Shown: positions 1 to 64,000 of the stretch, piece by piece | Layout of the letters: each line of letters opens with the position of its first letter | Position numbering within the stretch: the stretch's first letter is position 1 | DNA from: an uncultured Clostridia bacterium | Lineage (GTDB): Bacteria > Bacillota > Clostridia > Christensenellales > UBA1242 | Assembly (NCBI GenBank): GCA_934747765.1 | Contig: CAKVGZ010000002.1 | Span: 3,389-67,388, forward strand | Direction of reading: 5' to 3' | Length of the DNA: 64,000 nt | Position numbers and translations under genes: made by a program | The notes under the pieces: model-generated | Told to the model about the DNA's origin: nothing | What the model saw: only the letters and a program-made list of their open reading frames with translations | Database searches by the model: none

Positions 1-35
1 TTTTCTATAAATTCTTTGGCTTTAAAATATAGCAT
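1..35 (-). CDS. 5' end of an unidentified CDS that runs off the window start
   Basis: The reverse complement reads AGGAG, a short spacer, then ATG CTA TAT TTT AAA GCC (MLYFKAKEFIE...). It stays open to position 1. Only 11 codons are visible. Confidence 0.25.
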   Translation of the reverse strand, partial: MLYFKAKEFIE

Positions 36-113
36 TTCGCACTCCTATTTTTTTTGCAACAAGTTATTTCTTTTACATTGCTAATTGTTAATACAAAAGA
101 TGATAATGTCAAA

Positions 114-506
114 CTATTTCTCGATTTGTTGTTGATGAAATTTGCAAAAATTCTTTTTGTATTCTTGTTTGAATTTTTCATCATAATCAGGATTTTTCAT
201 CACGTAAGACAACAACACTTTTGAATAATCTTTTTGGTGATAACTGTCAAATAATTCATAATTTTTTAAGCACAGTGCTAGATTAGAAATCGAGTATTTT
301 CCAAAATTCATGCCCAAAACATTCTCAAAAATGTTTTCAATCCTTTCATCACTTTTTGTTTTATTAATTTTTTCACAAAAAAGGATTATCATCTTTTCGT
401 CATTCGGTTTGTTTTCAATTATTTTTATATTTTTAAAGCAATAAAAATTTAATGGTTTTATAATTTCATTGATTTCTTGGTCATTTAATTTTTCAATAAA
501 TTTCAT
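114..506 (-). CDS. hypothetical protein (130 aa)
   Basis: Intact ORF with SD GGGAGAT 5 nt upstream of the ATG. No motif recognised. Confidence 0.5.
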   Translation of the reverse strand: MKFIEKLNDQEINEIIKPLNFYCFKNIKIIENKPNDEKMIILFCEKINKTKSDERIENIFENVLGMNFGKYSISNLALCLKNYELFDSYHQKDYSKVLLSYVMKNPDYDEKFKQEYKKNFCKFHQQQIEK

Positions 507-570
507 CTATATCTCCCAAAAAAATTTTTTAAAAGTTTAGCATAAAAGTAGCACGAAGTCAAATTTAAAG

Positions 571-593
571 AAAAAAAGAGCGAATGCTCTTTT
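571..593 (-). terminator. intrinsic terminator after the 598-972 gene
   Basis: Stem AGAGC/GCTCT (extendable with A:T pairs) with loop GAAT, followed on the minus strand by a U-run. Confidence 0.6.
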
Positions 594-597
594 AATC

Positions 598-972
598 CTA
601 AAAAACTATTTCATAATTTGAATTTAATTTATATAAAATGCCTAAAATTTCATTATCTAAACTTATACAAGGTTTTTCTTTTAGTTCGTCGAAAACGATT
701 CTAAACACACATCTCCCATCATTTTCCTTTAAGATTTCAGGCAATAATTTAAGGTGTGGTTCAACTTTTTTCACAAATTGTTTAAATAGGTCGTCTGTGT
801 AGATGTCGTTTAAAATTTTTGTTCTATACACAAATTTTGCACTTTTTGTTTTGCCCACAGATTTTTCGTAAGGAGTTATGCTGTAAGGTTTTAAGTTTAG
901 AATATCTTCTAAATTTTTTACATCATAATCACAATCAAAATGAATGCTAACTGAAAAATGATATTTATTCAT
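598..972 (-). CDS. DUF4279-like small protein (immunity-protein-like fold family)
   Basis: Start moved to MNKYHF (ATG 972), which has SD GAAGGAGAAAAAAT. About 124 aa. The pattern 'F.v.I..d.D...l..iL.l.P.......G......K..w' and the C-terminal 'L..L......E..F' resemble DUF4279 as I remember it. Overlaps the upstream ORF by 8 nt. Confidence 0.45.
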   Translation of the reverse strand: MNKYHFSVSIHFDCDYDVKNLEDILNLKPYSITPYEKSVGKTKSAKFVYRTKILNDIYTDDLFKQFVKKVEPHLKLLPEILKENDGRCVFRIVFDELKEKPCISLDNEILGILYKLNSNYEIVF

Positions 973-1195
973 ATTTTTTCTCCTTCTCATAATTACCATA
1001 ACAATCAAAAAACTTTTTTTTAGTCATTTTTGTATCGGCGTATAAATTACCTTTTTTGTCTCTTATTGTTATAGTATCTCCATTATATATATCATAATGA
1101 GACACAGGATAACAGTCATAATCATCTTTAACTTCTTCAGCATTTATTCCGTTATCCTTCAAATAATTATCACTAAAAATCCTAGGCCCCGACAT
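965..1195 (-). CDS. hypothetical small protein (76 aa)
   Basis: Very strong SD (GAAAGGAGGGTGG) upstream of the ATG. Its stop overlaps the start of the next gene. No motif recognised. Confidence 0.55.
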   Translation of the reverse strand: MSGPRIFSDNYLKDNGINAEEVKDDYDCYPVSHYDIYNGDTITIRDKKGNLYADTKMTKKKFFDCYGNYEKEKKYE

Positions 1196-1265
1196 TTTTC
1201 CACCCTCCTTTCTAGAAAGAGTATAACTTGAATTTTCCCAAAATCAAAACTATTTTTAAAAATAT

Positions 1266-1290
1266 TTAAAAAAAAGAGCAAATGCTCTTT
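1266..1290 (-). terminator. intrinsic terminator after the 1289-1720 gene
   Basis: Stem AGAGC/GCTCT with loop AAAT, then a U-run on the minus strand. The stop codon lies in the stem. Confidence 0.6.
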
Positions 1291-1720
1291 ATTTTTCCAT
1301 TTGCTCGGCACGGCTTTGAATTATGCTTTTTTTTGAAACAGTTTTATCGTTTTCTTTTACAATTTCCATAATCTTTCTTTGGATTTCCGAAATTTTGTTT
1401 TCATATTTTGCTTGCAAACATTTTTTATTTGATATTTTTTGTTCAAGCATTTCAGCTTTGCTTGTTAATTTAACTGAAAGAACTGTTGGAACAACTGAAC
1501 CCAACATCAAACCAATTTTTGCTCCAAAAGGAACATTAGTTATAAAACAACTTATTGCAAGGGCCGAGCCTACTGTTGCAACGGCAATTGTTTCAGCCAT
1601 TTTTATCTTATGTTGTTTGTTTAGATTTGGGATTTCTTTTTCTAGTTTCGCATATTCATTTCGAAAATCTTGGTCAAGGTTTGCTAATTTTTTTATTAAA
1701 TCTTTGTTATTTTCTGTCAT
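1289..1720 (-). CDS. hypothetical membrane protein with flanking coiled-coil segments (143 aa)
   Basis: Central hydrophobic stretch (IAVATVGSALAISCFITNVPFGAKIGLMLGSVVPTVL) flanked by K/E-rich helices. The antisense ORFs 1323-1799 and 1555-1908 look like shadows of it. Confidence 0.55.
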   Translation of the reverse strand: MTENNKDLIKKLANLDQDFRNEYAKLEKEIPNLNKQHKIKMAETIAVATVGSALAISCFITNVPFGAKIGLMLGSVVPTVLSVKLTSKAEMLEQKISNKKCLQAKYENKISEIQRKIMEIVKENDKTVSKKSIIQSRAEQMEK

Positions 1721-1829
1721 ACTTTCACCTCAAAATTTTAGTCTGGAGAGAAGAATATCACCCCAGGACGGAAAAGTCAAGGGGTTATTCATTATATAAA
1801 AATCCCCCGCAACTTGTGCGAGGCATTTG

Positions 1830-2411
1830 TTATTTTGATTTTTTTGTGGTTTTCTTTGTTGTTTTAGGAAGCTCTTCTTTTTTTTCAGATGTTTCCAAGG
1901 CAGGTTGAACCTCAGCTTTTTCTTCAACTGTTGGTTGCTCTGTTTTGGATTCTTCAAGCTTTTCTTCAGGTTTTGCTTCTTCAACTGGTTGTTTTTTAGA
2001 TTTTCTTTTTGGCTTGTCGGTCGCAGATTTCTCTTCTTTCGAAGGTTCTTCAGTTTTTGTTTCTTCGTCGATAATGTTTCCATCAACATCGTAAACAACT
2101 GGTTTTTTCTCATCAATCCCATAAATTGCATTTATGTCGATGCTGAAAATTCCTTTGTTCTTTTCGCTTCCGGTTTCCAAAACGGCAACTTTGCCATCTG
2201 TTGTTTCAACAATTTCAAGAATTTTTCCATAAAGCCCGCTGTATGTTTTTACATTATCTCCAACTTTCAATCCATCCACCATGTTCTTCATGCTTTCCTG
2301 ATTTTTCTTGCTTCTGAAATAGTTAAGAATGAAAATTCCAATAACCAAAACCAACAAAACTGCTGGCAAAATCCATTGTGTTGCGTTTGCAACTTCTGCT
2401 AAAAATAACAT
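1830..2411 (-). CDS. yajC: preprotein translocase subunit YajC with a long K/E-rich C-terminal extension
   Basis: N-terminal TM segment followed by '...KKNQESMKNMVDGLKVGDNVKTYSGLYGKILEI...' (YajC core). Sits downstream of tgt, as in the ruvAB-queA-tgt-yajC synteny. Confidence 0.85.
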   Translation of the reverse strand: MLFLAEVANATQWILPAVLLVLVIGIFILNYFRSKKNQESMKNMVDGLKVGDNVKTYSGLYGKILEIVETTDGKVAVLETGSEKNKGIFSIDINAIYGIDEKKPVVYDVDGNIIDEETKTEEPSKEEKSATDKPKRKSKKQPVEEAKPEEKLEESKTEQPTVEEKAEVQPALETSEKKEELPKTTKKTTKKSK

Positions 2412-2631
2412 AACTTCTCCTACATAGCAAAGGCGAAAATCAGAACGACAACTAAAAGAACCACCAAAATTGGAACAACAATTTGAGTTACAGTAAGTCC
2501 AAGCAGTAACGACGTTAACATATTTTCTCCTTAAATTTGAGTTAATTATATCACAGCAAAAATTAACTTCAAAATATTTTTAACATGATTTGAGATATTT
2601 AACCTCTAAAATTTGTGTTTCGACAAAGTTT

Positions 2632-3759
<1,128 letters not shown>

Positions 3760-4416
3760 TTATTTTTGTTCGTCATTCTCAATCTGCCTTGACTGAGCAC
3801 TTTGAGCGCAAGCAACAGCAAGTGTGGCAATTGCTTTTTGCTTTTCTTTCCTTCTGTTCCTGAAAACAATGTCTTTTGGATGTTCTCCGCTTCCATCCAT
3901 ATAAATTCTTGTCATGTTGTCTTGCTCTAAAGCGTAATTAAACAAAGTGCTTGCACCACGTTGAAGTGGAGTTTTAATCCATGTTTGTTCTTCGTACTGT
4001 GGCTTTTGCGTTAATTTCGCCCATTCCATTTTAGGTGTCACAGGAACTTCATGAAATGAAAACTGGCAACCCAACAATTTAACAAACGTCACAGGCCTAC
4101 CAACTTGGTCTTTTCCACAACAAAACGTTATAAAATTTTCATTGTTTTCAATTGAAGCGTCGATAGCCGATGCGATCAAATCTTTAAATGAATAATGCCT
4201 ATTCTTGTTTACTCCTTCAGTTTGTTTGTTTTTTGCACTCAACAAAATTACACTCGCAAAAAAAAGCAAGTAATCTTCTGGAGTTGACAAAAACATCATC
4301 CTTGTCAAAACTTCTGCACTTTCAACGTCCGCATCAGAAATTTCTTCAATTTCATGATTGAAAAAATTATCGTTTTTTTCTAAAAATGCTTGAAATCTAT
4401 TAAAAAAATTTGCCAT
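3760..4416 (-). CDS. hypothetical protein (218 aa) embedded between queA and tgt
   Basis: Intact ORF, 40 nt after the queA stop and 15 nt before the tgt start. No TM segment and no motif recognised. Confidence 0.6.
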   Translation of the reverse strand: MANFFNRFQAFLEKNDNFFNHEIEEISDADVESAEVLTRMMFLSTPEDYLLFFASVILLSAKNKQTEGVNKNRHYSFKDLIASAIDASIENNENFITFCCGKDQVGRPVTFVKLLGCQFSFHEVPVTPKMEWAKLTQKPQYEEQTWIKTPLQRGASTLFNYALEQDNMTRIYMDGSGEHPKDIVFRNRRKEKQKAIATLAVACAQSAQSRQIENDEQK

Positions 4417-4456
4417 ATTTGAATTTTATCATATCCTTAATTTTAATTCAATAGTT

Positions 4457-5599
4457 TTATATAAACAAACAACAGTCGCCGAAGGAAAAAAATCTGTATT
4501 TGTTTTCAACTGCAATTTTATAAATTTCTTTAACATTTTTTAGACCAATGAATGCGGATATAAGCATCAGAAGTGTGCTTTCTGGCAGATGAAAGTTGGT
4601 TATAAGTGCGTCAACAATTTTGAAGTTGTATGGTGGATAGATAAAAATGTCTGTATCTTTTTCTCCGCTTTTAAGACCATAAAACTCTTTCCCGTTTTCA
4701 TTGTGTTTTTCTGCCATGCTTTCAAGCGTTCTCATTGAAGTGGTTCCAACAGCAATCACTCTTCTGCCTTCTCTTTTTGCATCAGTAACAATTTTTGCAA
4801 CTTCTTCAGAAACTTTTATATGTTCACTGTGCATTTTGTGGTCCAAAATGTTTTCTTCTTTAACTGGTCTGAAAGTGCCAAGTCCAATATGCAACAAAAC
4901 TTCGGCGATGATTACGCCTTTGTTTTTCAGTTTTTCCAAGATTTCTGGAGTGAAATGAAGCCCTGCTGTTGGCGCTGCGCTGGAGCCCAATGTTTTCGAA
5001 TAGACCGTTTGATATCTTTCTTTTTCAGTTAGTTTTTCATGAATATAGGGAGGAAGAGGCATTGTTCCAATTCTGTCCAAAATTTCTTCAAATGACACTG
5101 TCTTTCCGTTCTTTGTTTCGTCAAACAAAAACTCAATTTCACATTCGCCATAATCTCCAACTTTCAAAATCTTTCCAGAAAGTTCGTCGTTGAATTTCAG
5201 CTCAGTTCCTTCTTTCAAACGTTTTGTTGGTCTTGCAATAACTTCCCATTTTTTCAAATCTATGCGCTTTTGAAGCAATATTTCAATTTTTGCGCCCGTT
5301 TGCTCTTTAATTGCAAAAAGTCGTGCAGGAAGAACCCTTGAATTGTTCACAACAAGAACGTCGCCTGTCTTAAGATAATCCACAATGTCATAGAAATGTT
5401 TGTGTTCAATGTTTTTCTGAAAATCTGTGGCATCAAATTCTTTTTCATCAAAAATTCTTTTCCCCGAAAAAACAAGCATGCGAGAACTGTCCCTTTTTTC
5501 CAAGGGAGTTTGAGCAATTAATTCTTCAGGCAAATCGTAGTTATATGTTGATTTTAGAGTGTAATTTTCCATATCAAGCATTGTTGCAAATCCACGCAA
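4457..5599 (-). CDS. queA: S-adenosylmethionine:tRNA ribosyltransferase-isomerase
   Basis: 'YDLPEELIAQTPLEKRDSSRMLV' at the N-terminus and 'RFFSFGDCCLF' at the C-terminus. The start is uncertain: TTG at 5599, or ATG at 5581 or 5572. Confidence 0.93.
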   Translation of the reverse strand: MRGFATMLDMENYTLKSTYNYDLPEELIAQTPLEKRDSSRMLVFSGKRIFDEKEFDATDFQKNIEHKHFYDIVDYLKTGDVLVVNNSRVLPARLFAIKEQTGAKIEILLQKRIDLKKWEVIARPTKRLKEGTELKFNDELSGKILKVGDYGECEIEFLFDETKNGKTVSFEEILDRIGTMPLPPYIHEKLTEKERYQTVYSKTLGSSAAPTAGLHFTPEILEKLKNKGVIIAEVLLHIGLGTFRPVKEENILDHKMHSEHIKVSEEVAKIVTDAKREGRRVIAVGTTSMRTLESMAEKHNENGKEFYGLKSGEKDTDIFIYPPYNFKIVDALITNFHLPESTLLMLISAFIGLKNVKEIYKIAVENKYRFFSFGDCCLFI

Positions 5600-5612
5600 C
5601 CGCTCCTTTTAA

Positions 5613-6614
5613 TCATTCTGGCATAACTCTTCCAAGATGGTCGTAGGCAGGTTTTAAGACAATTCTCCCGCGAGGCGTTCTTGAAATGTAGCCGAGTTGA
5701 ATTAAATAAGGTTCATAAACATCTTCAATTGTTGATGCTTCTTCACCTGTTGCCGCCGCCAAAGTTTCAAGACCAACTGGTCCGCCTCCAAATTTGTCTA
5801 TCATAGTTTCCAAAATTCTTCTGTCAACCATGTCCAATCCAAGTTTGTCAACTTCCATAAGTCCCAGTGCTTTGTCGGCAAGTTCAAATGTTATTTTTCC
5901 TTCGCCAATAACTTGGGCAAAATCCCTAACACGTTTTAAAAGTCTGTTTGCAATTCTTGGAGTGCCTCTGCTTCTTCTTGCAATTTCAAGTGTTGCCTCG
6001 TCATCGATGTCTATTCCCAAAATTTTGGCTGAGCGCGACACAATGACCGAAAGGTCCTTGTCTGAATATAATTCCAATCTTGCAATAACCCCAAAACGGT
6101 CACGCAAAGGTCCTGCAATCATTCCTGCCTTTGTTGTTGCGCCAATCAAAGTGAAAGGCTTGATTTTAAGACGCATATTTCGCGCAGATGGGCCTTTCCC
6201 AACAATGAAGTCAAGAGCAAAATCTTCCATTGCAGGATACAAAATTTCTTCAACACTTTTATTCAATCTGTGTATTTCGTCGATGAACAAAACATCGTTG
6301 GTGCTGAGGTTTGTTAAAATTGCCGCAAGGTCTGCTGCATGTTCAATTGCAGGACCAGAAGTGATTTTTATTTGCGAACCAAGTTCGTTTGCAATAATGT
6401 GAGAAATTGTTGTTTTTCCAAGACCTGGTGGACCATACAAAAGAACATGGTCAAGAGCTTCTTTTCTTTCTTTTGCCGCTTTTATGTAAACTGACAAATT
6501 TGCTTTTAATTTTTCTTGACCAACATACTCATTCATCGATGTTGGTCTGAGTTTGTTTTCAATTTCAACATCGGTGATGTTTTTTGTGCTTGTTATAAAT
6601 CTGTTGTTTTCCAT
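5613..6614 (-). CDS. ruvB: Holliday junction branch migration ATPase RuvB
   Basis: Walker A 'GPPGLGKTT', 'LFIDEIHRL', '[11 protein letters not shown]'. Confidence 0.97.
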
Positions 6615-6622
6615 CTAATCCC

Positions 6623-7204
6623 CTAATTCAAATTTTGAAAAGCGCGCGTTATTATGTCTTCCGCTTTGTCACCTTCCATTGCGTTTTCTCTTGCAAGACG
6701 ATATGCATCGTTTTTGTTAACACCAAGAGCTATGAGCGCCTCTGTTGCTTCGTCAATTGCACTTTCATTTAACATTGGAACATTCTCTTCACTAAATCCA
6801 ACAATTGAAATTTTGTCTTTAAGTTCCAAAACTATTCTTTCAGCGGTCTTTTTTCCAAGTCCTTTTATTGAAGAAAGCAATTTTGTGTCTTCTGTTTTGA
6901 TTGCAACTGCAAGGTCCGAAAGCCTAATCCCTGAAAGAATGGAAAGAGCCACCTTTGGACCAATTCCAGAAACGCTTGTTAATTTCAAAAACATATCTTT
7001 TTCTTCCAAAGTCGAAAACCCGAACAAACTCAGTTCGTCTTCACGCACGTTCAAAAAAGTGTAAATTTTTGCAACCGCCCCAACTTGAGGAAGTGACGAA
7101 AGAGTTGTTTGAGAAACAAAAATTTCATAGCCAACAGAATTGTTTTCCACAACAACTGCATTTTCAGATTTCGATACTAATTCACCAACAATATAATTAA
7201 TCAT
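6623..7204 (-). CDS. ruvA: Holliday junction DNA-binding protein RuvA
   Basis: 193 aa with HhH motifs 'VSGIGPKVAL' and 'GLGKKTAERIVLEL'. Lies directly upstream of ruvB. Confidence 0.9.
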   Translation of the reverse strand: MINYIVGELVSKSENAVVVENNSVGYEIFVSQTTLSSLPQVGAVAKIYTFLNVREDELSLFGFSTLEEKDMFLKLTSVSGIGPKVALSILSGIRLSDLAVAIKTEDTKLLSSIKGLGKKTAERIVLELKDKISIVGFSEENVPMLNESAIDEATEALIALGVNKNDAYRLARENAMEGDKAEDIITRAFQNLN

Positions 7205-7256
7205 AAAAAAAGTTTAGCACAAATGATGCCAAACTGTAAACATTTTTCTTCAATTT

Positions 7257-7736
7257 TTAAATTAAACTTTGATTGAAGTTTGCATGAGTGATTGCAACAG
7301 CAAGCGCGTCCGCCGCATCGTCTGGTTTTGGAATTTTTTCAAGCCCCAAAATTGCCGTGACCATATATTGAACTTGCGCTTTTTCTGCCCTGCCATTTCC
7401 TGTTAATGCTTGCTTTATTTGAAGAGGTGTGTATTCAAAAATTTCTCCACAAGAATGAATCCCTGCAAGAAGAATTATTCCACGCGCCTCGGCAACAGGA
7501 ATGACTGTCGTTTGATTTTTGAAATAAAAAAGTTCTTCAATTGCCATTTGCTCGGGCTTGTATGTGTCAATCAGTTGCTTTATTGCATCATAAATCATTG
7601 CAAGCCTAACAGGGATGCTCTCTTCTTTTGGTGTTTCAATAACGCCATAATCTACCACTTTATATTCCCCGCCTTCATAGTCTATAACTCCAAAACCAAC
7701 TATGCCATAACCAGGGTCAATTCCAAGAATTCTCAT
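7257..7736 (-). CDS. ruvC: crossover junction endodeoxyribonuclease RuvC
   Basis: 'MRILGIDPGYG...GVIE' RuvC N-terminus. ATG 7736 was chosen over the upstream in-frame ATG at 7826, whose extension is hydrophobic junk. Confidence 0.88.
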   Translation of the reverse strand: MRILGIDPGYGIVGFGVIDYEGGEYKVVDYGVIETPKEESIPVRLAMIYDAIKQLIDTYKPEQMAIEELFYFKNQTTVIPVAEARGIILLAGIHSCGEIFEYTPLQIKQALTGNGRAEKAQVQYMVTAILGLEKIPKPDDAADALAVAITHANFNQSLI

Positions 7737-7850
7737 GAAAATATTATAATATAAGATAACAATAAAACCAAATGAAATATCATTTTCAACAAAATTCGCC
7801 CAAATGTACGAATATAAAAATATCAATATGAGAAATATTAGAATATAGTT

Positions 7851-8060
7851 ATGAAAATTCTACTACCTCAACGACTAACAAATTTAAGAATTGCAAGTGG
7901 TCTTTCAAAGCTTCAACTTGCAAATGCAATTTCTGTTTCAGACACAGCAATTGGCAAATGGGAAAATGGTTTGCGTCAACCAAGTTTGGCATGCCTATGG
8001 AAGTTGGCAGACTTTTTTGATGTAACAGTTGATTTTTTAATTGGAAGAGAAGAAGTTTAG
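7851..8060 (+). CDS. XRE-family helix-turn-helix transcriptional regulator (69 aa)
   Basis: 'LTNLRIASGLSKLQLANAISVSDTAIGKWENG' is a Cro/CI-type HTH. A -10 TAGAAT (7839-7844) lies exactly 6 nt before the ATG and there is no SD, so the mRNA looks leaderless. Confidence 0.85.
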   Translation: MKILLPQRLTNLRIASGLSKLQLANAISVSDTAIGKWENGLRQPSLACLWKLADFFDVTVDFLIGREEV

Positions 8061-8098
8061 TGCTATAATTCTTCTTAGAAGGATATAGCGATTTAAAA

Positions 8099-8605
8099 AT
8101 GAAAGAAATGCATAATAAAACTAACGAAAACATTCATTCAAAACACAGGCAAAGATTAAGACACATAATTTATAATTCAGATTTCGACAACTTGACAGAA
8201 ATTCAAATTTTGGAATATGTTTTAACATTATCCATTCCGCGAAAAGACACAAATCCAATTGCACATAGATTGCTCGACGAATTCAAAACAATTGCAAACG
8301 TTTTTGAAGCAGACTATTCGAGTTTGGTTAATATTGATGGAATTGGTTCAGAAACAGCAAAACATATCAAAGCGCTCAGCAAATTGTTTTATTACTATCG
8401 CACAAGTTCAACTGTCAAGAACGGCAAAGTGACCTTGAACACTCCAAACGATTTTATAAAACATTTCACACCATATCTTGAAAGCAAAACTGTTGAAGAA
8501 TTTTATATTGCTTGCTTAACAGCAAACAGCGAAGTGATAAAAACTGCTCTTATTGGAACAAGCACTTCGCGCTTCGGAATCACATTGTTCAAGCAAACTG
8601 TTTGA
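8099..8605 (+). CDS. RadC-like protein, C-terminally truncated (no JAB/MPN active site); possibly a pseudogene
   Basis: 'HRQRLRHII...LTEIQILEYVLTLSIPRKDTNPIAHRLLDEFKTIANVF...IDGIGSETAKHIKAL' matches the RadC N-terminal HhH region. The ORF stops just after 'LIGTSTS', before the expected HNHPSG motif. No continuation was found in other frames. Confidence 0.7.
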   Translation: MKEMHNKTNENIHSKHRQRLRHIIYNSDFDNLTEIQILEYVLTLSIPRKDTNPIAHRLLDEFKTIANVFEADYSSLVNIDGIGSETAKHIKALSKLFYYYRTSSTVKNGKVTLNTPNDFIKHFTPYLESKTVEEFYIACLTANSEVIKTALIGTSTSRFGITLFKQTV

Positions 8606-8632
8606 AATGGCAACTTTTAATAAATCCAAATT

Positions 8633-8668
8633 AACTTCCGACGATAATAAATAAGTCGGAAGTTTTTT
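8633..8668 (+). terminator. intrinsic terminator after the RadC-like gene
   Basis: 10-bp stem AACTTCCGAC/GTCGGAAGTT with a 12-nt loop, followed by TTTTTT. Confidence 0.8.
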
Positions 8669-8710
8669 CGTGCAATTTCAACAAACTTTCGTAGCAAAAA
8701 GACCTCACTA

Positions 8711-8739
8711 TTGACACACGTCCCAATTTAATGTACAAT
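8711..8739 (+). promoter_or_regulatory. consensus sigma-A type promoter of the metallophosphoesterase operon
   Basis: TTGACA (8711-8716), 17 nt spacer, TACAAT (8734-8739). Confidence 0.7.
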
Positions 8740-8766
8740 ATGATTGTTTAATAAAGGAGAGTGATT

Positions 8767-9909
8767 ATGACAAATAATTCAAATGAAGACTTCTCTGGGG
8801 GCGAGAAGATAAGCAACAAGAAGAACCTAGGAAGCGACGTTTTCAGACTTGAAAAAAGACTTTATGAAAAAGGCAACCCAATTGCAAAGGCGTATGATGA
8901 GATTGTGAAAAGCGAAGCACCAAAGCCAATCAACCACCTTTTCTACGACCTTTCAGACACAGACCATTTTGATTTGTTGGTTTTAACCGACAACCACTGG
9001 GGCTCGATATCTTCGCATTTTATGGCAACAGTGGCAGCCCAAATGATGGCAAAATATGTTCCTTCAATATACATAGGATATAACGGAGATAACAGAAACA
9101 ATGCGCTCAACACAGAGCAATGCGTTTCAAGTCCACTTGACAATGCGCTTTCTCCAGTTATTGAATTAAAACTTTGGTATGATGTTTTGGCAGATCCAGT
9201 TATCAGAGAAAAGGTTCTGTTCATCAATTCAGGAAATCATGACAATGGCGAACGAACAAAAGACATTGGAACAGATATTCTTGCAACAGCTTTTGCTGGC
9301 ACACCATATTTCGAGAGATATTCTCGTTTTGCAACGCTCTTAACAGTTCGTCTAAAAGCAGACAACAAGGTTGGCAAAGTTGGCTATGAAGATGTTAAGA
9401 TTTATATCGACCATGGCAATGGCCTTGTTGGAGGCGATGGAAACAAATTGGATGCAGGAATGAAACTTGCAAGACAATATGGTGCGCGAATTGCAATTTT
9501 CGGCCACGTCCACCAAGACATGTCGGCAGACTATCGCGTTGAAAATCTCGTTGACCCAAATGGAAGCAAAACAGTGAAGAACGACCTGACATGCATAGTT
9601 CTTCCAGCCACCTTAGGTCAAGAAACTTATGCTCTAGACAAGAGATATGAAACTGCTCCAAGCGACTTGAAATTGATTCGAATTGGAACAAAAGAAAATG
9701 ATTATCTTCTAGGTTCAACTCAAAGAGAGCGTCGCACTCTTCCAAAAACTTCAATCTATTGCGATTGCACTCCTATTCCAAATAAACTTTGGAAGTTTGC
9801 AATGAGTGAAGCAAACAGACTTCGTGAAAAGTTTGAAAACATTCAAAGCAACACAAATTTGGTCAACAAAAAACTTAAAGATATAATCGAAACATATTAT
9901 CAAAATTAG
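8767..9909 (+). CDS. calcineurin-like metallophosphoesterase (Mre11/SbcD-type motif set)
   Basis: All five motifs are readable: 'LVLTDNHWG' (DxH), 'YNGDNRN' (GD), 'NSGNHDNG' (GNHD), 'IYIDHGNG' (H) and 'IFGHVHQD' (GHxH). The ATG at 8767 lies 6 nt after AAAGGAGA; the ORF-track start at 8761 is a GTG abutting the SD. Confidence 0.75.
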   Translation: MTNNSNEDFSGGEKISNKKNLGSDVFRLEKRLYEKGNPIAKAYDEIVKSEAPKPINHLFYDLSDTDHFDLLVLTDNHWGSISSHFMATVAAQMMAKYVPSIYIGYNGDNRNNALNTEQCVSSPLDNALSPVIELKLWYDVLADPVIREKVLFINSGNHDNGERTKDIGTDILATAFAGTPYFERYSRFATLLTVRLKADNKVGKVGYEDVKIYIDHGNGLVGGDGNKLDAGMKLARQYGARIAIFGHVHQDMSADYRVENLVDPNGSKTVKNDLTCIVLPATLGQETYALDKRYETAPSDLKLIRIGTKENDYLLGSTQRERRTLPKTSIYCDCTPIPNKLWKFAMSEANRLREKFENIQSNTNLVNKKLKDIIETYYQN

Positions 9910-9919
9910 GAGATGACGT

Positions 9920-11062
9920 ATGGCAAATCTTGACAGAATAATTTCTAAAGGCTATCAAAACAGGCTAAAAAAAGAAAGAGAAACAAAAGGTCTTTATGAC
10001 ACAATTTATGTGCCAGAAAACCAAAAAACAATAAATCTTCTTCCAATCCAAAATTTGTTTTATGGAAACGACAAGTGTCCCCCACGATTGGAAATATTAC
10101 TTGACCACATCAAAAGAATTAACGATTTAGAAGAAGGTGCTTTCTTCATTGGCGGAAATTTGTTCTATTATCCAGCAGGCAACACAGAAAAGAAGGAAAA
10201 TCTTGCAAAAGGTTACATAGACGACGTTTCAGAAATATTGCGAGTTGCCGACAAGAACAAAATTTTGTTTATGTATAACGGAGTTAATGAAGGAAAGTTC
10301 ATTAATGACAGAACTTTGAAATATCCAATTGAAACAAGCAAAATTGTGGCTCAAAATTTGGGCATAGAAGACAAGTATTATGATGACAACAAAGCAGAAA
10401 TAACTTTTGTTTTCAACAACGCATTAACAAACTACAGTCAAGAAATTTTGAAATGTTTGTTCACAAGCCAAGGTCCAATTTCAACCACAACAAATGCAAT
10501 TGCAACAAAACTTAACAGCATTGCAAACAGCAACATCAACAAGGGCGTTATAGTGGACACAAGTTCTTCAAAATTTTACACTAAAAAGAAGATTGTCAAT
10601 CGTTCAAAAGACCCTCTAACTTCAGTCTATCAAGACTTAACCTTGATAAGCACAGCAGGCTACACATCAATGCCTCAAGTTGCAACTTCAAAACAAATCA
10701 ATGAATATGCTTTGAATGAGAGATATATTGAGCTCAAAATTGAACAAAAGAACCCTGTGTTCCACCAAGATTCAATAAGAGCAACAAATACAATCAAAGA
10801 TGACGAATTTGATAGAACAGCAACTTGCCTAACAATTGGCGTAAATTACGATTTGTATTTTGATGAAGAATTGTTCAGAAGATTGAATGATGTTTTGTTT
10901 GAAAATGTTTATACAAAAGAAAGCCTCAAAGGAAAACTGGAAGAAAAGAGTGAACAAAACTTGCACGAATCAAGCAAAGAAATTTATAACGAAATGAAAG
11001 AAAAGCAAAAGCAAGAAAACAAACCAAAATCTATAGGACCAGCACCATACGTGTTTGAATAA
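9920..11062 (+). CDS. degenerate (probably catalytically inactive) paralog of the upstream metallophosphoesterase
   Basis: Similar size. Motif positions are decayed: 'LLPIQNLFYGN' replaces DxH, 'FFIGGNLF' replaces GDxxD and 'YNGVNEGK' replaces GNHD. It shares 'EYALNERY' with 'TYALDKRY' in the upstream protein. SD TAGGAGAT. Confidence 0.55.
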   Translation: MANLDRIISKGYQNRLKKERETKGLYDTIYVPENQKTINLLPIQNLFYGNDKCPPRLEILLDHIKRINDLEEGAFFIGGNLFYYPAGNTEKKENLAKGYIDDVSEILRVADKNKILFMYNGVNEGKFINDRTLKYPIETSKIVAQNLGIEDKYYDDNKAEITFVFNNALTNYSQEILKCLFTSQGPISTTTNAIATKLNSIANSNINKGVIVDTSSSKFYTKKKIVNRSKDPLTSVYQDLTLISTAGYTSMPQVATSKQINEYALNERYIELKIEQKNPVFHQDSIRATNTIKDDEFDRTATCLTIGVNYDLYFDEELFRRLNDVLFENVYTKESLKGKLEEKSEQNLHESSKEIYNEMKEKQKQENKPKSIGPAPYVFE

Positions 11063-11070
11063 GGAGAAAA

Positions 11071-11331
11071 ATGGAATTAGGAATTGAAACAAGGGGCACA
11101 AAAAATTATTGTAAAACTTGTGGGCACGAACTTAATATGGATGTGCAAAATCAAATATACAATTTTTGTCCATTCTGCTCTGCTCCGCTGAATCTTGTTG
11201 CTTTCAACTTTGTTAAAGAAAAAGAAAAAAGCATAAAATTCCAAGCAGTTGAAGAAATCATTCACATGACTAAACGAAAAGAAGTGTTGGAAATATTAAA
11301 AGAATATCTTGACAGAATTTCAATCGAATAG
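11071..11331 (+). CDS. small zinc-ribbon protein (86 aa)
   Basis: 'CKTCGHE...(18)...CPFCSAP' gives two CxxC knuckles. SD AAGGAG 5 nt upstream. Last gene of the operon. Confidence 0.6.
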   Translation: MELGIETRGTKNYCKTCGHELNMDVQNQIYNFCPFCSAPLNLVAFNFVKEKEKSIKFQAVEEIIHMTKRKEVLEILKEYLDRISIE

Positions 11332-11368
11332 TCCTATATCAAAAAATTAAAGCATAAAATACCCATGT

Positions 11369-12115
11369 ATGAAAATATGTGGGTTTTTTAATAAAAGAAA
11401 AAAGAAAAAATTATCGCCAAAATCTTTCAGAAATATCTTTGCAAACGTAATAATAGGCTGTTTGCTTATTGGTTTGTTTGCACTAACATACACGGGCGGA
11501 ACATTGAATGCTTCTTCACCTTCAAAAGAAGAAGCGGTTTATCATGGCAATATAAATTCAAAAAATATTTGTTTGATGATAAATGTTTATTGGGGCAACG
11601 AATATCTCGACTCAATGCTTAAAACTTTGAAAGACAACAATATTAAAACAACGTTTTTCGTTGGAGGAACTTGGGCAAACCAATACCCTGACCTTTTGAA
11701 AAAAATATATGATGATGGCCATGAAATTGCCAACCATGGATATTATCACAAAGACCATAAAAATATTTCTTATGAAAAAAATAAAAAAGAAATTGAAGAT
11801 AATCACAATTTGATCAAAAAATTGCTTGGTTATGAAATGAAATTGTTTGCTCCCCCAAGTGGGTCATATTCGCAAACCACTTTGGAAATTGCAAAGGACC
11901 TTGGCTACACCACAATAATGTGGACGCGCGACACAGTTGATTGGAGAGATAAAGATGCCAACACAATTTATCAGCGTGCAATCAAAAATGCATCTGGAGG
12001 CGATTTAATTTTAATGCATCCAACCGAAAAAACCGCTGAAGCCCTTCCTAAAATAATTAAAAAATTAAAAAATGATGGATTTAATTTAACAACTGTTACA
12101 GAATGTTTGAAATAA
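11369..12115 (+). CDS. membrane-anchored NodB-type polysaccharide (peptidoglycan) deacetylase, PdaB-like
   Basis: N-terminal TM segment, then 'TFFVGGTWA', 'HEIANHGYYHKDH', 'LFAPPSG' and 'MWTRDTVDWRD' (NodB homology motifs). There is no obvious SD and the ATG lies in a weak hairpin, so the start is uncertain. Confidence 0.8.
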   Translation: MKICGFFNKRKKKKLSPKSFRNIFANVIIGCLLIGLFALTYTGGTLNASSPSKEEAVYHGNINSKNICLMINVYWGNEYLDSMLKTLKDNNIKTTFFVGGTWANQYPDLLKKIYDDGHEIANHGYYHKDHKNISYEKNKKEIEDNHNLIKKLLGYEMKLFAPPSGSYSQTTLEIAKDLGYTTIMWTRDTVDWRDKDANTIYQRAIKNASGGDLILMHPTEKTAEALPKIIKKLKNDGFNLTTVTECLK

Positions 12116-12216
12116 AAAAATAATAAAATTAATAAATAAATAATAAAAAAATAAGTTTTTTAATTAAAATTAACGAAAAAATTAATATTTTTTAAATAAT
12201 ATAAAAAATAAATAAT

Positions 12217-12250
12217 AAAAAACGGAGCAAAATGCTCCGTTTTTATTTTT
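12217..12250. terminator. bidirectional intrinsic terminator between the deacetylase and the holin genes
   Basis: Stem ACGGAGC/GCTCCGT with loop AAAAT, flanked by an A-run and a T-run. Confidence 0.75.
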
Positions 12251-12258
12251 TCAGATAA

Positions 12259-12597
12259 TTATTTTTCTTTAATATTTTCTTCAATTTTTTCATTTTTTTC
12301 TTCAGTATTTTCTTCTTGGGTTTTTTCGTTTTCAGCCAATTCTTCTTGAATTTCTTCACCAAGAATTTTGCTATTATTGTCGTCTTCATCATCAGACTCA
12401 TCGTTTGTTCCTTTGTTATTTGCAGGCATTGTAACAACGCCCAAAACAACAAGCAACCCAGCAACAGCCATGATAATGTCGTTAATCAATTTTCCATCGG
12501 CAATAAATCCAACTGCTCTACCAATAGTTTCAATGAGCACAACAACGGCACCTGAAAGACTGACCCAAAAACTGTAATTTTTGAACAAATTTTTCAT
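12259..12597 (-). CDS. phage holin, LL-H/phi-LC3 (Phage_holin_1)-like, with acidic C-terminal tail
   Basis: 'KNYSFWVSLSGAVVVLIE...IMAVAGLLVVLGVVTMPANNKGTNDES' follows the family pattern KN..FW...(TM)...LLV.LGI..DPTTKG.SDS. Strong SD GGAGGAGGAG. ATGA overlap with the upstream gene. Confidence 0.65.
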   Translation of the reverse strand: MKNLFKNYSFWVSLSGAVVVLIETIGRAVGFIADGKLINDIIMAVAGLLVVLGVVTMPANNKGTNDESDDEDDNNSKILGEEIQEELAENEKTQEENTEEKNEKIEENIKEK

Positions 12598-13022
12598 AAC
12601 TCCTCCTCCTTTGGAAAAACAATTTTCTTAATTTCCTTAACGTCATTTTTAACGCCTTTGACGTCAGCCGAAACTTTTTTTATCATTTTTGAATGACTTT
12701 TCAAACTTGCATCAATCGACTCAATTGATGCTGAAGTTTTTTCAATCTTTCCGCTCAGCGAAGATGTTTGTTCTGAAACATGATTTATAATCTCTCTGCT
12801 TTCATCAAGGTCGTCCTTAATCGAGTCGACAGTGTCTTTAACATCTTCGACTTTATCGTCAAGATGAGTAACAGTTCCCAAGTTTTTGTTTAAAGAACTT
12901 ATTGTGTCTGTATATTTCTTTTCTCTTTTTGAACTGTCTTTCAAAAGATACATTAACAGCCCAACAAAAAGCGTTGCAAAAATTCCGTTAGATATGACAA
13001 TGTTTATAATATCTTGCCACAT
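12594..13022 (-). CDS. BhlA/UviB-family holin-like protein with extended coiled-coil tail
   Basis: The N-terminus 'IVISNGIFATLFVGLLMYLLKDSSKREKKY' resembles BhlA/UviB ('..QGPFAVLF..LLFYVLKE..KRE.KY'). Confidence 0.6.
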   Translation of the reverse strand: MWQDIINIVISNGIFATLFVGLLMYLLKDSSKREKKYTDTISSLNKNLGTVTHLDDKVEDVKDTVDSIKDDLDESREIINHVSEQTSSLSGKIEKTSASIESIDASLKSHSKMIKKVSADVKGVKNDVKEIKKIVFPKEEEL

Positions 13023-13028
13023 TACATT

Positions 13029-13952
13029 TTAGTCCTTTCTGCCCAAAATTTGTGCAACAATTGCTGGATAATAATTTCCTAATAAATTTGTGTACACTTT
13101 TTCTTTCTTCACTTCTTCAATTGCTTTGTCTTTTGGAAGTTTCATCAAATAGTCTTTAACAACATCAAATCTTTCTTTCAAAATTTCTGCAGTGAACTTT
13201 CTTTCCCCAAGTTTTTCTTTTAAAGCAAGAAGTTCTTTGTTCTTTTTTTCAATTCTGTTTTGTTCTGAAAGATTTATTTTCTCTTGTTTAATTCGATTCT
13301 CTTCTTCAAGTTTGTCAACATTTTTGTTAAATTTCAAAACTTCTTCTTGTTGTTTTGCAATTTCTTTGTTGATGCTTGCAATTTTGTTGTCAAGTTTTAA
13401 GGCATAAGAAATGTCAAAACTTCCAAGAGCGTTGTCTTTTTGTTGCTCCAAAATTTCACGTTCATTTTCAAGCTTTGAAACTTGCTTTTTGAAATCGTCT
13501 TCAATTTTTGAAAGTTCAGAATTTTTTGCCCCTTCAATTGCATTAACTGCATCTTCAAAAATTGATGAACGAGAAATTCCTTGTTTGATGGTTTTGTTTG
13601 TTGCTTTTCGAAGTGAGTTGGCATAGTCGCTGAAAACTTTTTCAACGTCTTCGTTTCTATCTTCCTCAAGGTCAAGGGATTTTGAATCAAGTGACGAAAA
13701 TTTTGTGTCGTAGTTGTCTTGTATCTTTTTCAATCCATTTTCTTTTTCAGCTTTCAGCAAAGATTCGGCTTCCGATTTAATGTCATCCTCGCTTGGCTTT
13801 TCGAATGTTTTCTTTTCCAATCCCAAAGAAGTAATTTCGTTTGGAGTGAACTCTTCAAGCGAATATTTTTTGTCAATTTGACCAAGCTTCTCCATAACTT
13901 CTTGTTGGTCTTTATCTAATTCATCATCTGAAAAAATTTTATAATTGTACAT
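13029..13952 (-). CDS. coiled-coil structural protein of unknown role (307 aa from ATG 13952)
   Basis: Perfect SD (CCTAGGAGGTG, then 6 nt) before ATG 13952. An alternative start at 14033 forms an ATGA overlap with the upstream stop. The sequence is dominated by K/E heptad-like helices. Confidence 0.55.
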   Translation of the reverse strand: MYNYKIFSDDELDKDQQEVMEKLGQIDKKYSLEEFTPNEITSLGLEKKTFEKPSEDDIKSEAESLLKAEKENGLKKIQDNYDTKFSSLDSKSLDLEEDRNEDVEKVFSDYANSLRKATNKTIKQGISRSSIFEDAVNAIEGAKNSELSKIEDDFKKQVSKLENEREILEQQKDNALGSFDISYALKLDNKIASINKEIAKQQEEVLKFNKNVDKLEEENRIKQEKINLSEQNRIEKKNKELLALKEKLGERKFTAEILKERFDVVKDYLMKLPKDKAIEEVKKEKVYTNLLGNYYPAIVAQILGRKD

Positions 13953-14029
13953 GCTTACACCTCCTAGGTTATTAAAATTTTGAATGTTTTTGTCTTTAAT
14001 TGCCTTCTTGGCTTGCGTTGTGGAAATTG

Positions 14030-15538
14030 TCATCTGCTAATTCCAAAAGTGATTTCAGGTGCAGAAATATCTACCAAACTTCCAATTGTTTCAATCTTAA
14101 ATTGGAACATTTCTCCTTTCAAATTTGGATAGAACACAGAAGTGACATCTTTGCCTTTCACTTCAAAGCTTTTTTCTTCCACGTCTGTCTTTATCTTCAC
14201 AACGCAATCTTCCTTCGTGAGCAAAGTCACCTTTTCAATCTTTTTGATTTTGTCTGGAAAACCCAAATTTGAATATGATGATGCCCAAACTTTCTTAAGT
14301 GCAGTTCCAAACACTTTTCCACTGTGGTTCATTTCGCCAAGTTTCTTTTTGTGTTCGTTGTTAAAAAGAACTGCAAGTTTGTTAACTGTTTCATATTCAA
14401 TTGAGCAAAGAGATTTAAGGTCAACTCCTCTTGTCAAAGAAATATCCCCTGTCTTAAGGTCAAGTTCAATCAGCGAATTATTGACGTAGCCTCCCATGTA
14501 ACCTTCGCACCCAATAACTTCGCCGTCATCATACTTCAAACGACATCCGAGATAGTATTTTCCGTTGTGATAAGCACAACAACAATTGTCGTTGTTTTCT
14601 GCAAATAATGATTCAATGTTTAACGAAAGTTTTGTTGCAGAATATCCGTTGAAAGAATATATTCCATCTCTGGAAAGGAACATAATTCTGTCACCACAAA
14701 CACAAACAGAATTTCCATATATCTTTCCGCTTGTGACAAACACACTAGACAAGTTAAATTCAGTTTGGTCGCCATAAGCCGACAATCTTGAAATTCCATA
14801 TTGTTTGAAAATATAGACATAATCGTTGAAACTGACAACTTTTTCCAAACATCCGCGGTCATCAATTATTTCGATATAACCTGCTTCGTTTTCCCCCGTC
14901 CAGTTTGTTGGGTCAAGGTTTGCGCTGAACAAAAGTTTGTTTCGTTTTCCTTCTTCAATTGCAAAAACTCTTTCATAGTGTCTGCAAATTGAAATAATCT
15001 TTGGCGCATTGGAATCAAGAGTTGCAATTGACGTTGGATGAAAAACATACATTCCATCAGTTGCAGAAGTTATCAACATAACATCGTTTCCGTTGATGTT
15101 GTAATAAACAGCATTTGGTTCGGATGTGAATGCAAGTTGATTTGTTATGTCTATGTTAAAAAATCCTGGGTCTATGCTTATAATATTTGCAAATTTAACT
15201 TTGTTGTCATGGCTCAAAACAAGCATATTGTCACGGACGTTGTAGGTTGTGTTATAGAATGGAAAAAGCCAAAGTTTGTTCAACTGTGTGAATGTTCCTT
15301 CAACAAACATTTTTCTCATTTCTGGATTTTCGTCGGTTGTTTCGGGAAGATATAATTCGTCAAATCCAATTCCAGTTTGAAGAGCCCCACGTTTGAATAT
15401 GTAATTGTATGTGACTTTTGCATATTTGTAGGGCAAGGAATTTTCGTCTGTTTCAGTGTTTATTCCATACTTAAAAGTTGAAAGAGTGAGTTTGTAGGTT
15501 GATTTGTTTTTTAAAAGAAGTTTGTTTTCATAAATCAT
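14030..15538 (-). CDS. large beta-rich virion protein, possibly a tail hub/nozzle (tubular-protein-B-like propeller)
   Basis: 502 aa. SD GGAGGTG 6 nt before ATG 15538, which forms TAATG coupling with the upstream stop. Repeated 'G.IY.F.G..' beta-blade-like segments. It occupies the position of gp12 in a T7-type gene order. The functional call is positional. Confidence 0.35.
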   Translation of the reverse strand: MIYENKLLLKNKSTYKLTLSTFKYGINTETDENSLPYKYAKVTYNYIFKRGALQTGIGFDELYLPETTDENPEMRKMFVEGTFTQLNKLWLFPFYNTTYNVRDNMLVLSHDNKVKFANIISIDPGFFNIDITNQLAFTSEPNAVYYNINGNDVMLITSATDGMYVFHPTSIATLDSNAPKIISICRHYERVFAIEEGKRNKLLFSANLDPTNWTGENEAGYIEIIDDRGCLEKVVSFNDYVYIFKQYGISRLSAYGDQTEFNLSSVFVTSGKIYGNSVCVCGDRIMFLSRDGIYSFNGYSATKLSLNIESLFAENNDNCCCAYHNGKYYLGCRLKYDDGEVIGCEGYMGGYVNNSLIELDLKTGDISLTRGVDLKSLCSIEYETVNKLAVLFNNEHKKKLGEMNHSGKVFGTALKKVWASSYSNLGFPDKIKKIEKVTLLTKEDCVVKIKTDVEEKSFEVKGKDVTSVFYPNLKGEMFQFKIETIGSLVDISAPEITFGISR

Positions 15539-16107
15539 TAAATCCACCTCCGTTTTGGCAAACGAATGTCGGATTTTTTGCGTGATGCAATGATAAGTCC
15601 GTCTTTAAATCTCTTTTCCCAAATTGACGCGTCGTCGTGAAGTCCACAAATAAACGAATATTCCATGGCCACGCCATAAGCAACAACTCTATCCGAAATC
15701 TTTTGTGAAAATTGTTCCATTTCAGAACTCAAATTTGAAAGCGCTGTTGGCTGAAACGAATAAGTTACTTCAACATCTCCGTCAATTGTTTCAATATATG
15801 AAGGAAAAAGTTTATAGTTGGTTTTAATGCCAAACTTATCTTTAACTTGCAAAACATCTATCAAGTCTTTCGAAAAACTTGAAAGTTGAATTTTTCCATT
15901 AACTGGAGTTAATTTTTCTCGATTGATGAGCGGAATATAATCGGATGCAATCTCACTGATAACAAGATTAAAACATCTCAAAAGGTGTTCAAGTTCTTTT
16001 GTTTGAGAACTTGTTGCCGTTTCTTGACCGTCCAATTCGGTAACATCCAATAACTCATCTTTTTGAAGAAAAACGCAAGCAGTTTTAATAATGTTTTTTG
16101 CCGTCAT
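15538..16107 (-). CDS. virion protein, possibly a head-tail adaptor (189 aa)
   Basis: SD AAAAGGAGAAAAT before the ATG. Size and position downstream of the capsid gene match an adaptor (T7 gp11-size). No motif recognised. Confidence 0.3.
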   Translation of the reverse strand: MTAKNIIKTACVFLQKDELLDVTELDGQETATSSQTKELEHLLRCFNLVISEIASDYIPLINREKLTPVNGKIQLSSFSKDLIDVLQVKDKFGIKTNYKLFPSYIETIDGDVEVTYSFQPTALSNLSSEMEQFSQKISDRVVAYGVAMEYSFICGLHDDASIWEKRFKDGLIIASRKKSDIRLPKRRWI

Positions 16108-16127
16108 ATTTTCTCCTTTTAAATTTT

Positions 16128-16451
16128 TTAATATTTAATTTCTTCAAGCAATCTGTCCTTTGCTTCATATAAAATTCTTTTGTTGTTTCTTTCTTCTAAA
16201 ATTTCATTTTCTTTGTCTATTTCTTTAATCAACTTTTCTTTGTTTTCAACTTTCGTTTTGTTAACAAAATCGATTGTTCTTGCATCAAGATATTGGAAAG
16301 GGACAGTTAAGCAATAACTGTCCCCTATCTGACCAACATTGTGAACTTCGAATTTGTTTGTTTTTGTGTTATAAAAAACACGATAATCCTTATCAATTTC
16401 TTTTAGCCTTTGACAAATAAACAAAACATCATTCAAAATTTCAATTTTCAT
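16128..16451 (-). CDS. hypothetical phage protein (107 aa)
   Basis: Intact ORF, tightly packed between the capsid and adaptor-size genes. Confidence 0.5.
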   Translation of the reverse strand: MKIEILNDVLFICQRLKEIDKDYRVFYNTKTNKFEVHNVGQIGDSYCLTVPFQYLDARTIDFVNKTKVENKEKLIKEIDKENEILEERNNKRILYEAKDRLLEEIKY

Positions 16452-16468
16452 AACCTATTTTTTAACCT

Positions 16469-17686
16469 CTATGCTGTCGCATCTGTCGTTGTGGTAGAAG
16501 CAAAAGGATTTGTAACAGTTGACGAAATGCCCGAAATTTTTCCTTGAGCATTAGGTTTGTTGCAAATAAGGTCAGCATATTTAACAAGTGTAGCTGAATA
16601 TGTTGCTTCGTTTGCGTTTTGTTTGATAACCTTTCCATCATCTCCTTCAAGCCATTTCCAATCGCATAGTTGATGTAAAGTGAATTCATCAGTGTTAAGA
16701 AGATACATTTCGTCTTTTTTAACAAATCTATCTGCATAAACAGGAATTCCATTGTATGTGATTGCTTTGTATCCGCCAGCAAGGTCCATAACATCAATGT
16801 TTCTTTTGTAGTATGACAAATATGTTTGGTATGCTTTTCTAACGTCACGTGAACATGTGATGAAGTTTGCGGATGTTCCACCAATTTCTTCCAATGAATC
16901 TAATCCAGCTTGAATTGTTGCATCAGAAATTTCTTTAGTGGTTGAATCTTTGTATGGAGTGAGCCAAGGATAGTTAGCTTTTGTGAGTCCATAAAGTGAA
17001 GTGCCTGTTCCGAAGATAGCGCCAAGACCTGTTATTTCAAGGCCTTTAGAATTTTGAACAAACACTGTGTAATCTTTTGCAACTGTCAATCCAGAAGCAG
17101 CAGTGTCAAGATAGAACTTATTGTTAGCTCTATCAACATAAGAAATTCTGTGTCCGCTTGAAGCAGGAACTTTTGTGGCAGAATTATAAATGTCAACAAC
17201 CATGCCTTCAATCAAATTTCTGACGCTGTCAACAGTTATAGCACCATCGCTAGAACTAAAAGCCGTCACAGTTGCCAAAAGACCTGAGCCGTCGCCATAC
17301 AACATTCTTCCAAAGTTGAAACTGCTTGCTTTAACAAGTCCTTCCATTTCAGCATTTAAAAGGTTAACAAAAGCACCTGCGTTGTTTGCAGAAGCTCTCA
17401 TAGCTTTGTCTGAAATAGAAATTTTTCCGTAAAGGTTTTTAAGGTCTGTAACAAATTGCACATATTGGTTTTCTGCAGCATTTGGAAGAGAACCAGTTTC
17501 TGTTCCAGCGCCAATTCCGCCGTTAATTCCATAAGGTGCAAGTTTGATAATTTGTTTTCCCCAAACATCAGATGTAGATTGTTCAATCTTGCTGAGAAGA
17601 GGGTTTGCATTTGTGTTTAATTGATTTGCAACAACGCCCAAATAAACATTTTTAAGAGCATTGCTTGCGCTTGTTAATGAAACCAT
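16469..17686 (-). CDS. phage major capsid protein (HK97-fold expected)
   Basis: 405 aa, immediately after the scaffold-like and portal genes. SD TAGGAGAT. Composition and segments such as 'ISISDKAMRAS...GAFVNLLNAEMEGL...RMLYGDGSG' are typical of major capsid families. Not verified by a search. Confidence 0.65.
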   Translation of the reverse strand: MVSLTSASNALKNVYLGVVANQLNTNANPLLSKIEQSTSDVWGKQIIKLAPYGINGGIGAGTETGSLPNAAENQYVQFVTDLKNLYGKISISDKAMRASANNAGAFVNLLNAEMEGLVKASSFNFGRMLYGDGSGLLATVTAFSSSDGAITVDSVRNLIEGMVVDIYNSATKVPASSGHRISYVDRANNKFYLDTAASGLTVAKDYTVFVQNSKGLEITGLGAIFGTGTSLYGLTKANYPWLTPYKDSTTKEISDATIQAGLDSLEEIGGTSANFITCSRDVRKAYQTYLSYYKRNIDVMDLAGGYKAITYNGIPVYADRFVKKDEMYLLNTDEFTLHQLCDWKWLEGDDGKVIKQNANEATYSATLVKYADLICNKPNAQGKISGISSTVTNPFASTTTTDATA

Positions 17687-17708
17687 TTTTATCTCCTAGT
17701 AATAAATT

Positions 17709-18380
17709 TTAGTTTTTAAAGAATTTTTCAGCCAATGCTTTCGCATCGCTGAGATTGTTTGGTTTGCTTGTTTTGGTCAGCAAACTTATTCCACCTTTGA
17801 TTCCGCTTCCGATAACAGGCGGAGCCTTTCTGATTTCATCTAAATAATTTCCAATAACTTTCTTTTTAACGTCGTCGTTAGAAAGAACAAATTTCTCCAT
17901 GAACGAAGACTCGCTTGCAAGTTTGTCGGGTGTTTTGAAATTTTTGGATAACACCCTTCCCCATGCAATTTCCAACATATCGGGCGAATTTCGAAGGTTT
18001 TCATCTTTCAAAATTTCGTTAGAAATTTCACGCGAAAATTCTTTGGCTTGCTCGTTTTGCACCAAAAATTCTGCAACACGAGTTCTCCAATCTTCATTTT
18101 CATAAGCCGGAGAAACAGGTTTTGTTTCATCTTCCGAAGTTTCATGCGTTTCTTTTTCGGCAAATTCTTTTTGAATTTCGCTTAATTTTTGGCATTTTCT
18201 TGTGAATTCTGCTTGAAGATTATTGTACGCGTTAACAAGATCTTCTGCACACGAGAATTTGCCGAATGGGGAGCCCTCCTCTTGCGACGTAGTGGCACCG
18301 CTTTTTTCATTTTCAACAATCCTTCCTAATGCTTGCTCGCTTTGTGATGGTTGTTCCCCAGTTTCAAAATTTTCTTCCAT
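17709..18380 (-). CDS. capsid scaffolding-like protein (223 aa, acidic, helical)
   Basis: Lies between the portal and capsid genes. E/D/K-rich and predicted helical. SD TGGAGAAAA. Confidence 0.5.
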   Translation of the reverse strand: MEENFETGEQPSQSEQALGRIVENEKSGATTSQEEGSPFGKFSCAEDLVNAYNNLQAEFTRKCQKLSEIQKEFAEKETHETSEDETKPVSPAYENEDWRTRVAEFLVQNEQAKEFSREISNEILKDENLRNSPDMLEIAWGRVLSKNFKTPDKLASESSFMEKFVLSNDDVKKKVIGNYLDEIRKAPPVIGSGIKGGISLLTKTSKPNNLSDAKALAEKFFKN

Positions 18381-18395
18381 AAATTTTCTCCATTT

Positions 18396-20282
18396 CTATT
18401 TATTTTCAATTGAACTTTCAATTGCTTTCATTTGCTTGTGAATTCTTATGTGTTTGAGCACAGTTTCAATTAATTCAGGATTTGTTTCAGCTTTCTTTTC
18501 TGCATCGCGGCCAAGCAAGAATGCAGTGTGCTCAGTTATGTGAATGTCGTGGTCGTCAACTTCCAGCGGACTAACCTTCTTTCCTTCAAGGAATTTTATG
18601 TTCTCGTTGGAAGCTTTTTTCAAATGTAATTCATTTATGTCTTGCGCATTTTCCCAAACACCAAATCCCAAAAGGTCAAGGGCTTTAACTCTCATTCTGT
18701 TAGAAAGTTTTCCGTTTTCGTCGTATAAAAGCCCCGCATTCAACAAATCAAACACCATGCTACGCTTTTGAGCAACACTTTCGCCAACTTCGTTGCCTGT
18801 TTCAAAAATAATGTCATCGCTCGATATGTCTGATGCGTTGAAATAGAACACCTCAACATCTCCATTGTCACCAACAATTTTTGAAAGTCTAGGAACAGTT
18901 GCATATTGCCTATACAATCTCAAAACGTGCTTAGCCATTGTTTTAATTGCTTCGCGAATCTTTTCTGCTGTGACCGAAATTCTTGTGTCGTCTTGTTCCA
19001 CCAAAACTTGAAGTGCAACACCTGAAAGTTGTGAATAGCTTGCCACAGAATTTCTGAGTAAATCTGAAACACCACTTATGTAACTGAACTCATTCAACAA
19101 AATTGCTTCTTCTGCACTAAAATCAACTGGAACACGGTCAAAGTTCATGAATTTAGGCGGGGTTGAACCTTGTCTGTAAATCAAAACTTTGCCTGGCGAC
19201 AATCCGTCGTCTTCCAAATTGTCTGTATCAATCGAACCATCCTCAACGGTCAAAACTCCCATCGAGAGCCTGTTCATAAATTCATGCTTTCTGTTCTTCA
19301 ATGTGTTATATGAACGTTGAACAGGAATCAATCTTTCAATGATGCTTGAGCCCCAGAAACAACCAGGGTGTTCAATGCAAGTTTGTCTTATGAAAGGAAA
19401 AGATCTGTCGCCGTCGTTTCCATTTAAATATGGCAGTTCCGACAGATGCACAAGCTTGTCGCCCGCCACTATAATCAAACGTCCGTTAGGAAAATCAACT
19501 GTTGGACTTTCATATTTTTCAACAACAATTGCATAATTGTTTCTAACCCCGCTAACCACTTTTCCCGCGTTGCCAAAGTATCCGTATCCGCCAATGGCCT
19601 GAACATTGTCAAGTGAAAACACATTGATGTCTTCGCCTTTAACGTCAACACCCCAAATGGATTTTATGTCATCAACATGGTAAGCTCTTGCATGAATGAT
19701 AGACTTGCAGTCGTTTATATCGTTGCAACTTGAACTTTCAGGATAAATTTCGAATGGTGGACAAACTGTAACTTCAATTTCTCCAGTTGCAACTTTTCCT
19801 TTTTCGTTGCTCGTCAGAACGTTTCCTTTGCTGGAATTCCATGCAACTTTGTAAAAACTTGTTCCGCAAACTTCACTCCAGTTGTTTGCTTCGGAAATCA
19901 CTCCGCTCACACAGAGTTTATTGTAGATTGAATTCACAATCTTTTTCGAAACAGTTGCAGTTTTGATATCACGTTCATCACCGGATGCAGGAACAACAGT
20001 CATTGTTGGTTTAAGCGTCAAAAGTTTGGCAAGCCTTGCTTCAATAATTGGTGCAATATGGTTGTAAACTTCGCGTTCTTGCCAGAAAAACTGTTTGTCA
20101 TATTCTTCAACTTCCCCTGAAGGACCAATTGAACAATATTGATTTCCCATCAAAAAGTTCATGTTAAGTTCCCATTGTGCTTCGAAACTTTTTCTGTCTT
20201 CTTGACGTTTTTTGAAATCTTCAAGAACTTCTCTGACCAAATCCTCTTCAAAAATTTCTTCTTTTTCTAATTCTTTTTTCAT
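18396..20282 (-). CDS. phage portal protein
   Basis: 628 aa from ATG 20282 (SD TTGGAGGTAAG). The N-terminal 'RKSFEAQWELNMNFLMGNQY...REVYNHIAPIIEARLAKL...P...VVPASGDERDI' matches the common portal signature R..fE..W..N..fy.GnQw...N.i..ive. Confidence 0.7.
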   Translation of the reverse strand: MKKELEKEEIFEEDLVREVLEDFKKRQEDRKSFEAQWELNMNFLMGNQYCSIGPSGEVEEYDKQFFWQEREVYNHIAPIIEARLAKLLTLKPTMTVVPASGDERDIKTATVSKKIVNSIYNKLCVSGVISEANNWSEVCGTSFYKVAWNSSKGNVLTSNEKGKVATGEIEVTVCPPFEIYPESSSCNDINDCKSIIHARAYHVDDIKSIWGVDVKGEDINVFSLDNVQAIGGYGYFGNAGKVVSGVRNNYAIVVEKYESPTVDFPNGRLIIVAGDKLVHLSELPYLNGNDGDRSFPFIRQTCIEHPGCFWGSSIIERLIPVQRSYNTLKNRKHEFMNRLSMGVLTVEDGSIDTDNLEDDGLSPGKVLIYRQGSTPPKFMNFDRVPVDFSAEEAILLNEFSYISGVSDLLRNSVASYSQLSGVALQVLVEQDDTRISVTAEKIREAIKTMAKHVLRLYRQYATVPRLSKIVGDNGDVEVFYFNASDISSDDIIFETGNEVGESVAQKRSMVFDLLNAGLLYDENGKLSNRMRVKALDLLGFGVWENAQDINELHLKKASNENIKFLEGKKVSPLEVDDHDIHITEHTAFLLGRDAEKKAETNPELIETVLKHIRIHKQMKAIESSIENK

Positions 20283-20329
20283 CTTACCTCCAAATAATTT
20301 TTTATATAAAGCAAATGTTTTGCGATATA

Positions 20330-20617
20330 TCACTTTTTATAATTTTCAAGAATTTCCAGCAATCTAAGTTTTTCTCTCATAAGTTCTTCCTCTGTCATGT
20401 CGGAATAAACTTCGGTTTTTGTTTCCAATTTGTCCAAAAGCATTTTTACCGCACTTAAATCTGGTGAAATATGTTTTTTTGTCACTTTTCGTTTGCTGAG
20501 TTTGTAATCTCCACCTTCGTCCAAAACAAACTCTTCAACAACTTCGTTCGTATCATATCCGAACGCTTTTTTATATAATGCGTTCGTAATTTCCTTTTCC
20601 AAATTCTTTTTTCTCAT
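20330..20617 (-). CDS. terminase small-subunit-like protein (short, 95 aa)
   Basis: 'ALYKKAFGYDTNEVVEEFVLDE.G.YKLSKRKVTKKHISPDLSAVKMLL' resembles the '..LYKRA.GYEYEE...(x)..K..PPD..A..WL' block I associate with Firmicute phage TerS proteins. First gene of the structural operon. Start taken at ATG 20617. Confidence 0.4.
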   Translation of the reverse strand: MRKKNLEKEITNALYKKAFGYDTNEVVEEFVLDEGGDYKLSKRKVTKKHISPDLSAVKMLLDKLETKTEVYSDMTEEELMREKLRLLEILENYKK

Positions 20618-20623
20618 AAAAAA

Positions 20624-20680
20624 ACACCACACAATTTGAATTTTGTTCAAATTATATGGTGTCTGATGGTTGAAAGTAAA
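20624..20680 (-). promoter_or_regulatory. putative promoter of the structural operon overlapped by an imperfect palindrome (operator candidate)
   Basis: TTTACT (20675-20680), 18 nt spacer, TATAAT (20651-20656) on the minus strand. Inner inverted repeat AATTTGAA/TTCAAATT (20633-20640 and 20646-20653); outer inverted repeat ACACCA/TGGTGT (20624-20629 and 20657-20662). Confidence 0.4.
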
Positions 20681-20693
20681 ATATGTCTGCCAA

Positions 20694-21245
20694 CTAAATA
20701 TCTTTTTTGTCAAAAAGGTCCGAAATCATCAAAGCCTTAATAACAGGAGGAAGTTCGTTGATTTCCTCTGCTAGTGATGTTTTTTTTGTTAAAGAAGTTC
20801 GCTTGAGTTCTTCCAAGAAATCTTTAATCTCTTCATCATCGCCGTCAACACTTCCATCCGAAATGAAATCGAAAGACGGTTTATCAACAATTCTTGGCGA
20901 CCTTCTAGGAATGTATTCGCTTCCAAACAGGTCGTCAAAATCCTGATTTATCGTCAAATCGCTGTCATCACTTTCTTCAAAGTAGTTTTTAGGTTTTTCT
21001 TCAAACAACTCTTTTATTTCAAGATTTTCCTCGTTAACTTTTGTGTCCGGATCTTCTTTGCTTTCAAATAGCCCGCCTGGATTTGTTATCACAGTTGGAT
21101 TGTTTGATTCAATTTTCTTGGTTTTCTTATGCTTTTCTTTCTTTTCTTTTTTTGGTCTTGATGCCAGTTTTTTAAATAAAGGAAAAAGATAATAAATTGT
21201 TATGCCAACAACCAAAACCCCAAGTCCAACAAAAAGCCAAACCAT
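20694..21245 (-). CDS. hypothetical membrane-anchored acidic protein (183 aa), last gene of the nfeD-floA operon
   Basis: N-terminal TM segment, a K-rich linker and a D/E-rich body. SD GAAGGAGGGG. Confidence 0.6.
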   Translation of the reverse strand: MVWLFVGLGVLVVGITIYYLFPLFKKLASRPKKEKKEKHKKTKKIESNNPTVITNPGGLFESKEDPDTKVNEENLEIKELFEEKPKNYFEESDDSDLTINQDFDDLFGSEYIPRRSPRIVDKPSFDFISDGSVDGDDEEIKDFLEELKRTSLTKKTSLAEEINELPPVIKALMISDLFDKKDI

Positions 21246-21261
21246 ATCTTTCCCCTCCTTC

Positions 21262-21290
21262 TAAAAATTAAAGTGGTCATCTGACCACTT
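21262..21290 (-). terminator. terminator-like hairpin after floA
   Basis: Stem AAGTGGTC/GACCACTT with a tetraloop, followed on the minus strand by TTAATTTTT. The U-tract is weak, so termination may be partial. Confidence 0.4.
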
Positions 21291-21300
21291 CTAATTAACT

Positions 21301-22305
21301 TTATACGCCAGGTTTTTTCTTGTCTACCCCAGCAATTGAATTTCTCATTGCAGTGTCAGAATTCAAATTTTGAATTTTGTAATAATCCATAACTCCAAGT
21401 TTTCCGCTTTTGATGGCGTCAGCCATAGCTTTTGGAACTTCTGCTTCGGCTGCAAGCACCATTGCTTTCATTTCTTGAGTTTTTGCTTTCATTTCTTGTT
21501 CAATAGCATTTGCCATTGCTTTTCTTTCTTCTGCCTTTGATTGAGCGATGGCCTTTTGAGCTTCCGCCTTGTCGATGTCAAGTTTAGCCCCAATGTTTTG
21601 TCCAACATCAATGTCGGCCATTTCAATTGACAAGATTTCGTAGGCAGTTGAAACGTCCAAACCTTTGTTCAAAACTGTTTTAGAAATCAAATCTGGATTT
21701 TCCAAAACTTCGGTGTGAGTAAGCGCAGAACCAACGGTTGTGACAATTCCTTCGCCAACACGAGCCAAAATTGTTTCTTCACCAGCTCCTCTAACAAGAC
21801 GAGGAAGGTTCGATCTCAATGTCACTTTAGCTTTAACTCTAAGTTCAATTCCGTCTTTCGCAATAGCCGAAATCCAATCAGTTTGAATAACGATAGGTGT
21901 AACACACATTTTAACCGCTTTTGCAACATCACGACCAGCAAGGTCAATTGCTTTTGCTTGGTCAACTGAAAGAGGAAGTTTGGCACTGTGAGCCGAAATT
22001 AAAGCAACAATAACTTTTTCAATGTCACCGCCTGCCATGTAGTGTGTTTCAAGGTCAACAATGTCAATGTCAATTCCCGCTTTTTTTGCTTGGATGTAGG
22101 CAGAAACAATTGGAGCAACTTTAACACGTCTTAATCTCATTCCAATCAAACGCCCCATCGAAACGTGTGCTCCCGAAACAAGAGCAACAAACCATTGTTT
22201 TATAGGGACCAAACTTAAGATAACAATTGCAACAACAGCCAAAACACTGAGCACAGCAATCAAAACAATCATTCCTGCAGAAAGTCCTAAGAAACTCATA
22301 TTCAT
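21301..22305 (-). CDS. floA: flotillin-like protein FloA (UPF0365/YqfA family)
   Basis: '[28 protein letters not shown]...[13 protein letters not shown]...[11 protein letters not shown]' is full-length FloA-like. Start at ATG 22305, after SD GGTGGAGG. Confidence 0.9.
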
Positions 22306-22306
22306 A

Positions 22307-22831
22307 TTATACCTCCACCTTTTCAATAATAATTTGATTTCCTTCAACGTCAATAACTTTTATAACGTTGTTTTTGTCAAGAGATTCGCCGTTTGTTATT
22401 CCGTCATAAATTTTGTCGTCAATCATAAATCTTCCCGAGGGAGTGAAATCGGTAACTGCAACACCTCTTTGACCAATCAAAACTTTGTATTTGTTTTTTT
22501 CTTTGTCGGCAAAATCCTTTGGAACAGCAGTTCGCTTTTCAACAAATGGCGTTTTGCTTATGAGCCCAAATCGTGCTGAGCGGATGAACACTAAAAATAG
22601 TATAAGTATTACAACAAAGAATAATACAACTAAGAATAATGAACTAGCAACAGACTTGGTCAAAATTCCGTTTGCAATAATTCCTCCCGCAATAGCAAGA
22701 AGCCCCGTTATTCCAAAAAATCCAAATCCGGGCACTAAACATTCAATAAATAAGAACACAACGCCAACAATAAGTGGAACATATATGTACCACTGCATCG
22801 TAACGAAAGCGTTCGCTATTTCTTGCCACAT
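22307..22831 (-). CDS. NfeD-family membrane protein
   Basis: Multi-TM N-terminus plus a C-terminal OB-like segment '[26 protein letters not shown]'. Paired with floA, as in yqeZ-yqfA. Confidence 0.85.
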
Positions 22832-22906
22832 ACTTTCCCCCTCCTACTTCGTTTTTATTATAACATATATGTTTTTAAAATGGAATAGTTTTTTTAAGAT
22901 ATTTAT

Positions 22907-22982
22907 AAAAAAAAGGAGAAGAGAGTAAAAAATTATAAAACACTCTCTTCATATGGAAACAAATTATTGGGGGTTGCTTCCG
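22907..22982 (-). ncRNA. candidate small RNA or leader (~75 nt) between ogg and nfeD
   Basis: Minus-strand promoter TTGACA (23012-23017), 17 nt spacer, TAGTAT (22989-22994). It is followed about 35 nt later by a 9-bp hairpin GAAGAGAGT/ACTCTCTTC (22918-22950) and a U8 run. The unpaired 5' part contains CCCCC. Confidence 0.35.
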
Positions 22983-23051
22983 AGGAATATACTATCACAA
23001 ATCAAGTTAACTGTCAATATTAAAAACTTTTTTTGTGCAAATTAACCATAT

Positions 23052-23948
23052 TTATTTTTGTTCGCGCTTGAAATAAAACAAATATTGTTGGATGTATCCC
23101 GAAAGATTTCCAAATTTTTTAACTAACTTCTTTGAAATTTTCTCTCTCGAGATTTTATCACAATCGGTCATTTCAAAATATATTTTTTCAATCCAGGTGT
23201 CAACAGGAAAAACGTCAAGCCGATTAAGAGAAAATAATAAAACACATTCTCCAACTTTTCGCCCAACACCTTTGTAATTTGTTAAGTTTTTCAGCAACTC
23301 TTCTGTGCTATATTCATCTTTCAAAACACTTTCAAATTTGTTGATGGTGCTAACTAAGTATGGTGCGCGATAACCAGCACCAATTTTTTTGAAATATGAT
23401 TCCTCCAACTTTTGTAGGTCGTTTTGCGTTGGAAAACTGTAAAACTTTTCTTTCTTCAATATATCACAGATTTCACTGACTTCACTTTTAGCTGGTACAA
23501 TCTCTTTTCCATTCTCTCGCCTAAGAGTTTCAAGTGAGTTGGTGAATCTTTTGATGTTGTTGTTCGCGGAAAAGATAAATGATATTAAAGTTTCGAAAAC
23601 CTCTTGCTTTAAAATTCTGATTCCATTCCCAAAAGTAAGCGCTTTTTTAACAATATTTTTGTTGAACCCCTCAAAATCCATTTGCAAAATGTCATTTTGA
23701 ATTTTTTTATAATCTGTTTCAAGGTCAAAAAATTTAACAAAAAATTCAACATCCCCACTTAAAATTTCAATAACGTACTTCCCGTTTTCAAAATAAAGAA
23801 CCGCAAGTTTATCGCCAGGATATACAAAATAAAATTGACCAATTTTTCTATACGAGAAAATTTGCCCACATTCCAAAATCTCTTGTGGCGAAAATTCCTT
23901 GCACTCAACAATAATTTTGTTTTTACAAACTGAATAATTCATGAACAC
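23052..23948 (-). CDS. ogg: 8-oxoguanine DNA glycosylase/AP lyase (OGG1-type, HhH-GPD)
   Basis: 'LTNYKGVGRKVGECVLLFSLNRLDVFPVDTWI' is an HhH-GPD motif with the catalytic K and D. The true start is probably ATG 23942, 6 nt after TATAAT (leaderless). Confidence 0.8.
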   Translation of the reverse strand: MFMNYSVCKNKIIVECKEFSPQEILECGQIFSYRKIGQFYFVYPGDKLAVLYFENGKYVIEILSGDVEFFVKFFDLETDYKKIQNDILQMDFEGFNKNIVKKALTFGNGIRILKQEVFETLISFIFSANNNIKRFTNSLETLRRENGKEIVPAKSEVSEICDILKKEKFYSFPTQNDLQKLEESYFKKIGAGYRAPYLVSTINKFESVLKDEYSTEELLKNLTNYKGVGRKVGECVLLFSLNRLDVFPVDTWIEKIYFEMTDCDKISREKISKKLVKKFGNLSGYIQQYLFYFKREQK

Positions 23949-23958
23949 ATTATAACAT

Positions 23959-23986
23959 AAAAAAAACGGAATTAAATCCGTTTTTT
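23959..23986 (-). terminator. intrinsic terminator after rpmA
   Basis: ACGGA-loop-TCCGT stem followed by U8 on the minus strand. Confidence 0.75.
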
Positions 23987-23987
23987 A

Positions 23988-24263
23988 TTATTCTTCGATT
24001 ATGCTAACCAATTTTTTGCTTCCACTCTTAGAAAATTTAACTTTCCCGTCTTTAAGAGCAAAAAGTGTGTAATCTTTTCCTAAACCAACATTGTTACCAG
24101 GATAAACCTTTGTTCCACGTTGACGAATAATGATTGACCCAGCAAGAACAAATTGTCCGTCAGAAGCTTTAACTCCAAGACGTTTTGAGTTACTGTCTCT
24201 TCCGTTCTTAGTTGAACCGCCACCTTTTTTATGAGCAAAAAGTTGAATATTAATAAATTTCAT
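23988..24263 (-). CDS. rpmA: 50S ribosomal protein L27 with cleavable N-terminal extension
   Basis: '[24 protein letters not shown]...' has the Firmicute propeptide upstream of the conserved AHKK. Confidence 0.95.
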
Positions 24264-24591
24264 CTTTTACCTCCAATTTAACATACTTTTTAAATTGCTT
24301 TTCAATGTCGCAAATTGTGCGTCTGAAAGTTTCAAAAAAAACTTGCGCCTTTTCAATTTCAGATTCTTCAATAGACTTTGAAAGCATAAACTTTAATACT
24401 GCTTTTTTTTCATCAATTCTTAAATCAGATTTTATGTTCAAAACTTCTTTAATTCCAACAACTGTTTGTTGCGAAGAAGTGGAAACTGCAGAGCAAACAA
24501 TGTCCCGACCAAAATCGTCATAACCACTGTGCCCAGAGACCTCAAATCCGATTATAAAATTTTTGAATTTATATAATGTAATTTTTGTCAT
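24250..24591 (-). CDS. prp: ribosomal-processing cysteine protease Prp (YsxB family)
   Basis: 113 aa between rplU and rpmA. Contains '[18 protein letters not shown]', with the catalytic H and C. Confidence 0.85.
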
Positions 24592-24896
24592 TATTTTATA
24601 GCCAATATTTTCAATTTTGTATAAGGTTGTCTGTGACCTTGTTTTTTACGTTCGTTTTTCTTAGCTTTATATTTGAAAACAAGAATCTTGTCACCTTTTC
24701 CGTGTTCAACAACTTCTGCTTCGCAAACAGCATCGCTCAAGATAGGGTTGCCAGCTTTAACGTTTTCATTGTCAGAAATCATCAAAACATCAAGTTTAAT
24801 TTTGTCCCCAACGTTGCGTTCAATTTTTTCAACAGAAATTTCTTGTCCAACAACAACTTTGTATTGTTTTCCGCCAGTTTGAACAATTGCAAACAT
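24591..24896 (-). CDS. rplU: 50S ribosomal protein L21
   Basis: 'MFAIVQTGGKQYKV...GDKILVFKYKAKKNERKKQGHRQPYTKL'. Confidence 0.95.
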   Translation of the reverse strand: MFAIVQTGGKQYKVVVGQEISVEKIERNVGDKIKLDVLMISDNENVKAGNPILSDAVCEAEVVEHGKGDKILVFKYKAKKNERKKQGHRQPYTKLKILAIK

Positions 24897-24979
24897 AATT
24901 TACCTCCTCTAACCAAACTCGCTTTTGTGGTGGCGCCAAAGCGCGAACTTAAAACAAAAAACCACTTCAATGCGGCACT
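24897..24979 (-). promoter_or_regulatory. probable L21 leader (ribosomal-protein leader upstream of rplU)
   Basis: Promoter TTGACA (25009-25014), 17 nt spacer, TGC-TAAATT (24986-24991). It is followed by an ~83-nt leader that folds: GUGG...CCAC enclosing a GCGC-UUUG-GCGC hairpin. Firmicutes are known to carry an L21 leader at this position. Confidence 0.45.
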
Positions 24980-25039
24980 GGGAATAATTTAGCACAAAAC
25001 AGAGTTTTTGTCAACAAATTTGGAATAAAAAAAGACCGA

Positions 25040-25237
25040 TTATTCAGCCTTTTTTTCTTTTTTATCTTCAATAACTTTTTTGCCATCATAACTTCCGCAT
25101 TTTTTGCAAACCTTGTGTGGAACTTTAAGTTCGTGGCAAGTTGGACATTCAACTAATGTTGGAGCAACAACTTTGAAGTTTGATGAATTTCTCGAATTTC
25201 TTCTAGCTTTTGAAACTTTACGCTTTGGAACTGCCAT
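25040..25237 (-). CDS. rpmF: 50S ribosomal protein L32
   Basis: 'MAVPKRKVSKARRNSR...CPTCHELKVPHKVCKKCG'. Confidence 0.93.
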   Translation of the reverse strand: MAVPKRKVSKARRNSRNSSNFKVVAPTLVECPTCHELKVPHKVCKKCGSYDGKKVIEDKKEKKAE

Positions 25238-25317
25238 TTTTCTTCCTCCTAATTTTTTCTTAATCTTGCTATGCTATTATAGCATAAAAAGCCTTTTTGT
25301 CAACTTATTTTTCAAAA

Positions 25318-26514
25318 TTATGAAATTAAATTGACAGTATCTCTTGCAATAACAAGTTCTTCGTTTGTTGGTATTCTGTAAACCTTAACTTTTGATGTTG
25401 GCTTTGAAAGTTCTTCAATAGTTCCTCTAGGAATTGTAAGGTTCTTTTCCTTGTCGAACTCAATTCCAAGATATTCCATGTTCTCCATGCAAAGTTCTCT
25501 CAAATCTTCTTGATTTTCACCAATTCCGCCAGTGAACACAATTGCATCAACACCGTTTAAAAGCGCTGCATATCCACCAATGTATTTTTTAATTCTGTGT
25601 GCCATCATTGGAACAACAAGTTTGGCTCTTTCGTTGCCGTTCTTCCCAGCCTCGTTCAAATCTCTCATGTCGCTTGAAACACCAGAAATTCCAAGAGCGC
25701 CACATTTTTTGTTGAAATAGTTGGCAATTTCTTCACCTTTCAAATTTTCTTTTTCAGAAATGAAAGAAACAACTGATGCATCAACGTCGCCACTTCTTGT
25801 GCCCATGATAAGACCTTCAAGAGGTGTGAACCCCATTGATGTGTCAATGCTGTGCCCGTCTTTGACCGCTGCCACACTTGAACCGTTGCCCAAATGAACA
25901 GTTATAATTTTCAAATCTTCAACAGGTCTGTTCATAATTCTAGCAACTTCGTTTGAAACAAATTTGTGACTTGTTCCATGGAATCCATATCTTCTAACTT
26001 TCCAATCAGTGTATGCTTCGTAAGGAATTGCGTAAAGGAACGCTTCTTTTGGCATTTGTGCATGGAATGCTGTGTCAAAAACAGCAACTTGAGGAGCATC
26101 TGGAAGCACCTCTTTGCAAGCCAAAATTCCTTGGATGTTTGCAGGCATGTGAAGTGGGCCGAGAGGTTTCAAATCTTCAAGATTTTTCATAACTGCGTCT
26201 GTCACAACAACTGAATCTTTGTAAATTTCTCCACCGTGCAAAACTCTGTGGCCAACAGCAGAAATTTCGTTAAGACTTGAAATGACGCCATAATCTTTGC
26301 TTGTTAAGAGCCTTAAAACTTGCTCTATTGCTTGGTTGTGGTTGTCCAATTGTTCTTCAATTTTTACTGATTGATTTGCGAATTTGTGTTCAGTGAAAGA
26401 ACCTGGAATTCCAATTTTTTGACAGTTCCCTTTTGCCAAAACATATTCGTTGTCCATGTCAAAAAGTTGATATTTGAGTGAACTGCTTCCTGCGTTAATA
26501 ACTAAAACTTTCAT
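25318..26514 (-). CDS. ackA: acetate kinase
   Basis: 'MKVLVINAGSSSLKYQLF', 'HRVLHGG' and 'GFHGTSH'; 398 aa. Confidence 0.96.
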   Translation of the reverse strand: MKVLVINAGSSSLKYQLFDMDNEYVLAKGNCQKIGIPGSFTEHKFANQSVKIEEQLDNHNQAIEQVLRLLTSKDYGVISSLNEISAVGHRVLHGGEIYKDSVVVTDAVMKNLEDLKPLGPLHMPANIQGILACKEVLPDAPQVAVFDTAFHAQMPKEAFLYAIPYEAYTDWKVRRYGFHGTSHKFVSNEVARIMNRPVEDLKIITVHLGNGSSVAAVKDGHSIDTSMGFTPLEGLIMGTRSGDVDASVVSFISEKENLKGEEIANYFNKKCGALGISGVSSDMRDLNEAGKNGNERAKLVVPMMAHRIKKYIGGYAALLNGVDAIVFTGGIGENQEDLRELCMENMEYLGIEFDKEKNLTIPRGTIEELSKPTSKVKVYRIPTNEELVIARDTVNLIS

Positions 26515-26721
26515 TTTTTCTCCTTAAAATTAAATTTGCCAACATCATTGGCAAATTCACATGGTTCTATAATAACGTTCATCAAAAAATATGTCAAGCG
26601 TCTGAGCAAAAAACCCATAACTTTTTTGCTGTGTAAAAAGTTTTAAAAAGAATCAAAAATTTTATAAAATTGTTTATTATTTTTGTGTTTTTGATTTATA
26701 ATAATCAAAAAAGGAGAAAAA

Positions 26722-27507
26722 ATGAAAAAAATAGCAATAGTAACTGGCGCATCTTCTGGAATTGGAAAAGAATTTGCAAAACAAATAGATTCCTATGGTT
26801 TTGATGAAATTTGGGGAATTGCACTCGACCAAGAAGGTCTTGATGCTTTAAAAAATGAAAACACAACACCAGTTGTTCCTTTGGCACTGGATTTGACAGA
26901 TAATGAAAGTTTCGAACTTTTAACAGAAAAGTTGAAAAAAGAAAATCCTTCAGTTGAGCTTTTAATACACTGTAGCGGATTTGGAAAATTTGGAAGATAT
27001 GATGAAATTCCTCTCGAAGCTTCATGTAATATGATTGATTTGAATTGCAAAGGAACTGTCAAAATAACAGAGCTTGTTCTTCCATACATCCCAAAAAAAG
27101 GAAGAATAGTTGAGATTTCATCGATTTCTGCGTTCGCTCCAATTCCTTATGTCAATGTTTATGCTGCAACAAAAGCATTTTTGAAAAGTTATTCAATATC
27201 TCTAGGTGAAGAACTTAAACCAAGAAAAATTTCAGTCACCTGTGTTTGCCCTTATTGGACAAAAACTCAATTTTTTAACCGTGCAAAAACAACAGAACAC
27301 GATGTTATAACATACTATCAAGTCATGTACGATGCAAAAAAAGTTGTTAGATATGCTCTAAAATGTGCAAAAAAGAGAAAAATGTTCTCACTTTACGGAA
27401 CAACAACAAAATTTATGGCTTTCTTAACAAGAATAATCCCAACAAAAATGTTTCTTTCCATTTGGCGCAAACAACAAAATTTCAAGAAAAAATATTGGAA
27501 AAAATAA
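26722..27507 (+). CDS. short-chain dehydrogenase/reductase (SDR) family oxidoreductase
   Basis: 'VTGASSGIGKEFA' (TGxxxGxG) and 'YAATKAFL' (YxxxK). Confidence 0.85.
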   Translation: MKKIAIVTGASSGIGKEFAKQIDSYGFDEIWGIALDQEGLDALKNENTTPVVPLALDLTDNESFELLTEKLKKENPSVELLIHCSGFGKFGRYDEIPLEASCNMIDLNCKGTVKITELVLPYIPKKGRIVEISSISAFAPIPYVNVYAATKAFLKSYSISLGEELKPRKISVTCVCPYWTKTQFFNRAKTTEHDVITYYQVMYDAKKVVRYALKCAKKRKMFSLYGTTTKFMAFLTRIIPTKMFLSIWRKQQNFKKKYWKK

Positions 27508-27533
27508 TAAAACAGAGCGATTAGCTCTGTTTT

Positions 27534-27740
27534 TCATTCAAATAGTTCGTTTGGTGTTATATCAAATTCGCAACAAATTTTTATTATTATAACTGTTGGC
27601 ACAATTCGAAAACCAGTTTCCCAGTGGCTCACTTCTTTTTGACTAACTCCAAATTTTGCACCAAACTCTTCTTGTGAAAGATGATTTTGAATTCTTAATT
27701 CTCTGATATTGCCTGCCAAGTTTTTTGTATCGTATTTCAT
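27534..27740 (-). CDS. XRE-family HTH regulator (68 aa)
   Basis: 'IRELRIQNHLSQEEFGAKFGVSQKEVSHWETG'. A -10 TAAAAT lies 7 nt before the ATG and there is no SD. Confidence 0.8.
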   Translation of the reverse strand: MKYDTKNLAGNIRELRIQNHLSQEEFGAKFGVSQKEVSHWETGFRIVPTVIIIKICCEFDITPNELFE

Positions 27741-27753
27741 ATTGCATATTTTA

Positions 27754-27798
27754 TTACTTTTTGTAGTAAAAATTCTTGACTATTACTAAAAGTAGTGA
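27754..27798. promoter_or_regulatory. two palindromic operator-like sites in the divergent XRE / 60-aa gene promoter region
   Basis: TTACTTTTTGTAGTAA (27754-27769) and TTACTAAAAGTAGTGA (27783-27798) bracket and overlap TTGACT (27776-27781), 17 nt spacer, TAACAT (27799-27804). Confidence 0.5.
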
Positions 27799-27810
27799 TA
27801 ACATATCACT

Positions 27811-27993
27811 ATGGGTAATTTTTGTTCAAATATATTATGCCTTTATCATAACAATGGAAAGTGTCTTTTGAAGAACATCAGTGTTGACGAAATTGGTGTT
27901 TGCAAAGACATGATTTTGGTTACGCTAAGTAAAGAAGTTGAGAATTTAATTAAAAACGAAACGAATAAGGCATTAAAAAATCTCGAAAAATAA
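27811..27993 (+). CDS. small Cys-rich protein (60 aa), DUF1540-like pattern
   Basis: 'CSNILCLYHNNGKCLLKNISVDEIGVCKDM' loosely resembles the C..x.C.yN..g.C.a..I.V pattern. The ATG lies 6 nt after the -10 (leaderless). Confidence 0.4.
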   Translation: MGNFCSNILCLYHNNGKCLLKNISVDEIGVCKDMILVTLSKEVENLIKNETNKALKNLEK

Positions 27994-28023
27994 ACAAAAT
28001 TTGGCAAACAATCTTAATTACAT

Positions 28024-28057
28024 AAAAAACCAGTTGGTTCGGTCAACTGGTTTTTTT
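28024..28057. terminator. bidirectional intrinsic terminator downstream of tuf and of the 60-aa gene
   Basis: 8-bp stem ACCAGTTG/CAACTGGT flanked by an A-run and a T7 run. Confidence 0.8.
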
Positions 28058-28093
28058 AAATTAATTTTAATTGTTCGGTGATTAAAACTAACA

Positions 28094-29296
28094 TTATTTA
28101 ATAATTTGTGATACAACACCTGAACCAACAGTTCTTCCGCCTTCACGAATAGCGAAACGAAGTCCTTGTTCGATAGCAATTGGTGTTATAAGTTTGATTG
28201 TCATGCTAACGTTATCGCCTGGCATAACCATTTCAACGCCTTGTGGAAGTTCAATTGTTCCAGTAACGTCTGTTGTTCTGAAATAGAATTGAGGTCTGTA
28301 ACCATTGAAGAATGGTGTATGACGTCCGCCTTCTTCTTTCTTAAGAACGTAAACTTCAGCTGTGAATTCTGTGTGTGGGTGAATTGAACCTGGTTTGCAG
28401 AGAACTTGTCCTCTTTCAATTTCTTGACGAGTGATTCCTCTAAGAAGAACACCAATGTTATCTCCAGCTTGAGCTTCATCAAGAAGTTTTCTAAACATTT
28501 CAACACCAGTTACAACTGTTTGTTTTTGTGCACCAAGACCAACAATTTCAACTGTGTCACCAACTTTAACAACACCTCTTTCAACTCTACCTGTTGCAAC
28601 AGTTCCACGACCTGTGATTGTGAAAACGTCTTCAACTGGCATCAAGAAAGGTTTGTCTGTTTCACGAGCTGGGTCTGGGATGTAAGAATCGATTGTGTCA
28701 AGCAATTCTTGGATTGGTTTCAACCATTCGCTTCCCAAATCGTTTGCATCGCAAGCTTCGTTTGCTTTCAAAGCAGAACCTTTGATGATTGGAGTTGTGT
28801 CGCCAGGGAATCCATAAGATGATAATAAATCACGGATTTCCATTTCAACAAGTTCCAAGAGTTCTGGATCGTCAACTTGGTCAACTTTGTTCATGAAAAC
28901 AACGATGTATGGAACACCAACTTGACGAGCAAGCAAAATGTGTTCTCTTGTTTGAGGCATTGGACCATCAGCTGCAGAAACAACCAAGATAGCGCCGTCC
29001 ATTTGAGCAGCACCAGTGATCATGTTTTTAACATAGTCAGCGTGTCCTGGGCAGTCAACGTGGGCATAGTGACGTTTCTTTGTTTTGTATTCAACGTGAG
29101 CAGTGTTGATGGTGATACCTCTTGCTTTTTCTTCTGGTGCTTTGTCGATTTCATCATATTTCATAGCATCAGCAAGTCCAAGCATACTGCTGTAACGGCA
29201 GATAGCCGCTGTTAATGTGGTCTTACCATGGTCAACGTGGCCGATCGTACCAATGTTAACGTGTGTCAAAGACCTATCAAATTTTTCCTTTGCCAT
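28094..29296 (-). CDS. tuf: elongation factor Tu
   Basis: '[10 protein letters not shown]', 'DCPGHADY' and 'NKVD'; 400 aa. Confidence 0.98.
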
Positions 29297-29381
29297 TTTA
29301 AATTCTCCTTATAAAATTTTTGTATTTGTTAATACGATTGCATATTAACATATTTAAAAACATTTTGCAAACGTTTTTAAC

Positions 29382-31454
29382 CTATTTTTTTGCTCTTTCG
29401 CCAACGATTTTTTCAGTAATCGATTTTGGAACTTCTTGATATTTAAGAGGTTCCATAACGAAAGTTCCACGTCCTTGAGTTTGTGAACGAAGGTCTGTTG
29501 CATAACCAAACATTTCTGCAAGAGGAACTTCAGCATTGATTCTTTGAATTCCAGGAATTGTGTCATTTCCAAGCAAAATTCCTCTTCTGCTTGTGAGGTT
29601 GCCCATAACTGTTCCAAGGTATTCGTCTGGAACTTCAACAGTAACTTTCATGATTGGTTCCAAGAGAACAGGGTTTGCTTTTGAAGCACCATCTTTAAAT
29701 GCCATAGAACCAGCAATTTTGAAGGCCATTTCTGAAGAGTCAACTTCGTGGAATGAACCGTCATAAACAGTAACTCTGAAGTCAACTGTTTCGTATCCAG
29801 CAAGCACACCAGACATTCTGGCTTCTTTGATACCATTGTTGATTGGTTGAATGTATTCTTTAGGAATTGAACCACCAACTGTTTTGTCAACAAATTCGTA
29901 TCCAGCGCCTCTTTCAAGAGGTTCCATTTCAATCAAGCAGTGACCATATTGACCTTTACCACCAGATTGACGAATATATTTACCTTCAGCTTTAACAGGT
30001 TTTGTTATTGTTTCACGATATGAAACTTGTGGTTGACCAACATTAGCTTCAACTTTGAATTCACGAAGAAGACGGTCAACAATAATTTCAAGGTGAAGTT
30101 CACCCATTCCTGCAATAAGAGTTTGTCCTGTTTCAGTGTTTGTTGAAACACGGAATGAAGGATCTTCTCTCGAAAGTTTTCCAAGAGCCAAAGCCATTTT
30201 TTCTTGCATATCTTTTGTTTTTGGCTCAATAGCAAGTTGAATAACAGGTTCTGGGAAATTCATGCTTTCAAGTTGAATTGGGTGTTTTTCGTCGCAAAGA
30301 GTGTGCCCTGTAATTGTGTCTTTAAGACCAACAATTGCAGCAATATCTCCTGCTCCAACTTCTTGAATTTCTGTTCTGTTGTTTGCGTGCATTCTGATCA
30401 AACGACCAACTCTTTCAGTTTTTCCTGTGATGGAGTTGTAAACGTATGACCCAGCTTTCAAAACACCACTGTAAACACGGAAGAATGTCAATCCGCCAAC
30501 AAATGGGTCTGTTGCAATTTTAAATGCAAGACCTGCAAATGGAGCGTTCACATCTGCTTCTCTTGTTTCTTCTTTTTCAGTATCAGGGTTAATTCCCTTA
30601 ATTGCTTCGATGTCAAGAGGAGATGGAAGATAATCAACCATTGCATCCAAAAGGTTTTGAACACCTTTGTTTTTGTAAGATGAACCGCAAAGCATAGGAG
30701 TAACTTTCTTGGCGATAGTTGCTTTTCTAATTGCTTTTTTAAGTTCGTCAAGTGAAATTTCTTCACCTTCAAAATATCTTTCCAAAAGAGCATCGTCAGT
30801 TTCAACAATTGCTTCAATCAAAGCATCATGTCTTTTTTGAGCTTCAGCTTTGTATTCTTCTGGAATTTCAACTTCATCAATAATTTTCCCCATGTCGTCT
30901 TCTGGAAGGTAAGCTTTCATTTTCAAGAGGTCAATAACTCCTTGGAAATCTTCAGCCATTCCAATAGGCATTTGAAGAGGAAGAGGTGTTGTGTGAAGTC
31001 TATCTCTAACAGAATCAACACATTTGTCGAAATAAGCGTCATCTCTATCCATTTTGTTAACGTAGATGATAACAGGAACTTTACATTCCGTTGCTTGACG
31101 CCAAACAGTTTCTGTTTGAGGTTGAACTTTGTCTCTGGCGCTTAAAACCAAAACTGCACCATCGAGAACTTTCAAAGAACGAAGAACTTCAATTGTGAAG
31201 TCAACGTGTCCAGGAGTGTCGATGATGTTAATTTTGTGACCGTTCCATTGGCAAGTTGTGCAAGCAGAAGTGATTGTGATACCTCTTTCTTGTTCTTGAG
31301 CCATCCAGTCCATTGTTGCTTGACCATCGTGAACTTCGCCAATTTTGTGGCTTTTTCCAGTGTAGAATAAAATTCTTTCGGTGGTTGTTGTTTTACCAGC
31401 ATCAATGTGCGCCATGATTCCAACGTTTCTTGTTAAACGTAAATCTTCAGCCAT
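29382..31454 (-). CDS. fusA: elongation factor G
   Basis: '[15 protein letters not shown]', 'DTPGHVDF' and 'NKMD'; 690 aa. Confidence 0.98.
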
Positions 31455-31536
31455 TTTTTTCTCCTTATTTTTTAATTATGATAATAATTTTTGGATTTAA
31501 TCCATTTAAAATGTTTTAAATAAGATATTCAATATC

Positions 31537-32010
31537 CTACCAACGATAATGAGCAAAAGCTTTGTTTGCTTCAGCCATTCTGTGCATTTCTTCTTTTCTC
31601 TTAACAGATGCACCAGTGTTGTTGTAAGCATCAACTAATTCTCCAGCAAGTCTTTCTTCCATTGTTCTTTCACCATTACGTTTTCTTGCAAAAGTTACAA
31701 TCCAACGAATAGCCAATGTTTGACGTCTGTCTGGACGAATTTCCATAGGAACTTGATATGTTGCACCACCAACTCTTCTACCTTTGGTTTCGAGAAGAGG
31801 TTTAACATTTTCAAGTGCTTGGTTTAAAGCATCAAGTGGTTCAAGTCCCAATTTTTCTTTAATAATGTCAAATGCGCCATAAACAATTGATTGCGCTAAG
31901 CCCTTCTTTCCGTCTAACATAACTTGGTTGATAAGTTTTGTAACAAGTTTGCTGTTATACATTGGATCAGGAAGAACATCTCTTTTGACAGCACTATTTC
32001 TTCTTGGCAT
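31537..32010 (-). CDS. rpsG: 30S ribosomal protein S7
   Basis: '[28 protein letters not shown]...'; 157 aa. Confidence 0.97.
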
Positions 32011-32037
32011 ATTATTCTCCTTTTCTAGATTTTAAAA

Positions 32038-32409
32038 TTATTTAGGGCGTTTAGCGCCATATTTTGAACGGCTTTGATTGCGTTTTGCAACCCCAGCAGC
32101 ATCAAGTGTTCCACGAACAATGTGATAACGAACACCTGGAAGGTCTTTAACTCTTCCGCCTCTAACCAAAACAACACTGTGTTCTTGGAGGTTGTGCCCA
32201 ATTCCTGGAATGTAAACAGTTGCTTCACTTCTGTTTGACAATCTAACACGGGCAATTTTACGAAGCGCTGAGTTAGGTTTTTTAGGGCTTGTTGTTTTAA
32301 CTGAAAGACAAACACCACGTTTTTGAGGACATTCGTTTAAGAGAGGTGATTTGCTCTTTTCGTCAAAACTTTTTCTTCCCTTTCTAACCAATTGGTTGAT
32401 TGTTGGCAT
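32038..32409 (-). CDS. rpsL: 30S ribosomal protein S12
   Basis: '[13 protein letters not shown]...[16 protein letters not shown]'. Confidence 0.97.
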
Positions 32410-32454
32410 AGTTTTCTCCTTTTAAGATTTTTTCAAATCATATTGCTTTTGGCA

Positions 32455-32655
32455 ACAAAAAACGAACTTGCTTTTTGGGCAAGTTCGATAAACGTCATAA
32501 AAAACTTTTTTAGAATTTCAGGTGCAGATTTCAGTCATTTCGACTCGACCTTAAAATCCCAAAGCCTTTCGACTCCCCACAGATAATTTCTGCAGTTCAA
32601 CTTGCTTTTGCCAAATTGCTGGTGCAATTCTAACACATATGCGCAAGTTTGTCAA
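32455..32655 (-). promoter_or_regulatory. promoter plus ~165-nt structured leader ending in an intrinsic terminator, upstream of rpsL
   Basis: TTGACA (32650-32655), 17 nt spacer, TAGAAT (32627-32632). The terminator is CGAACTTGC/GCAAGTTCG (32463-32487) plus U6. The 5' segment GCAAGUU (32599-32605) can pair with the left arm of the terminator. Confidence 0.5.
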
Positions 32656-32692
32656 CGATTTTGAACAAAAAAAGTTGGCAACTATGTCAACT

Positions 32693-33733
32693 TTATTTTG
32701 CATTTTTAACAATGATTTCCACAATCTTTTTGTTAGGATTTGAAAACGAATTTGCTTTGATGTTTTTTTGCAAATTGGAGATGTCCTTTTCAAGATTGGT
32801 TATGGATTCAACAAATTTTTGGTCGGTCATTTCTTCTTGCATCAGCACATGACACATTCCTTTTTCTTCAAAATATTTTGCATTGTCAATTTGGTCTCCT
32901 CTGCTTTCACTCTTTGGAAGTGGAATCAAAAGCGCAGGCTTTCCAAGTGACAAAATTTCGAATATCGAATTTGCTCCTGCTCTGGACACAATCATGTCGG
33001 CGCCAGCAAAATAATTTTCAATCTCACTTGTATATTCAACTGGGAAATAATCTTTCATTTTGACATCTTTCATCTTCCCTTTCCCAGTTATGTGAAGAAC
33101 GTTGTATTTTCGCGTGAGCACTTGCAAATTTGAAACAACTTTCTCGTTTATGGCTTTAGCACCCAAACTTCCGCCAAAGAAAAGAATCGTTTTTTTGGAC
33201 GGATTTAAATTTAATTTCAAATTTTCTTTTTTGCCTTTTGAAATTTGATTTCTAATCGGTGACCCACTCCAAACAAATTTCTTTTTTCCTTCTGCAGTTC
33301 TTTCAAACGCTGTAAGCGTCAAATTTGAATAATGCGAAATTATTTTGTTCGCCAGCCCAAGCGACAAATCCGATTCATGAGTTAGAACAGGAATCCCCAA
33401 CTTTTTCCCAGCAATTGCCACAGGAATTGAAACATATCCCCCTTTTGAAAAAATAACGTTTGGCGATATGTTTTTTAAAGTTTTTTTGGCTTTTTTGATT
33501 GAAGAAAAAAGTTTGAAAGGAATGGCAAAATTTTTCATGGTCAAACTTCTAACAAATTTTACACATGGAATTTCATAAAATTCAAGACCTTCTTTCTTTG
33601 CAAGGTCTTTTTCAATTCCGCTTGAACCTATGTACACAATTCTGTCAAAATGTTTTTTAAGTTCTGGAATAAGTGCCAAATTTGGCATCACGTGTCCGGC
33701 TGTTCCCCCGCCAGTTAAAACAATTGTCTTCAT
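32693..33733 (-). CDS. murG: undecaprenyldiphospho-muramoylpentapeptide beta-N-acetylglucosaminyltransferase
   Basis: 'LTGGGTAGHVMPNLAL' and 'GGSLGA'; 346 aa. Confidence 0.93.
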   Translation of the reverse strand: MKTIVLTGGGTAGHVMPNLALIPELKKHFDRIVYIGSSGIEKDLAKKEGLEFYEIPCVKFVRSLTMKNFAIPFKLFSSIKKAKKTLKNISPNVIFSKGGYVSIPVAIAGKKLGIPVLTHESDLSLGLANKIISHYSNLTLTAFERTAEGKKKFVWSGSPIRNQISKGKKENLKLNLNPSKKTILFFGGSLGAKAINEKVVSNLQVLTRKYNVLHITGKGKMKDVKMKDYFPVEYTSEIENYFAGADMIVSRAGANSIFEILSLGKPALLIPLPKSESRGDQIDNAKYFEEKGMCHVLMQEEMTDQKFVESITNLEKDISNLQKNIKANSFSNPNKKIVEIIVKNAK

Positions 33734-33775
33734 GTTTTTATGATATGTATTTATATAATCATTTATACAATAACA

Positions 33776-34150
33776 TCATTGTTCAATTTTTTTATAACTG
33801 TCAATTTTGGGAATTTCTTCTTTGACCTCACTTTTTTCCAAAAGTTTTATTAAGGGCTCAAATTTCGAAAACTCTGGCGATAAAGATGCAATTTGAGAAA
33901 TTAAGTTTTCTGTTTTAACTTTCTTTCCTCCCTTAAAGAGTGCAAGAAGCGGAAGAATCTTTGAAAGACATGCAAGTGGATTCTGGTTGCAACTTGTGCA
34001 ATCAGATTTTTGATCACAATCAACCACATTGGTTTTTTGAAAATCAGTTGAAAAATCATCTGGATACAAGTTCTGCCCGGACGGTTTTGCTTCATTTTTT
34101 TCACAATTAAGCATTGATGAAAACTGAGATAAAAGATTGTTAAAATCCAT
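33776..34150 (-). CDS. hypothetical protein (124 aa)
   Basis: Intact ORF with a weak SD (AGGA). Cys-rich centre. No motif recognised. Confidence 0.45.
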   Translation of the reverse strand: MDFNNLLSQFSSMLNCEKNEAKPSGQNLYPDDFSTDFQKTNVVDCDQKSDCTSCNQNPLACLSKILPLLALFKGGKKVKTENLISQIASLSPEFSKFEPLIKLLEKSEVKEEIPKIDSYKKIEQ

Positions 34151-34219
34151 ACATTTTCCTATTAAACATTATATATATATGATTTCATATAATATTTTAG
34201 TTAATAAATTGGAGGTAAA

Positions 34220-34519
34220 ATGTCAAAAAGTCTTTTTGAATATGCATCATCAGAAAAAAGTAATAAGGTGGAACAGAAAATAGAAACAAAATCCAAAACA
34301 GAAAATATAAGCGAAGAAAACTTGAAAAAACAATATGATAAATATTCCAAACTTTCTGAAAGGGAACTTATGAGCGAACTTTTTTCTGAAGTTAATAAAC
34401 AAAAAATGAACGGAAGTTTCAATTTCCAAGACTTGGCAAACAAAATTGAAGACATTCGTCCAATGCTTTCCGACCAACAACTTAAAAATTTAGACAACCT
34501 TTTGAAACAAATTAAATAA
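34220..34519 (+). CDS. hypothetical K/E-rich protein (99 aa)
   Basis: Strong SD (TTGGAGGTAAA). Preferred over the antisense ORF 34201-34542. Confidence 0.55.
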   Translation: MSKSLFEYASSEKSNKVEQKIETKSKTENISEENLKKQYDKYSKLSERELMSELFSEVNKQKMNGSFNFQDLANKIEDIRPMLSDQQLKNLDNLLKQIK

Positions 34520-34544
34520 ACTGATAAAAAGAGAGAATGCACCT

Positions 34545-35678
34545 ATGAAAAATTTAAATAAAATTGACAAAACACTTTTCAAAGTTCTGAGTCTGAATTT
34601 GGATAAAAAAGTTGAATGCATCGCATATGTCAGCGATTTTTCAAAAGCAAAAAAATATTTTAAAACGGAAGAAATAATAAAAGAATTTCCTTTCATAAAT
34701 GCTCTTGCTTTGGAAATAAATTCCAATAAGTTAATAGAAATTTGTAATCACAGTTGGATAAAAAATATAACAAAAGGTGCAAACGTTCTTGCACTGATGA
34801 ATGTTTCAAGAAAAATTCTTAGAACAGAAAACTCAAATTTAACAGGAAAAGACGTCACAATTGCCTACATCGACACTGGAATTGCTTCTCACCTCGACTT
34901 TTGTTTAAAACAAAATCGAATAATAAAATTTGTTGACCTCGTAAATGGCAAAAAACGAAATTATGACGATAATGGACATGGAACTTTCGTTTCTGGAGTG
35001 GGAAGCGGAAATGGAATAATGAGTGGCGGAAAATATTCTGGAATTGCTCCCAACTCAAATATAGTTTCCATAAAAGCCCTAAATCACAACGGCGAGGCAA
35101 ATGCAGTAACAATTCTTGATGCGATGCAGTGGGTTTTTGATAACGCAAAAAAATATAACATAAAAGTTGTGTGCATGAGTTTTGGAAGTGAACCTCTTGG
35201 AAATAATGACCCAATTATGAAAGGTGCTGAAGTTTTGTGGAACAGAGGAATAACAATGGTTGCCGCCGCCGGAAACAGTGGTCCAGAATTCGAAACAATC
35301 AAATCACCAGGAATAAGTCCTAAAATAATCACAGTTGGCGGAATCAACGACAATCGCGATGAGAATGGCAATTATGATAAAAACAAGTTCACCATAGCCT
35401 CGTTTTCATCTCGAGGACCAGCGCTCAGAAGATTTAAGCCCGACCTCGTCGCTCCAAGCGTAAACATAACATCTTGCTCGTTCCACCCAGAAAAAATGTA
35501 CACTGTTATGAATGGAACAAGCGTTGCCACGCCAATGATTGCAGGGCTGAGCGCATTGCTACTAGAAAAAGACCCACGAATGGGTCCCGACCAAGTCAAG
35601 CAAAAATTGATGTCAATTTCCTCTGGAATAACCTTTAATCGCAATTTGGAAGGGGTTGGTCTTCCATCTTTGCCGTAA
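34545..35678 (+). CDS. subtilisin-like (S8) serine protease
   Basis: Catalytic triad contexts 'AYIDTGI' (D), 'DDNGHGTFVSG' (H) and 'MNGTSVATPMIAG' (S). Confidence 0.88.
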   Translation: MKNLNKIDKTLFKVLSLNLDKKVECIAYVSDFSKAKKYFKTEEIIKEFPFINALALEINSNKLIEICNHSWIKNITKGANVLALMNVSRKILRTENSNLTGKDVTIAYIDTGIASHLDFCLKQNRIIKFVDLVNGKKRNYDDNGHGTFVSGVGSGNGIMSGGKYSGIAPNSNIVSIKALNHNGEANAVTILDAMQWVFDNAKKYNIKVVCMSFGSEPLGNNDPIMKGAEVLWNRGITMVAAAGNSGPEFETIKSPGISPKIITVGGINDNRDENGNYDKNKFTIASFSSRGPALRRFKPDLVAPSVNITSCSFHPEKMYTVMNGTSVATPMIAGLSALLLEKDPRMGPDQVKQKLMSISSGITFNRNLEGVGLPSLP

Positions 35679-36204
35679 AATAGGTTAACATTTTAATTCC
35701 ATATCTTTTTTGTGCCAAAGTTTCATAACTTTCAGCCACAATCTCACTTTTGCTTTCATGTTCGCAAATTATAATTGCGTCATCATTCAGCAAATCATTT
35801 TCCAACAAAAGCGCCATTGCTCTTGCATAATATTCACTTTTGTAGGGTGGGTCTAAATAAACAAAATCAAATTTTTCAACCATTCTGCTCAATGCCGAAA
35901 TGTAGTCCGAAAAAATGAGTTCATAGTTTTCCTTGTCAATTTTGCAATTTTCCAAATTGCTTTTTATTATCTCAAAGTTTCTCCTATCTTTCTCCACAAA
36001 AACAACTTTGTTTGCCCCTCTTGAAAGTGCCTCAATTCCAACACTCCCACTTCCAGCAAACAAATCCAAAAAAGTCGCCCCCTCCAAACCAAACTGTATC
36101 TTAGAAAAAAGTGCTTCCCTAACCACACTTGCTGTTGGGCGAGTTTTTTCATTAGACAAAAAATTAATATTTCTGTTTTTGTATTTTCCTGCAATAACTT
36201 TCAT
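35635..36204 (-). CDS. rsmD: 16S rRNA (guanine966-N2)-methyltransferase RsmD
   Basis: 'TRPTASVVREALFS', 'LDLFAGSGSVGIEALSRGA' and 'YLDPPY'. The 3' end overlaps the convergent protease gene by 44 nt. Confidence 0.88.
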   Translation of the reverse strand: MKVIAGKYKNRNINFLSNEKTRPTASVVREALFSKIQFGLEGATFLDLFAGSGSVGIEALSRGANKVVFVEKDRRNFEIIKSNLENCKIDKENYELIFSDYISALSRMVEKFDFVYLDPPYKSEYYARAMALLLENDLLNDDAIIICEHESKSEIVAESYETLAQKRYGIKMLTYFTAKMEDQPLPNCD

Positions 36205-36296
36205 ATTCTAACTTTAGCACATCCCTTGTCCATTTCAATCCAATTTTTCAAAAAAAATGAGGCTTCCTACCTCATTTTTACATTTAATAATGGTTT

Positions 36297-36728
36297 TTAT
36301 GGCTCTAACTCTCCTTTGATCCCTAACTCTCTTTTGATCTCTAAATCTCGAATGATTTCCCTTAAAATGGCTTTATCAAGAGTACTCATTTCTGTTTTAT
36401 TTGATTCCAAATATCCAGAATACGATTCAAGATTTTTATCATAACCCTTAAAAGCCAATTCACAAATCATTTGACCAGAAGTCTTTGCCTCCACAATCAT
36501 TTGATTCGTTCCATTATTAGATTTTTCATTTTCTAAAACAAAGGCACCACCCGGGAAGATATATGCTCTACTCATGTGATTTCTTTGTTCGTCGGTAAAT
36601 TTTTCCCAACAACTTTCAACTTTTCGTACCAAGTTTGTAGGAGACGCATGGGAACAACCCTCCATCAACCAGTCGACATTTATTCCATACTCCTCCTCCA
36701 TTTGCTGTTCAATTTCTGCACCTTTCAT
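36297..36728 (-). CDS. hypothetical protein (143 aa) divergent from an XRE regulator
   Basis: Intact ORF. The C-terminal 18 codons are encoded by three tandem 18-bp repeats (36305-36358). No motif recognised. Confidence 0.5.
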   Translation of the reverse strand: MKGAEIEQQMEEEYGINVDWLMEGCSHASPTNLVRKVESCWEKFTDEQRNHMSRAYIFPGGAFVLENEKSNNGTNQMIVEAKTSGQMICELAFKGYDKNLESYSGYLESNKTEMSTLDKAILREIIRDLEIKRELGIKGELEP

Positions 36729-36783
36729 ATTTTTCTCTCCTTTTGTAAGTTAGACATTGCCCCTAACTTGATTAAAAGTATAT

Positions 36784-36801
36784 CACTAAGATTTCTTAGT
36801 G
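36784..36801. promoter_or_regulatory. perfect 18-bp palindrome (operator candidate) between the divergent genes
   Basis: CACTAAGA-TT-TCTTAGTG. Confidence 0.5.
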
Positions 36802-36839
36802 TCAAGTATTTTACTAAAAAAACTTTATAAAATATAATC

Positions 36840-37043
36840 ATGAAAATATTTGCAGAAAGATTAAGAGAATTAAGATTAGAAAGAAATTTATCAATGAAAC
36901 AGCTAGCAAAAGCACTTAATACAACCGACGCATCAATTTCTAATTGGGAAAACGAAATAAACGAACCGAAAATTTCATACCTAAAAGAAATTGCAACATT
37001 CTTTAATGTTTCTCCAGATTATTTGTTAGGTTTAGAAAACTAA
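36840..37043 (+). CDS. XRE-family HTH regulator (67 aa)
   Basis: 'LRELRLERNLSMKQLAKALNTTDASISNWENE'. Confidence 0.82.
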   Translation: MKIFAERLRELRLERNLSMKQLAKALNTTDASISNWENEINEPKISYLKEIATFFNVSPDYLLGLEN

Positions 37044-37158
37044 AACTGTAAAGAAATTCTTCTGAATATATTTGTTATTCTGTTGCGGATTGGAATCTAA
37101 ACAAATTGGCAAAACTTTTAGAACAAAAAAACGCCCGTAAGTAATTGGGCATTTTTTG

Positions 37159-38358
37159 TTATATTTTGCTTTTTCGATTTTGTCTGGCAACATTCAAGCA
37201 GACGCCAATTGCGCTCATGAACACAATAATTGATGTCGAGCCGGCAGAGATAAATGGAAGAGGAAGTCCTGTTGGCGGAATCATTCCCGAAACCACACAA
37301 AGGTTGATTATAACTTGGATGGAAATTACGCTTGCAACGCCCAAAACCAAAAGCGAGCCAAATCGGTCACGTGCATTTTTTGCAATTGAAACCAACAAAA
37401 GAACAAGAGTTGCAAAAGTCAAAACAACAATTGTTGCCCCAAAAAATCCAAGTTCTTCTCCAATGATTGAAAACACAAAGTCACTTTCTGAAAATGGCAG
37501 AAACAAATATTTTTGTCGCGAATTGAATAGTCCAACACCAAACATTCCGCCATTGCCAAGGGAATATAACGATTGAATAAGTTGAAATCCTTCACCTTGA
37601 GGATTTGCCCATGGGTTCAAAAATGCCATAAATCTTTGAATTCTGTATGGTTCAACTATTATGAGGGCAGGAACTGCCGCGGCAAATGGCAAACCAAGAA
37701 ACATGAAATGTTTCATTTTTGTTCCACCAACAAACAACATGAACAACATAACAAGACCCACACACATGGTTATGCTCATGTTTGGTTCAAGAATAATTAA
37801 AGCGCAAAATCCCAAACCAACACCCAAAACAGGCAAAAGTGTTTTGAATTTTCCAACTTTCTCATAATTGTCTGCTAGATATCCTGCAGAAAACAAAACA
37901 AATGCAAATTTTGCGAACTCGCTTGGTTGAATTGTGAAAAATCCAAGATTGAGCCATCTTCGGGCCCCGTAGTTTTCAACTCCAATTCCAGGAATGAACA
38001 CAAGTGCCAAAAGTATTGCAGAAACAATCACTCCAATCCATTTGAATTTTTTAAGTTTGTGATAATCTATTTTTGAAAACACAAACATTGCAACCGTTCC
38101 CAAAACAACACCAACAATTTGTTTTGTGAGATAAAAATATTGATTGTTGTATCTATATTTTGCAACGTAACTGCTTGCGCTGTAGACCATCAAACATCCA
38201 AAAATTCCAAGCGCAAGAACAATCAGAAAAATACTGCAACTTTTTTTATCAACAAACATTCCTTTCCGGGAATATGTTTGAAGGGCAAAAGTTTTTTGCG
38301 ATTCTTGTTTGAACAAATTTTTGAAGAAAGGTTTTTTGGAAGATTGCTTTGTTTTCAT
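37159..38358 (-). CDS. ftsW: FtsW/RodA/SpoVE-family peptidoglycan glycosyltransferase
   Basis: Polytopic membrane protein with 'QPSEFAK' and 'PFISAGSTS'-type motifs. Lies downstream of murD. Confidence 0.88.
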   Translation of the reverse strand: MKTKQSSKKPFFKNLFKQESQKTFALQTYSRKGMFVDKKSCSIFLIVLALGIFGCLMVYSASSYVAKYRYNNQYFYLTKQIVGVVLGTVAMFVFSKIDYHKLKKFKWIGVIVSAILLALVFIPGIGVENYGARRWLNLGFFTIQPSEFAKFAFVLFSAGYLADNYEKVGKFKTLLPVLGVGLGFCALIILEPNMSITMCVGLVMLFMLFVGGTKMKHFMFLGLPFAAAVPALIIVEPYRIQRFMAFLNPWANPQGEGFQLIQSLYSLGNGGMFGVGLFNSRQKYLFLPFSESDFVFSIIGEELGFFGATIVVLTFATLVLLLVSIAKNARDRFGSLLVLGVASVISIQVIINLCVVSGMIPPTGLPLPFISAGSTSIIVFMSAIGVCLNVARQNRKSKI

Positions 38359-39683
38359 GAGCGACCTCCCGAACGTTTTTTGAAAAAGTCACCACGTTCT
38401 TCATAATTGGAAAACTCGTCAAAACTTGCGCAGGCAGGTGCAAGAACCAAGTTTATTCTTTCTCCTTGATAGTTTTCGAGGCAAATTTGTTTTCCTTTTT
38501 CAATTGCTTGTTTCAAATTTTCACATTCAACAATTTTTGAAAACCCAACTTTATTTGCCGACATTGCAAGTTTATCTTTTGTTGCGCCATACACAACGGC
38601 AGAAAGCACGTTATCTCCAAGCCCCTCGAACAAAGCGTCAAAATCTTCCCCTTTGTCGCTTCCTCCAAAAAGAGGAACACATTTTCCACCCAAGCATGAA
38701 ATGTCGCAAACTGCACTGGCAACGTTGGTGGCTTTGCTGTCGTTTATGTAGCAAATTTTTTGTGTTGTGCCAACAACTTCAAGCCTGTGACGAAGTGGAT
38801 GAAAATTTTGAATTCGCTGTGAAATTTGTAAATTGTTAACCCCCAATAGTTTCGAAATTAAAATCCCAGCCAAAACATTTTCCAAGTTCTTTTTTCCAAT
38901 CAACTTTATTTTGTCAATTTCCATAACAAAAACATTTTCGATGTTATCCTTAAAATATATCTCTCCGCCAGAAACATAAGTTCCTCTAAATTCTGAATTT
39001 TCAAACTGGTCGTGAGTTGAAAAATAGTATATCTGAGAAGGGGCATCTTTCATGATATCTTTCGACCAGTCATCATAATTTAACACTAAAAAATCGTTTT
39101 GAGTTTGATTTTTATATATTCTTTTTTTACATTCGATATATCTTTCAAAAGTTTTGTGACGAATGAGATGGTCGGGCGCAAGATTTAATATCACAGCAAT
39201 TTGTGGGTGAAACATGTCAATTGTTTCAAGCTGAAACGAACTTGTTTCACAAACTGTGATTGAACTGGCATCTGTCTTTCCTGAAAGTGAAATTAGTGGA
39301 AGACCAATGTTTCCGGCTATAAACACATTCTCTTTTCCAAGGATTTCTCCAACAAGAGTTGTGGTTGTTGTTTTGCCGTTTGTTCCCGTGATTGCAACAA
39401 GTTTGCCATACAAATTCAAATAACCAAGTTCAAGTTCAGAAATCATCTTTATTTTTCGTTTAGAAAACTCCAAACAAACAGGGCTTTCTAACGACACTCC
39501 CGGACTCAAAACAACAAGGTCGATGTTGTCATAGTCAAACCTAATCTTTTCGCCATCGCAGTAAGTCCAAACTTTTGCACCATGACTTTCCAAAAAAGTT
39601 TTTGATGCCAGGCCACTTTTCCCAAGGCCATAAATCAAAATATGTTTTCGTTTATAAGGATTGTTTTTGCAAAATAATTTCAA
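38355..39683 (-). CDS. murD: UDP-N-acetylmuramoylalanine--D-glutamate ligase
   Basis: 'GLGKSG' and 'ITGTNGKTTTTTL'. Overlaps mraY and ftsW by 4 nt each. Confidence 0.92.
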   Translation of the reverse strand: MKLFCKNNPYKRKHILIYGLGKSGLASKTFLESHGAKVWTYCDGEKIRFDYDNIDLVVLSPGVSLESPVCLEFSKRKIKMISELELGYLNLYGKLVAITGTNGKTTTTTLVGEILGKENVFIAGNIGLPLISLSGKTDASSITVCETSSFQLETIDMFHPQIAVILNLAPDHLIRHKTFERYIECKKRIYKNQTQNDFLVLNYDDWSKDIMKDAPSQIYYFSTHDQFENSEFRGTYVSGGEIYFKDNIENVFVMEIDKIKLIGKKNLENVLAGILISKLLGVNNLQISQRIQNFHPLRHRLEVVGTTQKICYINDSKATNVASAVCDISCLGGKCVPLFGGSDKGEDFDALFEGLGDNVLSAVVYGATKDKLAMSANKVGFSKIVECENLKQAIEKGKQICLENYQGERINLVLAPACASFDEFSNYEERGDFFKKRSGGRS

Positions 39684-40678
39684 ACTCCACCCGCATACAT
39701 AGTTATTGCAATCACCAATGCACTCATGGCGATTGTTATAACTATATATACGAAAGTTATTCTGTTTTCATGCACTCCCCTTTTCTCAAAATGATGATGT
39801 AGTGGAGCCATCAAGAATATTCGTTTTTTGGTTCGCTTAAAATGTAAAACTTGCAAACAAACAGAGAGTGCCGAAACAACAAACATAATTCCAATGAATG
39901 GGATGAGAAGCGTTGTTCTTGAGAACACAGCAATTGAAGTTAACAACCCTCCAAGCGCAAGTGAACCTGTGTCACCCATAAAAATTTTTGCTCGATTAAC
40001 GTTAAAACATAAAAATCCAATTATTGCCCCAAGCGCACAAAATGAAAGAATCAGCAGGTTTTGATTTTCCATGACCTCAGCACTGGTCATTGCATCTTTT
40101 CCGTAAAAGAGCAAAAGCCCGATGAATCCAATTAGATATGCACCTGAAACTCCACCAGCAAGCCCGTCCAAGCCGTCTGTTAGGTTAACACTGTTCACCA
40201 CAGCAAGATAAACAAAGATGATAAATGGAATAATTCCCCATTTAAGGTCAATGTAAATGTCTGTGAAAGGCACAATCAGTTTCGACCCAACAAGACCAGA
40301 ATAATACACATAGAAAGCAATTATGATTGCAATTCCCACTTGTCCAATTATCTTCTGATATGGTCTGAGCCCAAGATTTTGTCTGAATTTGATTTTTATG
40401 AAATCATCCAAAAATCCAAGAATTCCATAGGCCAACATAACAGCAATTGACACTGTTGCAAGTTGGAAATTTTTGGTGAAAAAGCAAAATGCAAACATAA
40501 TGGCAATGATAAATATAAGTCCGCCCATTGTTGGCGTTCCTTGCTTGTCTTTGTGTGCTTCCACATAATGCAAAATTGTCTGCGATGCCTTAAATTTTTT
40601 CGACGCAAAAATAACTCCCGGCGCAATTGCCACCGAAATTCCCAAGCATGCCAAAAAACAAATCAAATAGTAATTCAA
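39680..40678 (-). CDS. mraY: phospho-N-acetylmuramoyl-pentapeptide transferase
   Basis: 'GTPTMGG', 'DDFIKI', 'NLTDGLDGLA' and 'APLHHHFE'. Confidence 0.95.
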   Translation of the reverse strand: MNYYLICFLACLGISVAIAPGVIFASKKFKASQTILHYVEAHKDKQGTPTMGGLIFIIAIMFAFCFFTKNFQLATVSIAVMLAYGILGFLDDFIKIKFRQNLGLRPYQKIIGQVGIAIIIAFYVYYSGLVGSKLIVPFTDIYIDLKWGIIPFIIFVYLAVVNSVNLTDGLDGLAGGVSGAYLIGFIGLLLFYGKDAMTSAEVMENQNLLILSFCALGAIIGFLCFNVNRAKIFMGDTGSLALGGLLTSIAVFSRTTLLIPFIGIMFVVSALSVCLQVLHFKRTKKRIFLMAPLHHHFEKRGVHENRITFVYIVITIAMSALVIAITMYAGGV

Positions 40679-42144
40679 ATTTGTCCTCCAAGAATTGCTT
40701 TTTCAAGACGCATTTCTTCGTCAATATCACGAACCACTTCAAAGTCGTTATATGGAGATTTTACCCCATTTATGTCTTGATATTCTTCCGCACCTTTTCC
40801 AAGAATTGCAATTGCATCCCCACTTCTTGAAATTTCAATTGCGTGATGCACTGCAATTGTTCTGTCGGCAAAACGTGTGTGAGTGGATTTCCTCATTCCA
40901 AACTCAATGTCGTCAATAATAAGTTCAGGATTTTCAAAACGTGGATTGTCGCTTGTCAAAACAACAAAGTCGCTTAAATCCTCAGCAATTTTTCCCATCT
41001 GTGGTCGCTTAGATTTATCTCTGTTTCCTCCACACCCCACAACAGTTATGATTCTTTTGAAAGGCATGTTTGAAAGTGCAGTCAAAACTTTTTCCACTCC
41101 ATCAGGTGTGTGTGCAAAATCGATGATGGCCGTTGCTCCATTGGCAAGCTGAATGCTGTTGAGCCTTCCAGGAACACTTTTCAAACTTTCAAGACCTTTT
41201 TTGATATCTTTTTCATTAATGCCCAGAAGCGCACAAGTTCCCGCACTCCCCAGACTGTTGTAAATGTTAAACTCTCCAAGAAGATTGCTTCGCACGTCAA
41301 AAACATCATCTAGAAGATTGACAACATATTCCGTCTTGCTTATCTTTCTGCTAACATCAATTGCAAATATGTCGCAAGGCGAATATAATCCGTAAGAAAC
41401 ATAGGGAACATCAATGCTTTCGGCAATTTCTTTTCCAACTGGGTCATCAAAATTAAGAACGGTACTTTTTATCATTTTTGAAGAAAAGAGTTTTAATTTA
41501 GATTGTTTATATTTTTCCATGGTCCCAAAAAAATCCAGGTGGTCTTGAGTGAAATTCGTGAACAGTCCAACTTCAAAAACAATTCCTTCAAGTTTGTCAA
41601 GTTCCAAAGCATGTGCACTGGCTTCCATAACAACAAATTCAACGCCATTTTCTTTCATTTCAAAAAGCAACTTAAAAAGCATTTCTGGGTCTGGCGTTGT
41701 CATTCCAGTTTCAAAAAATTGTTGACCAATGAATGCGCCTTGAGTTCCAATCAGTCCAACTGTTTTTCCGGCATCCTCCAAAATGTTTTTGATGAGGAAT
41801 GATGACGTGGTCTTTCCGTTCGTTCCAGTGATTGCAATCATCTTCAAATCTTTTTGAGGATTTGAATAGAAATTGGCAAACAAAATTGAAAGTGCTTTTC
41901 TTGTTGACTGACACACAACTTGGGTCACATCAACTTCCACCTTTCGCTCGCAAACAACAACTTTTGCCCCCTTTTGCTCTGCAGATTTTATGTAGTCGTG
42001 CCCATCTGCATTCTCACCCTTTAAACAAACAAACATAGTTCCATTTTTCACTTTTCTGCTGTCATAGACGATGTCTTCAATTTCAATTTCTTCATCACCA
42101 TAAATCTGACATTCCAAATTTTTTGTTAACTCAAAAAGTTTCAT
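40675..42144 (-). CDS. murE: UDP-N-acetylmuramoyl-L-alanyl-D-glutamate--2,6-diaminopimelate ligase
   Basis: 'ITGTNGKTT', plus 'TSDNPR' (the DNPR motif associated with meso-DAP specificity). Confidence 0.9.
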   Translation of the reverse strand: MKLFELTKNLECQIYGDEEIEIEDIVYDSRKVKNGTMFVCLKGENADGHDYIKSAEQKGAKVVVCERKVEVDVTQVVCQSTRKALSILFANFYSNPQKDLKMIAITGTNGKTTSSFLIKNILEDAGKTVGLIGTQGAFIGQQFFETGMTTPDPEMLFKLLFEMKENGVEFVVMEASAHALELDKLEGIVFEVGLFTNFTQDHLDFFGTMEKYKQSKLKLFSSKMIKSTVLNFDDPVGKEIAESIDVPYVSYGLYSPCDIFAIDVSRKISKTEYVVNLLDDVFDVRSNLLGEFNIYNSLGSAGTCALLGINEKDIKKGLESLKSVPGRLNSIQLANGATAIIDFAHTPDGVEKVLTALSNMPFKRIITVVGCGGNRDKSKRPQMGKIAEDLSDFVVLTSDNPRFENPELIIDDIEFGMRKSTHTRFADRTIAVHHAIEISRSGDAIAILGKGAEEYQDINGVKSPYNDFEVVRDIDEEMRLEKAILGGQI

Positions 42145-42270
42145 TCTCTTCTCCTTTAAAGAAAATCATACACCTCAAAAACTTGAAAAAACATAGGTTC
42201 GCAAAATAAGTTATAAAAACAAAAAAGTCGCCAAGTTTTTCAACTTCCTAATTGTAAGATATTTTTGCAT

Positions 42271-42298
42271 AAAAAAAATATAACCGCTGACGGCTATA
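42271..42298 (-). terminator. intrinsic terminator after recO
   Basis: TATAGCCG-TCAG-CGGTTATA stem (one mismatch) followed by U8. The recO stop codon lies in the stem. Confidence 0.65.
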
Positions 42299-43010
42299 TA
42301 GTTTTTAGTTCATGGTCAAATCTAAATTTAAAATTTTCTTTCAAAAGATTAAGTGCCGAAGTTGTTGCTTGGTCGGAAAGTTTGAGAGTTTTCAATTTTT
42401 CAAGGTCGCAATCGGCAGTTAGTCTTAAAGCATTGTGAACAAGCGGGGAAATTTCGATGGCATCCAAACTTTTGCAATAGTTGCAAACAATTTCGCCTTC
42501 ACTTGGCAAAAAGAATCGTTTTTGCCTGAACTCCTCTCCACAACTTGCACATTTCGAAAGAGCAAGTTGATAGCCCATTGCACTGAAAATATCAATCAAA
42601 AATCTCATTTCAATCAATTTGCAATCAATGTTTTCATAGGCCAACATTTGCAAGATTTTCAATGTTTCAATGAACAATGCTTGATTGGGTTGATTTTCTC
42701 TTCCAACAACTTTCAGAATTTCAAGAATAGTGCAACCTGAATAGAATTTGTCAATGTCCGAAGTAATGTTAAAAAATGTTTCAATGACATTTGCAGAGGT
42801 GACAGTTGAGAAATCTCCTCTCGACACAATTTCAAAATCGGCAAAACAAAAAATTTCTTTAACCGCTTTAAGCTTTGCTCCGGGTTTTTTAACTCCAACA
42901 ATCTTCGCATAAACAATCCCTTTTTCAAGAGAGAAGATGGTCAAAATTTTATCGTTTTCTTTGTAGTCTTTTGATGAAATAACAATGCCCTTAATTTTTT
43001 GTTCGTCCAT
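42294..43010 (-). CDS. recO: DNA repair protein RecO
   Basis: N-terminal OB region 'GIVISSKDYKENDKILTIFSLEKG', and a C-terminal zinc motif 'CASCG...(x)...CNYC'. Confidence 0.88.
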   Translation of the reverse strand: MDEQKIKGIVISSKDYKENDKILTIFSLEKGIVYAKIVGVKKPGAKLKAVKEIFCFADFEIVSRGDFSTVTSANVIETFFNITSDIDKFYSGCTILEILKVVGRENQPNQALFIETLKILQMLAYENIDCKLIEMRFLIDIFSAMGYQLALSKCASCGEEFRQKRFFLPSEGEIVCNYCKSLDAIEISPLVHNALRLTADCDLEKLKTLKLSDQATTSALNLLKENFKFRFDHELKTI

Positions 43011-43068
43011 AAAAACAGTCTATCACATTTTAAACAATAACAAAAGAAAAAACGTGCATAATTGCACG

Positions 43069-43278
43069 TTACATTTCCATTCCAGCTTCTTGAGAAGAAC
43101 TAAAATTTTTTACATTAGATTTATAGAAAGCCTTTTCTTTAAGACCCTGATAGGCGTGGAACGCCCCAAACGCTTCGACAGTTTTTCCTTTAAGCGTCAG
43201 TTCAACAAAACTGTTCCATGCTCTTTCAACATCGCTGTTGATATCAAACGGCATATCATAAGGCGACCTAAATTTCAT
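43069..43278 (-). CDS. hypothetical small protein (69 aa)
   Basis: SD TAGGAGGGAAC. Own promoter TTTACA, 18 nt spacer, TG-TATAAT. No motif recognised. Confidence 0.55.
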   Translation of the reverse strand: MKFRSPYDMPFDINSDVERAWNSFVELTLKGKTVEAFGAFHAYQGLKEKAFYKSNVKNFSSSQEAGMEM

Positions 43279-43685
43279 AGTTCCCTCCTAAAATTCTTGT
43301 ATCTTTATCTTATGATTTTCCTACTCACATTATACACCCCACCAAAACAATTTGTAAAATTTTTGAAAGGAATTTTTTTGAAATTTTGAATATTTGTGAC
43401 TTTTAACCAATTAAAATTTAATCTACAAATTATGCTATAAAGGCCACAAGCCTTTGGTGCTCGCACCTTTAACAAAAAACCTTTTTCATATCATTTTATG
43501 ACTTTTGGGCTGTTTTTTGTTAAATCGGTGTTTTTTTGTGGGAAAAATTTTCGACATTTTTAAATTTTTTTCAAAATTTTTATTATTTTTGCGTATTTTT
43601 TAACAAATTTTTAATATTTCCAGCATAAATTAAAAGAAATCAGACAATATTTGACAAATCAATAAAAAAATGCTATTATCATCTT

Positions 43686-44285
43686 ATGAAAAGAAAATTT
43701 TCAAATAAAAAGCAATTGAAAAATCGAAGCTATGGCGAAGTGATTGATGTTTGCATCGAAATCCTTGGTGATATAAAAAAAGAACGTCTGGCAACATCTC
43801 TTTTCTCTCTTGCGTTCATTGGCTCGATTTCTTCAACATTGATAACATCGGCAGTTTTAACTTTCAAAGGAAAGCAACTTCCTGCCTATAACAATTCCCA
43901 CATCCTTGAAACAATTTTTGGAACGTTGGGAGCAACAACATTCATAACAAAAATGTCTTTAGGCCTGAAAGAAAGTCTTTTGATAGGTGAAGTTAAACAC
44001 GACTTAAAAAACTATGGAGTTTGGTTCAAAGAAGCAAATCGGTCTTATCCTCCACTTTATCTTTATTCTGAAGACAATAATTATAGAGTTGACGTTTTGG
44101 ATATCATAAATGAAGCATCTTTGATTGCAATAAACAACAAAAGAACATTGATGAATTTGAACATAAATCAACTTGAAAAGTTAAAAGAAAAAATGATTGA
44201 AGAAACTGAAAGACCTCCAATTTATGAAATTTATGAAGAGTTTAAACCAAAGAAAAAAGTGCAAAACTCTGGAATAGAAAAATAA
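43686..44285 (+). CDS. hypothetical membrane protein (199 aa)
   Basis: Two hydrophobic segments. Promoter TTGACA (43651-43656), 17 nt spacer, TATTAT (43674-43679), with the ATG 6 nt downstream (leaderless). Its stop overlaps the truA start. Confidence 0.6.
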   Translation: MKRKFSNKKQLKNRSYGEVIDVCIEILGDIKKERLATSLFSLAFIGSISSTLITSAVLTFKGKQLPAYNNSHILETIFGTLGATTFITKMSLGLKESLLIGEVKHDLKNYGVWFKEANRSYPPLYLYSEDNNYRVDVLDIINEASLIAINNKRTLMNLNINQLEKLKEKMIEETERPPIYEIYEEFKPKKKVQNSGIEK

Positions 44286-45046
44286 TGAAAATTAAAATTA
44301 CAATATGTTATAACGGACAAAATTTTGTCGGATGGCAAACTCAAAACAATGGAAGAAGCGTTCAAGAAGAAATTGAAAAAACGCTTTCTTTTTTGTTTGA
44401 TGAAAAAACAAAAATAGTTGGAAGCGGTCGAACAGATGCCAAAGTTCACGCTCTTGGCCAAGTTGCAAGTTTCGAAGCATCATCTCAAAAGTTCGTCAAA
44501 AATTTCACAAACAAATCTTGTTTGAACGAGAAAAAACTTGTTTCTGCAATCAATGCAAATCTTCCAACTGACATAAAAATTCTAAGTGCTCAGCAAGTGC
44601 AAGATTCGTTTCATGCCAGATTCGACACCAAACAAAAAACATATCTTTATAGATTGCAAGTTGGAACAAATCCGCTGACCGAAGGTTTTGTGGGAGTTGT
44701 GAATTTGTGTCCAGATATAAAACTTATGAAAAAAGCTGGCAAGTATCTGTTTGGAGAACATGATTTTTCTGCCTTTTGTTCATCTAAAACGGAAACTAAA
44801 ACATTTGTGAGAAAAATATATAAAATTAAAATAACAAAAGTTTCACCAATAGAATTTGACTTTGAAATAACTGGCAATGGTTTTTTGTATAACATGGTTC
44901 GAATAATAGTTGGAACTCTTTATGAAGCTGGAATTGGGAAAATATCGCCAAAAGACACAAAAACAATTCTCAGTTTGAAAGACCGAAAAAAAGCAGGCAA
45001 AACTGCACCTGCTTGTGGACTTTATTTAAAAGAAGTCAAATACTAA
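44285..45046 (+). CDS. truA: tRNA pseudouridine(38-40) synthase
   Basis: 'GSGRTDAKVHALGQV' (catalytic D) and 'GNGFLYNMVRIIVG'. Confidence 0.93.
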   Translation: MKIKITICYNGQNFVGWQTQNNGRSVQEEIEKTLSFLFDEKTKIVGSGRTDAKVHALGQVASFEASSQKFVKNFTNKSCLNEKKLVSAINANLPTDIKILSAQQVQDSFHARFDTKQKTYLYRLQVGTNPLTEGFVGVVNLCPDIKLMKKAGKYLFGEHDFSAFCSSKTETKTFVRKIYKIKITKVSPIEFDFEITGNGFLYNMVRIIVGTLYEAGIGKISPKDTKTILSLKDRKKAGKTAPACGLYLKEVKY

Positions 45047-45073
45047 AAAAAGAACGCATATTGCGTTCTTTTT
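45045..45073. terminator. bidirectional intrinsic terminator between truA and rpsI
   Basis: AGAACGCA/TGCGTTCT stem flanked by an A-run and a T-run. Confidence 0.75.
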
Positions 45074-45502
45074 CTATCTCTTACTGAATTGTGGAGCTTT
45101 TCTAGCCTTTTTAAGACCGTATTTCTTTCTTTCTTTCATTCTTGAATCTCTTGTTAAGAAACCTGCTTTCTTGATTTCAGTTTTGAGGTTTTCTTCAGCT
45201 TTAACCAAAGCTCTAGAAATTCCGTGACGAATTGCTCCTGCTTGACCAGTGTAGCCACCACCAACAACATTAACATAAACATCATATTTTGTGTCGTTTC
45301 CTGTTAAGGCAAGAGGTTGGCGAACAATGTATTTCATTGTGTCATGGTCGAAATATTCATCGATGCTTTTGTTGTTGATAACAATTGTTCCGTTTCCATT
45401 AGGAATCAAACGAACTCTAGCGATAGCTTTTTTTCTTCTGCCTGTTCCAAGGAAAGCATTAGATTTTGCTTTCAATGTAGGTTTAACTTTCTTTTCAGCC
45501 AT
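45074..45502 (-). CDS. rpsI: 30S ribosomal protein S9
   Basis: '[14 protein letters not shown]' and '[26 protein letters not shown]'. TAATG overlap with rplM. Confidence 0.95.
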
Positions 45503-45945
45503 TAGTTTCTTCCTCCCTTAATTGTGATAAGTTCAGGATGTTGAGCTTCATGTGGATGCTCTGCACCTTTGTAGATTTTAACTTTCTTTGCCATTGCTCT
45601 TCCAAGTGCATTTTTTGGAAGCATTCCTTTGATAGCTCTTAAGAGTGCAACGTCAGATTTTTCTTCCATCATTTTTTTGAATTGAGTTTCTTTCAATCCG
45701 CCTTGATAACCTGAATATGTTTTGAAGTATTTTTGTGTTAATTTGTTTCCAGTCAAAACAGCTTTGTCAGAATTGATAACGATAACATAGTCACCAGTGT
45801 CAACATTTGGAGTGAAAGTTGGTTTGTTTTTCCCTCTCAAAATGTATGCAACTTGGCTTGCAAGTCTTCCGAATGGAATTCCGTTAGCGTCAACAACATA
45901 CCATTTACGTTCAACTGTTTCTGGATGTGCCATAAAAGTTTTCAT
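45502..45945 (-). CDS. rplM: 50S ribosomal protein L13
   Basis: '[32 protein letters not shown]'. Confidence 0.96.
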
Positions 45946-46081
45946 TAATTTTTCTCCTTGTTAAAATAATCCGCTTTGAAAAGTGTTCGCGCAAATTCCA
46001 AAACTTCCTAATCATTGACAGAAGTTCTTCTTGTTCGGGGGCTAACCGGCACAAAGAAAAACAACGTCCGAAACGTTAGAC
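45946..46081 (-). promoter_or_regulatory. probable L13 leader upstream of rplM
   Basis: Promoter TTGACA (46111-46116), 17 nt spacer, TATATT (46088-46093). The ~136-nt leader has hairpins AACGU-UUCGG-ACGUU and AACUUCU...AGGAAGUU. Firmicutes carry an L13 leader at this position. Confidence 0.4.
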
Positions 46082-46148
46082 GAAAATAATATACTCCATT
46101 TGGAAACATTTGTCAACATTTTTGAAACAAAAAATAAATCAGATTTGC

Positions 46149-46176
46149 ATAAAAAAACTCGCCATAAAAGCGAGTT
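46149..46176 (-). terminator. intrinsic terminator after the 85-aa membrane protein gene
   Basis: AACTCGC/GCGAGTT stem followed by a U-run on the minus strand. Confidence 0.7.
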
Positions 46177-46191
46177 AATTTATTTTGATTA

Positions 46192-46449
46192 TTATTCAAA
46201 AATCATTATAATTAAAGCAACTAAGAGCATAACAAGACCAAATGCTTTTACAGTTATAAAAACCTTGTTGTCGTTTTCAACTGGCAAAGATCTAAGTTCT
46301 TCTTTTCTTGCAACTGAAGCAATTCTTCTTGCAAGCAAAATAAGAGCAAAACCAATGACAGCCAAAATTAATCCAACCATAACATGAGGTTTTTGAATTC
46401 TTGCGATAAAACTTCCAAAATCAATTGCACCTAACATAAAATTCAACAT
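46192..46449 (-). CDS. hypothetical small membrane protein (85 aa)
   Basis: Two TM segments. SD TAGGAGATG. Confidence 0.55.
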   Translation of the reverse strand: MLNFMLGAIDFGSFIARIQKPHVMVGLILAVIGFALILLARRIASVARKEELRSLPVENDNKVFITVKAFGLVMLLVALIIMIFE

Positions 46450-46525
46450 GTTGCATCTCCTACTAAATTGATATTAGACATTTTATCACGACTTTATAAA
46501 AAAAACAATACTTTTTTAAAAATTT

Positions 46526-48055
46526 ATGCAAAAGAAGAAACTAATCAATTATCGTCCAATGTTTTATTGCTTTCTTGCGCTGTTAGGCTCAATTCTTTTT
46601 GCTAAACATATTTTTCAAAGTGATTGGTTTTTGATCGCAATTTTCATAGTTATTGTTGCTGTGGTGACCACAGCTTTCATTGTTAGTAAGAAATTCATTG
46701 CGGGGTTATTTTTGCTACTTGCAATTTGTGTTGGACTTGCGGGCTATACAGTTGAAATGTCCGCTTTTTCAAATGAACCTTTTCATGCAACTTCCAATCT
46801 TGAAGGAAGAGTTTCAGGAAGCAGCGCAACTTATGGAAAAAATCAATATATAGTTCTCGAAGGCGTGATTGTTGATGGCAAGCCAATTTCGCAAAACATT
46901 CAGCTCAGAATTTTTGGAGCGCCTTATCTTTCAGTTGGCGATGAAATTTCACTTGTGGCAACCATAACACCAATCAGCGCACTTGATGAAAATAACAAAG
47001 TTCAAACATATGCATATAAGAACAATTGTTACTATATGGCAACAAAAAAATCTGACATAATAATTCGTGAAAACAGAAAAACAGTTTCAGAAAAAGTTCA
47101 GTGTGCTGTCAAAGAAAAGTTAAATCAAAACATGAACGAAGAGAATGCAGGAATTGCCTATGCCATGCTTTTTGGCGACAAATCCAATGTGGATTATGAA
47201 ACAAAATCGGCATATCGCACAAGTGGAATAGCCCATATTCTCGCAGTCTCCGGCTTGCACGTTGGAATTATTGTGGGCGCACTTGCTTGGATTATGAAAA
47301 AATGTAGAGCCAATCGTTGGGTTATATTAATTGTAATCACTGCCATCTTGGCCTTCTATTCATATTTGTGCAATTTCACACCTTCCGTTGTTCGTGCTTC
47401 AATCATGTCGTTTGGAGTTCTTTTCACAAATGCCATTTACAGGAGACATGACACTCTCAGCGCGTTGGGTCTTGCTGGTGTGTTAATTCTGCTTTTTCGA
47501 CCACTTTATGCATTTGACATCGGTTTTCAACTCAGTTTTGGATGCGTAATAGGAATAGTGATATTTGGAAGGAGTGTGTTCAAATTTTTAAGAAAACCAA
47601 TCAAAAAATTCGTGTTGCCAAAATGTATTGCAAGTCCACTTGCAACAACCATTTCATCCCAATTCTTGATTCTACCAATTCTTCTTTCAAACTTTGATGG
47701 CGTTTCATTTTTGACTTTGTTCATAAATCTTTTGATAATTCCAATCTTCACAGTTGCCTTTGTGATGACGTTCTTTGCAACGCCGTTGCTTTTCATATCA
47801 GATTTCTTTAAAACCTTCCTATGGTTTCCAAATATGCTTATGAATTTCATAGGCGACTGTGCAAAATTTGTTTCTAGCCAAACATGGAGCATAATTCCGC
47901 ATTACAAATTCGCTTTTGCGTCTTTTGTGTGCTTCTTTGCTTTCATGTTTGTTTGTAGTAGAATATTCTTGGCAGAAAAGAAAGTGAAATTGATAACTTC
48001 GCTTGTTTTGGCATGTTCCACAATTCTTGTTGTTGGACTTTTACAATTAACATAA
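46526..48055 (+). CDS. comEC: ComEC/Rec2-family DNA internalisation channel protein (short form)
   Basis: Polytopic protein with 'SGIAHILAVSGLHVGI', characteristic of the competence domain. Lies upstream of holA, as in Firmicutes. At 509 aa it seems to lack the C-terminal metallo-beta-lactamase domain. Confidence 0.8.
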   Translation: MQKKKLINYRPMFYCFLALLGSILFAKHIFQSDWFLIAIFIVIVAVVTTAFIVSKKFIAGLFLLLAICVGLAGYTVEMSAFSNEPFHATSNLEGRVSGSSATYGKNQYIVLEGVIVDGKPISQNIQLRIFGAPYLSVGDEISLVATITPISALDENNKVQTYAYKNNCYYMATKKSDIIIRENRKTVSEKVQCAVKEKLNQNMNEENAGIAYAMLFGDKSNVDYETKSAYRTSGIAHILAVSGLHVGIIVGALAWIMKKCRANRWVILIVITAILAFYSYLCNFTPSVVRASIMSFGVLFTNAIYRRHDTLSALGLAGVLILLFRPLYAFDIGFQLSFGCVIGIVIFGRSVFKFLRKPIKKFVLPKCIASPLATTISSQFLILPILLSNFDGVSFLTLFINLLIIPIFTVAFVMTFFATPLLFISDFFKTFLWFPNMLMNFIGDCAKFVSSQTWSIIPHYKFAFASFVCFFAFMFVCSRIFLAEKKVKLITSLVLACSTILVVGLLQLT

Positions 48056-48072
48056 AAAGGAGAAAATTAAAT

Positions 48073-49023
48073 ATGAAATTTGTTGAACTTCCTCAAACAT
48101 TAAAACAAAAGATTGAAACTCTCTACATTTTAAAAGGAGATGATTCTTTTGTTATCGACAGTGCAATAAAACATATTAATAATGCGTGCGGAAATGAAAT
48201 GCCCGACTTTAATAAAAGTTTTTTTGATAACGAAAATTTTTCAGCTCAAAAAATCTTGGAGGCATCAAACATGATGCCATTAGGAACAGATAGAAAGTTC
48301 GTTTTGATAAAACAAATTGAAAAAATTTCCGAACAAGACAAAAAATTATTAACTGAAGTTTTCGAATCAATCCCTCAATCAACAACCATCGCCATAATTT
48401 ACACTGACGCATGGAAGTTCCTTAAAGTTGGCGAAATTGTGGATTGCTCCAAACAAAGTTTTGACCTTTTAACAAAATATATAAAAGTTGAAACTTTGAA
48501 AAATAAACTTACAATTTCACCTGATGCAATCAAAACATTGATTGAAATTTGCGGATTTAATTTGACAAACATATCAAATGAACTAAAAAAACTCACTTCC
48601 TATTGCGAAAGCGAAATCACAAGCCAAGACATCTCAACTCTCGTTGACCCCGACATTGAGTTTCAAATTTTTGAATTAACAGAGAATTTAGGTTCAAAAA
48701 ATGCAACAAAGAGTTTGGAAATTCTTTCAACTTTCCTTTCACGCAAAGAACCTGTTCAAAACTTATTTTCGCTGATTGCAAATCATTTCAGACGTCTTGC
48801 ACATTCAAGTTTTTCAAATGCTCCAGCAAATGAACTTGCAAATCTTCTTGGTGTCAAAGAATATGCAATCATCAAAGCGCGACAACAATCAAAATTCTTT
48901 TCAAAAGTTCAATTAAAAAACATATTGTCAACTTTAGAAGAAATTGACAATATGATAAAAAGCGGAAAAATGGCGTCGGAAAACGCAATTTACTATTTAA
49001 TTTTCAAAATTTTATATTGTTAG
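48073..49023 (+). CDS. holA: DNA polymerase III subunit delta
   Basis: 316 aa from ATG 48073 (SD AAAAGGAGAAAA). Conserved comEC-holA synteny and an N-terminal 'YILKGDDSF' delta-like start. Sequence motifs are weak, so the call is partly positional. Confidence 0.7.
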   Translation: MKFVELPQTLKQKIETLYILKGDDSFVIDSAIKHINNACGNEMPDFNKSFFDNENFSAQKILEASNMMPLGTDRKFVLIKQIEKISEQDKKLLTEVFESIPQSTTIAIIYTDAWKFLKVGEIVDCSKQSFDLLTKYIKVETLKNKLTISPDAIKTLIEICGFNLTNISNELKKLTSYCESEITSQDISTLVDPDIEFQIFELTENLGSKNATKSLEILSTFLSRKEPVQNLFSLIANHFRRLAHSSFSNAPANELANLLGVKEYAIIKARQQSKFFSKVQLKNILSTLEEIDNMIKSGKMASENAIYYLIFKILYC

Positions 49024-49892
49024 ATGATAACAACATCATGTTTAAACCTTTGCTTTACACGTCTTGGCAAAGGTTTTTTGTTGAATAACGCCAAAATTTC
49101 TGGCATCCTTTCGATTGTTGCTCTGTAGCCTTCTTCAATCATTTCATCATAACCTTCCATTTTGGTGGATTTAAAACGTTTTGTTTCTGGCTGAATAACG
49201 ATATCTCCAAAATCATATCCGGTTTCAGCATTTTTTTTCATCAAAATTCTGATGGTGGCGCTGAGCACATCCAATATTTTTGTGGACTTTGCCCCATAGT
49301 TTCTTGAAGGATTGACATCAACTGCAACAACATAATCGCATCCAAAAAGTTTTGGAACATTTGATGGCAGAGTGTTTTGAAGCCCGCCATCACTCAGCAA
49401 TCTGTCTTGAAATTCAACAGGTTGAAAGATTGCAGGAACGGCACAACTCCCCGCAACTGCTTTTGCCAAATTGCCGTTTGTTATAACACATTCCTTTGTG
49501 GACAAAATGTCAACTGCAACAACAGCAAGCGGAATGTTGCTCTCTTTAACATCAATATCGCCAAGATTATTTCTCAAAATTTCTTCAAGACCTTCTGTTG
49601 AAGAGGGCATAAGAGGGATTTTTGACCTTCGAATATCTTTTTCTCTAAAGTTTTTTGCCATATTATACATTTGTTCGTATGACCAACCATGACTGTAAAA
49701 AGCGCCCACAAGCGAACCAGCGCTTGTTCCTGCAACAAAATCAAATTTAAGGCCATATTCTTCAAATGCTTTAATTGCGCCAAGATGTGCAAAACCTCTT
49801 GCCCCGCCTCCGCCAAGAGCAAGTCCAATTTTAACTTTTTTGTTTTTCCCAAGTTTAACTTTGCTTTTCAGTGTTTCCAAAAATTTTAACAT
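49020..49892 (-). CDS. patatin-like phospholipase
   Basis: 'GLALGGGGARGFAHLG' and 'GTSAGS' (GxSxG), with a 'DGG' Asp motif. Start taken at ATG 49892, downstream of the upstream gene's terminator. Confidence 0.88.
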   Translation of the reverse strand: MLKFLETLKSKVKLGKNKKVKIGLALGGGGARGFAHLGAIKAFEEYGLKFDFVAGTSAGSLVGAFYSHGWSYEQMYNMAKNFREKDIRRSKIPLMPSSTEGLEEILRNNLGDIDVKESNIPLAVVAVDILSTKECVITNGNLAKAVAGSCAVPAIFQPVEFQDRLLSDGGLQNTLPSNVPKLFGCDYVVAVDVNPSRNYGAKSTKILDVLSATIRILMKKNAETGYDFGDIVIQPETKRFKSTKMEGYDEMIEEGYRATIERMPEILALFNKKPLPRRVKQRFKHDVVII

Positions 49893-49930
49893 AAATATAT
49901 TATAAACTTTTTCTCTCGAAATTTGCAAAC

Positions 49931-49955
49931 AAAAAAAACCGCCAAGGCGGTTTTT
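49931..49955 (-). terminator. intrinsic terminator after the acidic repeat protein gene
   Basis: AACCGC-CAAG-GCGGTT stem followed by U8. Confidence 0.8.
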
Positions 49956-49956
49956 G

Positions 49957-51240
49957 TTATTCAGCATCTTTTTTAAGTTTAGCAATTGCTTCTTCAGTGT
50001 TTTTGATGTCTTCTTTCAAAGTTTCATTGTTGTTCATCAAGATGTTGTATGTGTTTTCCAAAATTGGGAAACGTTCTTTGTTGTTGTCCATAACTTCTTT
50101 GCAATGTTGAACTGAAAGTTTCAATCCTTCAAGAAGGTCAAGTTCTTCTGAAAGTTTTTTTGCTTTTTCTTCGTCTATGTCAGCAATATTGTTAACTCCA
50201 TAAAGAACAACTTTTTCTTTTGCAACAATTGCTTCTTTTCTTCTAAGTTTTCTTTCATCACTTTCAAGAGTTTTGCTTACTTTTCTAAGTGGAATATACT
50301 CTTTTTTAACTTTTCTAAGTTCTTTATCGTTGTTTGCAAGTCTTTCTTTCAAAGTTTCAAGTCTTGCTTCGTGTTCTTCAAGACTGAGCGAAGCTCCTGT
50401 TGCAGTTTCTTTTCCTTCAAGTTCTTTTGAAAGTTCACTGTTTTTAGCTTGAAGTTCAGCGATTTCTTGTTCAAATTTTGCCTTCAATTCAGCAAGTTTG
50501 TCATCTTCTTCTTGAGCGACTTCTTGCTGTCCTTCTTGTTCACCCAATTCAATAACCCCAGTTTCTGTTGGAACTGTTTCTGGATTTTCAAGTTGCATTT
50601 CTTCTTGACCAACAAGTGGTTCTTCGTCGTTGAAAACATTTATATCATCGTCGCCAAAGAAAAGGTTTTCAATTTCGCTGTCGTTGCCATCAAGTTGATG
50701 TTGACGTCTTTCTTCAATTTCACGAAGCATGTTTTGTCTGTATTTTTCTTCTTCAGCTCTAAGTTCGTCAACTTCTTCTTGGTTTTCTTCAACAACTGGT
50801 TCTTCTGTTTGTTCAGTTTCTTCAACTGGAGTTTCAACAACTTCTTCGATTGGCTCTTCAACTGGTTCTTCAATTGGTGCTTCAACTTCTTCAACAGGTT
50901 CTTGGATTTCTTCTTGAACTGGTTCTTCAACTGGTGCTGGAACTGCAATAACTTCTTCTTGCTTTGGTTGTTCTGCTTTGAAGTTGGTTGCAACAGGTTC
51001 ATCTTTATATTCAAGTTCCTTAACTTCTTCATTTGGAGCTTGAAGTTGTTTCACTTCTTCTTTTTCCTTAGTTTCAGATTTTTCTGCGTTTTTCCTCTTG
51101 TGTCCGAAGCGAACATAATTAGGATCTAAAATCGAAAGAACAATATCTCCTAAGAAGAAAATAACAAATCCTCCAACTACAATAATGCCAATAATTGCCA
51201 AAACTTGCAAAAATGCATTAACAAATCCTAAAAACATCAT
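49957..51240 (-). CDS. membrane-anchored acidic repeat / coiled-coil protein (427 aa)
   Basis: N-terminal TM segment, E/P/V-rich repeats (EEPVEE variants), then a long coiled coil. The antisense 226-aa ORF is a low-complexity shadow. Confidence 0.65.
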   Translation of the reverse strand: MMFLGFVNAFLQVLAIIGIIVVGGFVIFFLGDIVLSILDPNYVRFGHKRKNAEKSETKEKEEVKQLQAPNEEVKELEYKDEPVATNFKAEQPKQEEVIAVPAPVEEPVQEEIQEPVEEVEAPIEEPVEEPIEEVVETPVEETEQTEEPVVEENQEEVDELRAEEEKYRQNMLREIEERRQHQLDGNDSEIENLFFGDDDINVFNDEEPLVGQEEMQLENPETVPTETGVIELGEQEGQQEVAQEEDDKLAELKAKFEQEIAELQAKNSELSKELEGKETATGASLSLEEHEARLETLKERLANNDKELRKVKKEYIPLRKVSKTLESDERKLRRKEAIVAKEKVVLYGVNNIADIDEEKAKKLSEELDLLEGLKLSVQHCKEVMDNNKERFPILENTYNILMNNNETLKEDIKNTEEAIAKLKKDAE

Positions 51241-51272
51241 AACTATAATACCTCACTTTTGTTTTTAAAAAT

Positions 51273-51622
51273 TGGTGGAGACGGTGGGAGTTGAACCCAC
51301 GTCCGAAAAAGCATGAACGGCTTTTCTACGTGTTTAGTTCATTTGAGACTTTCATTTTAATGCACATAATGAACAAATGTGAATCAAACTAGTCTTTTTT
51401 TTGTCGTTTCAGTGTCCAAAGACAAAACACTGAACGTTCCCCACGTTTTTGATGCCCGCTAGCGAATTTGTGGGAGAACTCGCTCGGACAGTTGCCAACT
51501 AAGCAACAACAGCAAGATTTTGATTATCTGCGTTTAATTTAGTTTTTTCGTTTTAAGGTAACCGACTACCACACGCTTTGCACCCCTCAAAAGCATTCCC
51601 CGTCGAAACCATTTACGCCCCC
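51273..51622 (-). ncRNA. ssrA: tmRNA (SsrA)
   Basis: 5' end GGGGGCGUAAAUGGUUUCGACGGGG and 3' end GGGUUCAACUCCCACCGUCUCCACCA. The inferred tag frame GCA GAU AAU CAA AAU CUU GCU GUU GUU GCU UAG encodes ADNQNLAVVA. Lies 18 nt downstream of smpB. Confidence 0.92.
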
Positions 51623-51640
51623 ATGACGAAATTGGTTCTC

Positions 51641-52096
51641 CTACCTGCCAACCCTGAAATTTTTGCTGACTGCGTCAATTTCACGTTTGGCGGATTTTTC
51701 TTTTAAAGTTTCGCGTTTGTCGAAAAGTTTTTTTCCTTTTCCAATTCCAATCTCAACTTTAACAAGATTGCCTTTAAAGTATACCCTAAGTGGAACAATT
51801 GTCAACCCCTTTTCTGAAACTTTTTGTCTCAAACGAGATATTTCAGTTCGCTTTAATAGAAGTTTTCTTGTTCTTTTAACGTCAGGAGCATAAGAAGAAG
51901 TTTTCTCAAAAGGTTTAATGTAGCAATTAACCAAAAAAACCTCATTGCCGATTATCTTAACATAACTTTCGTTAAGGCTAATTCCTCCGGCTCTAATCGA
52001 TTTAACTTCGCTTCCTTCAAGGGAAATTCCTGCTTCAAGATTGTCAGAAATGAAATAGTCAAAGTACGCTTTTTTATTATTTGCAATAATTTTCAT
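51641..52096 (-). CDS. smpB: SsrA-binding protein SmpB
   Basis: 'NKKAYFDYFI...EAGI.L.GSEVKS' and a C-terminal basic tail. Confidence 0.95.
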   Translation of the reverse strand: MKIIANNKKAYFDYFISDNLEAGISLEGSEVKSIRAGGISLNESYVKIIGNEVFLVNCYIKPFEKTSSYAPDVKRTRKLLLKRTEISRLRQKVSEKGLTIVPLRVYFKGNLVKVEIGIGKGKKLFDKRETLKEKSAKREIDAVSKNFRVGR

Positions 52097-52184
52097 TTCT
52101 CCTCCATTATATCATCAAAATTTAACAAATCAAGAGCTAATTTTAAAAAATCGCGATTTTTTCGCAATTTTTTTATGTTTTTAA

Positions 52185-54437
52185 TCATTCGCAAAGCAAA
52201 AAATCAATTCTTCGTGTTTCAACATTTGCCGAAATAACTTTAATCTTTATGTTTTGCCCAATTGAAAATTTTCGTTTTTTGCCTTTTAAAACAAATTTTC
52301 TTTCATCGTAATTATAGTCATCTGGTGGAAGGGTTTCAATTTTTATTAACCCTTCAATTGTGTTTTCAAGCTCAACAAAAATTCCAAAACTTGAAATCCC
52401 AGAAATTCTTCCTTCGTAAACTTCTCCAATTTTGTTTTCCATGAACTTGGCTTTGAATAAGTCGTCTGCTTGGCGCTCCGCTTCATCCGCTTTTCTTTCA
52501 CGTTCACTCGATTGGAAAGCACTGTCGATAACAAACTCTTCAAGGTCATAATTCCCTTTGAAAAGTTTTCTTATTTGAGGCGTGTTCATTTGTTCACTTG
52601 TTAATATATTCGATTTGCAAACTGAAAGTGCCTTTTTTATGATTCTGTGAATTGTGAGGTCTGGATATCGTCTGATTGGCGAAGTGAAATGGCAGTAATA
52701 TTGAAGAGCCAGCCCAAAATGCCCCAAACATTCTTCCGCATAAATGGCCTTTTCAAGAGCTCTCAAAACCAGCATGCTTCCAACTTCCGCAAAGTCGGTT
52801 TTCTTAACTTGTTCCAAAACATATTGAATATATTTGGCATCAATGTGTTTGCTTTGTTTTATGTCAACTCCAAATTCGTTCAAAACTTCAACAACTTCTT
52901 GAACCCTAATTTTTGAAGGCTCACCATGAATTCTGTAAACAAATGGAACATCAAGTTTACAAAATGCTTCGGCCACAACTCTGTTTGCAAGAACCATAAA
53001 GTTTTCAATGAGCTTGTAAGCATCATTTCTTTCTCTTTTTCTTATGTCCAAAATGTTGTTTCCGTCCATATCAAAATATGTTTCGGAAAGCTCAAGATCC
53101 AAAGCTCCCGCGTGATGCCGTGCATTTCCAAGTTTTGCACTCAGTTGATTCATGTCCAAAAGCATCTCAATTGCTTTTTTGCTTAAACTGCCATTTTGCA
53201 AAAATCTTTTAACTTCTTCAGGTGTCAACACTTTGCTTTCTTCAGTGTTTAATTTGTCGCCCAAAATGTTTTGAACTTGTGTGTAAGTCAAACGATATGA
53301 ACTTTTGATTACACTTTCATAAATCCGATATGAAACAACTTCGGCAAACTTGTTAAGTCTAACTTCAACAGTAAGCGCCAATTTCTCTTCGTTTGGATTC
53401 AGCGAACATAAATCGTTAGAAAGTCTTTTTGGAAGCATAGGATAAACACGGCCAGGAAAGTACACACTTGTTCCGCGCATATATGCTTCCTTGTCTATTT
53501 CACTTTTATATTTAACATAGTTGCCAACATCAGCAATGTGAATTCCAAGCACATATTCATTGCCATCTTTCTCAAGACTTATGGCATCGTCCAAATCTTT
53601 TGCATCCGCGCCGTCAATTGTGACAATAAGTTTGCCAGTTAAATCAACTCTTCGTCTTTTTTCTTTTTCAAAATCGGTCGTTAAATTCTCCGCTTCAGCC
53701 AAAACTTTTTCAGGAAAAACCTCAGGAATTTGATTTTCCACCATAATGGCCTTTATCCCCTGTTCTATGTCATCTCCTTTAACAATTTCGGCAACTTTTC
53801 CAACTGGAAGAGAACATTTTGCTCCTTCAGGTTGAAAAGTTAATGTGGCAGAAACCTTGTCGCCTTCTTTTGCCTCGCCAATATCTCTTGAAGGAATTAA
53901 CACAGGCTTTGAAAATCTGACGTTGTCAGGAATAACAAAATAGTTGTCACTGTCAAGCCTGTGACCTTTGTAAATTGAATTGTTGCCCCTGATAAGTTTT
54001 CCAACAACACTTTTATTTCCGCGCTTCAAAATTTTAACAACACTTCCGCTGTCCTTCCCTTCCAGTCTGAAAAGAACTTCATCTCCGTCAAATGCACCAA
54101 AAAGCATGCTTGCCGGAACAAACACATCTTCCCTTTGGCTTTTTTTATATTCAAACCCTTGATGTCCTTCACGCTTTGGAGAAATGAACGCAAATCCTTT
54201 TGGATTTCCGCAAACAGTTCCTTTTGAGAGTTTTAAAGAACAAGGTGCAACAAGTTTTCGTTTATGGTCTTCAACAAGTTCTCCATCAAGAATCATTTTG
54301 TTAACACATTTTGCAATGTTGTCAACTGGTTCACCCAACTTTTCCGAGAGTTTTGAAAAAAGTTGTCCATAAGATTTGTAGTCAATGTTTTCGTTTTTTA
54401 TTTCAAAAAAAATTTGTTCGTGAAGTTTCATGAACAA
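52185..54437 (-). CDS. rnr: ribonuclease R
   Basis: RNB motif 'TIDGADAKDLDDAISL' and a C-terminal S1 domain 'GEVYEGRISGISSFGIFVEL'. The likely true start is ATG 54431, 6 nt after TGT-TAAAAT (leaderless). Confidence 0.93.
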   Translation of the reverse strand: MFMKLHEQIFFEIKNENIDYKSYGQLFSKLSEKLGEPVDNIAKCVNKMILDGELVEDHKRKLVAPCSLKLSKGTVCGNPKGFAFISPKREGHQGFEYKKSQREDVFVPASMLFGAFDGDEVLFRLEGKDSGSVVKILKRGNKSVVGKLIRGNNSIYKGHRLDSDNYFVIPDNVRFSKPVLIPSRDIGEAKEGDKVSATLTFQPEGAKCSLPVGKVAEIVKGDDIEQGIKAIMVENQIPEVFPEKVLAEAENLTTDFEKEKRRRVDLTGKLIVTIDGADAKDLDDAISLEKDGNEYVLGIHIADVGNYVKYKSEIDKEAYMRGTSVYFPGRVYPMLPKRLSNDLCSLNPNEEKLALTVEVRLNKFAEVVSYRIYESVIKSSYRLTYTQVQNILGDKLNTEESKVLTPEEVKRFLQNGSLSKKAIEMLLDMNQLSAKLGNARHHAGALDLELSETYFDMDGNNILDIRKRERNDAYKLIENFMVLANRVVAEAFCKLDVPFVYRIHGEPSKIRVQEVVEVLNEFGVDIKQSKHIDAKYIQYVLEQVKKTDFAEVGSMLVLRALEKAIYAEECLGHFGLALQYYCHFTSPIRRYPDLTIHRIIKKALSVCKSNILTSEQMNTPQIRKLFKGNYDLEEFVIDSAFQSSERERKADEAERQADDLFKAKFMENKIGEVYEGRISGISSFGIFVELENTIEGLIKIETLPPDDYNYDERKFVLKGKKRKFSIGQNIKIKVISANVETRRIDFLLCE

Positions 54438-54467
54438 ATTTTAACACATTATTTTATTTTATCAAAA

Positions 54468-54764
54468 TTAAAAAGCGTTTTGAACAACAATTGTGATGAA
54501 GAAAAGAAGAATTGCAATTCCAATTATTGATGCAAAAGCAATTGTAAGTTTTTTCAAAATTCCTTCGCGAGTTTTCCCTTTATTTTGAGAATAATAACTT
54601 TCTTGAACTCCGGTGATAACATTATTTCCGCCTTCTTTTGTGTCTTGCATAATTGTGACAACAATAAGTGCAATTGCCGAAAGAGCAACAATTCCCACCA
54701 AAACATATCTAATAATTGGGAATGATGTGGCAATCCAACTTGGAATTAATCCTAATAATTTCAT
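54468..54764 (-). CDS. secG: preprotein translocase subunit SecG
   Basis: Two TM segments flanking 'QDTKEGG...'. Classic secG-rnr-smpB neighbourhood. Confidence 0.75.
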   Translation of the reverse strand: MKLLGLIPSWIATSFPIIRYVLVGIVALSAIALIVVTIMQDTKEGGNNVITGVQESYYSQNKGKTREGILKKLTIAFASIIGIAILLFFITIVVQNAF

Positions 54765-54820
54765 AAAATCTCCTTAAACTAAGAAAGTATAGCACATTAA
54801 ATTGTTTTTGCAAACAATTT

Positions 54821-55066
54821 TTAAGCAAATGTTGCGCAAGCAACAAAAGCCGTCAATCCTCCAAGGAGAATTGCAAAAATCAAAGGCATGATTCTTAATT
54901 TGTTTTTGTCAGCACTGAAAGTTGGTTTCAAGAAACGAATAAAGCAAAGCAAACACATAATTGCAAGAAGAGCAACTATAAGTGAGGTCACTGTTGTGCT
55001 CAATCCTTTAAAAAATTTTGAGATTGAATCCCACCAATCGTTCAAAAAACTGCCTAAAAATTCCAT
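54821..55066 (-). CDS. hypothetical small membrane protein (81 aa)
   Basis: Two TM segments. SD TAGGAGATG. Confidence 0.5.
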   Translation of the reverse strand: MEFLGSFLNDWWDSISKFFKGLSTTVTSLIVALLAIMCLLCFIRFLKPTFSADKNKLRIMPLIFAILLGGLTAFVACATFA

Positions 55067-55202
55067 CTTGCATCTCCTAAACTATTTTTCGAGAAAATTA
55101 TATAATAAAAAAGTGAAAATTGCAAGATAATTTTAAAAAAAAGGTATTGACAAACGGTGAATTATAAGTTAAAATCAAGTCAAAAGAAAAGGAGAGAATA
55201 AA

Positions 55203-55577
55203 ATGGCTAATTACAAAGATGCATTATTTAAAATTGAAACCCATAAAATTTATGAGGAGGGTTCAAAAGAATACAATATTAAATCAAACTTGGCAACCAA
55301 ATGCTTAAGCAAGTTTCAAAACGTTTCATTGGATGTACCTTTATACGTTTCTTATCTGCTTTTATATGAAGTTAATGGGCTTGTGAAAGTTGACTGGAAT
55401 AAATTCTTAACAATTGATGCAACTCCAGTTAATACGGAAGCTTTATCTAAAGCTGCAAAAGAAACAATTATATCCATTGAACAATATAACCCAGATGCTA
55501 CGAAAAGAATTTGCAAAGATTTAAGATTTCATCGTTTTCAAGATACAATAAAAGTTAGCGACACACAACAAGAATAA
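55203..55577 (+). CDS. hypothetical protein (124 aa)
   Basis: Promoter TTGACA, 17 nt spacer, TAAAAT, plus SD AAAAGGAGAG. No motif recognised. Confidence 0.55.
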   Translation: MANYKDALFKIETHKIYEEGSKEYNIKSNLATKCLSKFQNVSLDVPLYVSYLLLYEVNGLVKVDWNKFLTIDATPVNTEALSKAAKETIISIEQYNPDATKRICKDLRFHRFQDTIKVSDTQQE

Positions 55578-55578
55578 T

Positions 55579-55610
55579 AAAAAAAATTGAGATTGATCTC
55601 AATTTTTTTA
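55579..55610. terminator. bidirectional intrinsic terminator
   Basis: TTGAGA-TTGA-TCTCAA stem flanked by an A-run and a T-run. Confidence 0.7.
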
Positions 55611-55614
55611 TTAT

Positions 55615-56856
55615 TTAAAACCCCATATCCCGCTCCTGTAATGAATTGCTTAAGCCAACAGTTGGTAATTTTTTTTGTGAATTAAGCAGTTTTGCGTTAA
55701 CAGTTTCAGTTGTTTCTATTTGATTAATTATATGTGCCATTGTTGTTGGCAACATTACAGTTGTAGATTGGTCTTTATCGTTATTTTTGTTTTTTTGTGC
55801 TGAACTATTGCTTGGCAAATTGTATGAAGGGAGATTTGCTATGTCAATCCATTTTTTTGGCTCAGATTTTTCTTCTTTTTTGGAGGCGCTTTTTTTTGGA
55901 GCGCCTTTCTTTTTTGATGCAGATTTTTTAGGCTTTGAACCTCCTCCACTTTCCGCAGATTTCGATTTTGTTTTTTCTTCTTTTTTTGGAGCAGGAGCAG
56001 GTTTTCTGTCCATTGATTCTAAAATTTCTTTGTGGACCTGTTTGTAATTTGTGACATAATCTTCTTTTGTTTTTGCCAAACTTTCCAAAAGTTTTTTGTC
56101 TTTTAGGTATTCCGACGTTTCGGTCAAAATTTTGTCCAAACCTTTTCTAAGCAAGATATAATAATTAGGTTGACCAATTTTACTTTCCATCTCGCCCACA
56201 AACACCTGATATTTTCTAAGCACCAATTCGGAAAATTTTCCAGGATTGTTTTTCAATGTTTTCAAAATGTTATCAATATAAGTGTTTGAAATGTAATCCA
56301 GCGAATCTGCTCTTTCTTTTTTCATAACATTCATTTCTTTCATTCTTCTAAGAATGTTGGAAAGAACTTCTTCGTCAATCACATCTCCGTCAACTTCATT
56401 TTTTTCTTTAATGGAAAAAACCTTGTTAACTTTTGTCATAAAATATTGGTCGGCATCATCAGTGTATCTTGCAACCATCGTTTTCAAAAGTTCGGTTTTC
56501 CCGTTTTCTTTATTAACTTGTTCAATTAATCTTAATGATGCGCATTTTTTCCCGTTTCCAACGGTTTCAATTATCATAGTGAATTTAAATTCATGAGATT
56601 TTACTGGACCAATCAAGATATACTTGTTTTCTTCGCTTTGCGCAACATATTTGTTGATTTTTATGAGTTCAATCAAATAATCTTTTTCAACATAATAACT
56701 GCCGTCATTGCGATATTTCCCCATCAAAAGATTATCGATGATTTCATCGTTTTGAGAGCACATATAATAATGAATATTCTCAGAACCTGATATTTCAAGT
56801 CCTGTTTCTCTATTCAAATATTTAGTTTGTTGTTCAACTTCTTTTTCTTCACTCAT
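55615..56856 (-). CDS. hypothetical protein (413 aa) with a lysine-rich histone-H1-like segment
   Basis: Intact ORF 34 nt downstream of prfA. Contains 'KPAPAPKKEEKTKSKSAESGGGSKPKKSASKKKGAPKKSASKKEEKSEPKK'. No catalytic motif recognised. Confidence 0.6.
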   Translation of the reverse strand: MSEEKEVEQQTKYLNRETGLEISGSENIHYYMCSQNDEIIDNLLMGKYRNDGSYYVEKDYLIELIKINKYVAQSEENKYILIGPVKSHEFKFTMIIETVGNGKKCASLRLIEQVNKENGKTELLKTMVARYTDDADQYFMTKVNKVFSIKEKNEVDGDVIDEEVLSNILRRMKEMNVMKKERADSLDYISNTYIDNILKTLKNNPGKFSELVLRKYQVFVGEMESKIGQPNYYILLRKGLDKILTETSEYLKDKKLLESLAKTKEDYVTNYKQVHKEILESMDRKPAPAPKKEEKTKSKSAESGGGSKPKKSASKKKGAPKKSASKKEEKSEPKKWIDIANLPSYNLPSNSSAQKNKNNDKDQSTTVMLPTTMAHIINQIETTETVNAKLLNSQKKLPTVGLSNSLQERDMGF

Positions 56857-56890
56857 AACTTCTCATCACTATAATATATTTTTATGTAAT

Positions 56891-57970
56891 TCAAGCATTG
56901 CCATTCAGCGCCAATTCAAGTTTTGCTTTTTGGTCTGCAAGAGCCAAATTTTCAATCATTTCGTCAATGTTTCCGTCAAGAAAATCATCAAGAGAATAAA
57001 TTGTGTAATTAATTCTATGGTCTGTTATTCTGCCTTGAGGATAATTATAAGTTCTTATTCTTTCGCATCTTTCAGCATTTCCAACTTGGCTTTTTCTGTT
57101 TTCACTGTATTCTTTATCACGTTGTGATTTGTAATAATCGTACAATTTCGACTTCAATATTTGAAATGCTCTTTCTCTATTCTTAATTTGAGAACGTTCA
57201 TCTTGGCATGCCACAACAATTCCCGTTGGCATGTGCGTTATTCTGATTGCCGAATCGGTTTTGTTAACGTGCTGTCCGCCGGCGCCACTACTTCTGTATG
57301 TATCAATTCTTATGTCCTTATCCAAGATTTCAAAATCCACATCTTCAACCTCTGGCAACACAGCAACAGTTGCAGTTGAAGTGTGAACTCTGCCTTGCGA
57401 TTCTGTTTCTGGAACTCTTTGAACTCTGTGAACTCCGCTTTCATATTTAAGCTTTGAATAAGCACCTTTTCCGCTTATGATAAACGAGCATTCTTTAACT
57501 CCGCCCATTTCTGTTTCGGAATAGTCTGCAATTTCAACCTTCCATTTTTTTCTTTCTGCATATCTCATATACATTTTCATAAGAACTGCTCCGAAAAGCG
57601 CCGATTCTTCACCGCCAACACCGGGTCTGATTTCGATGATGACGTTGCTGTCGTCATTTTCATCTTTTGGAAGTAAAAGAATTTTTATTTTTTCTTCAAG
57701 TTCATCAATTTTTTGCTTGCAATCTTTGACTTCTTCTTTGAAAAGGTCAATCATTTCTTCGTCAGTTTCAGCTTTCAAAGTTTCTTCTGCTTCAGAAAGT
57801 TCTTTTTGAAGTTTGACAAGTTCGTCATGAGCATTTGCCAAATCTTCAAGTGAAGCTCTTTCTTTAACAAGTTTTTTCCACTCTTTTTGATCTGCAATAA
57901 TTTCAGGTTTTGAAATTAAGTCTGTCAGTTCATCAAATCTCTTTTTGATATTTATTGTTTTTTCAATCAT
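56891..57970 (-). CDS. prfA: peptide chain release factor 1
   Basis: 'SGAGGQHVNKTDSAIRITH' (GGQ) and 'PET' in 'RVPETESQGRVHTS', the RF1-type tripeptide context. Confidence 0.96.
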   Translation of the reverse strand: MIEKTINIKKRFDELTDLISKPEIIADQKEWKKLVKERASLEDLANAHDELVKLQKELSEAEETLKAETDEEMIDLFKEEVKDCKQKIDELEEKIKILLLPKDENDDSNVIIEIRPGVGGEESALFGAVLMKMYMRYAERKKWKVEIADYSETEMGGVKECSFIISGKGAYSKLKYESGVHRVQRVPETESQGRVHTSTATVAVLPEVEDVDFEILDKDIRIDTYRSSGAGGQHVNKTDSAIRITHMPTGIVVACQDERSQIKNRERAFQILKSKLYDYYKSQRDKEYSENRKSQVGNAERCERIRTYNYPQGRITDHRINYTIYSLDDFLDGNIDEMIENLALADQKAKLELALNGNA

Positions 57971-57979
57971 AAATCTTCC

Positions 57980-59686
57980 TTATTGTTTCTTTTGAGCAAC
58001 AACAATTCTGTCGTTTCCTCCATAATCTTTCTTTATTTTAATATTTTTAAAGTTATTTTGCAAGAGTTTTTTAATGCTTTCACCTTGATTAAATCCAATC
58101 TCCAACACCAAAACACCATTTTCTTTCAGATGTGACGGTGCATCTTGTGCAATCTCTCTGTAGAAAGATAGTCCGTCATCTCCGCCATCAAGTGCCAAAA
58201 TTGGGTCGTATTTCTTGACCTCGTCATCCAAAGTCAAAACTTCACTTGAAGGAATGTATGGAGGGTTCGAAATTATCAAATCAAATTTTTCTTTCTTCAA
58301 GCCTTTAAAAACGTCCGATTCAATAAATTTTATCTTAGCATCATTGTTTTTTGCATTCTTTTTTGCAACTTCAAGTGCTTGACGTGAAATGTCGCTTGCA
58401 ACGACGGTTGCTTTTGTTTCTTTCGCAATTGTGATTGCAATTGCCCCGCTTCCAGTCATAAGGTCCAAAACTTGAGGTTTTGAAAACTTTCTAAGTTCTT
58501 TGATTGCTTCTTCAACAACAAGTTCTGTTTCTTGTCTTGGCGAAAGAACATTTTTGTCAACATAAAAATTTCTTCCGTAAAAATTTGCTTGATTGAATAT
58601 TTTTGAAATTGGCATATGTTTTTCGCGCTTTGAAAGTGCACTGCGAATTTTCTTCAGGTCAGATTCCGTCACATGGGTCAGCAACTTGATTTCACTCCTG
58701 TTTTTTCCAAGAGCGCTGGCAATAAGCCAATCTGCTTCTGCCTCGTCGTCAATTCCAACAGCCAATAATCGTGATTTAACTTCACTGTAAACAACGCTTA
58801 AAGCCACTCCGCCAAAAACTGCATCTCCAATCAATCTTTCTTCATTTTCAATCATCAACAAAACCTCGTTCATTGCCGAAAACGCAAGTTCACGTTCAGT
58901 TTGTCCTGGAATTTCACAAGTTAAAAATGCAACTGGAGTTATTATAATTTTTGAAAATAATGAATTTTTAAACTCCAAAAGTTTGAGAATTTCATAAACA
59001 ATTGAAAAACTTCCAAGAATAATTGCAATATTAATCAAAAATCTGAACAAAAAGTTTATTTCAGCAACAACAAATGATACCACAAAAATTGATAAAAAGA
59101 AACCACAAATGATATAATTCAAAAAATTTGTTGAAAGATAATATGAATCAATTCGTTTTTTCTCATAATTTGCTTTAGCCAAATTGCCAGCTCCGTTGTT
59201 TCTATAAAACTGGCGCATGGATGGAATAAATCTTAAAGAGAGCAAAATTATTGCCAAAAGACCAACTCTGACAATGCCCATGATAAAAGCCACAAGATAA
59301 AGCCCTAGCCCATTATCTCGAAGCATCGAAAAGAAAAAATATGGAATTAAAATTAATCCAACAAATCCAATCAGCGCACCCAAAAGTCCACAAATTGTTA
59401 GCATAACAACGCTCTTTTGAATTTTCAATTTCTTAGCAACTTTATCTTCAAAATCTTCTTTGCTTTTGCCTAGACTAAGTTGCGAGCGATTTAAAGAGAT
59501 AATAAAAACATAAATTCCAAATATTAATAGCGAAAGTCCACGCAAAAAAGGAATGTTCATTCCCCAAAAATCTTTTTTGTCTTTGAAAGAAACAACATCA
59601 ATTTTTCCTTTATCATTTATGGTTGCAATAACTCTATTGTTTTTATGCGATGCAACACTTCCTTTTGGAACTGGAAAGAAAATCAT
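57980..59686 (-). CDS. prmC: fusion protein: DUF1385 (YqhQ-like) membrane domain plus release-factor glutamine methyltransferase PrmC
   Basis: The N-terminal half has 'IPFLRG' and multiple TM segments (DUF1385-like). The C-terminal half has 'LDLMTGSGAIAI' and 'ISNPPYI' (NPPY). Start set at ATG 59686 because the longer ORF would overlap rpmE. Confidence 0.75.
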   Translation of the reverse strand: MIFFPVPKGSVASHKNNRVIATINDKGKIDVVSFKDKKDFWGMNIPFLRGLSLLIFGIYVFIISLNRSQLSLGKSKEDFEDKVAKKLKIQKSVVMLTICGLLGALIGFVGLILIPYFFFSMLRDNGLGLYLVAFIMGIVRVGLLAIILLSLRFIPSMRQFYRNNGAGNLAKANYEKKRIDSYYLSTNFLNYIICGFFLSIFVVSFVVAEINFLFRFLINIAIILGSFSIVYEILKLLEFKNSLFSKIIITPVAFLTCEIPGQTERELAFSAMNEVLLMIENEERLIGDAVFGGVALSVVYSEVKSRLLAVGIDDEAEADWLIASALGKNRSEIKLLTHVTESDLKKIRSALSKREKHMPISKIFNQANFYGRNFYVDKNVLSPRQETELVVEEAIKELRKFSKPQVLDLMTGSGAIAITIAKETKATVVASDISRQALEVAKKNAKNNDAKIKFIESDVFKGLKKEKFDLIISNPPYIPSSEVLTLDDEVKKYDPILALDGGDDGLSFYREIAQDAPSHLKENGVLVLEIGFNQGESIKKLLQNNFKNIKIKKDYGGNDRIVVAQKKQ

Positions 59687-59741
59687 AAAAAAAGTGTTGC
59701 CAAAAACAAAAAAAAACAAACATTTCTGTTTGTTTTTTGTG

Positions 59742-59945
59742 TTATTTCCCAAGTCTTTTGTTAAATCTTTCAACACGACCACTTGTGTCAACAATCTTTT
59801 GTTTTCCAGTGAAGAATGGGTGACATTTGTTGCAAATATCAATTTTCATTTGGTCACCATCAATTGTTGAACCAGTTTTGAAACTATTTCCACAAGCACA
59901 TGTAACTGTAACTTCATGATAATTTGGGTGCAAATTTTCTTTCAT
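59742..59945 (-). CDS. rpmE: 50S ribosomal protein L31 (zinc-binding type)
   Basis: '[20 protein letters not shown]...[10 protein letters not shown]'. Confidence 0.95.
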
Positions 59946-59959
59946 TTTTCCCTCCTTGT

Positions 59960-62053
59960 TTATTCTTTTCCAACAAGTTTGAGGTCAACTCTTCCCTTGT
60001 TGTCAATTTTTATAACTTCAACTTCAACTTCATCTCCAACTTTAACAACGTCTTCAACTTTCTCAACACGTTTTGATGAAAGTTTGGAAATATGAATCAT
60101 TCCATCTTTCCCAGGAGCAATTTCAACAAAAGCGCCAAATTGCATAATTTTAACAACTTTTCCTGAGTAGATTTTACCAACTTCAAGTTCTTCAACAATT
60201 CCTAAAATGATATTTTTTGCTTTTTCAGCCATATCTGAATCAGGAGTTGCAATGAAAACTTGACCTTCATCAGTGATATCAATCTTAACACCAGTTTCTT
60301 CGATGATTTTGTTAATTGTTTTTCCACCAGAACCAATAACATCTTTGATTGTGTCTGGATTGATTGAGAATGTGATAATTTTTGGAGCATATTTTGAAAG
60401 TTCAGGTCTTGGCTTGTCAATAACTGAAAGCATTTTATCCAAGATATAAAGCCTTCCTTGGCGAGCTTGTTCAAGAGCAGTTGTCAAAATTTCTTCGTCA
60501 ATCCCTTTGATTTTTATGTCCATTTGAATTGCAGTGATTCCTTTGGTTGTTCCAGTAACTTTGAAGTCCATGTCGCCAAGGAAATCTTCAAGGCCTTGAA
60601 TGTCCGAAAGCACAGCAACTTTTTTGGATTCTTCATCTTTGATGAGTCCCATTGCAATTCCGGCCACTGGAGATTTGATTGGAACACCAGCATCCATAAG
60701 CGCAAGAGTTGAACCGCAAGTGCTTGCCATCGAAGATGATCCGTTTGACGAAAGAACTTCACTAACAAGTCTTATTGCATAAGGGAACTCTTCTTCTGAA
60801 GGAATAACAGGCTCAAGAGCTCTTTCTGCAAGAGCGCCGTGCCCAATTTCTCTTCTGCCTGGGCTTTTGAGAGGTTTTGCTTCTCCTGTTGCATATCCTG
60901 GCATGTTGTAGTGATGCATGTAACGTTTGCTGTCTTCATCGTCTAACCCTTCAAGTTTTTGCATATCAGAAATTGTTCCAAGAGTCAAAGTTGTTAGAAC
61001 TTGTGTTTGTCCACGTGTGAACACACCAGTTCCATGAACTCTTGGCAAAACACTAACATCGCACCAAATTGGACGAATTTCTGTTGTTTGTCTTCCATCA
61101 GGTCTAACACCTTTGTTAAGAATTTTTGAACGAACAGTTTCTTTTGTTATTTTGTAAATAACTGCGCCAATTTGTTTTTCTTGTTCTGGGAAGATTTCAG
61201 CAAAATGAGCATAAATCTCTTCTTCTGCTTTGTCTTGTTTTGCTTGTCTTTCTTGACGGTCGAATTCGTCAAGTGCTTTTTCAATCAAAGGTGTTGCAAA
61301 TTCTCTAACTGCCTTGTTGATTTCTTCATCAACAGTTTCATAGGCAATTTTTTCATTGAGAGGTTTCCCAATTTTTGCTTTAACATCTTTTATGAATTTA
61401 ACAATTTTTTTGATTTCTTCATGACCAAACATGATTCCATCAAGCATTTGTTTTTCAGTTACTTCTTTTGCCCCTGCTTCAACCATCAAAATTGCTTCTT
61501 CAGTTCCGCTGAGCATAAGGTGCATCAAACTCTTTTCCTTTTGTTCAAGGTCTGGGTTGATGACATATTTCCCGTCAACAAGCCCAACACAAACAGAACC
61601 GGTTGGTCCCATGAAAGGAATGTCCGAAATGCTGAGTGCAAAACTTGAACCAAGCATAGCAAGTGGTTCAGGTGCAATGTTAGGGTCAACAGACATTGCA
61701 GTTGCAACAACTGTAACATCATTGTAGAACCCTTTTGGAAAAAGTGGACGAAGAGGACGGTCGATAAGTCTTGATGTTAAAATCGCTTTGTCGCTTGCCC
61801 TTCCTTCTCTTTTCTTAAATCCGCCTGGGATTTTTCCAACAGCGTACATTTTTTCTTCAAAATCAACAGAAAGTGGGAAGAAATCGATTCCAGGTCTTGG
61901 AACAGGACTCATGTTAACGTTAACTAAAACAGCAGTTTCACCGCATCTAACCAAGCAACTTCCGCTTGATTGCTCGCAGAATTTGCCAGTTTCAAAAGTA
62001 ACTTTTCTGCCACCAATTTCAATTTCAAAGATATTTGCTTCTTTGTTTGACAT
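59960..62053 (-). CDS. pnp: polyribonucleotide nucleotidyltransferase (PNPase)
   Basis: Two RNase PH domains, a KH domain ('[11 protein letters not shown]') and an S1 domain ('[20 protein letters not shown]'). Confidence 0.97.
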
Positions 62054-62092
62054 TTTTAATTCTCCTTATAAAAATTCTTCCCTTTATTAAGC

Positions 62093-62353
62093 CTATCTGA
62101 TTCCCAAAGATTTTTTAAGTTCACGATAAGCGTTGATGTCTTTTGCTTCTAAATATTTGAGAAGACCTTTTCTTTGGCCAACCAATTGGAGAAGCCCACG
62201 ACGTGAATGATTATCTTTGTGGTTAACTTTCAAGTGTTCTGTCAAGTGATTGATTCTTTCAGTTAAAAGAGCAATTTGAACTTGAGGAGAACCTGTGTCA
62301 CTTTCAGATAAACGATATTTTTCGATAATCTCTTTTTTAACGTTCTTTTCCAT
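62093..62353 (-). CDS. rpsO: 30S ribosomal protein S15
   Basis: '[36 protein letters not shown]'. Start at ATG 62353 with SD TAGGAGGT. Confidence 0.95.
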
Positions 62354-62436
62354 TTTTAAACCTCCTATAAAAATTCGCTTTGAACAATGCAAGTCGTAAA
62401 ATATCGGAGATTCGCGACCAACTTTGCTCAAAGTAC
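62354..62436 (-). promoter_or_regulatory. rpsO 5' leader (possible S15 autoregulatory leader)
   Basis: Promoter TTTACA (62466-62471), 17 nt spacer, TATACT (62443-62448), giving an ~83-nt leader. S15 leaders are known in Firmicutes, but I could not confirm the fold. Confidence 0.3.
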
Positions 62437-62498
62437 CACGCTAGTATATCACACAAAAAAAAAGTTGTAAAGGATTTTCACAACTTTAGTATATATAT

Positions 62499-63092
62499 TT
62501 ATCTAAATTTTTTTGAATAAATTTTTATATTCCGATTGACCTTTTCAACATAGTCTTTTGTTTCGCTGTATGGAATTTTTTTCAGCACTTTTCCGTCGCT
62601 GGAATATTCTTTTTTTGAAAGCCAGTTTTTAACAACTCCCTCGCCGGCATTATAGGCACATAGAGCAACATCCATGTCCCCAAATTTGGTCAAAAGATAC
62701 GAAAAATAGCACGTTCCAACACGAATGTTTGTTGTGGGCTCAAGCAACTCACCTTCTTTGGTTTTTTCGTCATAAAGCGAACTTTCCAGTTCAGGATTTT
62801 TGCTGATGCTGAACCCAGAAAGCCTTTGAATTGTCCAACTTGCAGTTGAAGGCAAAACTTGCATAAGTCCCACCGCACCTTTCCTTGAAACTGCCTTTTC
62901 ATTAAATTTGCTTTCCGCATTAATTATGCTTGCAATTGTTTCTGCAGGCACGCCAAACTCTTTGCTTGCCGAAATTATTTCATCTTTATATTTGAGTGGA
63001 TAAAAGATGTTGTTGTATGAAAAAATCAAAAAACCAGCAATCAAAATCGCCAAAATTATTCCAAAAAAAGAAAGTAAAATTGCTTTTTTCAC
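62499..63092 (-). CDS. membrane-anchored lytic transglycosylase (SLT domain)
   Basis: 'INAESKFNEKAVSRKGAVGLMQV' (catalytic E, then GLMQ) and 'AYNAGEG'. Confidence 0.85.
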   Translation of the reverse strand: MKKAILLSFFGIILAILIAGFLIFSYNNIFYPLKYKDEIISASKEFGVPAETIASIINAESKFNEKAVSRKGAVGLMQVLPSTASWTIQRLSGFSISKNPELESSLYDEKTKEGELLEPTTNIRVGTCYFSYLLTKFGDMDVALCAYNAGEGVVKNWLSKKEYSSDGKVLKKIPYSETKDYVEKVNRNIKIYSKKFR

Positions 63093-63203
63093 ATTCTTAT
63101 TTTATGAAATATTATCTATTTTATAATATTTAAGGTTATAATTTAGTTGACTTAAATTTTTTAGTTGTTTATAATCAACTAGCAATTTAAAAGGAAAATA
63201 GAC

Positions 63204-64000
63204 ATGGAAAAGAAAAAAGCAATCGCAAAAATAACATTAATTTCAATCTTAGTTGCTCTTTTGTTGGTTTTTTCAATCATCAGTTTCATGCCAAAAAATG
63301 CTGTTAAAGGATTTGCAGGGTTTGCAGGTTCAATAACAAAAGGCATGGATGTTGAAGGCGGGATTTATGCATCCTACACTCCATCAAAACTTGGAACAAT
63401 GACAGATGCAGAATTTGCAAAAGGCATCGATTCAACTTTTGAGAGAATCAACAGTTTGATTGAACAAAAAGGTTATGAGGATGCAAGAGTTTATCTTGGC
63501 TCAGACAACAAAATTCGAATTGAGGCACCAAACACTGATGATGCAAAAAAAATTCTTTCACTGATTGGCTCAGGCGAATTTAAAATCAAAACTTCAAGTT
63601 CAACTGATGCTGAAACAAAACTTTCTGGAAAGAATGTAACTTCTGCTTTTGCAATGCAAGACCCAACAACAGGATATTGGGGAACATACATTGGCTTTGA
63701 TGAATCAGGCGCTTCTGCTCTTTCTTCAATAACAGAACGAGCAAGTTCATCCTCCGTTAATTTGTTTTTTTATCGTGGAGATAGCACAAGCTATTTCTTC
63801 ACCCTCAAAGTTTCAAATCATATAACAAACAATTTCTTGTTCATATCTTCATCAAATGGATCAATGCAAAAAGATGACGCAATTGACCTTGCAATTCAAG
63901 TTTCAACAGGAAGTTTCGAAACAGAGTTGTCGATTAACGGCGATGTTTATGATATAAGTGCTTCAAGTGGAAGCGAGAGCCTCCTTGGAATAACAATTGC
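63204..64000 (+). CDS. secD: protein-export membrane protein SecD (or SecDF), N-terminal part; continues beyond the window
   Basis: Not in the ORF track because there is no stop before the window end. I translated it by hand. It shows an N-terminal TM segment, 'KGMDVEGG' (compare GLDL.GG) and 'IRIEAPNTDDAKKILSLIGSGEFKI' (compare V.LPGv.D...A..liG.TA.LeF). Promoter TTGACT, 17 nt spacer, TATAAT. Confidence 0.55.
   Translation, partial: MEKKKAIAKITLISILVALLLVFSIISFMPKNAVKGFAGFAGSITKGMDVEGGIYASYTPSKLGTMTDAEFAKGIDSTFERINSLIEQKGYEDARVYLGSDNKIRIEAPNTDDAKKILSLIGSGEFKIKTSSSTDAETKLSGKNVTSAFAMQDPTTGYWGTYIGFDESGASALSSITERASSSSVNLFFYRGDSTSYFFTLKVSNHITNNFLFISSSNGSMQKDDAIDLAIQVSTGSFETELSINGDVYDISASSGSESLLGITI

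Follow-up and report, generated by a model that had tools for sequence, protein, structure and literature searches.

A candidate structural and lysis locus of a podovirus-derived, gene transfer agent-like element in uncultured Christensenellales-like Clostridia

The minus-strand genes at positions 12259-20617 of the 64-kb window (the whole stretch of DNA that was analysed, 64,000 nucleotides from an uncultured Clostridia bacterium) probably form the structural and lysis locus of a domesticated, split-locus, vertically inherited element, which derives from a podovirus and resembles a gene transfer agent (GTA). Judged by sequence matches, its carriers are a large clade of uncultured Christensenellales-like Clostridia comprising hundreds of species. 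The element is most likely ancient and derived from a short-tailed phage, with the gene of its packaging motor at a second locus. Because it is devoid of integrase, replication and lysogeny genes, and its parts lie tens of kilobases apart in the split genomes, it would be unable to propagate itself and would therefore behave like a gene transfer agent (viriform).

The phage-type DNA extends over only about 8.4 kb, all on the minus strand. The first-pass annotation had put it at about 12.8 kb, which is too much, as the plus-strand genes at 7851-12115 form an unrelated block. In the comparison of related loci, this block lies outside the conserved module and is confined to the closest relatives. 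It encodes an Xre-type HTH protein (69 aa), a RadC-like ORF that is internally deleted in the window genome, a metallophosphoesterase (382 aa), an unknown protein of 380 aa, a zinc ribbon protein (86 aa) and a polysaccharide deacetylase. A bidirectional terminator-like hairpin with a 12-bp stem (12218-12244) ends the operon of the module as well as the deacetylase gene that converges on it. The GC content of the module equals that of its surroundings. All ten minus-strand ORFs are open and located as first described, and the 4-nt ATGA overlaps reported at 12594-12597 and 14030-14033 are consistent with the ORF coordinates, which also place the junction between the 189-aa gene and the nozzle gene (p189/p505) around 15538-15547.

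The head genes come first in the module. The TerS-like gene (20330-20617) encodes a small protein of 95 aa; the ORF is in place, and the match behind its name is weak (2e-6 to phrog_309, terminase small subunit). Among 92 related loci searched, 80 have it immediately ahead of the portal gene; its dN/dS is 0.044 (versus L014). The portal protein (18396-20282, 628 aa) is of the P22/SU10 type, an assignment borne out by profile matches to PF16510 P22_portal (1.6e-17), PF23899 (2.9e-8) and phrog_156 (5e-37); its ATG is preceded in the sequence by a GGAGG Shine-Dalgarno motif, and its dN/dS is 0.029. The following ORF (17709-18380, 223 aa) is named scaffold-like for its position. The first-pass annotation was right in placing an ORF here, whereas the scaffold label reflects gene position alone: the protein has no family match in profile searches, and its gene sits between the portal and capsid genes in every locus compared (dN/dS, 0.145). 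The major capsid protein (16469-17686, 405 aa) is confirmed as such by NCBIfam NF033394 capsid_maj_Podo (1.9e-78) and phrog_14242 (3.6e-59). It shares 26-28% identity with the capsid proteins of Arthrobacter and Microbacterium phages, and has more than 6293 database relatives, the best 120 of which are 66-100% identical. Among 50,697 phage records, there was no complete phage with this capsid lineage, the best match being 28% identical.

The genes downstream of the capsid gene would complete the particle and release it. A conserved 107-aa protein (16128-16451), whose gene occupies the same position in 88 loci, has no family match in profile searches, and its position suggests a putative role as a head completion or connector protein. 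The conserved 189-aa protein (15538-16107) is, from its position, a putative head-to-tail adaptor. In all loci its gene, encoding 178-206 aa, immediately precedes that of the nozzle, and the equivalent gene product of the GTA of Faecalibacterium prausnitzii (FpGTA) is termed an adaptor (PMC12946183). Its structure model has a pLDDT of 34, and a profile search against PDB sequences gave no match. The 502-aa protein (14030-15538), first described as beta-rich, is by its predicted structure a podovirus tail nozzle, a beta-propeller of the P22 gp10 class. The AF2 model (pLDDT 85.8, pTM 0.86) matched podovirus tail nozzles in Foldseek, namely 9nwi_Y (7.7e-21, TM 0.70), 8zkk_O and 8jov_A, as well as the P22 gp10 entries 8eap_D, 8u10_1 and 9jg6_a (about 1e-13); the dN/dS of the gene is 0.033.

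The 307-aa coiled-coil protein (13029-13952; ATG behind GGAGG, with the ORF open from 14033) belongs to Pfam DUF7934 (PF25588, 7.4e-35). Its gene was detected by tblastn in 47 of the loci searched and is missing from one clade. In the database protein P0507, a nozzle is fused with a DUF7934 domain, and the FpGTA particles are rich in a coiled-coil protein encoded at the equivalent position (PMC12946183). We propose that the DUF7934 protein either acts as a plug or needle associated with the nozzle or serves as an ejection protein. The next gene (12594-13022) encodes a 142-aa holin with a C-terminal coiled coil. Its membership of the BhlA family is confirmed (PF10960, 1.8e-13; phrog_2429, 1.5e-17), and it was found in 75 loci. 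The second holin (12259-12597, 112 aa), which has an acidic tail and was found in 69 loci, is Phage_holin_1-like (phrog_297, 1.7e-9), its match to Phage_holin_1 PF04531 (3.4e-4) falling just short of the Pfam cut-off. The earlier LL-H-type label is not upheld, as Phage_holin_1 is the sole holin family listed for this protein in the Pfam scan.

The module is conserved as a unit. Searched against the species-representative genomes of GTDB, the capsid gene gave at least 404 matching stretches. The best 80 of them, which were examined, lie on 80 different contigs and are 62-92% identical. In these 80 loci, the order TerS, portal, scaffold, capsid protein, 107-aa protein, 189-aa protein, nozzle, (DUF7934), BhlA and holin is invariant. 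All six large genes have the expected lengths in 58 of the 67 fully covered loci, and the exceptions are mostly variations in scaffold length or contig edges. The comparison of related genomes that had been proposed earlier finds the module on the floA side in nine species of the window's clade, where its position adjoining nfeD, floA and p183 is constant, with low dN/dS. The dS values of the module genes (0.4-1.7) compare with those of ruvC, floA and nfeD (0.75-1.7), while dN/dS is about 0.03-0.16 (0.029-0.155) for the module genes against 0.020-0.025 for the flanking genes; these ratios are approximate, because dS is near saturation in most comparisons. As estimated from this divergence, every module gene is under purifying selection. 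The pairwise distances of the capsid protein, portal and scaffold track those of floA and nfeD (Pearson r 0.81-0.88), with identical sister pairs. By these comparisons, the module is transmitted vertically with the chromosome in the window's clade, the only clade tested. Across clades, its housekeeping neighbours differ (aspS, ileS, ychF, an ABC transporter with gpr, and floA), and since different clades hold the module at different sites, it may have been mobile in the past. A search of the 2.9 million IMG/VR contigs returned only 23 matches, every one of which was this same module, and identity to the nearest cultured phages is only about 25%.

As had been noted from the sequence, the interval contains no large terminase (TerL), integrase, replication, fibre or endolysin gene: ORFs of at least 85 aa gave zero matches to such families. 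The reported lack of flanking direct repeats was likewise confirmed, a repeat search around the module revealing no att-like repeats, and no flanking tRNA was found. No integrase, excisionase or primase/replication gene, no conserved repressor and no att repeat occurs at this locus or in 90 related loci, and the Xre-type HTH genes near the modules show no orthology between loci. An endolysin was not recognised anywhere in the system.

In the relatives, TerL is a protein of 475-478 aa (Terminase_6N/6C), and it equals the capsid protein in conservation, with more than 5222 relatives, the best 120 of which are 68-96% identical, on contigs of up to 443 kb. In L004 and L012, and in 20 or more further loci, TerL lies upstream of the module, accompanied by a sigma-region-4 activator-like gene, a 266-aa gene and a gene for a Glug protein of 731-1126 aa. 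In L010 and L011, the same four-gene island stands alone among housekeeping genes. On the contig CALVYS010000003.1, the island lies about 37 kb past the holin end of the structural module, and the structural genes and the island together span about 50 kb. TerL is beside the portal gene in L046, L074, L078, L082 and L089, and in most IMG/VR loci. In the window, a tblastn search of all 64 kb with a relative's TerL gave no match. The window lacks the activator and the fibre-like gene too, and all three are missing from about 3.4 kb on its left and 5.5 kb on its right. The initial premise that TerL is missing thus holds for the interval and the window, but it probably fails for the genome. The clade of the window may, on the other hand, have lost TerL, the activator and the fibre-like gene.

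From this gene content, the following mechanism can be proposed. A sigma-region-4 (RinA/ArpU-like) activator, encoded beside TerL at the partner locus, would switch on the promoter ahead of TerS. Proheads would be built from the TerS-like protein, portal, scaffold and capsid protein, and the lineage's own TerL, whose gene in many relatives lies at another chromosomal site along with those for a secreted protein of 266 aa and a large fibre-like protein with Glug motifs, would fill them by a headful mechanism, presumably with host DNA. The portal would then be sealed and a stubby tail added by four components, namely the 107-aa protein, the 189-aa protein, the gp10-like nozzle and the DUF7934 coiled-coil protein, and the two holins would lyse the cell and release the particles. 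We infer the transfer to recipients, as well as the partner locus in the window's genome.

The closest known system is the FpGTA of F. prausnitzii (PMC12946183, Nat Commun 2026), whose particles of about 40 nm carry about 8.5 kb of host DNA; the same study describes GTA-type packaging of 4-7-kb fragments in Christensenellales MAGs, with the locus unassigned (PMC12946183). Both systems belong to Gram-positive gut clostridial hosts and to a podovirus-like particle type, which for the window is deduced from the genes. When the accessions RCH50851 down to RCH50844 and their roles were set against the window ORFs, the order was alike: portal, small protein, capsid protein, small protein, adaptor, nozzle, small protein and coiled-coil protein. 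The nozzle of the window matches 8eap, the PDB entry that the FpGTA authors cite for theirs, and both systems have a small TerS-like protein, are without integrase or replication genes, and are spread over two chromosomal loci. However, the FpGTA capsid protein belongs to the N4-gp56 family and that of the window to NF033394 capsid_maj_Podo (annotations, rather than sequences, were compared), and the window protein and 10 distant relatives match NF033394 only and none the N4 family. Because the capsid proteins fall in different NCBIfam families, the likeness to FpGTA, the one relative with experimental support, is an analogy not based on homology. In FpGTA, TerL is within operon I, beside the portal gene, whereas it is absent from the window and, in the window lineage, travels with the activator-like and fibre-like genes. 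The holin and endolysin of FpGTA accompany the fibre genes in operon II, while the holins of the window follow the tail genes, and the protein between portal and capsid is annotated as Prp-like in FpGTA but, in the window, is the 223-aa protein described above.

Classical GTAs or viriforms (the RcGTA type of Rhodobacterales, BaGTA and VSH-1), as characterized in PMC9662315, are likewise derived from tailed phages, vertically inherited and located at more than one locus, with no replication or integration module and under purifying selection. They differ in being siphovirus- or myovirus-like and in occurring in Alphaproteobacteria and spirochaetes, as opposed to the podovirus-like element of unrelated ancestry in Clostridia; their packaging and transfer of host DNA is demonstrated, whereas the window element is known from genes. 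The window element shares with GTAs and viriforms its particle genes of tailed-phage (Caudoviricetes) type, represented by the portal, capsid, nozzle, TerS-like and holin genes, and its vertical transmission in the window's clade, seen in synteny, dS and congruent distances. The P22/SU10-type portal, the HK97-class 'Podo' capsid, the gp10-like nozzle and the order terminase, portal, scaffold, capsid also recall P22-like podoviruses. Nevertheless, the nearest cultured relatives, Jasminevirus and the Microbacterium phage Shocker (22-28% identity), are autonomous phages of 42-47 kb with replication genes, endolysins and fibres, unlike the element, which measures 8.4 kb, or about 14.4 kb where contiguous, and has no replication genes or endolysin. 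An intact or recently inactivated P22-like prophage was rejected, since TerL, fibre/tailspike, endolysin, lysogeny and replication genes, and pseudogene traces of them, are all absent from the interval. A PBSX-type defective prophage or tailocin with a contractile or long tail was rejected as well: there were no matches to sheath, tube, tape measure or baseplate genes, and the tail is of the podovirus nozzle type.

Among the three explanations offered by the first-pass annotation, a domesticated particle fits best in its GTA-like variant, the nanocompartment variant having gained no positive support. A domesticated particle that transfers no DNA, whether a PBSX-like killer, an altruistic-lysis or bacteriocin-like device, or, in the window's clade, a DNA-free capsid or compartment left after the loss of TerL, is an unlikely alternative that deserves consideration. 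PHROGs files the BhlA family under 'involved in bacteriocin production or immunity', the window and its flanks of about 3.4 and 5.5 kb yielded no TerL, and the FpGTA authors leave a PBSX-like role open (PMC12946183). However, the strong purifying selection on the portal, TerS-like and nozzle genes is difficult to account for unless DNA is packaged and ejected, TerL is conserved family-wide to the same degree as the capsid protein, and contractile-tail or toxin genes are absent.

More doubtful still is a cf-PICI-like satellite, which would make its own heads and stubby tails and rely on a hijacked helper podophage for TerL, fibres and endolysin. cf-PICIs are indeed small chromosomal islands with their own capsid, portal and small terminase and an incomplete virion set, the locus contains no TerL, fibre or endolysin, its chromosomal site varies between clades, and a helper could complete the holins. 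Yet such satellites have an integrase, att sites, replication genes, helper-sensing regulators and a strain-variable presence, whereas the window element has none of these and is syntenic across species. Its position and its co-divergence with the flanks persist across species that are near-saturated at synonymous sites, the TerL and fibre-like genes of the family are chromosomal and conserved rather than helper-borne, and the capsid lineage occurs in no complete phage of the 50,697 records, where the best match reaches 28%. That the locus is a recently truncated or decaying, functionless prophage remnant is refuted for practical purposes, being extremely improbable. The gene set is incomplete for a phage and the neighbouring radC carries an internal deletion; against this, none of the ten genes is disrupted here and very few are in the related loci, order and lengths are conserved in the best 80 of the at least 404 matching stretches, dN/dS is 0.03-0.16, and the GC content matches the surroundings. 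Neither are the related loci assembly duplicates, as their identities are 62-92% and their contexts differ.

Beyond the GTA-like locus of the window itself, we tentatively entertain, with somewhat less than even confidence, an order-wide viriform lineage of the podovirus type in hundreds of Christensenellales-like species. It would have been domesticated independently of FpGTA and split into a structural/lysis locus and a TerL/activator/fibre-like locus, possibly tied by a shared promoter element of the TTGGCAG type. The region upstream of TerS (20622-20690, minus strand) reads as a putative promoter and insulator, a function proposed from its motifs. It contains TTGGCAG, followed by a -35-like TTTACT, an 18-nt spacer and TATAAT (20680-20651), and a hairpin with a 19-bp stem and a T-run (20664-20622), which ends 4 nt ahead of the TerS ATG. 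Of the 53 loci that lack a neighbouring TerL, 33 have the motif TGGCA[GC] 66-77 nt ahead of the TerS start, as does 1 of the 24 loci that have such a TerL, the background expectation being 0.07 per 160 nt.

The interval between ruvC (7257–7826; PF02075, 2e-52) and the nfeD-floA pair (22831–21301; FloA, 1e-135) is composed of two unrelated blocks, one on the plus strand (7851–12115) and one on the minus strand (12259–20617), and its GC content equals that of its surroundings. The first-pass annotation had assigned about 12.8 kb of phage-type DNA to this interval and passed over the plus-strand block. A phage-type module is indeed present, but it extends over only ~8.4 kb, corresponding to the minus-strand block. 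Its genes encode, in order, a TerS-like protein (95 aa), a portal (628 aa), a scaffold-like protein (223 aa), a capsid protein (405 aa), p107, p189, p502, a DUF7934 protein (307 aa), a BhlA holin and a second holin, where p107, p189 and p502 are named by their length in amino acids.

The proposed portal matches P22_portal, SU10_portal and phrog_156, and the proposed major capsid protein matches NCBIfam NF033394 'capsid_maj_Podo' (1.9e-78) and phrog_14242. The 502-aa β-rich protein was modelled by AlphaFold with a pLDDT of 85.8, and its top structural matches are podovirus nozzle proteins, namely Pa223 (TM 0.70), VP1, GP4 and P22 gp10, with T7 gp12 matching more weakly. The coiled-coil protein corresponds to Pfam DUF7934. 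As for the two holins, the BhlA assignment is solid, whereas the LL-H label of the second gives way to Phage_holin_1-like. The TerS-like protein shows a weak match to phrog_309 (2e-6), the scaffold-like protein is a putative scaffold judged by its gene position, and p189, likewise from its gene position, is a putative head-to-tail adaptor. Profile searches against PDB sequences gave no match for the families of p189 and p505 (the ORF at the nozzle position), and the single-sequence AlphaFold model of p189 was unusable (pLDDT 34). Among the interval ORFs of at least 85 aa, neither Pfam nor PHROGs revealed a large terminase (TerL), integrase, recombinase, replication protein, fibre or endolysin. 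Flanking att-like direct repeats are absent, and no tRNA was found near the module. The checks of family, structure and absence on the interval therefore show the first-pass observation to be real, except in its extent. A database protein of 824 aa (P0507) consists of a full-length nozzle, 42% identical to that of the window, fused to a DUF7934 domain. This fusion is a hint of physical attachment between DUF7934 and the nozzle, although it could be a frameshift artefact of its 2.9-kb contig.

The module adjoins nfeD, floA and p183 at the same place in nine species of the window's clade. Compared with L014, a related locus with a capsid 92% identical to that of the window, dN/dS was 0.029 for the portal, 0.033 for the nozzle, 0.041 for BhlA, 0.044 for TerS, 0.074 for the capsid and 0.12–0.155 for the other module genes, as against 0.020–0.025 for the flanking ruvC, floA and nfeD; these ratios are approximate because dS is near saturation, but all are far below 1. 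The dS values are alike in the module (0.36–1.7) and the flanks (0.75–1.7). The pairwise protein distances of the capsid, portal, scaffold and p107 track those of floA and nfeD (Pearson 0.81–0.88), and both sets recover the same sister groupings (window/L014, L015/L077/L016 and L019/L020), with L018 as the outlier. Such a pattern is expected from long residence and co-divergence with the host, and neither a recently truncated prophage nor a mobile satellite would give it.

The neighbouring p183 gene (20694–21245, minus strand), located between floA and the TerS-like gene, encodes a 183-aa protein with an N-terminal transmembrane helix and a highly acidic tail. It is confined to the window's clade and evolves fast (28–58% identity, dN/dS up to 0.46), and it is probably part of the nfeD-floA operon rather than of the module.

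In the protein collection, more than 6293 relatives of the capsid protein are present; the best 120 show 66–100% identity and originate from MAGs that carry the labels Christensenellales, Clostridia or Firmicutes, with contigs of up to 271 kb. When each GTDB species was represented by a single genome, the capsid gene matched at least 404 stretches, and the best 80 of these lie on 80 different contigs at 62–92% identity. When all of the window proteins were mapped on 80 species-representative loci and 12 others, the order was invariant: TerS, (a 60-aa zinc finger), portal, scaffold, capsid, p107, p189, nozzle, (DUF7934), BhlA and holin, with the genes in parentheses not always present. The lengths are tightly conserved (178–206 aa for p189 and 482–509 aa for the nozzle), and in 58 of the 67 fully covered loci none of the six large genes departs from its expected length, the nine exceptions being mostly scaffold-length variants or contig edges. 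The chromosomal neighbours change from clade to clade. In the window's clade they are nfeD-floA, in L002 aspS, ileS and a methyltransferase gene, in L009 ileS together with genes for LRR proteins, and in L004, L012 and L080 ychF, rpsT, gpr and an ABC transporter. Integrase and replication genes are absent from all of these related loci. Among the 2.9 million contigs of IMG/VR there were only 23 matches, each of them to the same module.

Several loci deviate in detail. One large clade (L044, L051, L055, L062, L066, L070, L079–L088 and L091–L093) lacks the DUF7934 gene and has ~100 nt between the nozzle stop and the BhlA start, while L078 and L089 carry an additional gene of ~1.5 kb at that place. 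L113 (IMGVR_UViG_3300023371_000131, 54,951 bp) begins within a capsid gene that is 62% identical, and the downstream module genes were not detected in its next 10 kb, possibly because the locus is rearranged or the contig chimeric. L074 (JBFXFT010000001.1, 172 kb), from a MAG labelled Spirochaetales, carries the sigma-region-4 gene described below, TerL and the TerS module, with a capsid 63% identical to that of the window, which may reflect mislabelling, mis-binning or transfer outside Clostridia. Xre-type HTH genes were rejected as a conserved repressor, being non-orthologous and inconsistently placed, and a 397-aa gene often found near the module proved to belong to a host ABC-transporter cluster rather than being a component.

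In L004/L005, L012/L013 (Candidatus Caccopulliclostridium gallistercoris) and many other loci, four extra conserved genes, hereafter the TerL island, precede the module. They encode a protein of 170–216 aa with sigma-70 region 4 (PF08281, 2e-8; phrog_36/248, transcriptional regulator or activator); a divergently transcribed protein of 257–268 aa with a signal-peptide-like N-terminus and no family match; a large terminase of 475–478 aa (Terminase_6N, 2.6e-17; Terminase_6C; phrog_2, 3e-30); and a protein of 731–1126 aa with the GLUG motif. The last of these is the obvious fibre or receptor-binding candidate. This TerL is conserved like the capsid, with more than 5222 relatives, the best 120 of which are 68–96% identical on contigs of up to 443 kb. 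The arrangement varies: the big protein lies at the opposite end of the module in L043, L049, L050 and L052, and TerL directly abuts TerS in L046, L074, L078, L082, L089 and most IMG/VR loci. In L010/L011, the four-gene island stands alone among the housekeeping genes mreB, parA, degV ... dinB, tex and clpC, and structural genes are absent within 10 kb of it. On CALVYS010000003.1 (64,041 bp), the structural module is located at ~10.5–18 kb and the TerL island at ~55–60.5 kb. Given these contiguous and split loci, the system occurs in both forms, and the split form retains TerL.

A tblastn search of the whole 64-kb window with the TerL of a relative gave no match, and extension via identical proteins placed no TerL island in the adjoining ~3.4 kb to the left, up to the end of the probable source contig (ENA scaffold_229, 138 kb), and ~5.5 kb to the right. 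When the housekeeping neighbours of the island were searched in the window, only an S1-domain match was obtained. Because of the strong selection on the portal, TerS-like and nozzle genes, and of the situation in the relatives, we infer that a TerL island exists elsewhere in the window's own genome.

Between p183 and TerS, a stretch of 76 nt holds a putative promoter (20622–20690, minus strand) with TTGGCAG, a -35-like TTTACT, an 18-nt spacer and TATAAT. The -10 box is overlapped by a hairpin with a 19-bp stem and a T-run, whose end is 4 nt from the TerS ATG, and the arrangement is conserved in the window's clade. Of the 53 loci without an adjacent TerL, 33 carry TGGCA[GC] in the 160 nt preceding TerS, vs 1 of the 24 with it; phylogenetic non-independence inflates these counts, and the background expectation is 0.07 per 160 nt. 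The occurrences, among them those in L009, L014–L020, L022, L042, L051, L066 and L080, cluster at -66 to -77 from the TerS start and span several different chromosomal contexts. We hypothesize that the TTGGCAG region is a dedicated promoter, which would be needed once the structural locus is separated from the TerL/activator locus, and that the hairpin would block read-through from floA. A sigma-54 reading of TGGCA[GC] was dropped, since the TTG downstream sits one or two bases further away than this reading allows, and the TATAAT box lies at sigma-70 distance.

To our knowledge, only a few gene transfer agents (GTAs) are genetically defined, nearly all of them from Alphaproteobacteria. For gut Clostridia, the first report of a podovirus-type GTA-like element dates from 2026 and concerns Faecalibacterium only (PMC12946183), and this element, FpGTA of Faecalibacterium prausnitzii, is the closest analogue that we found in the literature. 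Its operon I (CP030777, 2536737–2546346; RCH50844–RCH50853) encodes TerS, TerL, portal, a small protein, capsid, X, adaptor, nozzle, X and a coiled-coil protein, which bears the annotation 'TolA' and is plentiful in the particles. Another operon, at a distance of 125 kb, supplies an endolysin and a holin along with the baseplate, fibre and RBP proteins, and the particles, of ~40 nm, contain ~8.5-kb host DNA (PMC12946183). The order from portal to coiled-coil protein is the same in the window module, and the window nozzle model matches PDB 8eap, the entry cited by the FpGTA authors for their nozzle (PMC12946183). In contrast, TerL follows TerS in FpGTA operon I, and the holins lie in the structural locus here but in the second operon there. 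When annotations were compared, the FpGTA capsid belonged to the N4-gp56 family, whereas the window capsid and ten distant relatives match NF033394 only. A capsid link to FpGTA through distant representatives was not upheld, as none bore a Faecalibacterium name and all were NF033394. The capsid evidence leans towards a lineage distinct from FpGTA rather than a common origin. The nearest cultured phages, Arthrobacter Jasminevirus and Microbacterium phage Shocker, have 42–47-kb genomes and are only 22–28% identical. GTA-type packaging has been reported in Christensenellales MAGs with no locus named (HGM11616, 4.1 and 7.1 kb; QANA01, 6.3 kb; PMC12946183), and the module is a natural candidate for that locus. 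In our literature search, no paper mentioned DUF7934 or described the module.

The module represents one locus of a podovirus-derived particle system that is widespread and inherited vertically, and it is more than a defective prophage. It is very probably a domesticated, selected element, and a dead remnant is scarcely credible. Phage-derived structural genes and vertical transmission, listed in PMC9662315 among the GTA/viriform criteria, are both found here, the latter in the window's clade, and the module is likely unable to package itself, a further criterion. The same list includes host-DNA packaging and induction in a subpopulation. The complete model, which we favour with some reserve, is a split GTA-like element that would use its own TerL from a second locus and package host DNA. 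A helper-dependent satellite would account for the lack of TerL in the window, but it is improbable in view of the co-divergence with the host. A somewhat better, yet still unlikely, alternative is a killer or lysis particle that transfers nothing, or a DNA-free capsid. Relative to FpGTA, the module brings another capsid lineage, another locus organization and another, much larger host clade. It is a concrete and very widespread GTA candidate with a clear evolutionary signature of domestication. Natural 'experiments' are provided by its contiguous and split architectures and by the differences between clades in the presence of DUF7934 or of an adjacent fibre gene. If active, it would matter for horizontal gene flow, for how viromes are read when 'viral' fractions contain host DNA, and for prophage-prediction tools, which call such loci proviruses.

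The plus-strand block (7851–12115) encodes, in order, an Xre HTH protein (69 aa), a RadC-like ORF (8099–8605, 168-aa form), a calcineurin-type metallophosphoesterase (382 aa; phrog_7339, 2e-8), a 380-aa protein with no family match, a zinc ribbon (86 aa) and a membrane-anchored polysaccharide deacetylase (PF01522, 8.5e-34). Only the window, L006, L014, L019, L020 and L119 carry the block, which is under purifying selection (dN/dS 0.05–0.16 vs L014). It was rejected as a defence system, with no PADLOC match, and the metallophosphoesterase and the 380-aa protein are not a paralogous pair, as they share no similarity. A role of the deacetylase at the cell wall during lysis is conceivable. Compared with the 269-aa RadC of L006 (19045–19854), from the same species, the RadC-like ORF of the window has an internal deletion of ~239 bp, with loss of the JAB domain and a change of reading frame; the 168-aa form also occurs on ENA scaffold_229 (L119). 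Elsewhere, the window contains a tmRNA gene (51273–51622, minus strand) with the tag ADNQNLAVVA, and to the right of its end (L122) lie LigD, a KwaA-domain protein and SecDF.

Follow-up and report, generated by a model that had tools for sequence, protein, structure and literature searches.

In the Mre11-Rad50/SbcCD systems, a binuclear nuclease of the metallophosphoesterase (MPE) fold with extra C-terminal structure forms a dimer of two MPE subunits, Mre11 or SbcD, and is partnered by the SMC-type Rad50/SbcC ATPase, usually encoded by the adjacent gene. Archaeal PolD DP1 and the eukaryotic polymerase B-subunits have a different composition, in which an active or inactivated subunit of the MPE fold, with an OB-fold domain N-terminal to it, is found together with a small zinc module. 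Phages carry simpler forms, and those of the phrog_7339 family, about 260 aa long, are each encoded by one gene in phage or prophage early regions, with relatives in Bacillus phages Stahl and Slash, Brevibacillus phage Jenst and Geobacillus phage PK3.5 that are annotated as 'DNA repair exonuclease' by similarity only. The MPE Gp48 of mycobacteriophage A10ZJ24 has been shown experimentally to damage or degrade host bacterial DNA (PMC12287305), which shows that a small phage MPE can work as a DNase in a conflict between phage and host, although Gp48 is a single protein directed by a phage against its host and is likened to the locus described here by function class, not by sequence. Our analysis of a 64,000-nucleotide stretch (the window) from an uncultured Clostridia bacterium describes a three-gene locus, P1-P2-P3, that matches no described system. 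Our leading reading, which we hold tentatively, is that the trio encodes an ATPase-independent, Mre11-like heteromeric nuclease or phosphodiesterase with a single active site, which would be accessory and possibly involved in genetic conflict.

The three genes are tightly packed on the forward strand, translationally coupled and located behind a near-consensus promoter. The sigma-70-type promoter (8711..8739) has TTGACA at 8711-8716, a 17-nt spacer and TACAAT at 8734-8739, matches the consensus at 11 of 12 positions and is the top-scoring site across 7700-12400; the window as a whole has about seven times as many promoter-like sites with at least 11 of 12 matches as random sequence (15, compared with 2.2 +/- 1.6 for Markov-1 randomization). 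P1 (8767..9909) codes for 380 aa from an ATG behind AAGGAG, or 382 aa if the GTG at 8761 is used, and is followed by P2 (9920..11062, 380 aa) and P3 (11071..11331, 86 aa), with intergenic gaps of only 10 and 8 nt and with the Shine-Dalgarno sequences of P2 and P3 overlapping the stop codon of the preceding gene. These results corroborate the first-pass annotation of the locus, which had described a three-gene operon behind a consensus promoter and had given the promoter elements exactly. On the upstream side, a forward-strand hairpin formed by AACTTCCGAC and GTCGGAAGTT and followed by a T-run (8633..8669), seen directly in the sequence, terminates the truncated radC-like gene that lies upstream and shields the trio operon from it; the hairpin scan, restricted to loops of up to 8 nt, omits this element because its loop has 13 nt. 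A terminator-like hairpin with a T-run, also on the forward strand, follows P3 (11361..11390) and overlaps the start codon (11369) of a deacetylase gene.

P1 carries all five of the calcineurin/Mre11-type motifs that had been claimed for this 380-aa protein (LTDNHWG, NGDNRNN, SGNHDNG, DHGN and FGHVHQD), corresponding to the D-x-H, GD, GNH(D/E), H and GHxH set by which binuclear metal ligands are recognized in the superfamily. The residues D75, H77, D108, H158, H216, H247 and H249 do not vary among 16 homologues with identity down to 16%, at least 90% of which also retain N157. With its motifs intact and its ligands invariant, P1 is predicted to be an active binuclear MPE. The protein nevertheless missed the gathering threshold of Pfam PF00149 (Metallophos), scoring 18 bits where 21.5 are required (E 0.004), and a precomputed PF00149 match is present in several P1 homologues. 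From its N-terminus, P1 consists of a helical extension, the MPE core, a C-terminal region rich in beta structure and, at the very end, a long helix (339-379). The Foldseek matches of its AF2 model (pLDDT 66) are MPE folds that include Mre11/SbcD, PolD DP1 and polymerase B-subunits, and they support its place in the superfamily. Neither the MPE motifs nor the Foldseek scores separate a nuclease from other phosphoesterase chemistry, which counts against the explanation that we favour.

P1 could instead hydrolyse a signalling nucleotide, an Ap4A-type dinucleotide, a cyclic oligonucleotide or a phosphoprotein, with P2 and P3 in regulatory roles, and we consider this unlikely. All of these chemistries occur within the MPE superfamily, PP5-type protein phosphatases are among the top PDB matches of P1, and the best matches of P2 in BFVD are labelled 'ApaH type'. 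The isoelectric points of P1, P2 and P3 are also not consistently basic, a property that is by itself uninformative. However, the sequence family closest to P1 is annotated as exonuclease, by similarity only, and the tested phage MPE that was found in the literature is a DNase (PMC12287305). In the light of established motif knowledge, the D-x-H/GD/GNH(D/E)/H/GHxH set followed by a beta-rich region after the core also appears to resemble Mre11/SbcD-like enzymes, which points back to a nuclease.

P2 contains the strings QNL, GGNLF and GVNEG at the places of the MPE motifs. Within its family, motif I reads Q/S/H-N/D-L, motif III G-x-x-E and motif V G-Y, the only residues invariant in 22 sequences are scaffold Gly, Glu and Tyr, and the metal ligands are absent. 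The AF2 model of P2 (pLDDT 80.7) has the alpha-beta-beta-alpha sandwich of the MPE fold, almost all of its Foldseek PDB matches are MPE folds, including Mre11/SbcD, DP1 and polymerase B-subunits, and its best structural matches are phage MPEs of BFVD (E 1e-12, TM up to 0.70). The protein ends in a long helix (316-366) and a C-terminal Y-x-F-E tail that is invariant within its own type. Pairwise BLASTP between P1 and P2 gave no significant match (best E 0.54), and hhalign likewise found nothing significant when its alignments were narrow and made of close homologues, returning only a spurious PI(Q/N)(N/H)LFY stretch; the shifted motif register that this stretch suggested was ruled out by distant homologues with SD(L)xxG and GGD forms. 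With broad profiles, hhalign aligned the two families over 266 columns (97.8% probability, E 9e-13) and placed motifs I-V in the register originally proposed, and the P1 profile model picks up P2 genes directly. The two large proteins are thus homologous on proper alignment, and the proposal that P2 is a paralog of P1 that has lost catalysis holds. The shared block EYALNERY/TYALDKRY fared less well, since both strings exist but the significant alignment of the two profiles does not pair them and leaves them about 8 residues apart. The word 'decayed', also used of P2 in the first-pass annotation, is misleading: across the compared homologues P2 is 78/61/59/56% identical where P1 is 85/71/66/64% identical, and this degree of conservation indicates that P2 is an old, conserved pseudoenzyme under purifying selection and not a decaying gene.

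The third protein had been described as an 86-aa double-CxxC protein, and the zinc ribbon implied by that description is borne out. P3 consists of a CxxC...CxxC zinc ribbon with weak zinc-ribbon Pfam matches and a C-terminal helical half, its cysteines C14, C17, C33 and C36 are kept in 11 of 11 aligned homologues, and its only similarity in PADLOC-DB is a weak one to a Cas10 zinc ribbon (E 3e-4).

The nearest relatives of the trio outside its own family are the phage MPEs of about 260 aa of phrog_7339, which gives it a phage-MPE ancestry. Residues 62-299 of P1 match positions 24-242 of the 263 of phrog_7339 (E 2e-8), and the HMMs of P1 and P2 match prophage MPEs of about 260 aa at 1e-35 and 1e-15, respectively. 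These phage proteins are the closest to P1 and P2 by both sequence and structure and have the same five-motif active site as P1, whereas the trio has in addition extensions at both termini with a long terminal helix, the dead copy and the zinc ribbon. P1 also departs from the single-gene form of phrog_7339 in having 380 aa, P2 and P3 as partners, and a chromosomal location with housekeeping surroundings. No phage counterpart of P1 or P2 was found by tblastn in 50,697 phage records, nor were any found in IMG/VR contigs scanned with the P2 profile. The first-pass annotation could not assign the locus to any named system, and our searches agree: in PADLOC-DB v2, P1 matched only PDC-S10 at E 0.006 and P2 nothing, which identifies no defence system; PDB sequence searches with the P1 and P2 profiles gave nothing meaningful; and nothing specific in Pfam, PHROGs, PDB or PADLOC claims the trio.

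Comparison with the Mre11-Rad50/SbcCD systems shows both likeness and difference. Foldseek links both P1 and P2 to them, the trio has in common with them the MPE nuclease fold and further structure C-terminal to it, and the P1-P2 pair, together with the fusions described below, mimics the Mre11/SbcD dimer. In the trio, however, one site is dead, Rad50/SbcC is missing, a zinc ribbon stands in the ATPase's place and the SbcD family model TIGR00619 does not detect P1. As originally reported, no SbcC/Rad50-type ATPase partner adjoins the trio: there is no such ORF in 7000-13500, and the only strong AAA_23 matches of the genome fall at other places, in frames of 1218, 568 and 387 aa that by size would fit SMC, RecN and RecF. 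SbcCD as such was not found in this bacterium's genome, where the sole TIGR00619 match is another, secreted MPE at C1:195536 (2e-7, below the cut-off).

These observations bear on a different possibility, which we regard as doubtful, that the trio is a chromosomally inherited housekeeping nuclease for DNA ends or replication intermediates, either an ATPase-free substitute for SbcCD/Mre11-Rad50 or a module that, like DP1, would serve in proofreading or as an accessory. Consistent with it, the trio is chromosomal with a strong promoter of constitutive type, evolves under purifying selection at ordinary rates within one trio type, and has Mre11, PolD DP1 and polymerase B-subunits among its Foldseek matches. 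Across 121 sampled genomes of the family, true SbcD is present in 21 and the trio in 35, with an overlap of only 2 (odds ratio 0.21, Fisher p 0.035, uncorrected for phylogeny), and the genome of this bacterium has no SbcCD. However, both the trio and SbcD are absent from 67 of the 121 genomes, and therefore one does not simply replace the other. The likeness to DP1 and the B-subunits is one of layout only; the TM values of P1 and P2 to them (about 0.3-0.37) are no better than those to all other MPE families of the PDB; no OB-fold is present in the AF2 secondary structure of P1 and P2, whose N-termini are helical, and no gene for a polymerase catalytic subunit adjoins the trio here, with Pol I next to it in 1 of 19 loci.

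The genes that often adjoin the trio could also be counted in favour of a housekeeping function, as many are involved in DNA or nucleotide metabolism: ruvCAB and radC here and, elsewhere, nrdDG, mazG, recX, dut, a UvrD-like helicase and Pol I. No defence island was found around 19 loci, whose 95 flanking proteins gave generic helicase and methyltransferase cross-matches and housekeeping Pfam families. Like the missing PADLOC match and the failure to find the trio on phage records, this weighs against the conflict role that we favour, and the defence or anti-defence module suggested in the first-pass annotation is likewise no more than a possible one. Genomes of 0.6-1.6 Mb may simply scatter their genes, which would make the trio neighbourhood uninformative either way.

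Distribution and exchange argue against a core repair function. A broad P1 profile recovered the trio from about 35 of the 121 genomes sampled, and from about 18 of 58 genera, in one family of Clostridia with genomes of 0.6-1.6 Mb; a narrow P2 profile, which undercounted it (7/121 genomes in the family and 1/201 in the order), was replaced for this purpose. The hosts are tiny-genome gut Clostridia that are not yet culturable. The first-pass annotation had asked whether the three genes travel together in other genomes, and they do: of 16 further loci, 15 keep the order P1-P2-P3, the genes being spaced by -38 to +27 nt, and in these 15 the P3 HMM locates a P3 gene after P2. The remaining locus, G295, has P1-P2 without P3 and so counts against a strict three-gene unit; a P2-P3 fusion was considered there and ruled out, as the long P2 of that locus has no CxxC. 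P1 and P2 are fused into proteins of 829-884 aa in three genomes, with P3 still next to them. All three genes also switch type together, being 40/40/35% identical between G237 and G303 and 35/35/33% between G313 and G228. Within the genus of this bacterium, trios of three highly divergent types occupy one slot, radC|trio|deacetylase, and congeners compared at this slot are 79-92% identical in RuvC but only about 23% in P1. The P1 tree contradicts taxonomy, splitting congeners into three clades with 99-100% support. Judging from these comparisons, whole trio cassettes have been swapped between related species at the same chromosomal slot, and such replacement within a genus, together with a taxonomy-discordant tree, is unusual for core repair genes. 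P1-P2-P3 is an accessory cassette and not a core gene set.

The trio is also not part of the phage-like capsid cluster next to it. The layout here (an HTH gene, radC, the trio, the deacetylase and then a convergent holin-to-portal cluster) is conserved in five related species and, together with the phage ancestry of the trio and the fact that no large terminase was recognised within the cluster, could be taken to mean that the trio is an early, recombination or DNA-packaging module of that cluster, such as the nuclease of a terminase-less particle. This is very improbable and largely refuted by distribution. The capsid cluster is family-wide, single-copy and conserved, with its portal in 118 of 121 genomes and 58 of 58 genera, against about 35 of 121 genomes for the trio, and the two adjoin only in this lineage. 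In the other trio-bearing genomes with positions compared, trio and portal lie on different contigs or far apart; at loci L005 and L006 the trio and deacetylase lead on to yebC and there is no capsid cluster, and G237 has the trio at ruvC and the cluster elsewhere. The original statement that the trio sits on a phage-derived element is, for the same reasons, not meaningful.

Taken together, the favoured reading of an ATPase-independent nuclease or phosphodiesterase would describe P1, P2 and P3 as one obligate molecular unit. P1 and P2 go back to the duplication of a small phage-type MPE, and they may form a pseudo-symmetric heterodimer, the counterpart of the Mre11/SbcD homodimer, in which only the P1 site is retained. 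The long C-terminal helices of P1 and P2 and the helical half of P3 would hold the complex together, and the zinc ribbon of P3 may supply recognition of a substrate or partner. Most likely, such a complex would act on nucleic acid as a phosphodiesterase or nuclease of the Mn2+ type without Rad50/SbcC. In genetic conflict it could restrict foreign DNA, from phages or other sources, or be a domesticated form of a phage host-takeover function; a conflict role is ranked first because the cassette is present in about 30% of the family's genomes, has varied housekeeping surroundings and gives way, as one block, to highly divergent alleles at the same slot. A more specific version, for which our confidence is low, is that the trio is an undescribed immune module against phage or foreign DNA, in which a phage nuclease, domesticated and paired with its own dead copy as an ATPase-free, Mre11-like heterodimer with one active site, would carry a zinc-ribbon sensor or latch and be kept polymorphic by cassette swapping at fixed slots.

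Regulated nucleases have recurrently been built by pairing an active paralog with a pseudoenzyme. The trio captures this pairing in three states, as separate genes, as fused genes and as single-gene phage ancestors, and would thus offer an evolutionary series from a homodimeric phage nuclease to an asymmetric cellular machine. Should the complex prove to be a nuclease that can dispense with an ATPase of the Rad50/SbcC type, this would be a new architecture for the processing of DNA ends or foreign DNA. For these Clostridia, the retention of the trio in 0.8-Mb genomes that lack SbcCD, with alleles only about 23% identical across species whose RuvC is 92% identical, suggests a function that is both important and contested.

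The stretch at 8711-11331 is organized as the first-pass annotation described it, with a promoter (TTGACA, 17-nt spacer, TACAAT; 8711-8739) followed by three ORFs, which code for an active metallophosphoesterase (MPE), P1 (8767-9909, 380 aa), its dead paralog, P2 (9920-11062, 380 aa), and a zinc ribbon protein, P3 (11071-11331, 86 aa). The promoter is the best promoter-like site within 7700-12400 and lies ~45 nt 3' of a hairpin and T-run (8633-8669) at the end of a truncated radC-like gene. The ORFs are separated by gaps of 10 nt (P1-P2) and 8 nt (P2-P3), with Shine-Dalgarno sequences overlapping the stop codon of the upstream gene, and a terminator-like hairpin (11361-11384) follows P3. Near-consensus sites (TTGACA-N16-18-TATAAT, at least 11 of 12 positions, both strands) are about seven-fold enriched across the whole window (15 observed vs 2.2 ± 1.6 expected), and promoters of this organism appear to be unusually near consensus; a perfect 12/12 promoter-like site occurs at 25303 on the minus strand. 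The radC-like gene (8099-8605) codes for 168 aa, which comprise an HhH region and no more than the beginning of a JAB domain; its orthologues are 263-312 aa long in relatives, where the RadC domain is complete, and RadC is unusually divergent among congeners (36-47% identity where RuvC has 79-92%). The start codon (11369) of the membrane-anchored polysaccharide deacetylase falls within the hairpin 3' of P3 (region 11355-11390), with a TAAAAT box 8 nt upstream and no Shine-Dalgarno sequence, which suggests that its transcript is leaderless or controlled by read-through.

The five MPE motifs attributed to P1 (D-x-H, GD, GNHD, H and GHVH) are all present, and every homologue collected, down to 16% identity, keeps their ligands unchanged, with the exception of N157 of GNHD, which is conserved in at least 90%. 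Pfam Metallophos matches P1 slightly under threshold (E 0.004); among families, phrog_7339 ('DNA repair exonuclease') matches it best (E 2e-8). P3 carries a CxxC...CxxC arrangement with four conserved cysteines and a helical C-terminal half. Searches of Pfam, PHROGs and PADLOC gave no family match for P2. AlphaFold2 modelled it well (pLDDT 80.7, pTM 0.70). Structural matches of P2 in the PDB are almost all MPE folds (purple acid phosphatase, Mre11, PolD DP1, LpxH, YydB); those in BFVD, to small phage MPEs, are much stronger (E 1e-12, TM up to 0.70).

P2 had been read as a decayed paralog of P1. Neither pairwise BLAST nor profile comparison restricted to close homologues supported paralogy, but when distant members from whole-genome searches were added to both profiles, hhalign joined them with 97.8% probability (E 9e-13, 266 columns) in the register first proposed, LLPIQNLFYG facing LLVLTDNHWG, GGNLF facing NGDN and NGVNE facing SGNHD. 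The P1 HMM also detects P2 genes of other genomes (up to E 9e-17), the P2 HMM detects some P1s and single-gene phage enzymes, and SDLxxG and GGD remnants persist in distant P2s. Paralogy is thus upheld, but the supposedly shared block EYALNERY/TYALDKRY matches in register only by coincidence, its two copies lying ~8 residues apart once the significant alignment is made. Nor is P2 decaying, since its identity among vertically related species is 78/61/59/56%, compared with 85/71/66/64% for P1 and 84/73/68/67% for the neighbouring deacetylase. The C-terminus of this P2 type (11051-11062) is an invariant aromatic-x-Phe-Glu tail, with F379 and E380 present in 27/27 sequences, behind a poorly conserved linker; other P2 types have similar hydrophobic-acidic tails, and the tail may serve as a peptide for docking a partner.

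The host is an uncultured Clostridia MAG of 795,862 bp (35% GC, 96.7% estimated completeness; the window is C2:3389-67388). Close homologues are very rare, with 19 clusters for P1 and 43 for P2 among 5.8 billion proteins, 11 representatives among 1.84 billion proteins and 5 loci among 185,579 species genomes. Within the host's family, Clostridia with genomes of 0.6-1.6 Mb, 7/121 genomes scored positive for the trio with a narrow P2 profile, and a broad P1 profile gave 38 matches, ~35 of them real, in ~18 of 58 genera. The broad profile is specific, since it leaves unmatched the other MPEs of the host genome, which are only two, a 245-aa cytosolic protein (C1:373743) and a 382-aa secreted protein or lipoprotein (C1:194891). 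At 16 further loci P1 was followed by P2 in every case and P3 came next in 15. The locus without a zinc-ribbon gene (L032 1932-4650, genome G295) has a P2 of 494 aa that lacks CxxC and is extended at its C-terminus by an acidic stretch; a Ham1-like gene follows it directly, and this genome has a true SbcD too. Three genomes carry P1 and P2 as a single fused protein (829-884 aa) whose N-terminal site is intact and whose second domain is dead, with the P3 gene next (L038 3752-6406, G290; L039 4573-7062, G275; L042 2053-4629, G310). One genus, g147, has both fused (G275, G310) and unfused (G228) forms, from distant clades.

The trio had also been considered part of a phage-derived element, and membership in the nearby capsid cluster is contradicted by its distribution. 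The local order (ruvC, HTH, radC fragment, trio, deacetylase, convergent holin-to-portal capsid cluster, floA) is common to five related species, and in five relatives both the synteny and the sequence of the cluster are well preserved (MCP 87-92%, portal 82-93%). The cluster (12259-21245, minus strand) has two holins, DUF7934, a 505-aa structural protein, a major head protein, a P22-type portal and a small-terminase-like gene, and no large terminase was recognised among its genes. It is a family-wide conserved feature and no ordinary prophage, since its portal is single-copy (44-83% identical) in 118/121 genomes and 58/58 genera; it appears to be a capsid-forming element, domesticated and inherited vertically, perhaps GTA-like. 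The trio, found in only ~35 genomes, is independent of it, and the two lie on different contigs in the other trio-bearing genomes compared. In one related lineage trio and deacetylase are followed by yebC, genus g130 has the trio between an aminoacyl-tRNA synthetase and nrdDG, and at other sites its neighbours are recX and dut, or a UvrD-like helicase and signal peptidase. The 95 flanking proteins at 19 loci were housekeeping, with no defence islands.

Two congeners negative by the narrow profile (G237, G313) have, in the identical radC-deacetylase slot, three genes that match the trio in size. Compared with the host, G237 has 23% identity in P1 and 35% in P3 vs 92% in RuvC, and G313 has 24%, 32% (over 28 aa) and 86%, respectively; P2 was not detectable by BLAST in either. 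By profile comparison, G237 still encodes an active MPE (E 4.5e-14) together with a dead paralog (E 1.5e-6). An IQ-TREE phylogeny of P1 separates the host, G237 and G313 into three clades, in each of which the sister comes from another genus (99-100% support): G237 groups with g132, G313 with g147, and the host with G280 next to g146/g130. Genera g156 and g147 are likewise split. Judged by identity of RuvC, portal and deacetylase, the distance of G237 from the host is no greater than that of G280, yet it is G280 that has the host's trio type; replacement therefore involved the whole cassette. The closest relatives sampled for the incoming cassettes share only 35-40% identity with them, so the donors would be unsampled or the alleles old. 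The trio is thus accessory and exchanged as a whole cassette.

Outside the family, within the order, all matches of the P1 profile were single-gene MPEs of ~260 aa in prophage-like regions, related to proteins of Bacillus, Geobacillus, Brevibacillus and Eggerthella phages annotated as 'DNA repair exonuclease' or metallophosphoesterase. These phage-type MPEs nest among trio P1s in the tree, and the trio descends from phage MPEs. Our literature search yielded just one experimentally studied phage MPE, a DNase with damaging effects on host DNA (PMC12287305). The trio differs from phrog_7339 in the strict sense, which consists of single ~260-aa phage genes.

The first-pass annotation could assign the trio to no named system, and we agree, since there is no match to an Mre11/SbcD family model, no ATPase and no PADLOC system that it fits. 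It is predicted to work most like an Mre11-type dimeric nuclease. P1 and P2, possibly with P3, would form an obligate complex, in which P1-P2 would pair like Mre11/SbcD into a pseudo-symmetric dimer with a single live site; the complex would act, without an ATPase, as a metal-dependent phosphodiesterase on nucleic acid. A physical complex is very probable given the P1-P2 fusion, the tight gene coupling everywhere and the joint type change of the three genes. A nucleic-acid substrate is somewhat favoured; by sequence, a small-molecule or protein phosphatase is possible. The main rival reading is a housekeeping repair nuclease. SbcCD is missing from the host genome, and only 2 genomes combine the trio with true SbcD, itself present in 21/121 (odds ratio 0.21, p 0.035, a test that ignores phylogeny). 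But 67 genomes lack both, and as a rule core repair genes are not swapped for alleles 23% identical. The exchange pattern, the patchiness and the phage ancestry lead us to propose, tentatively and with some doubt, that the trio may have a role in conflict or defence.
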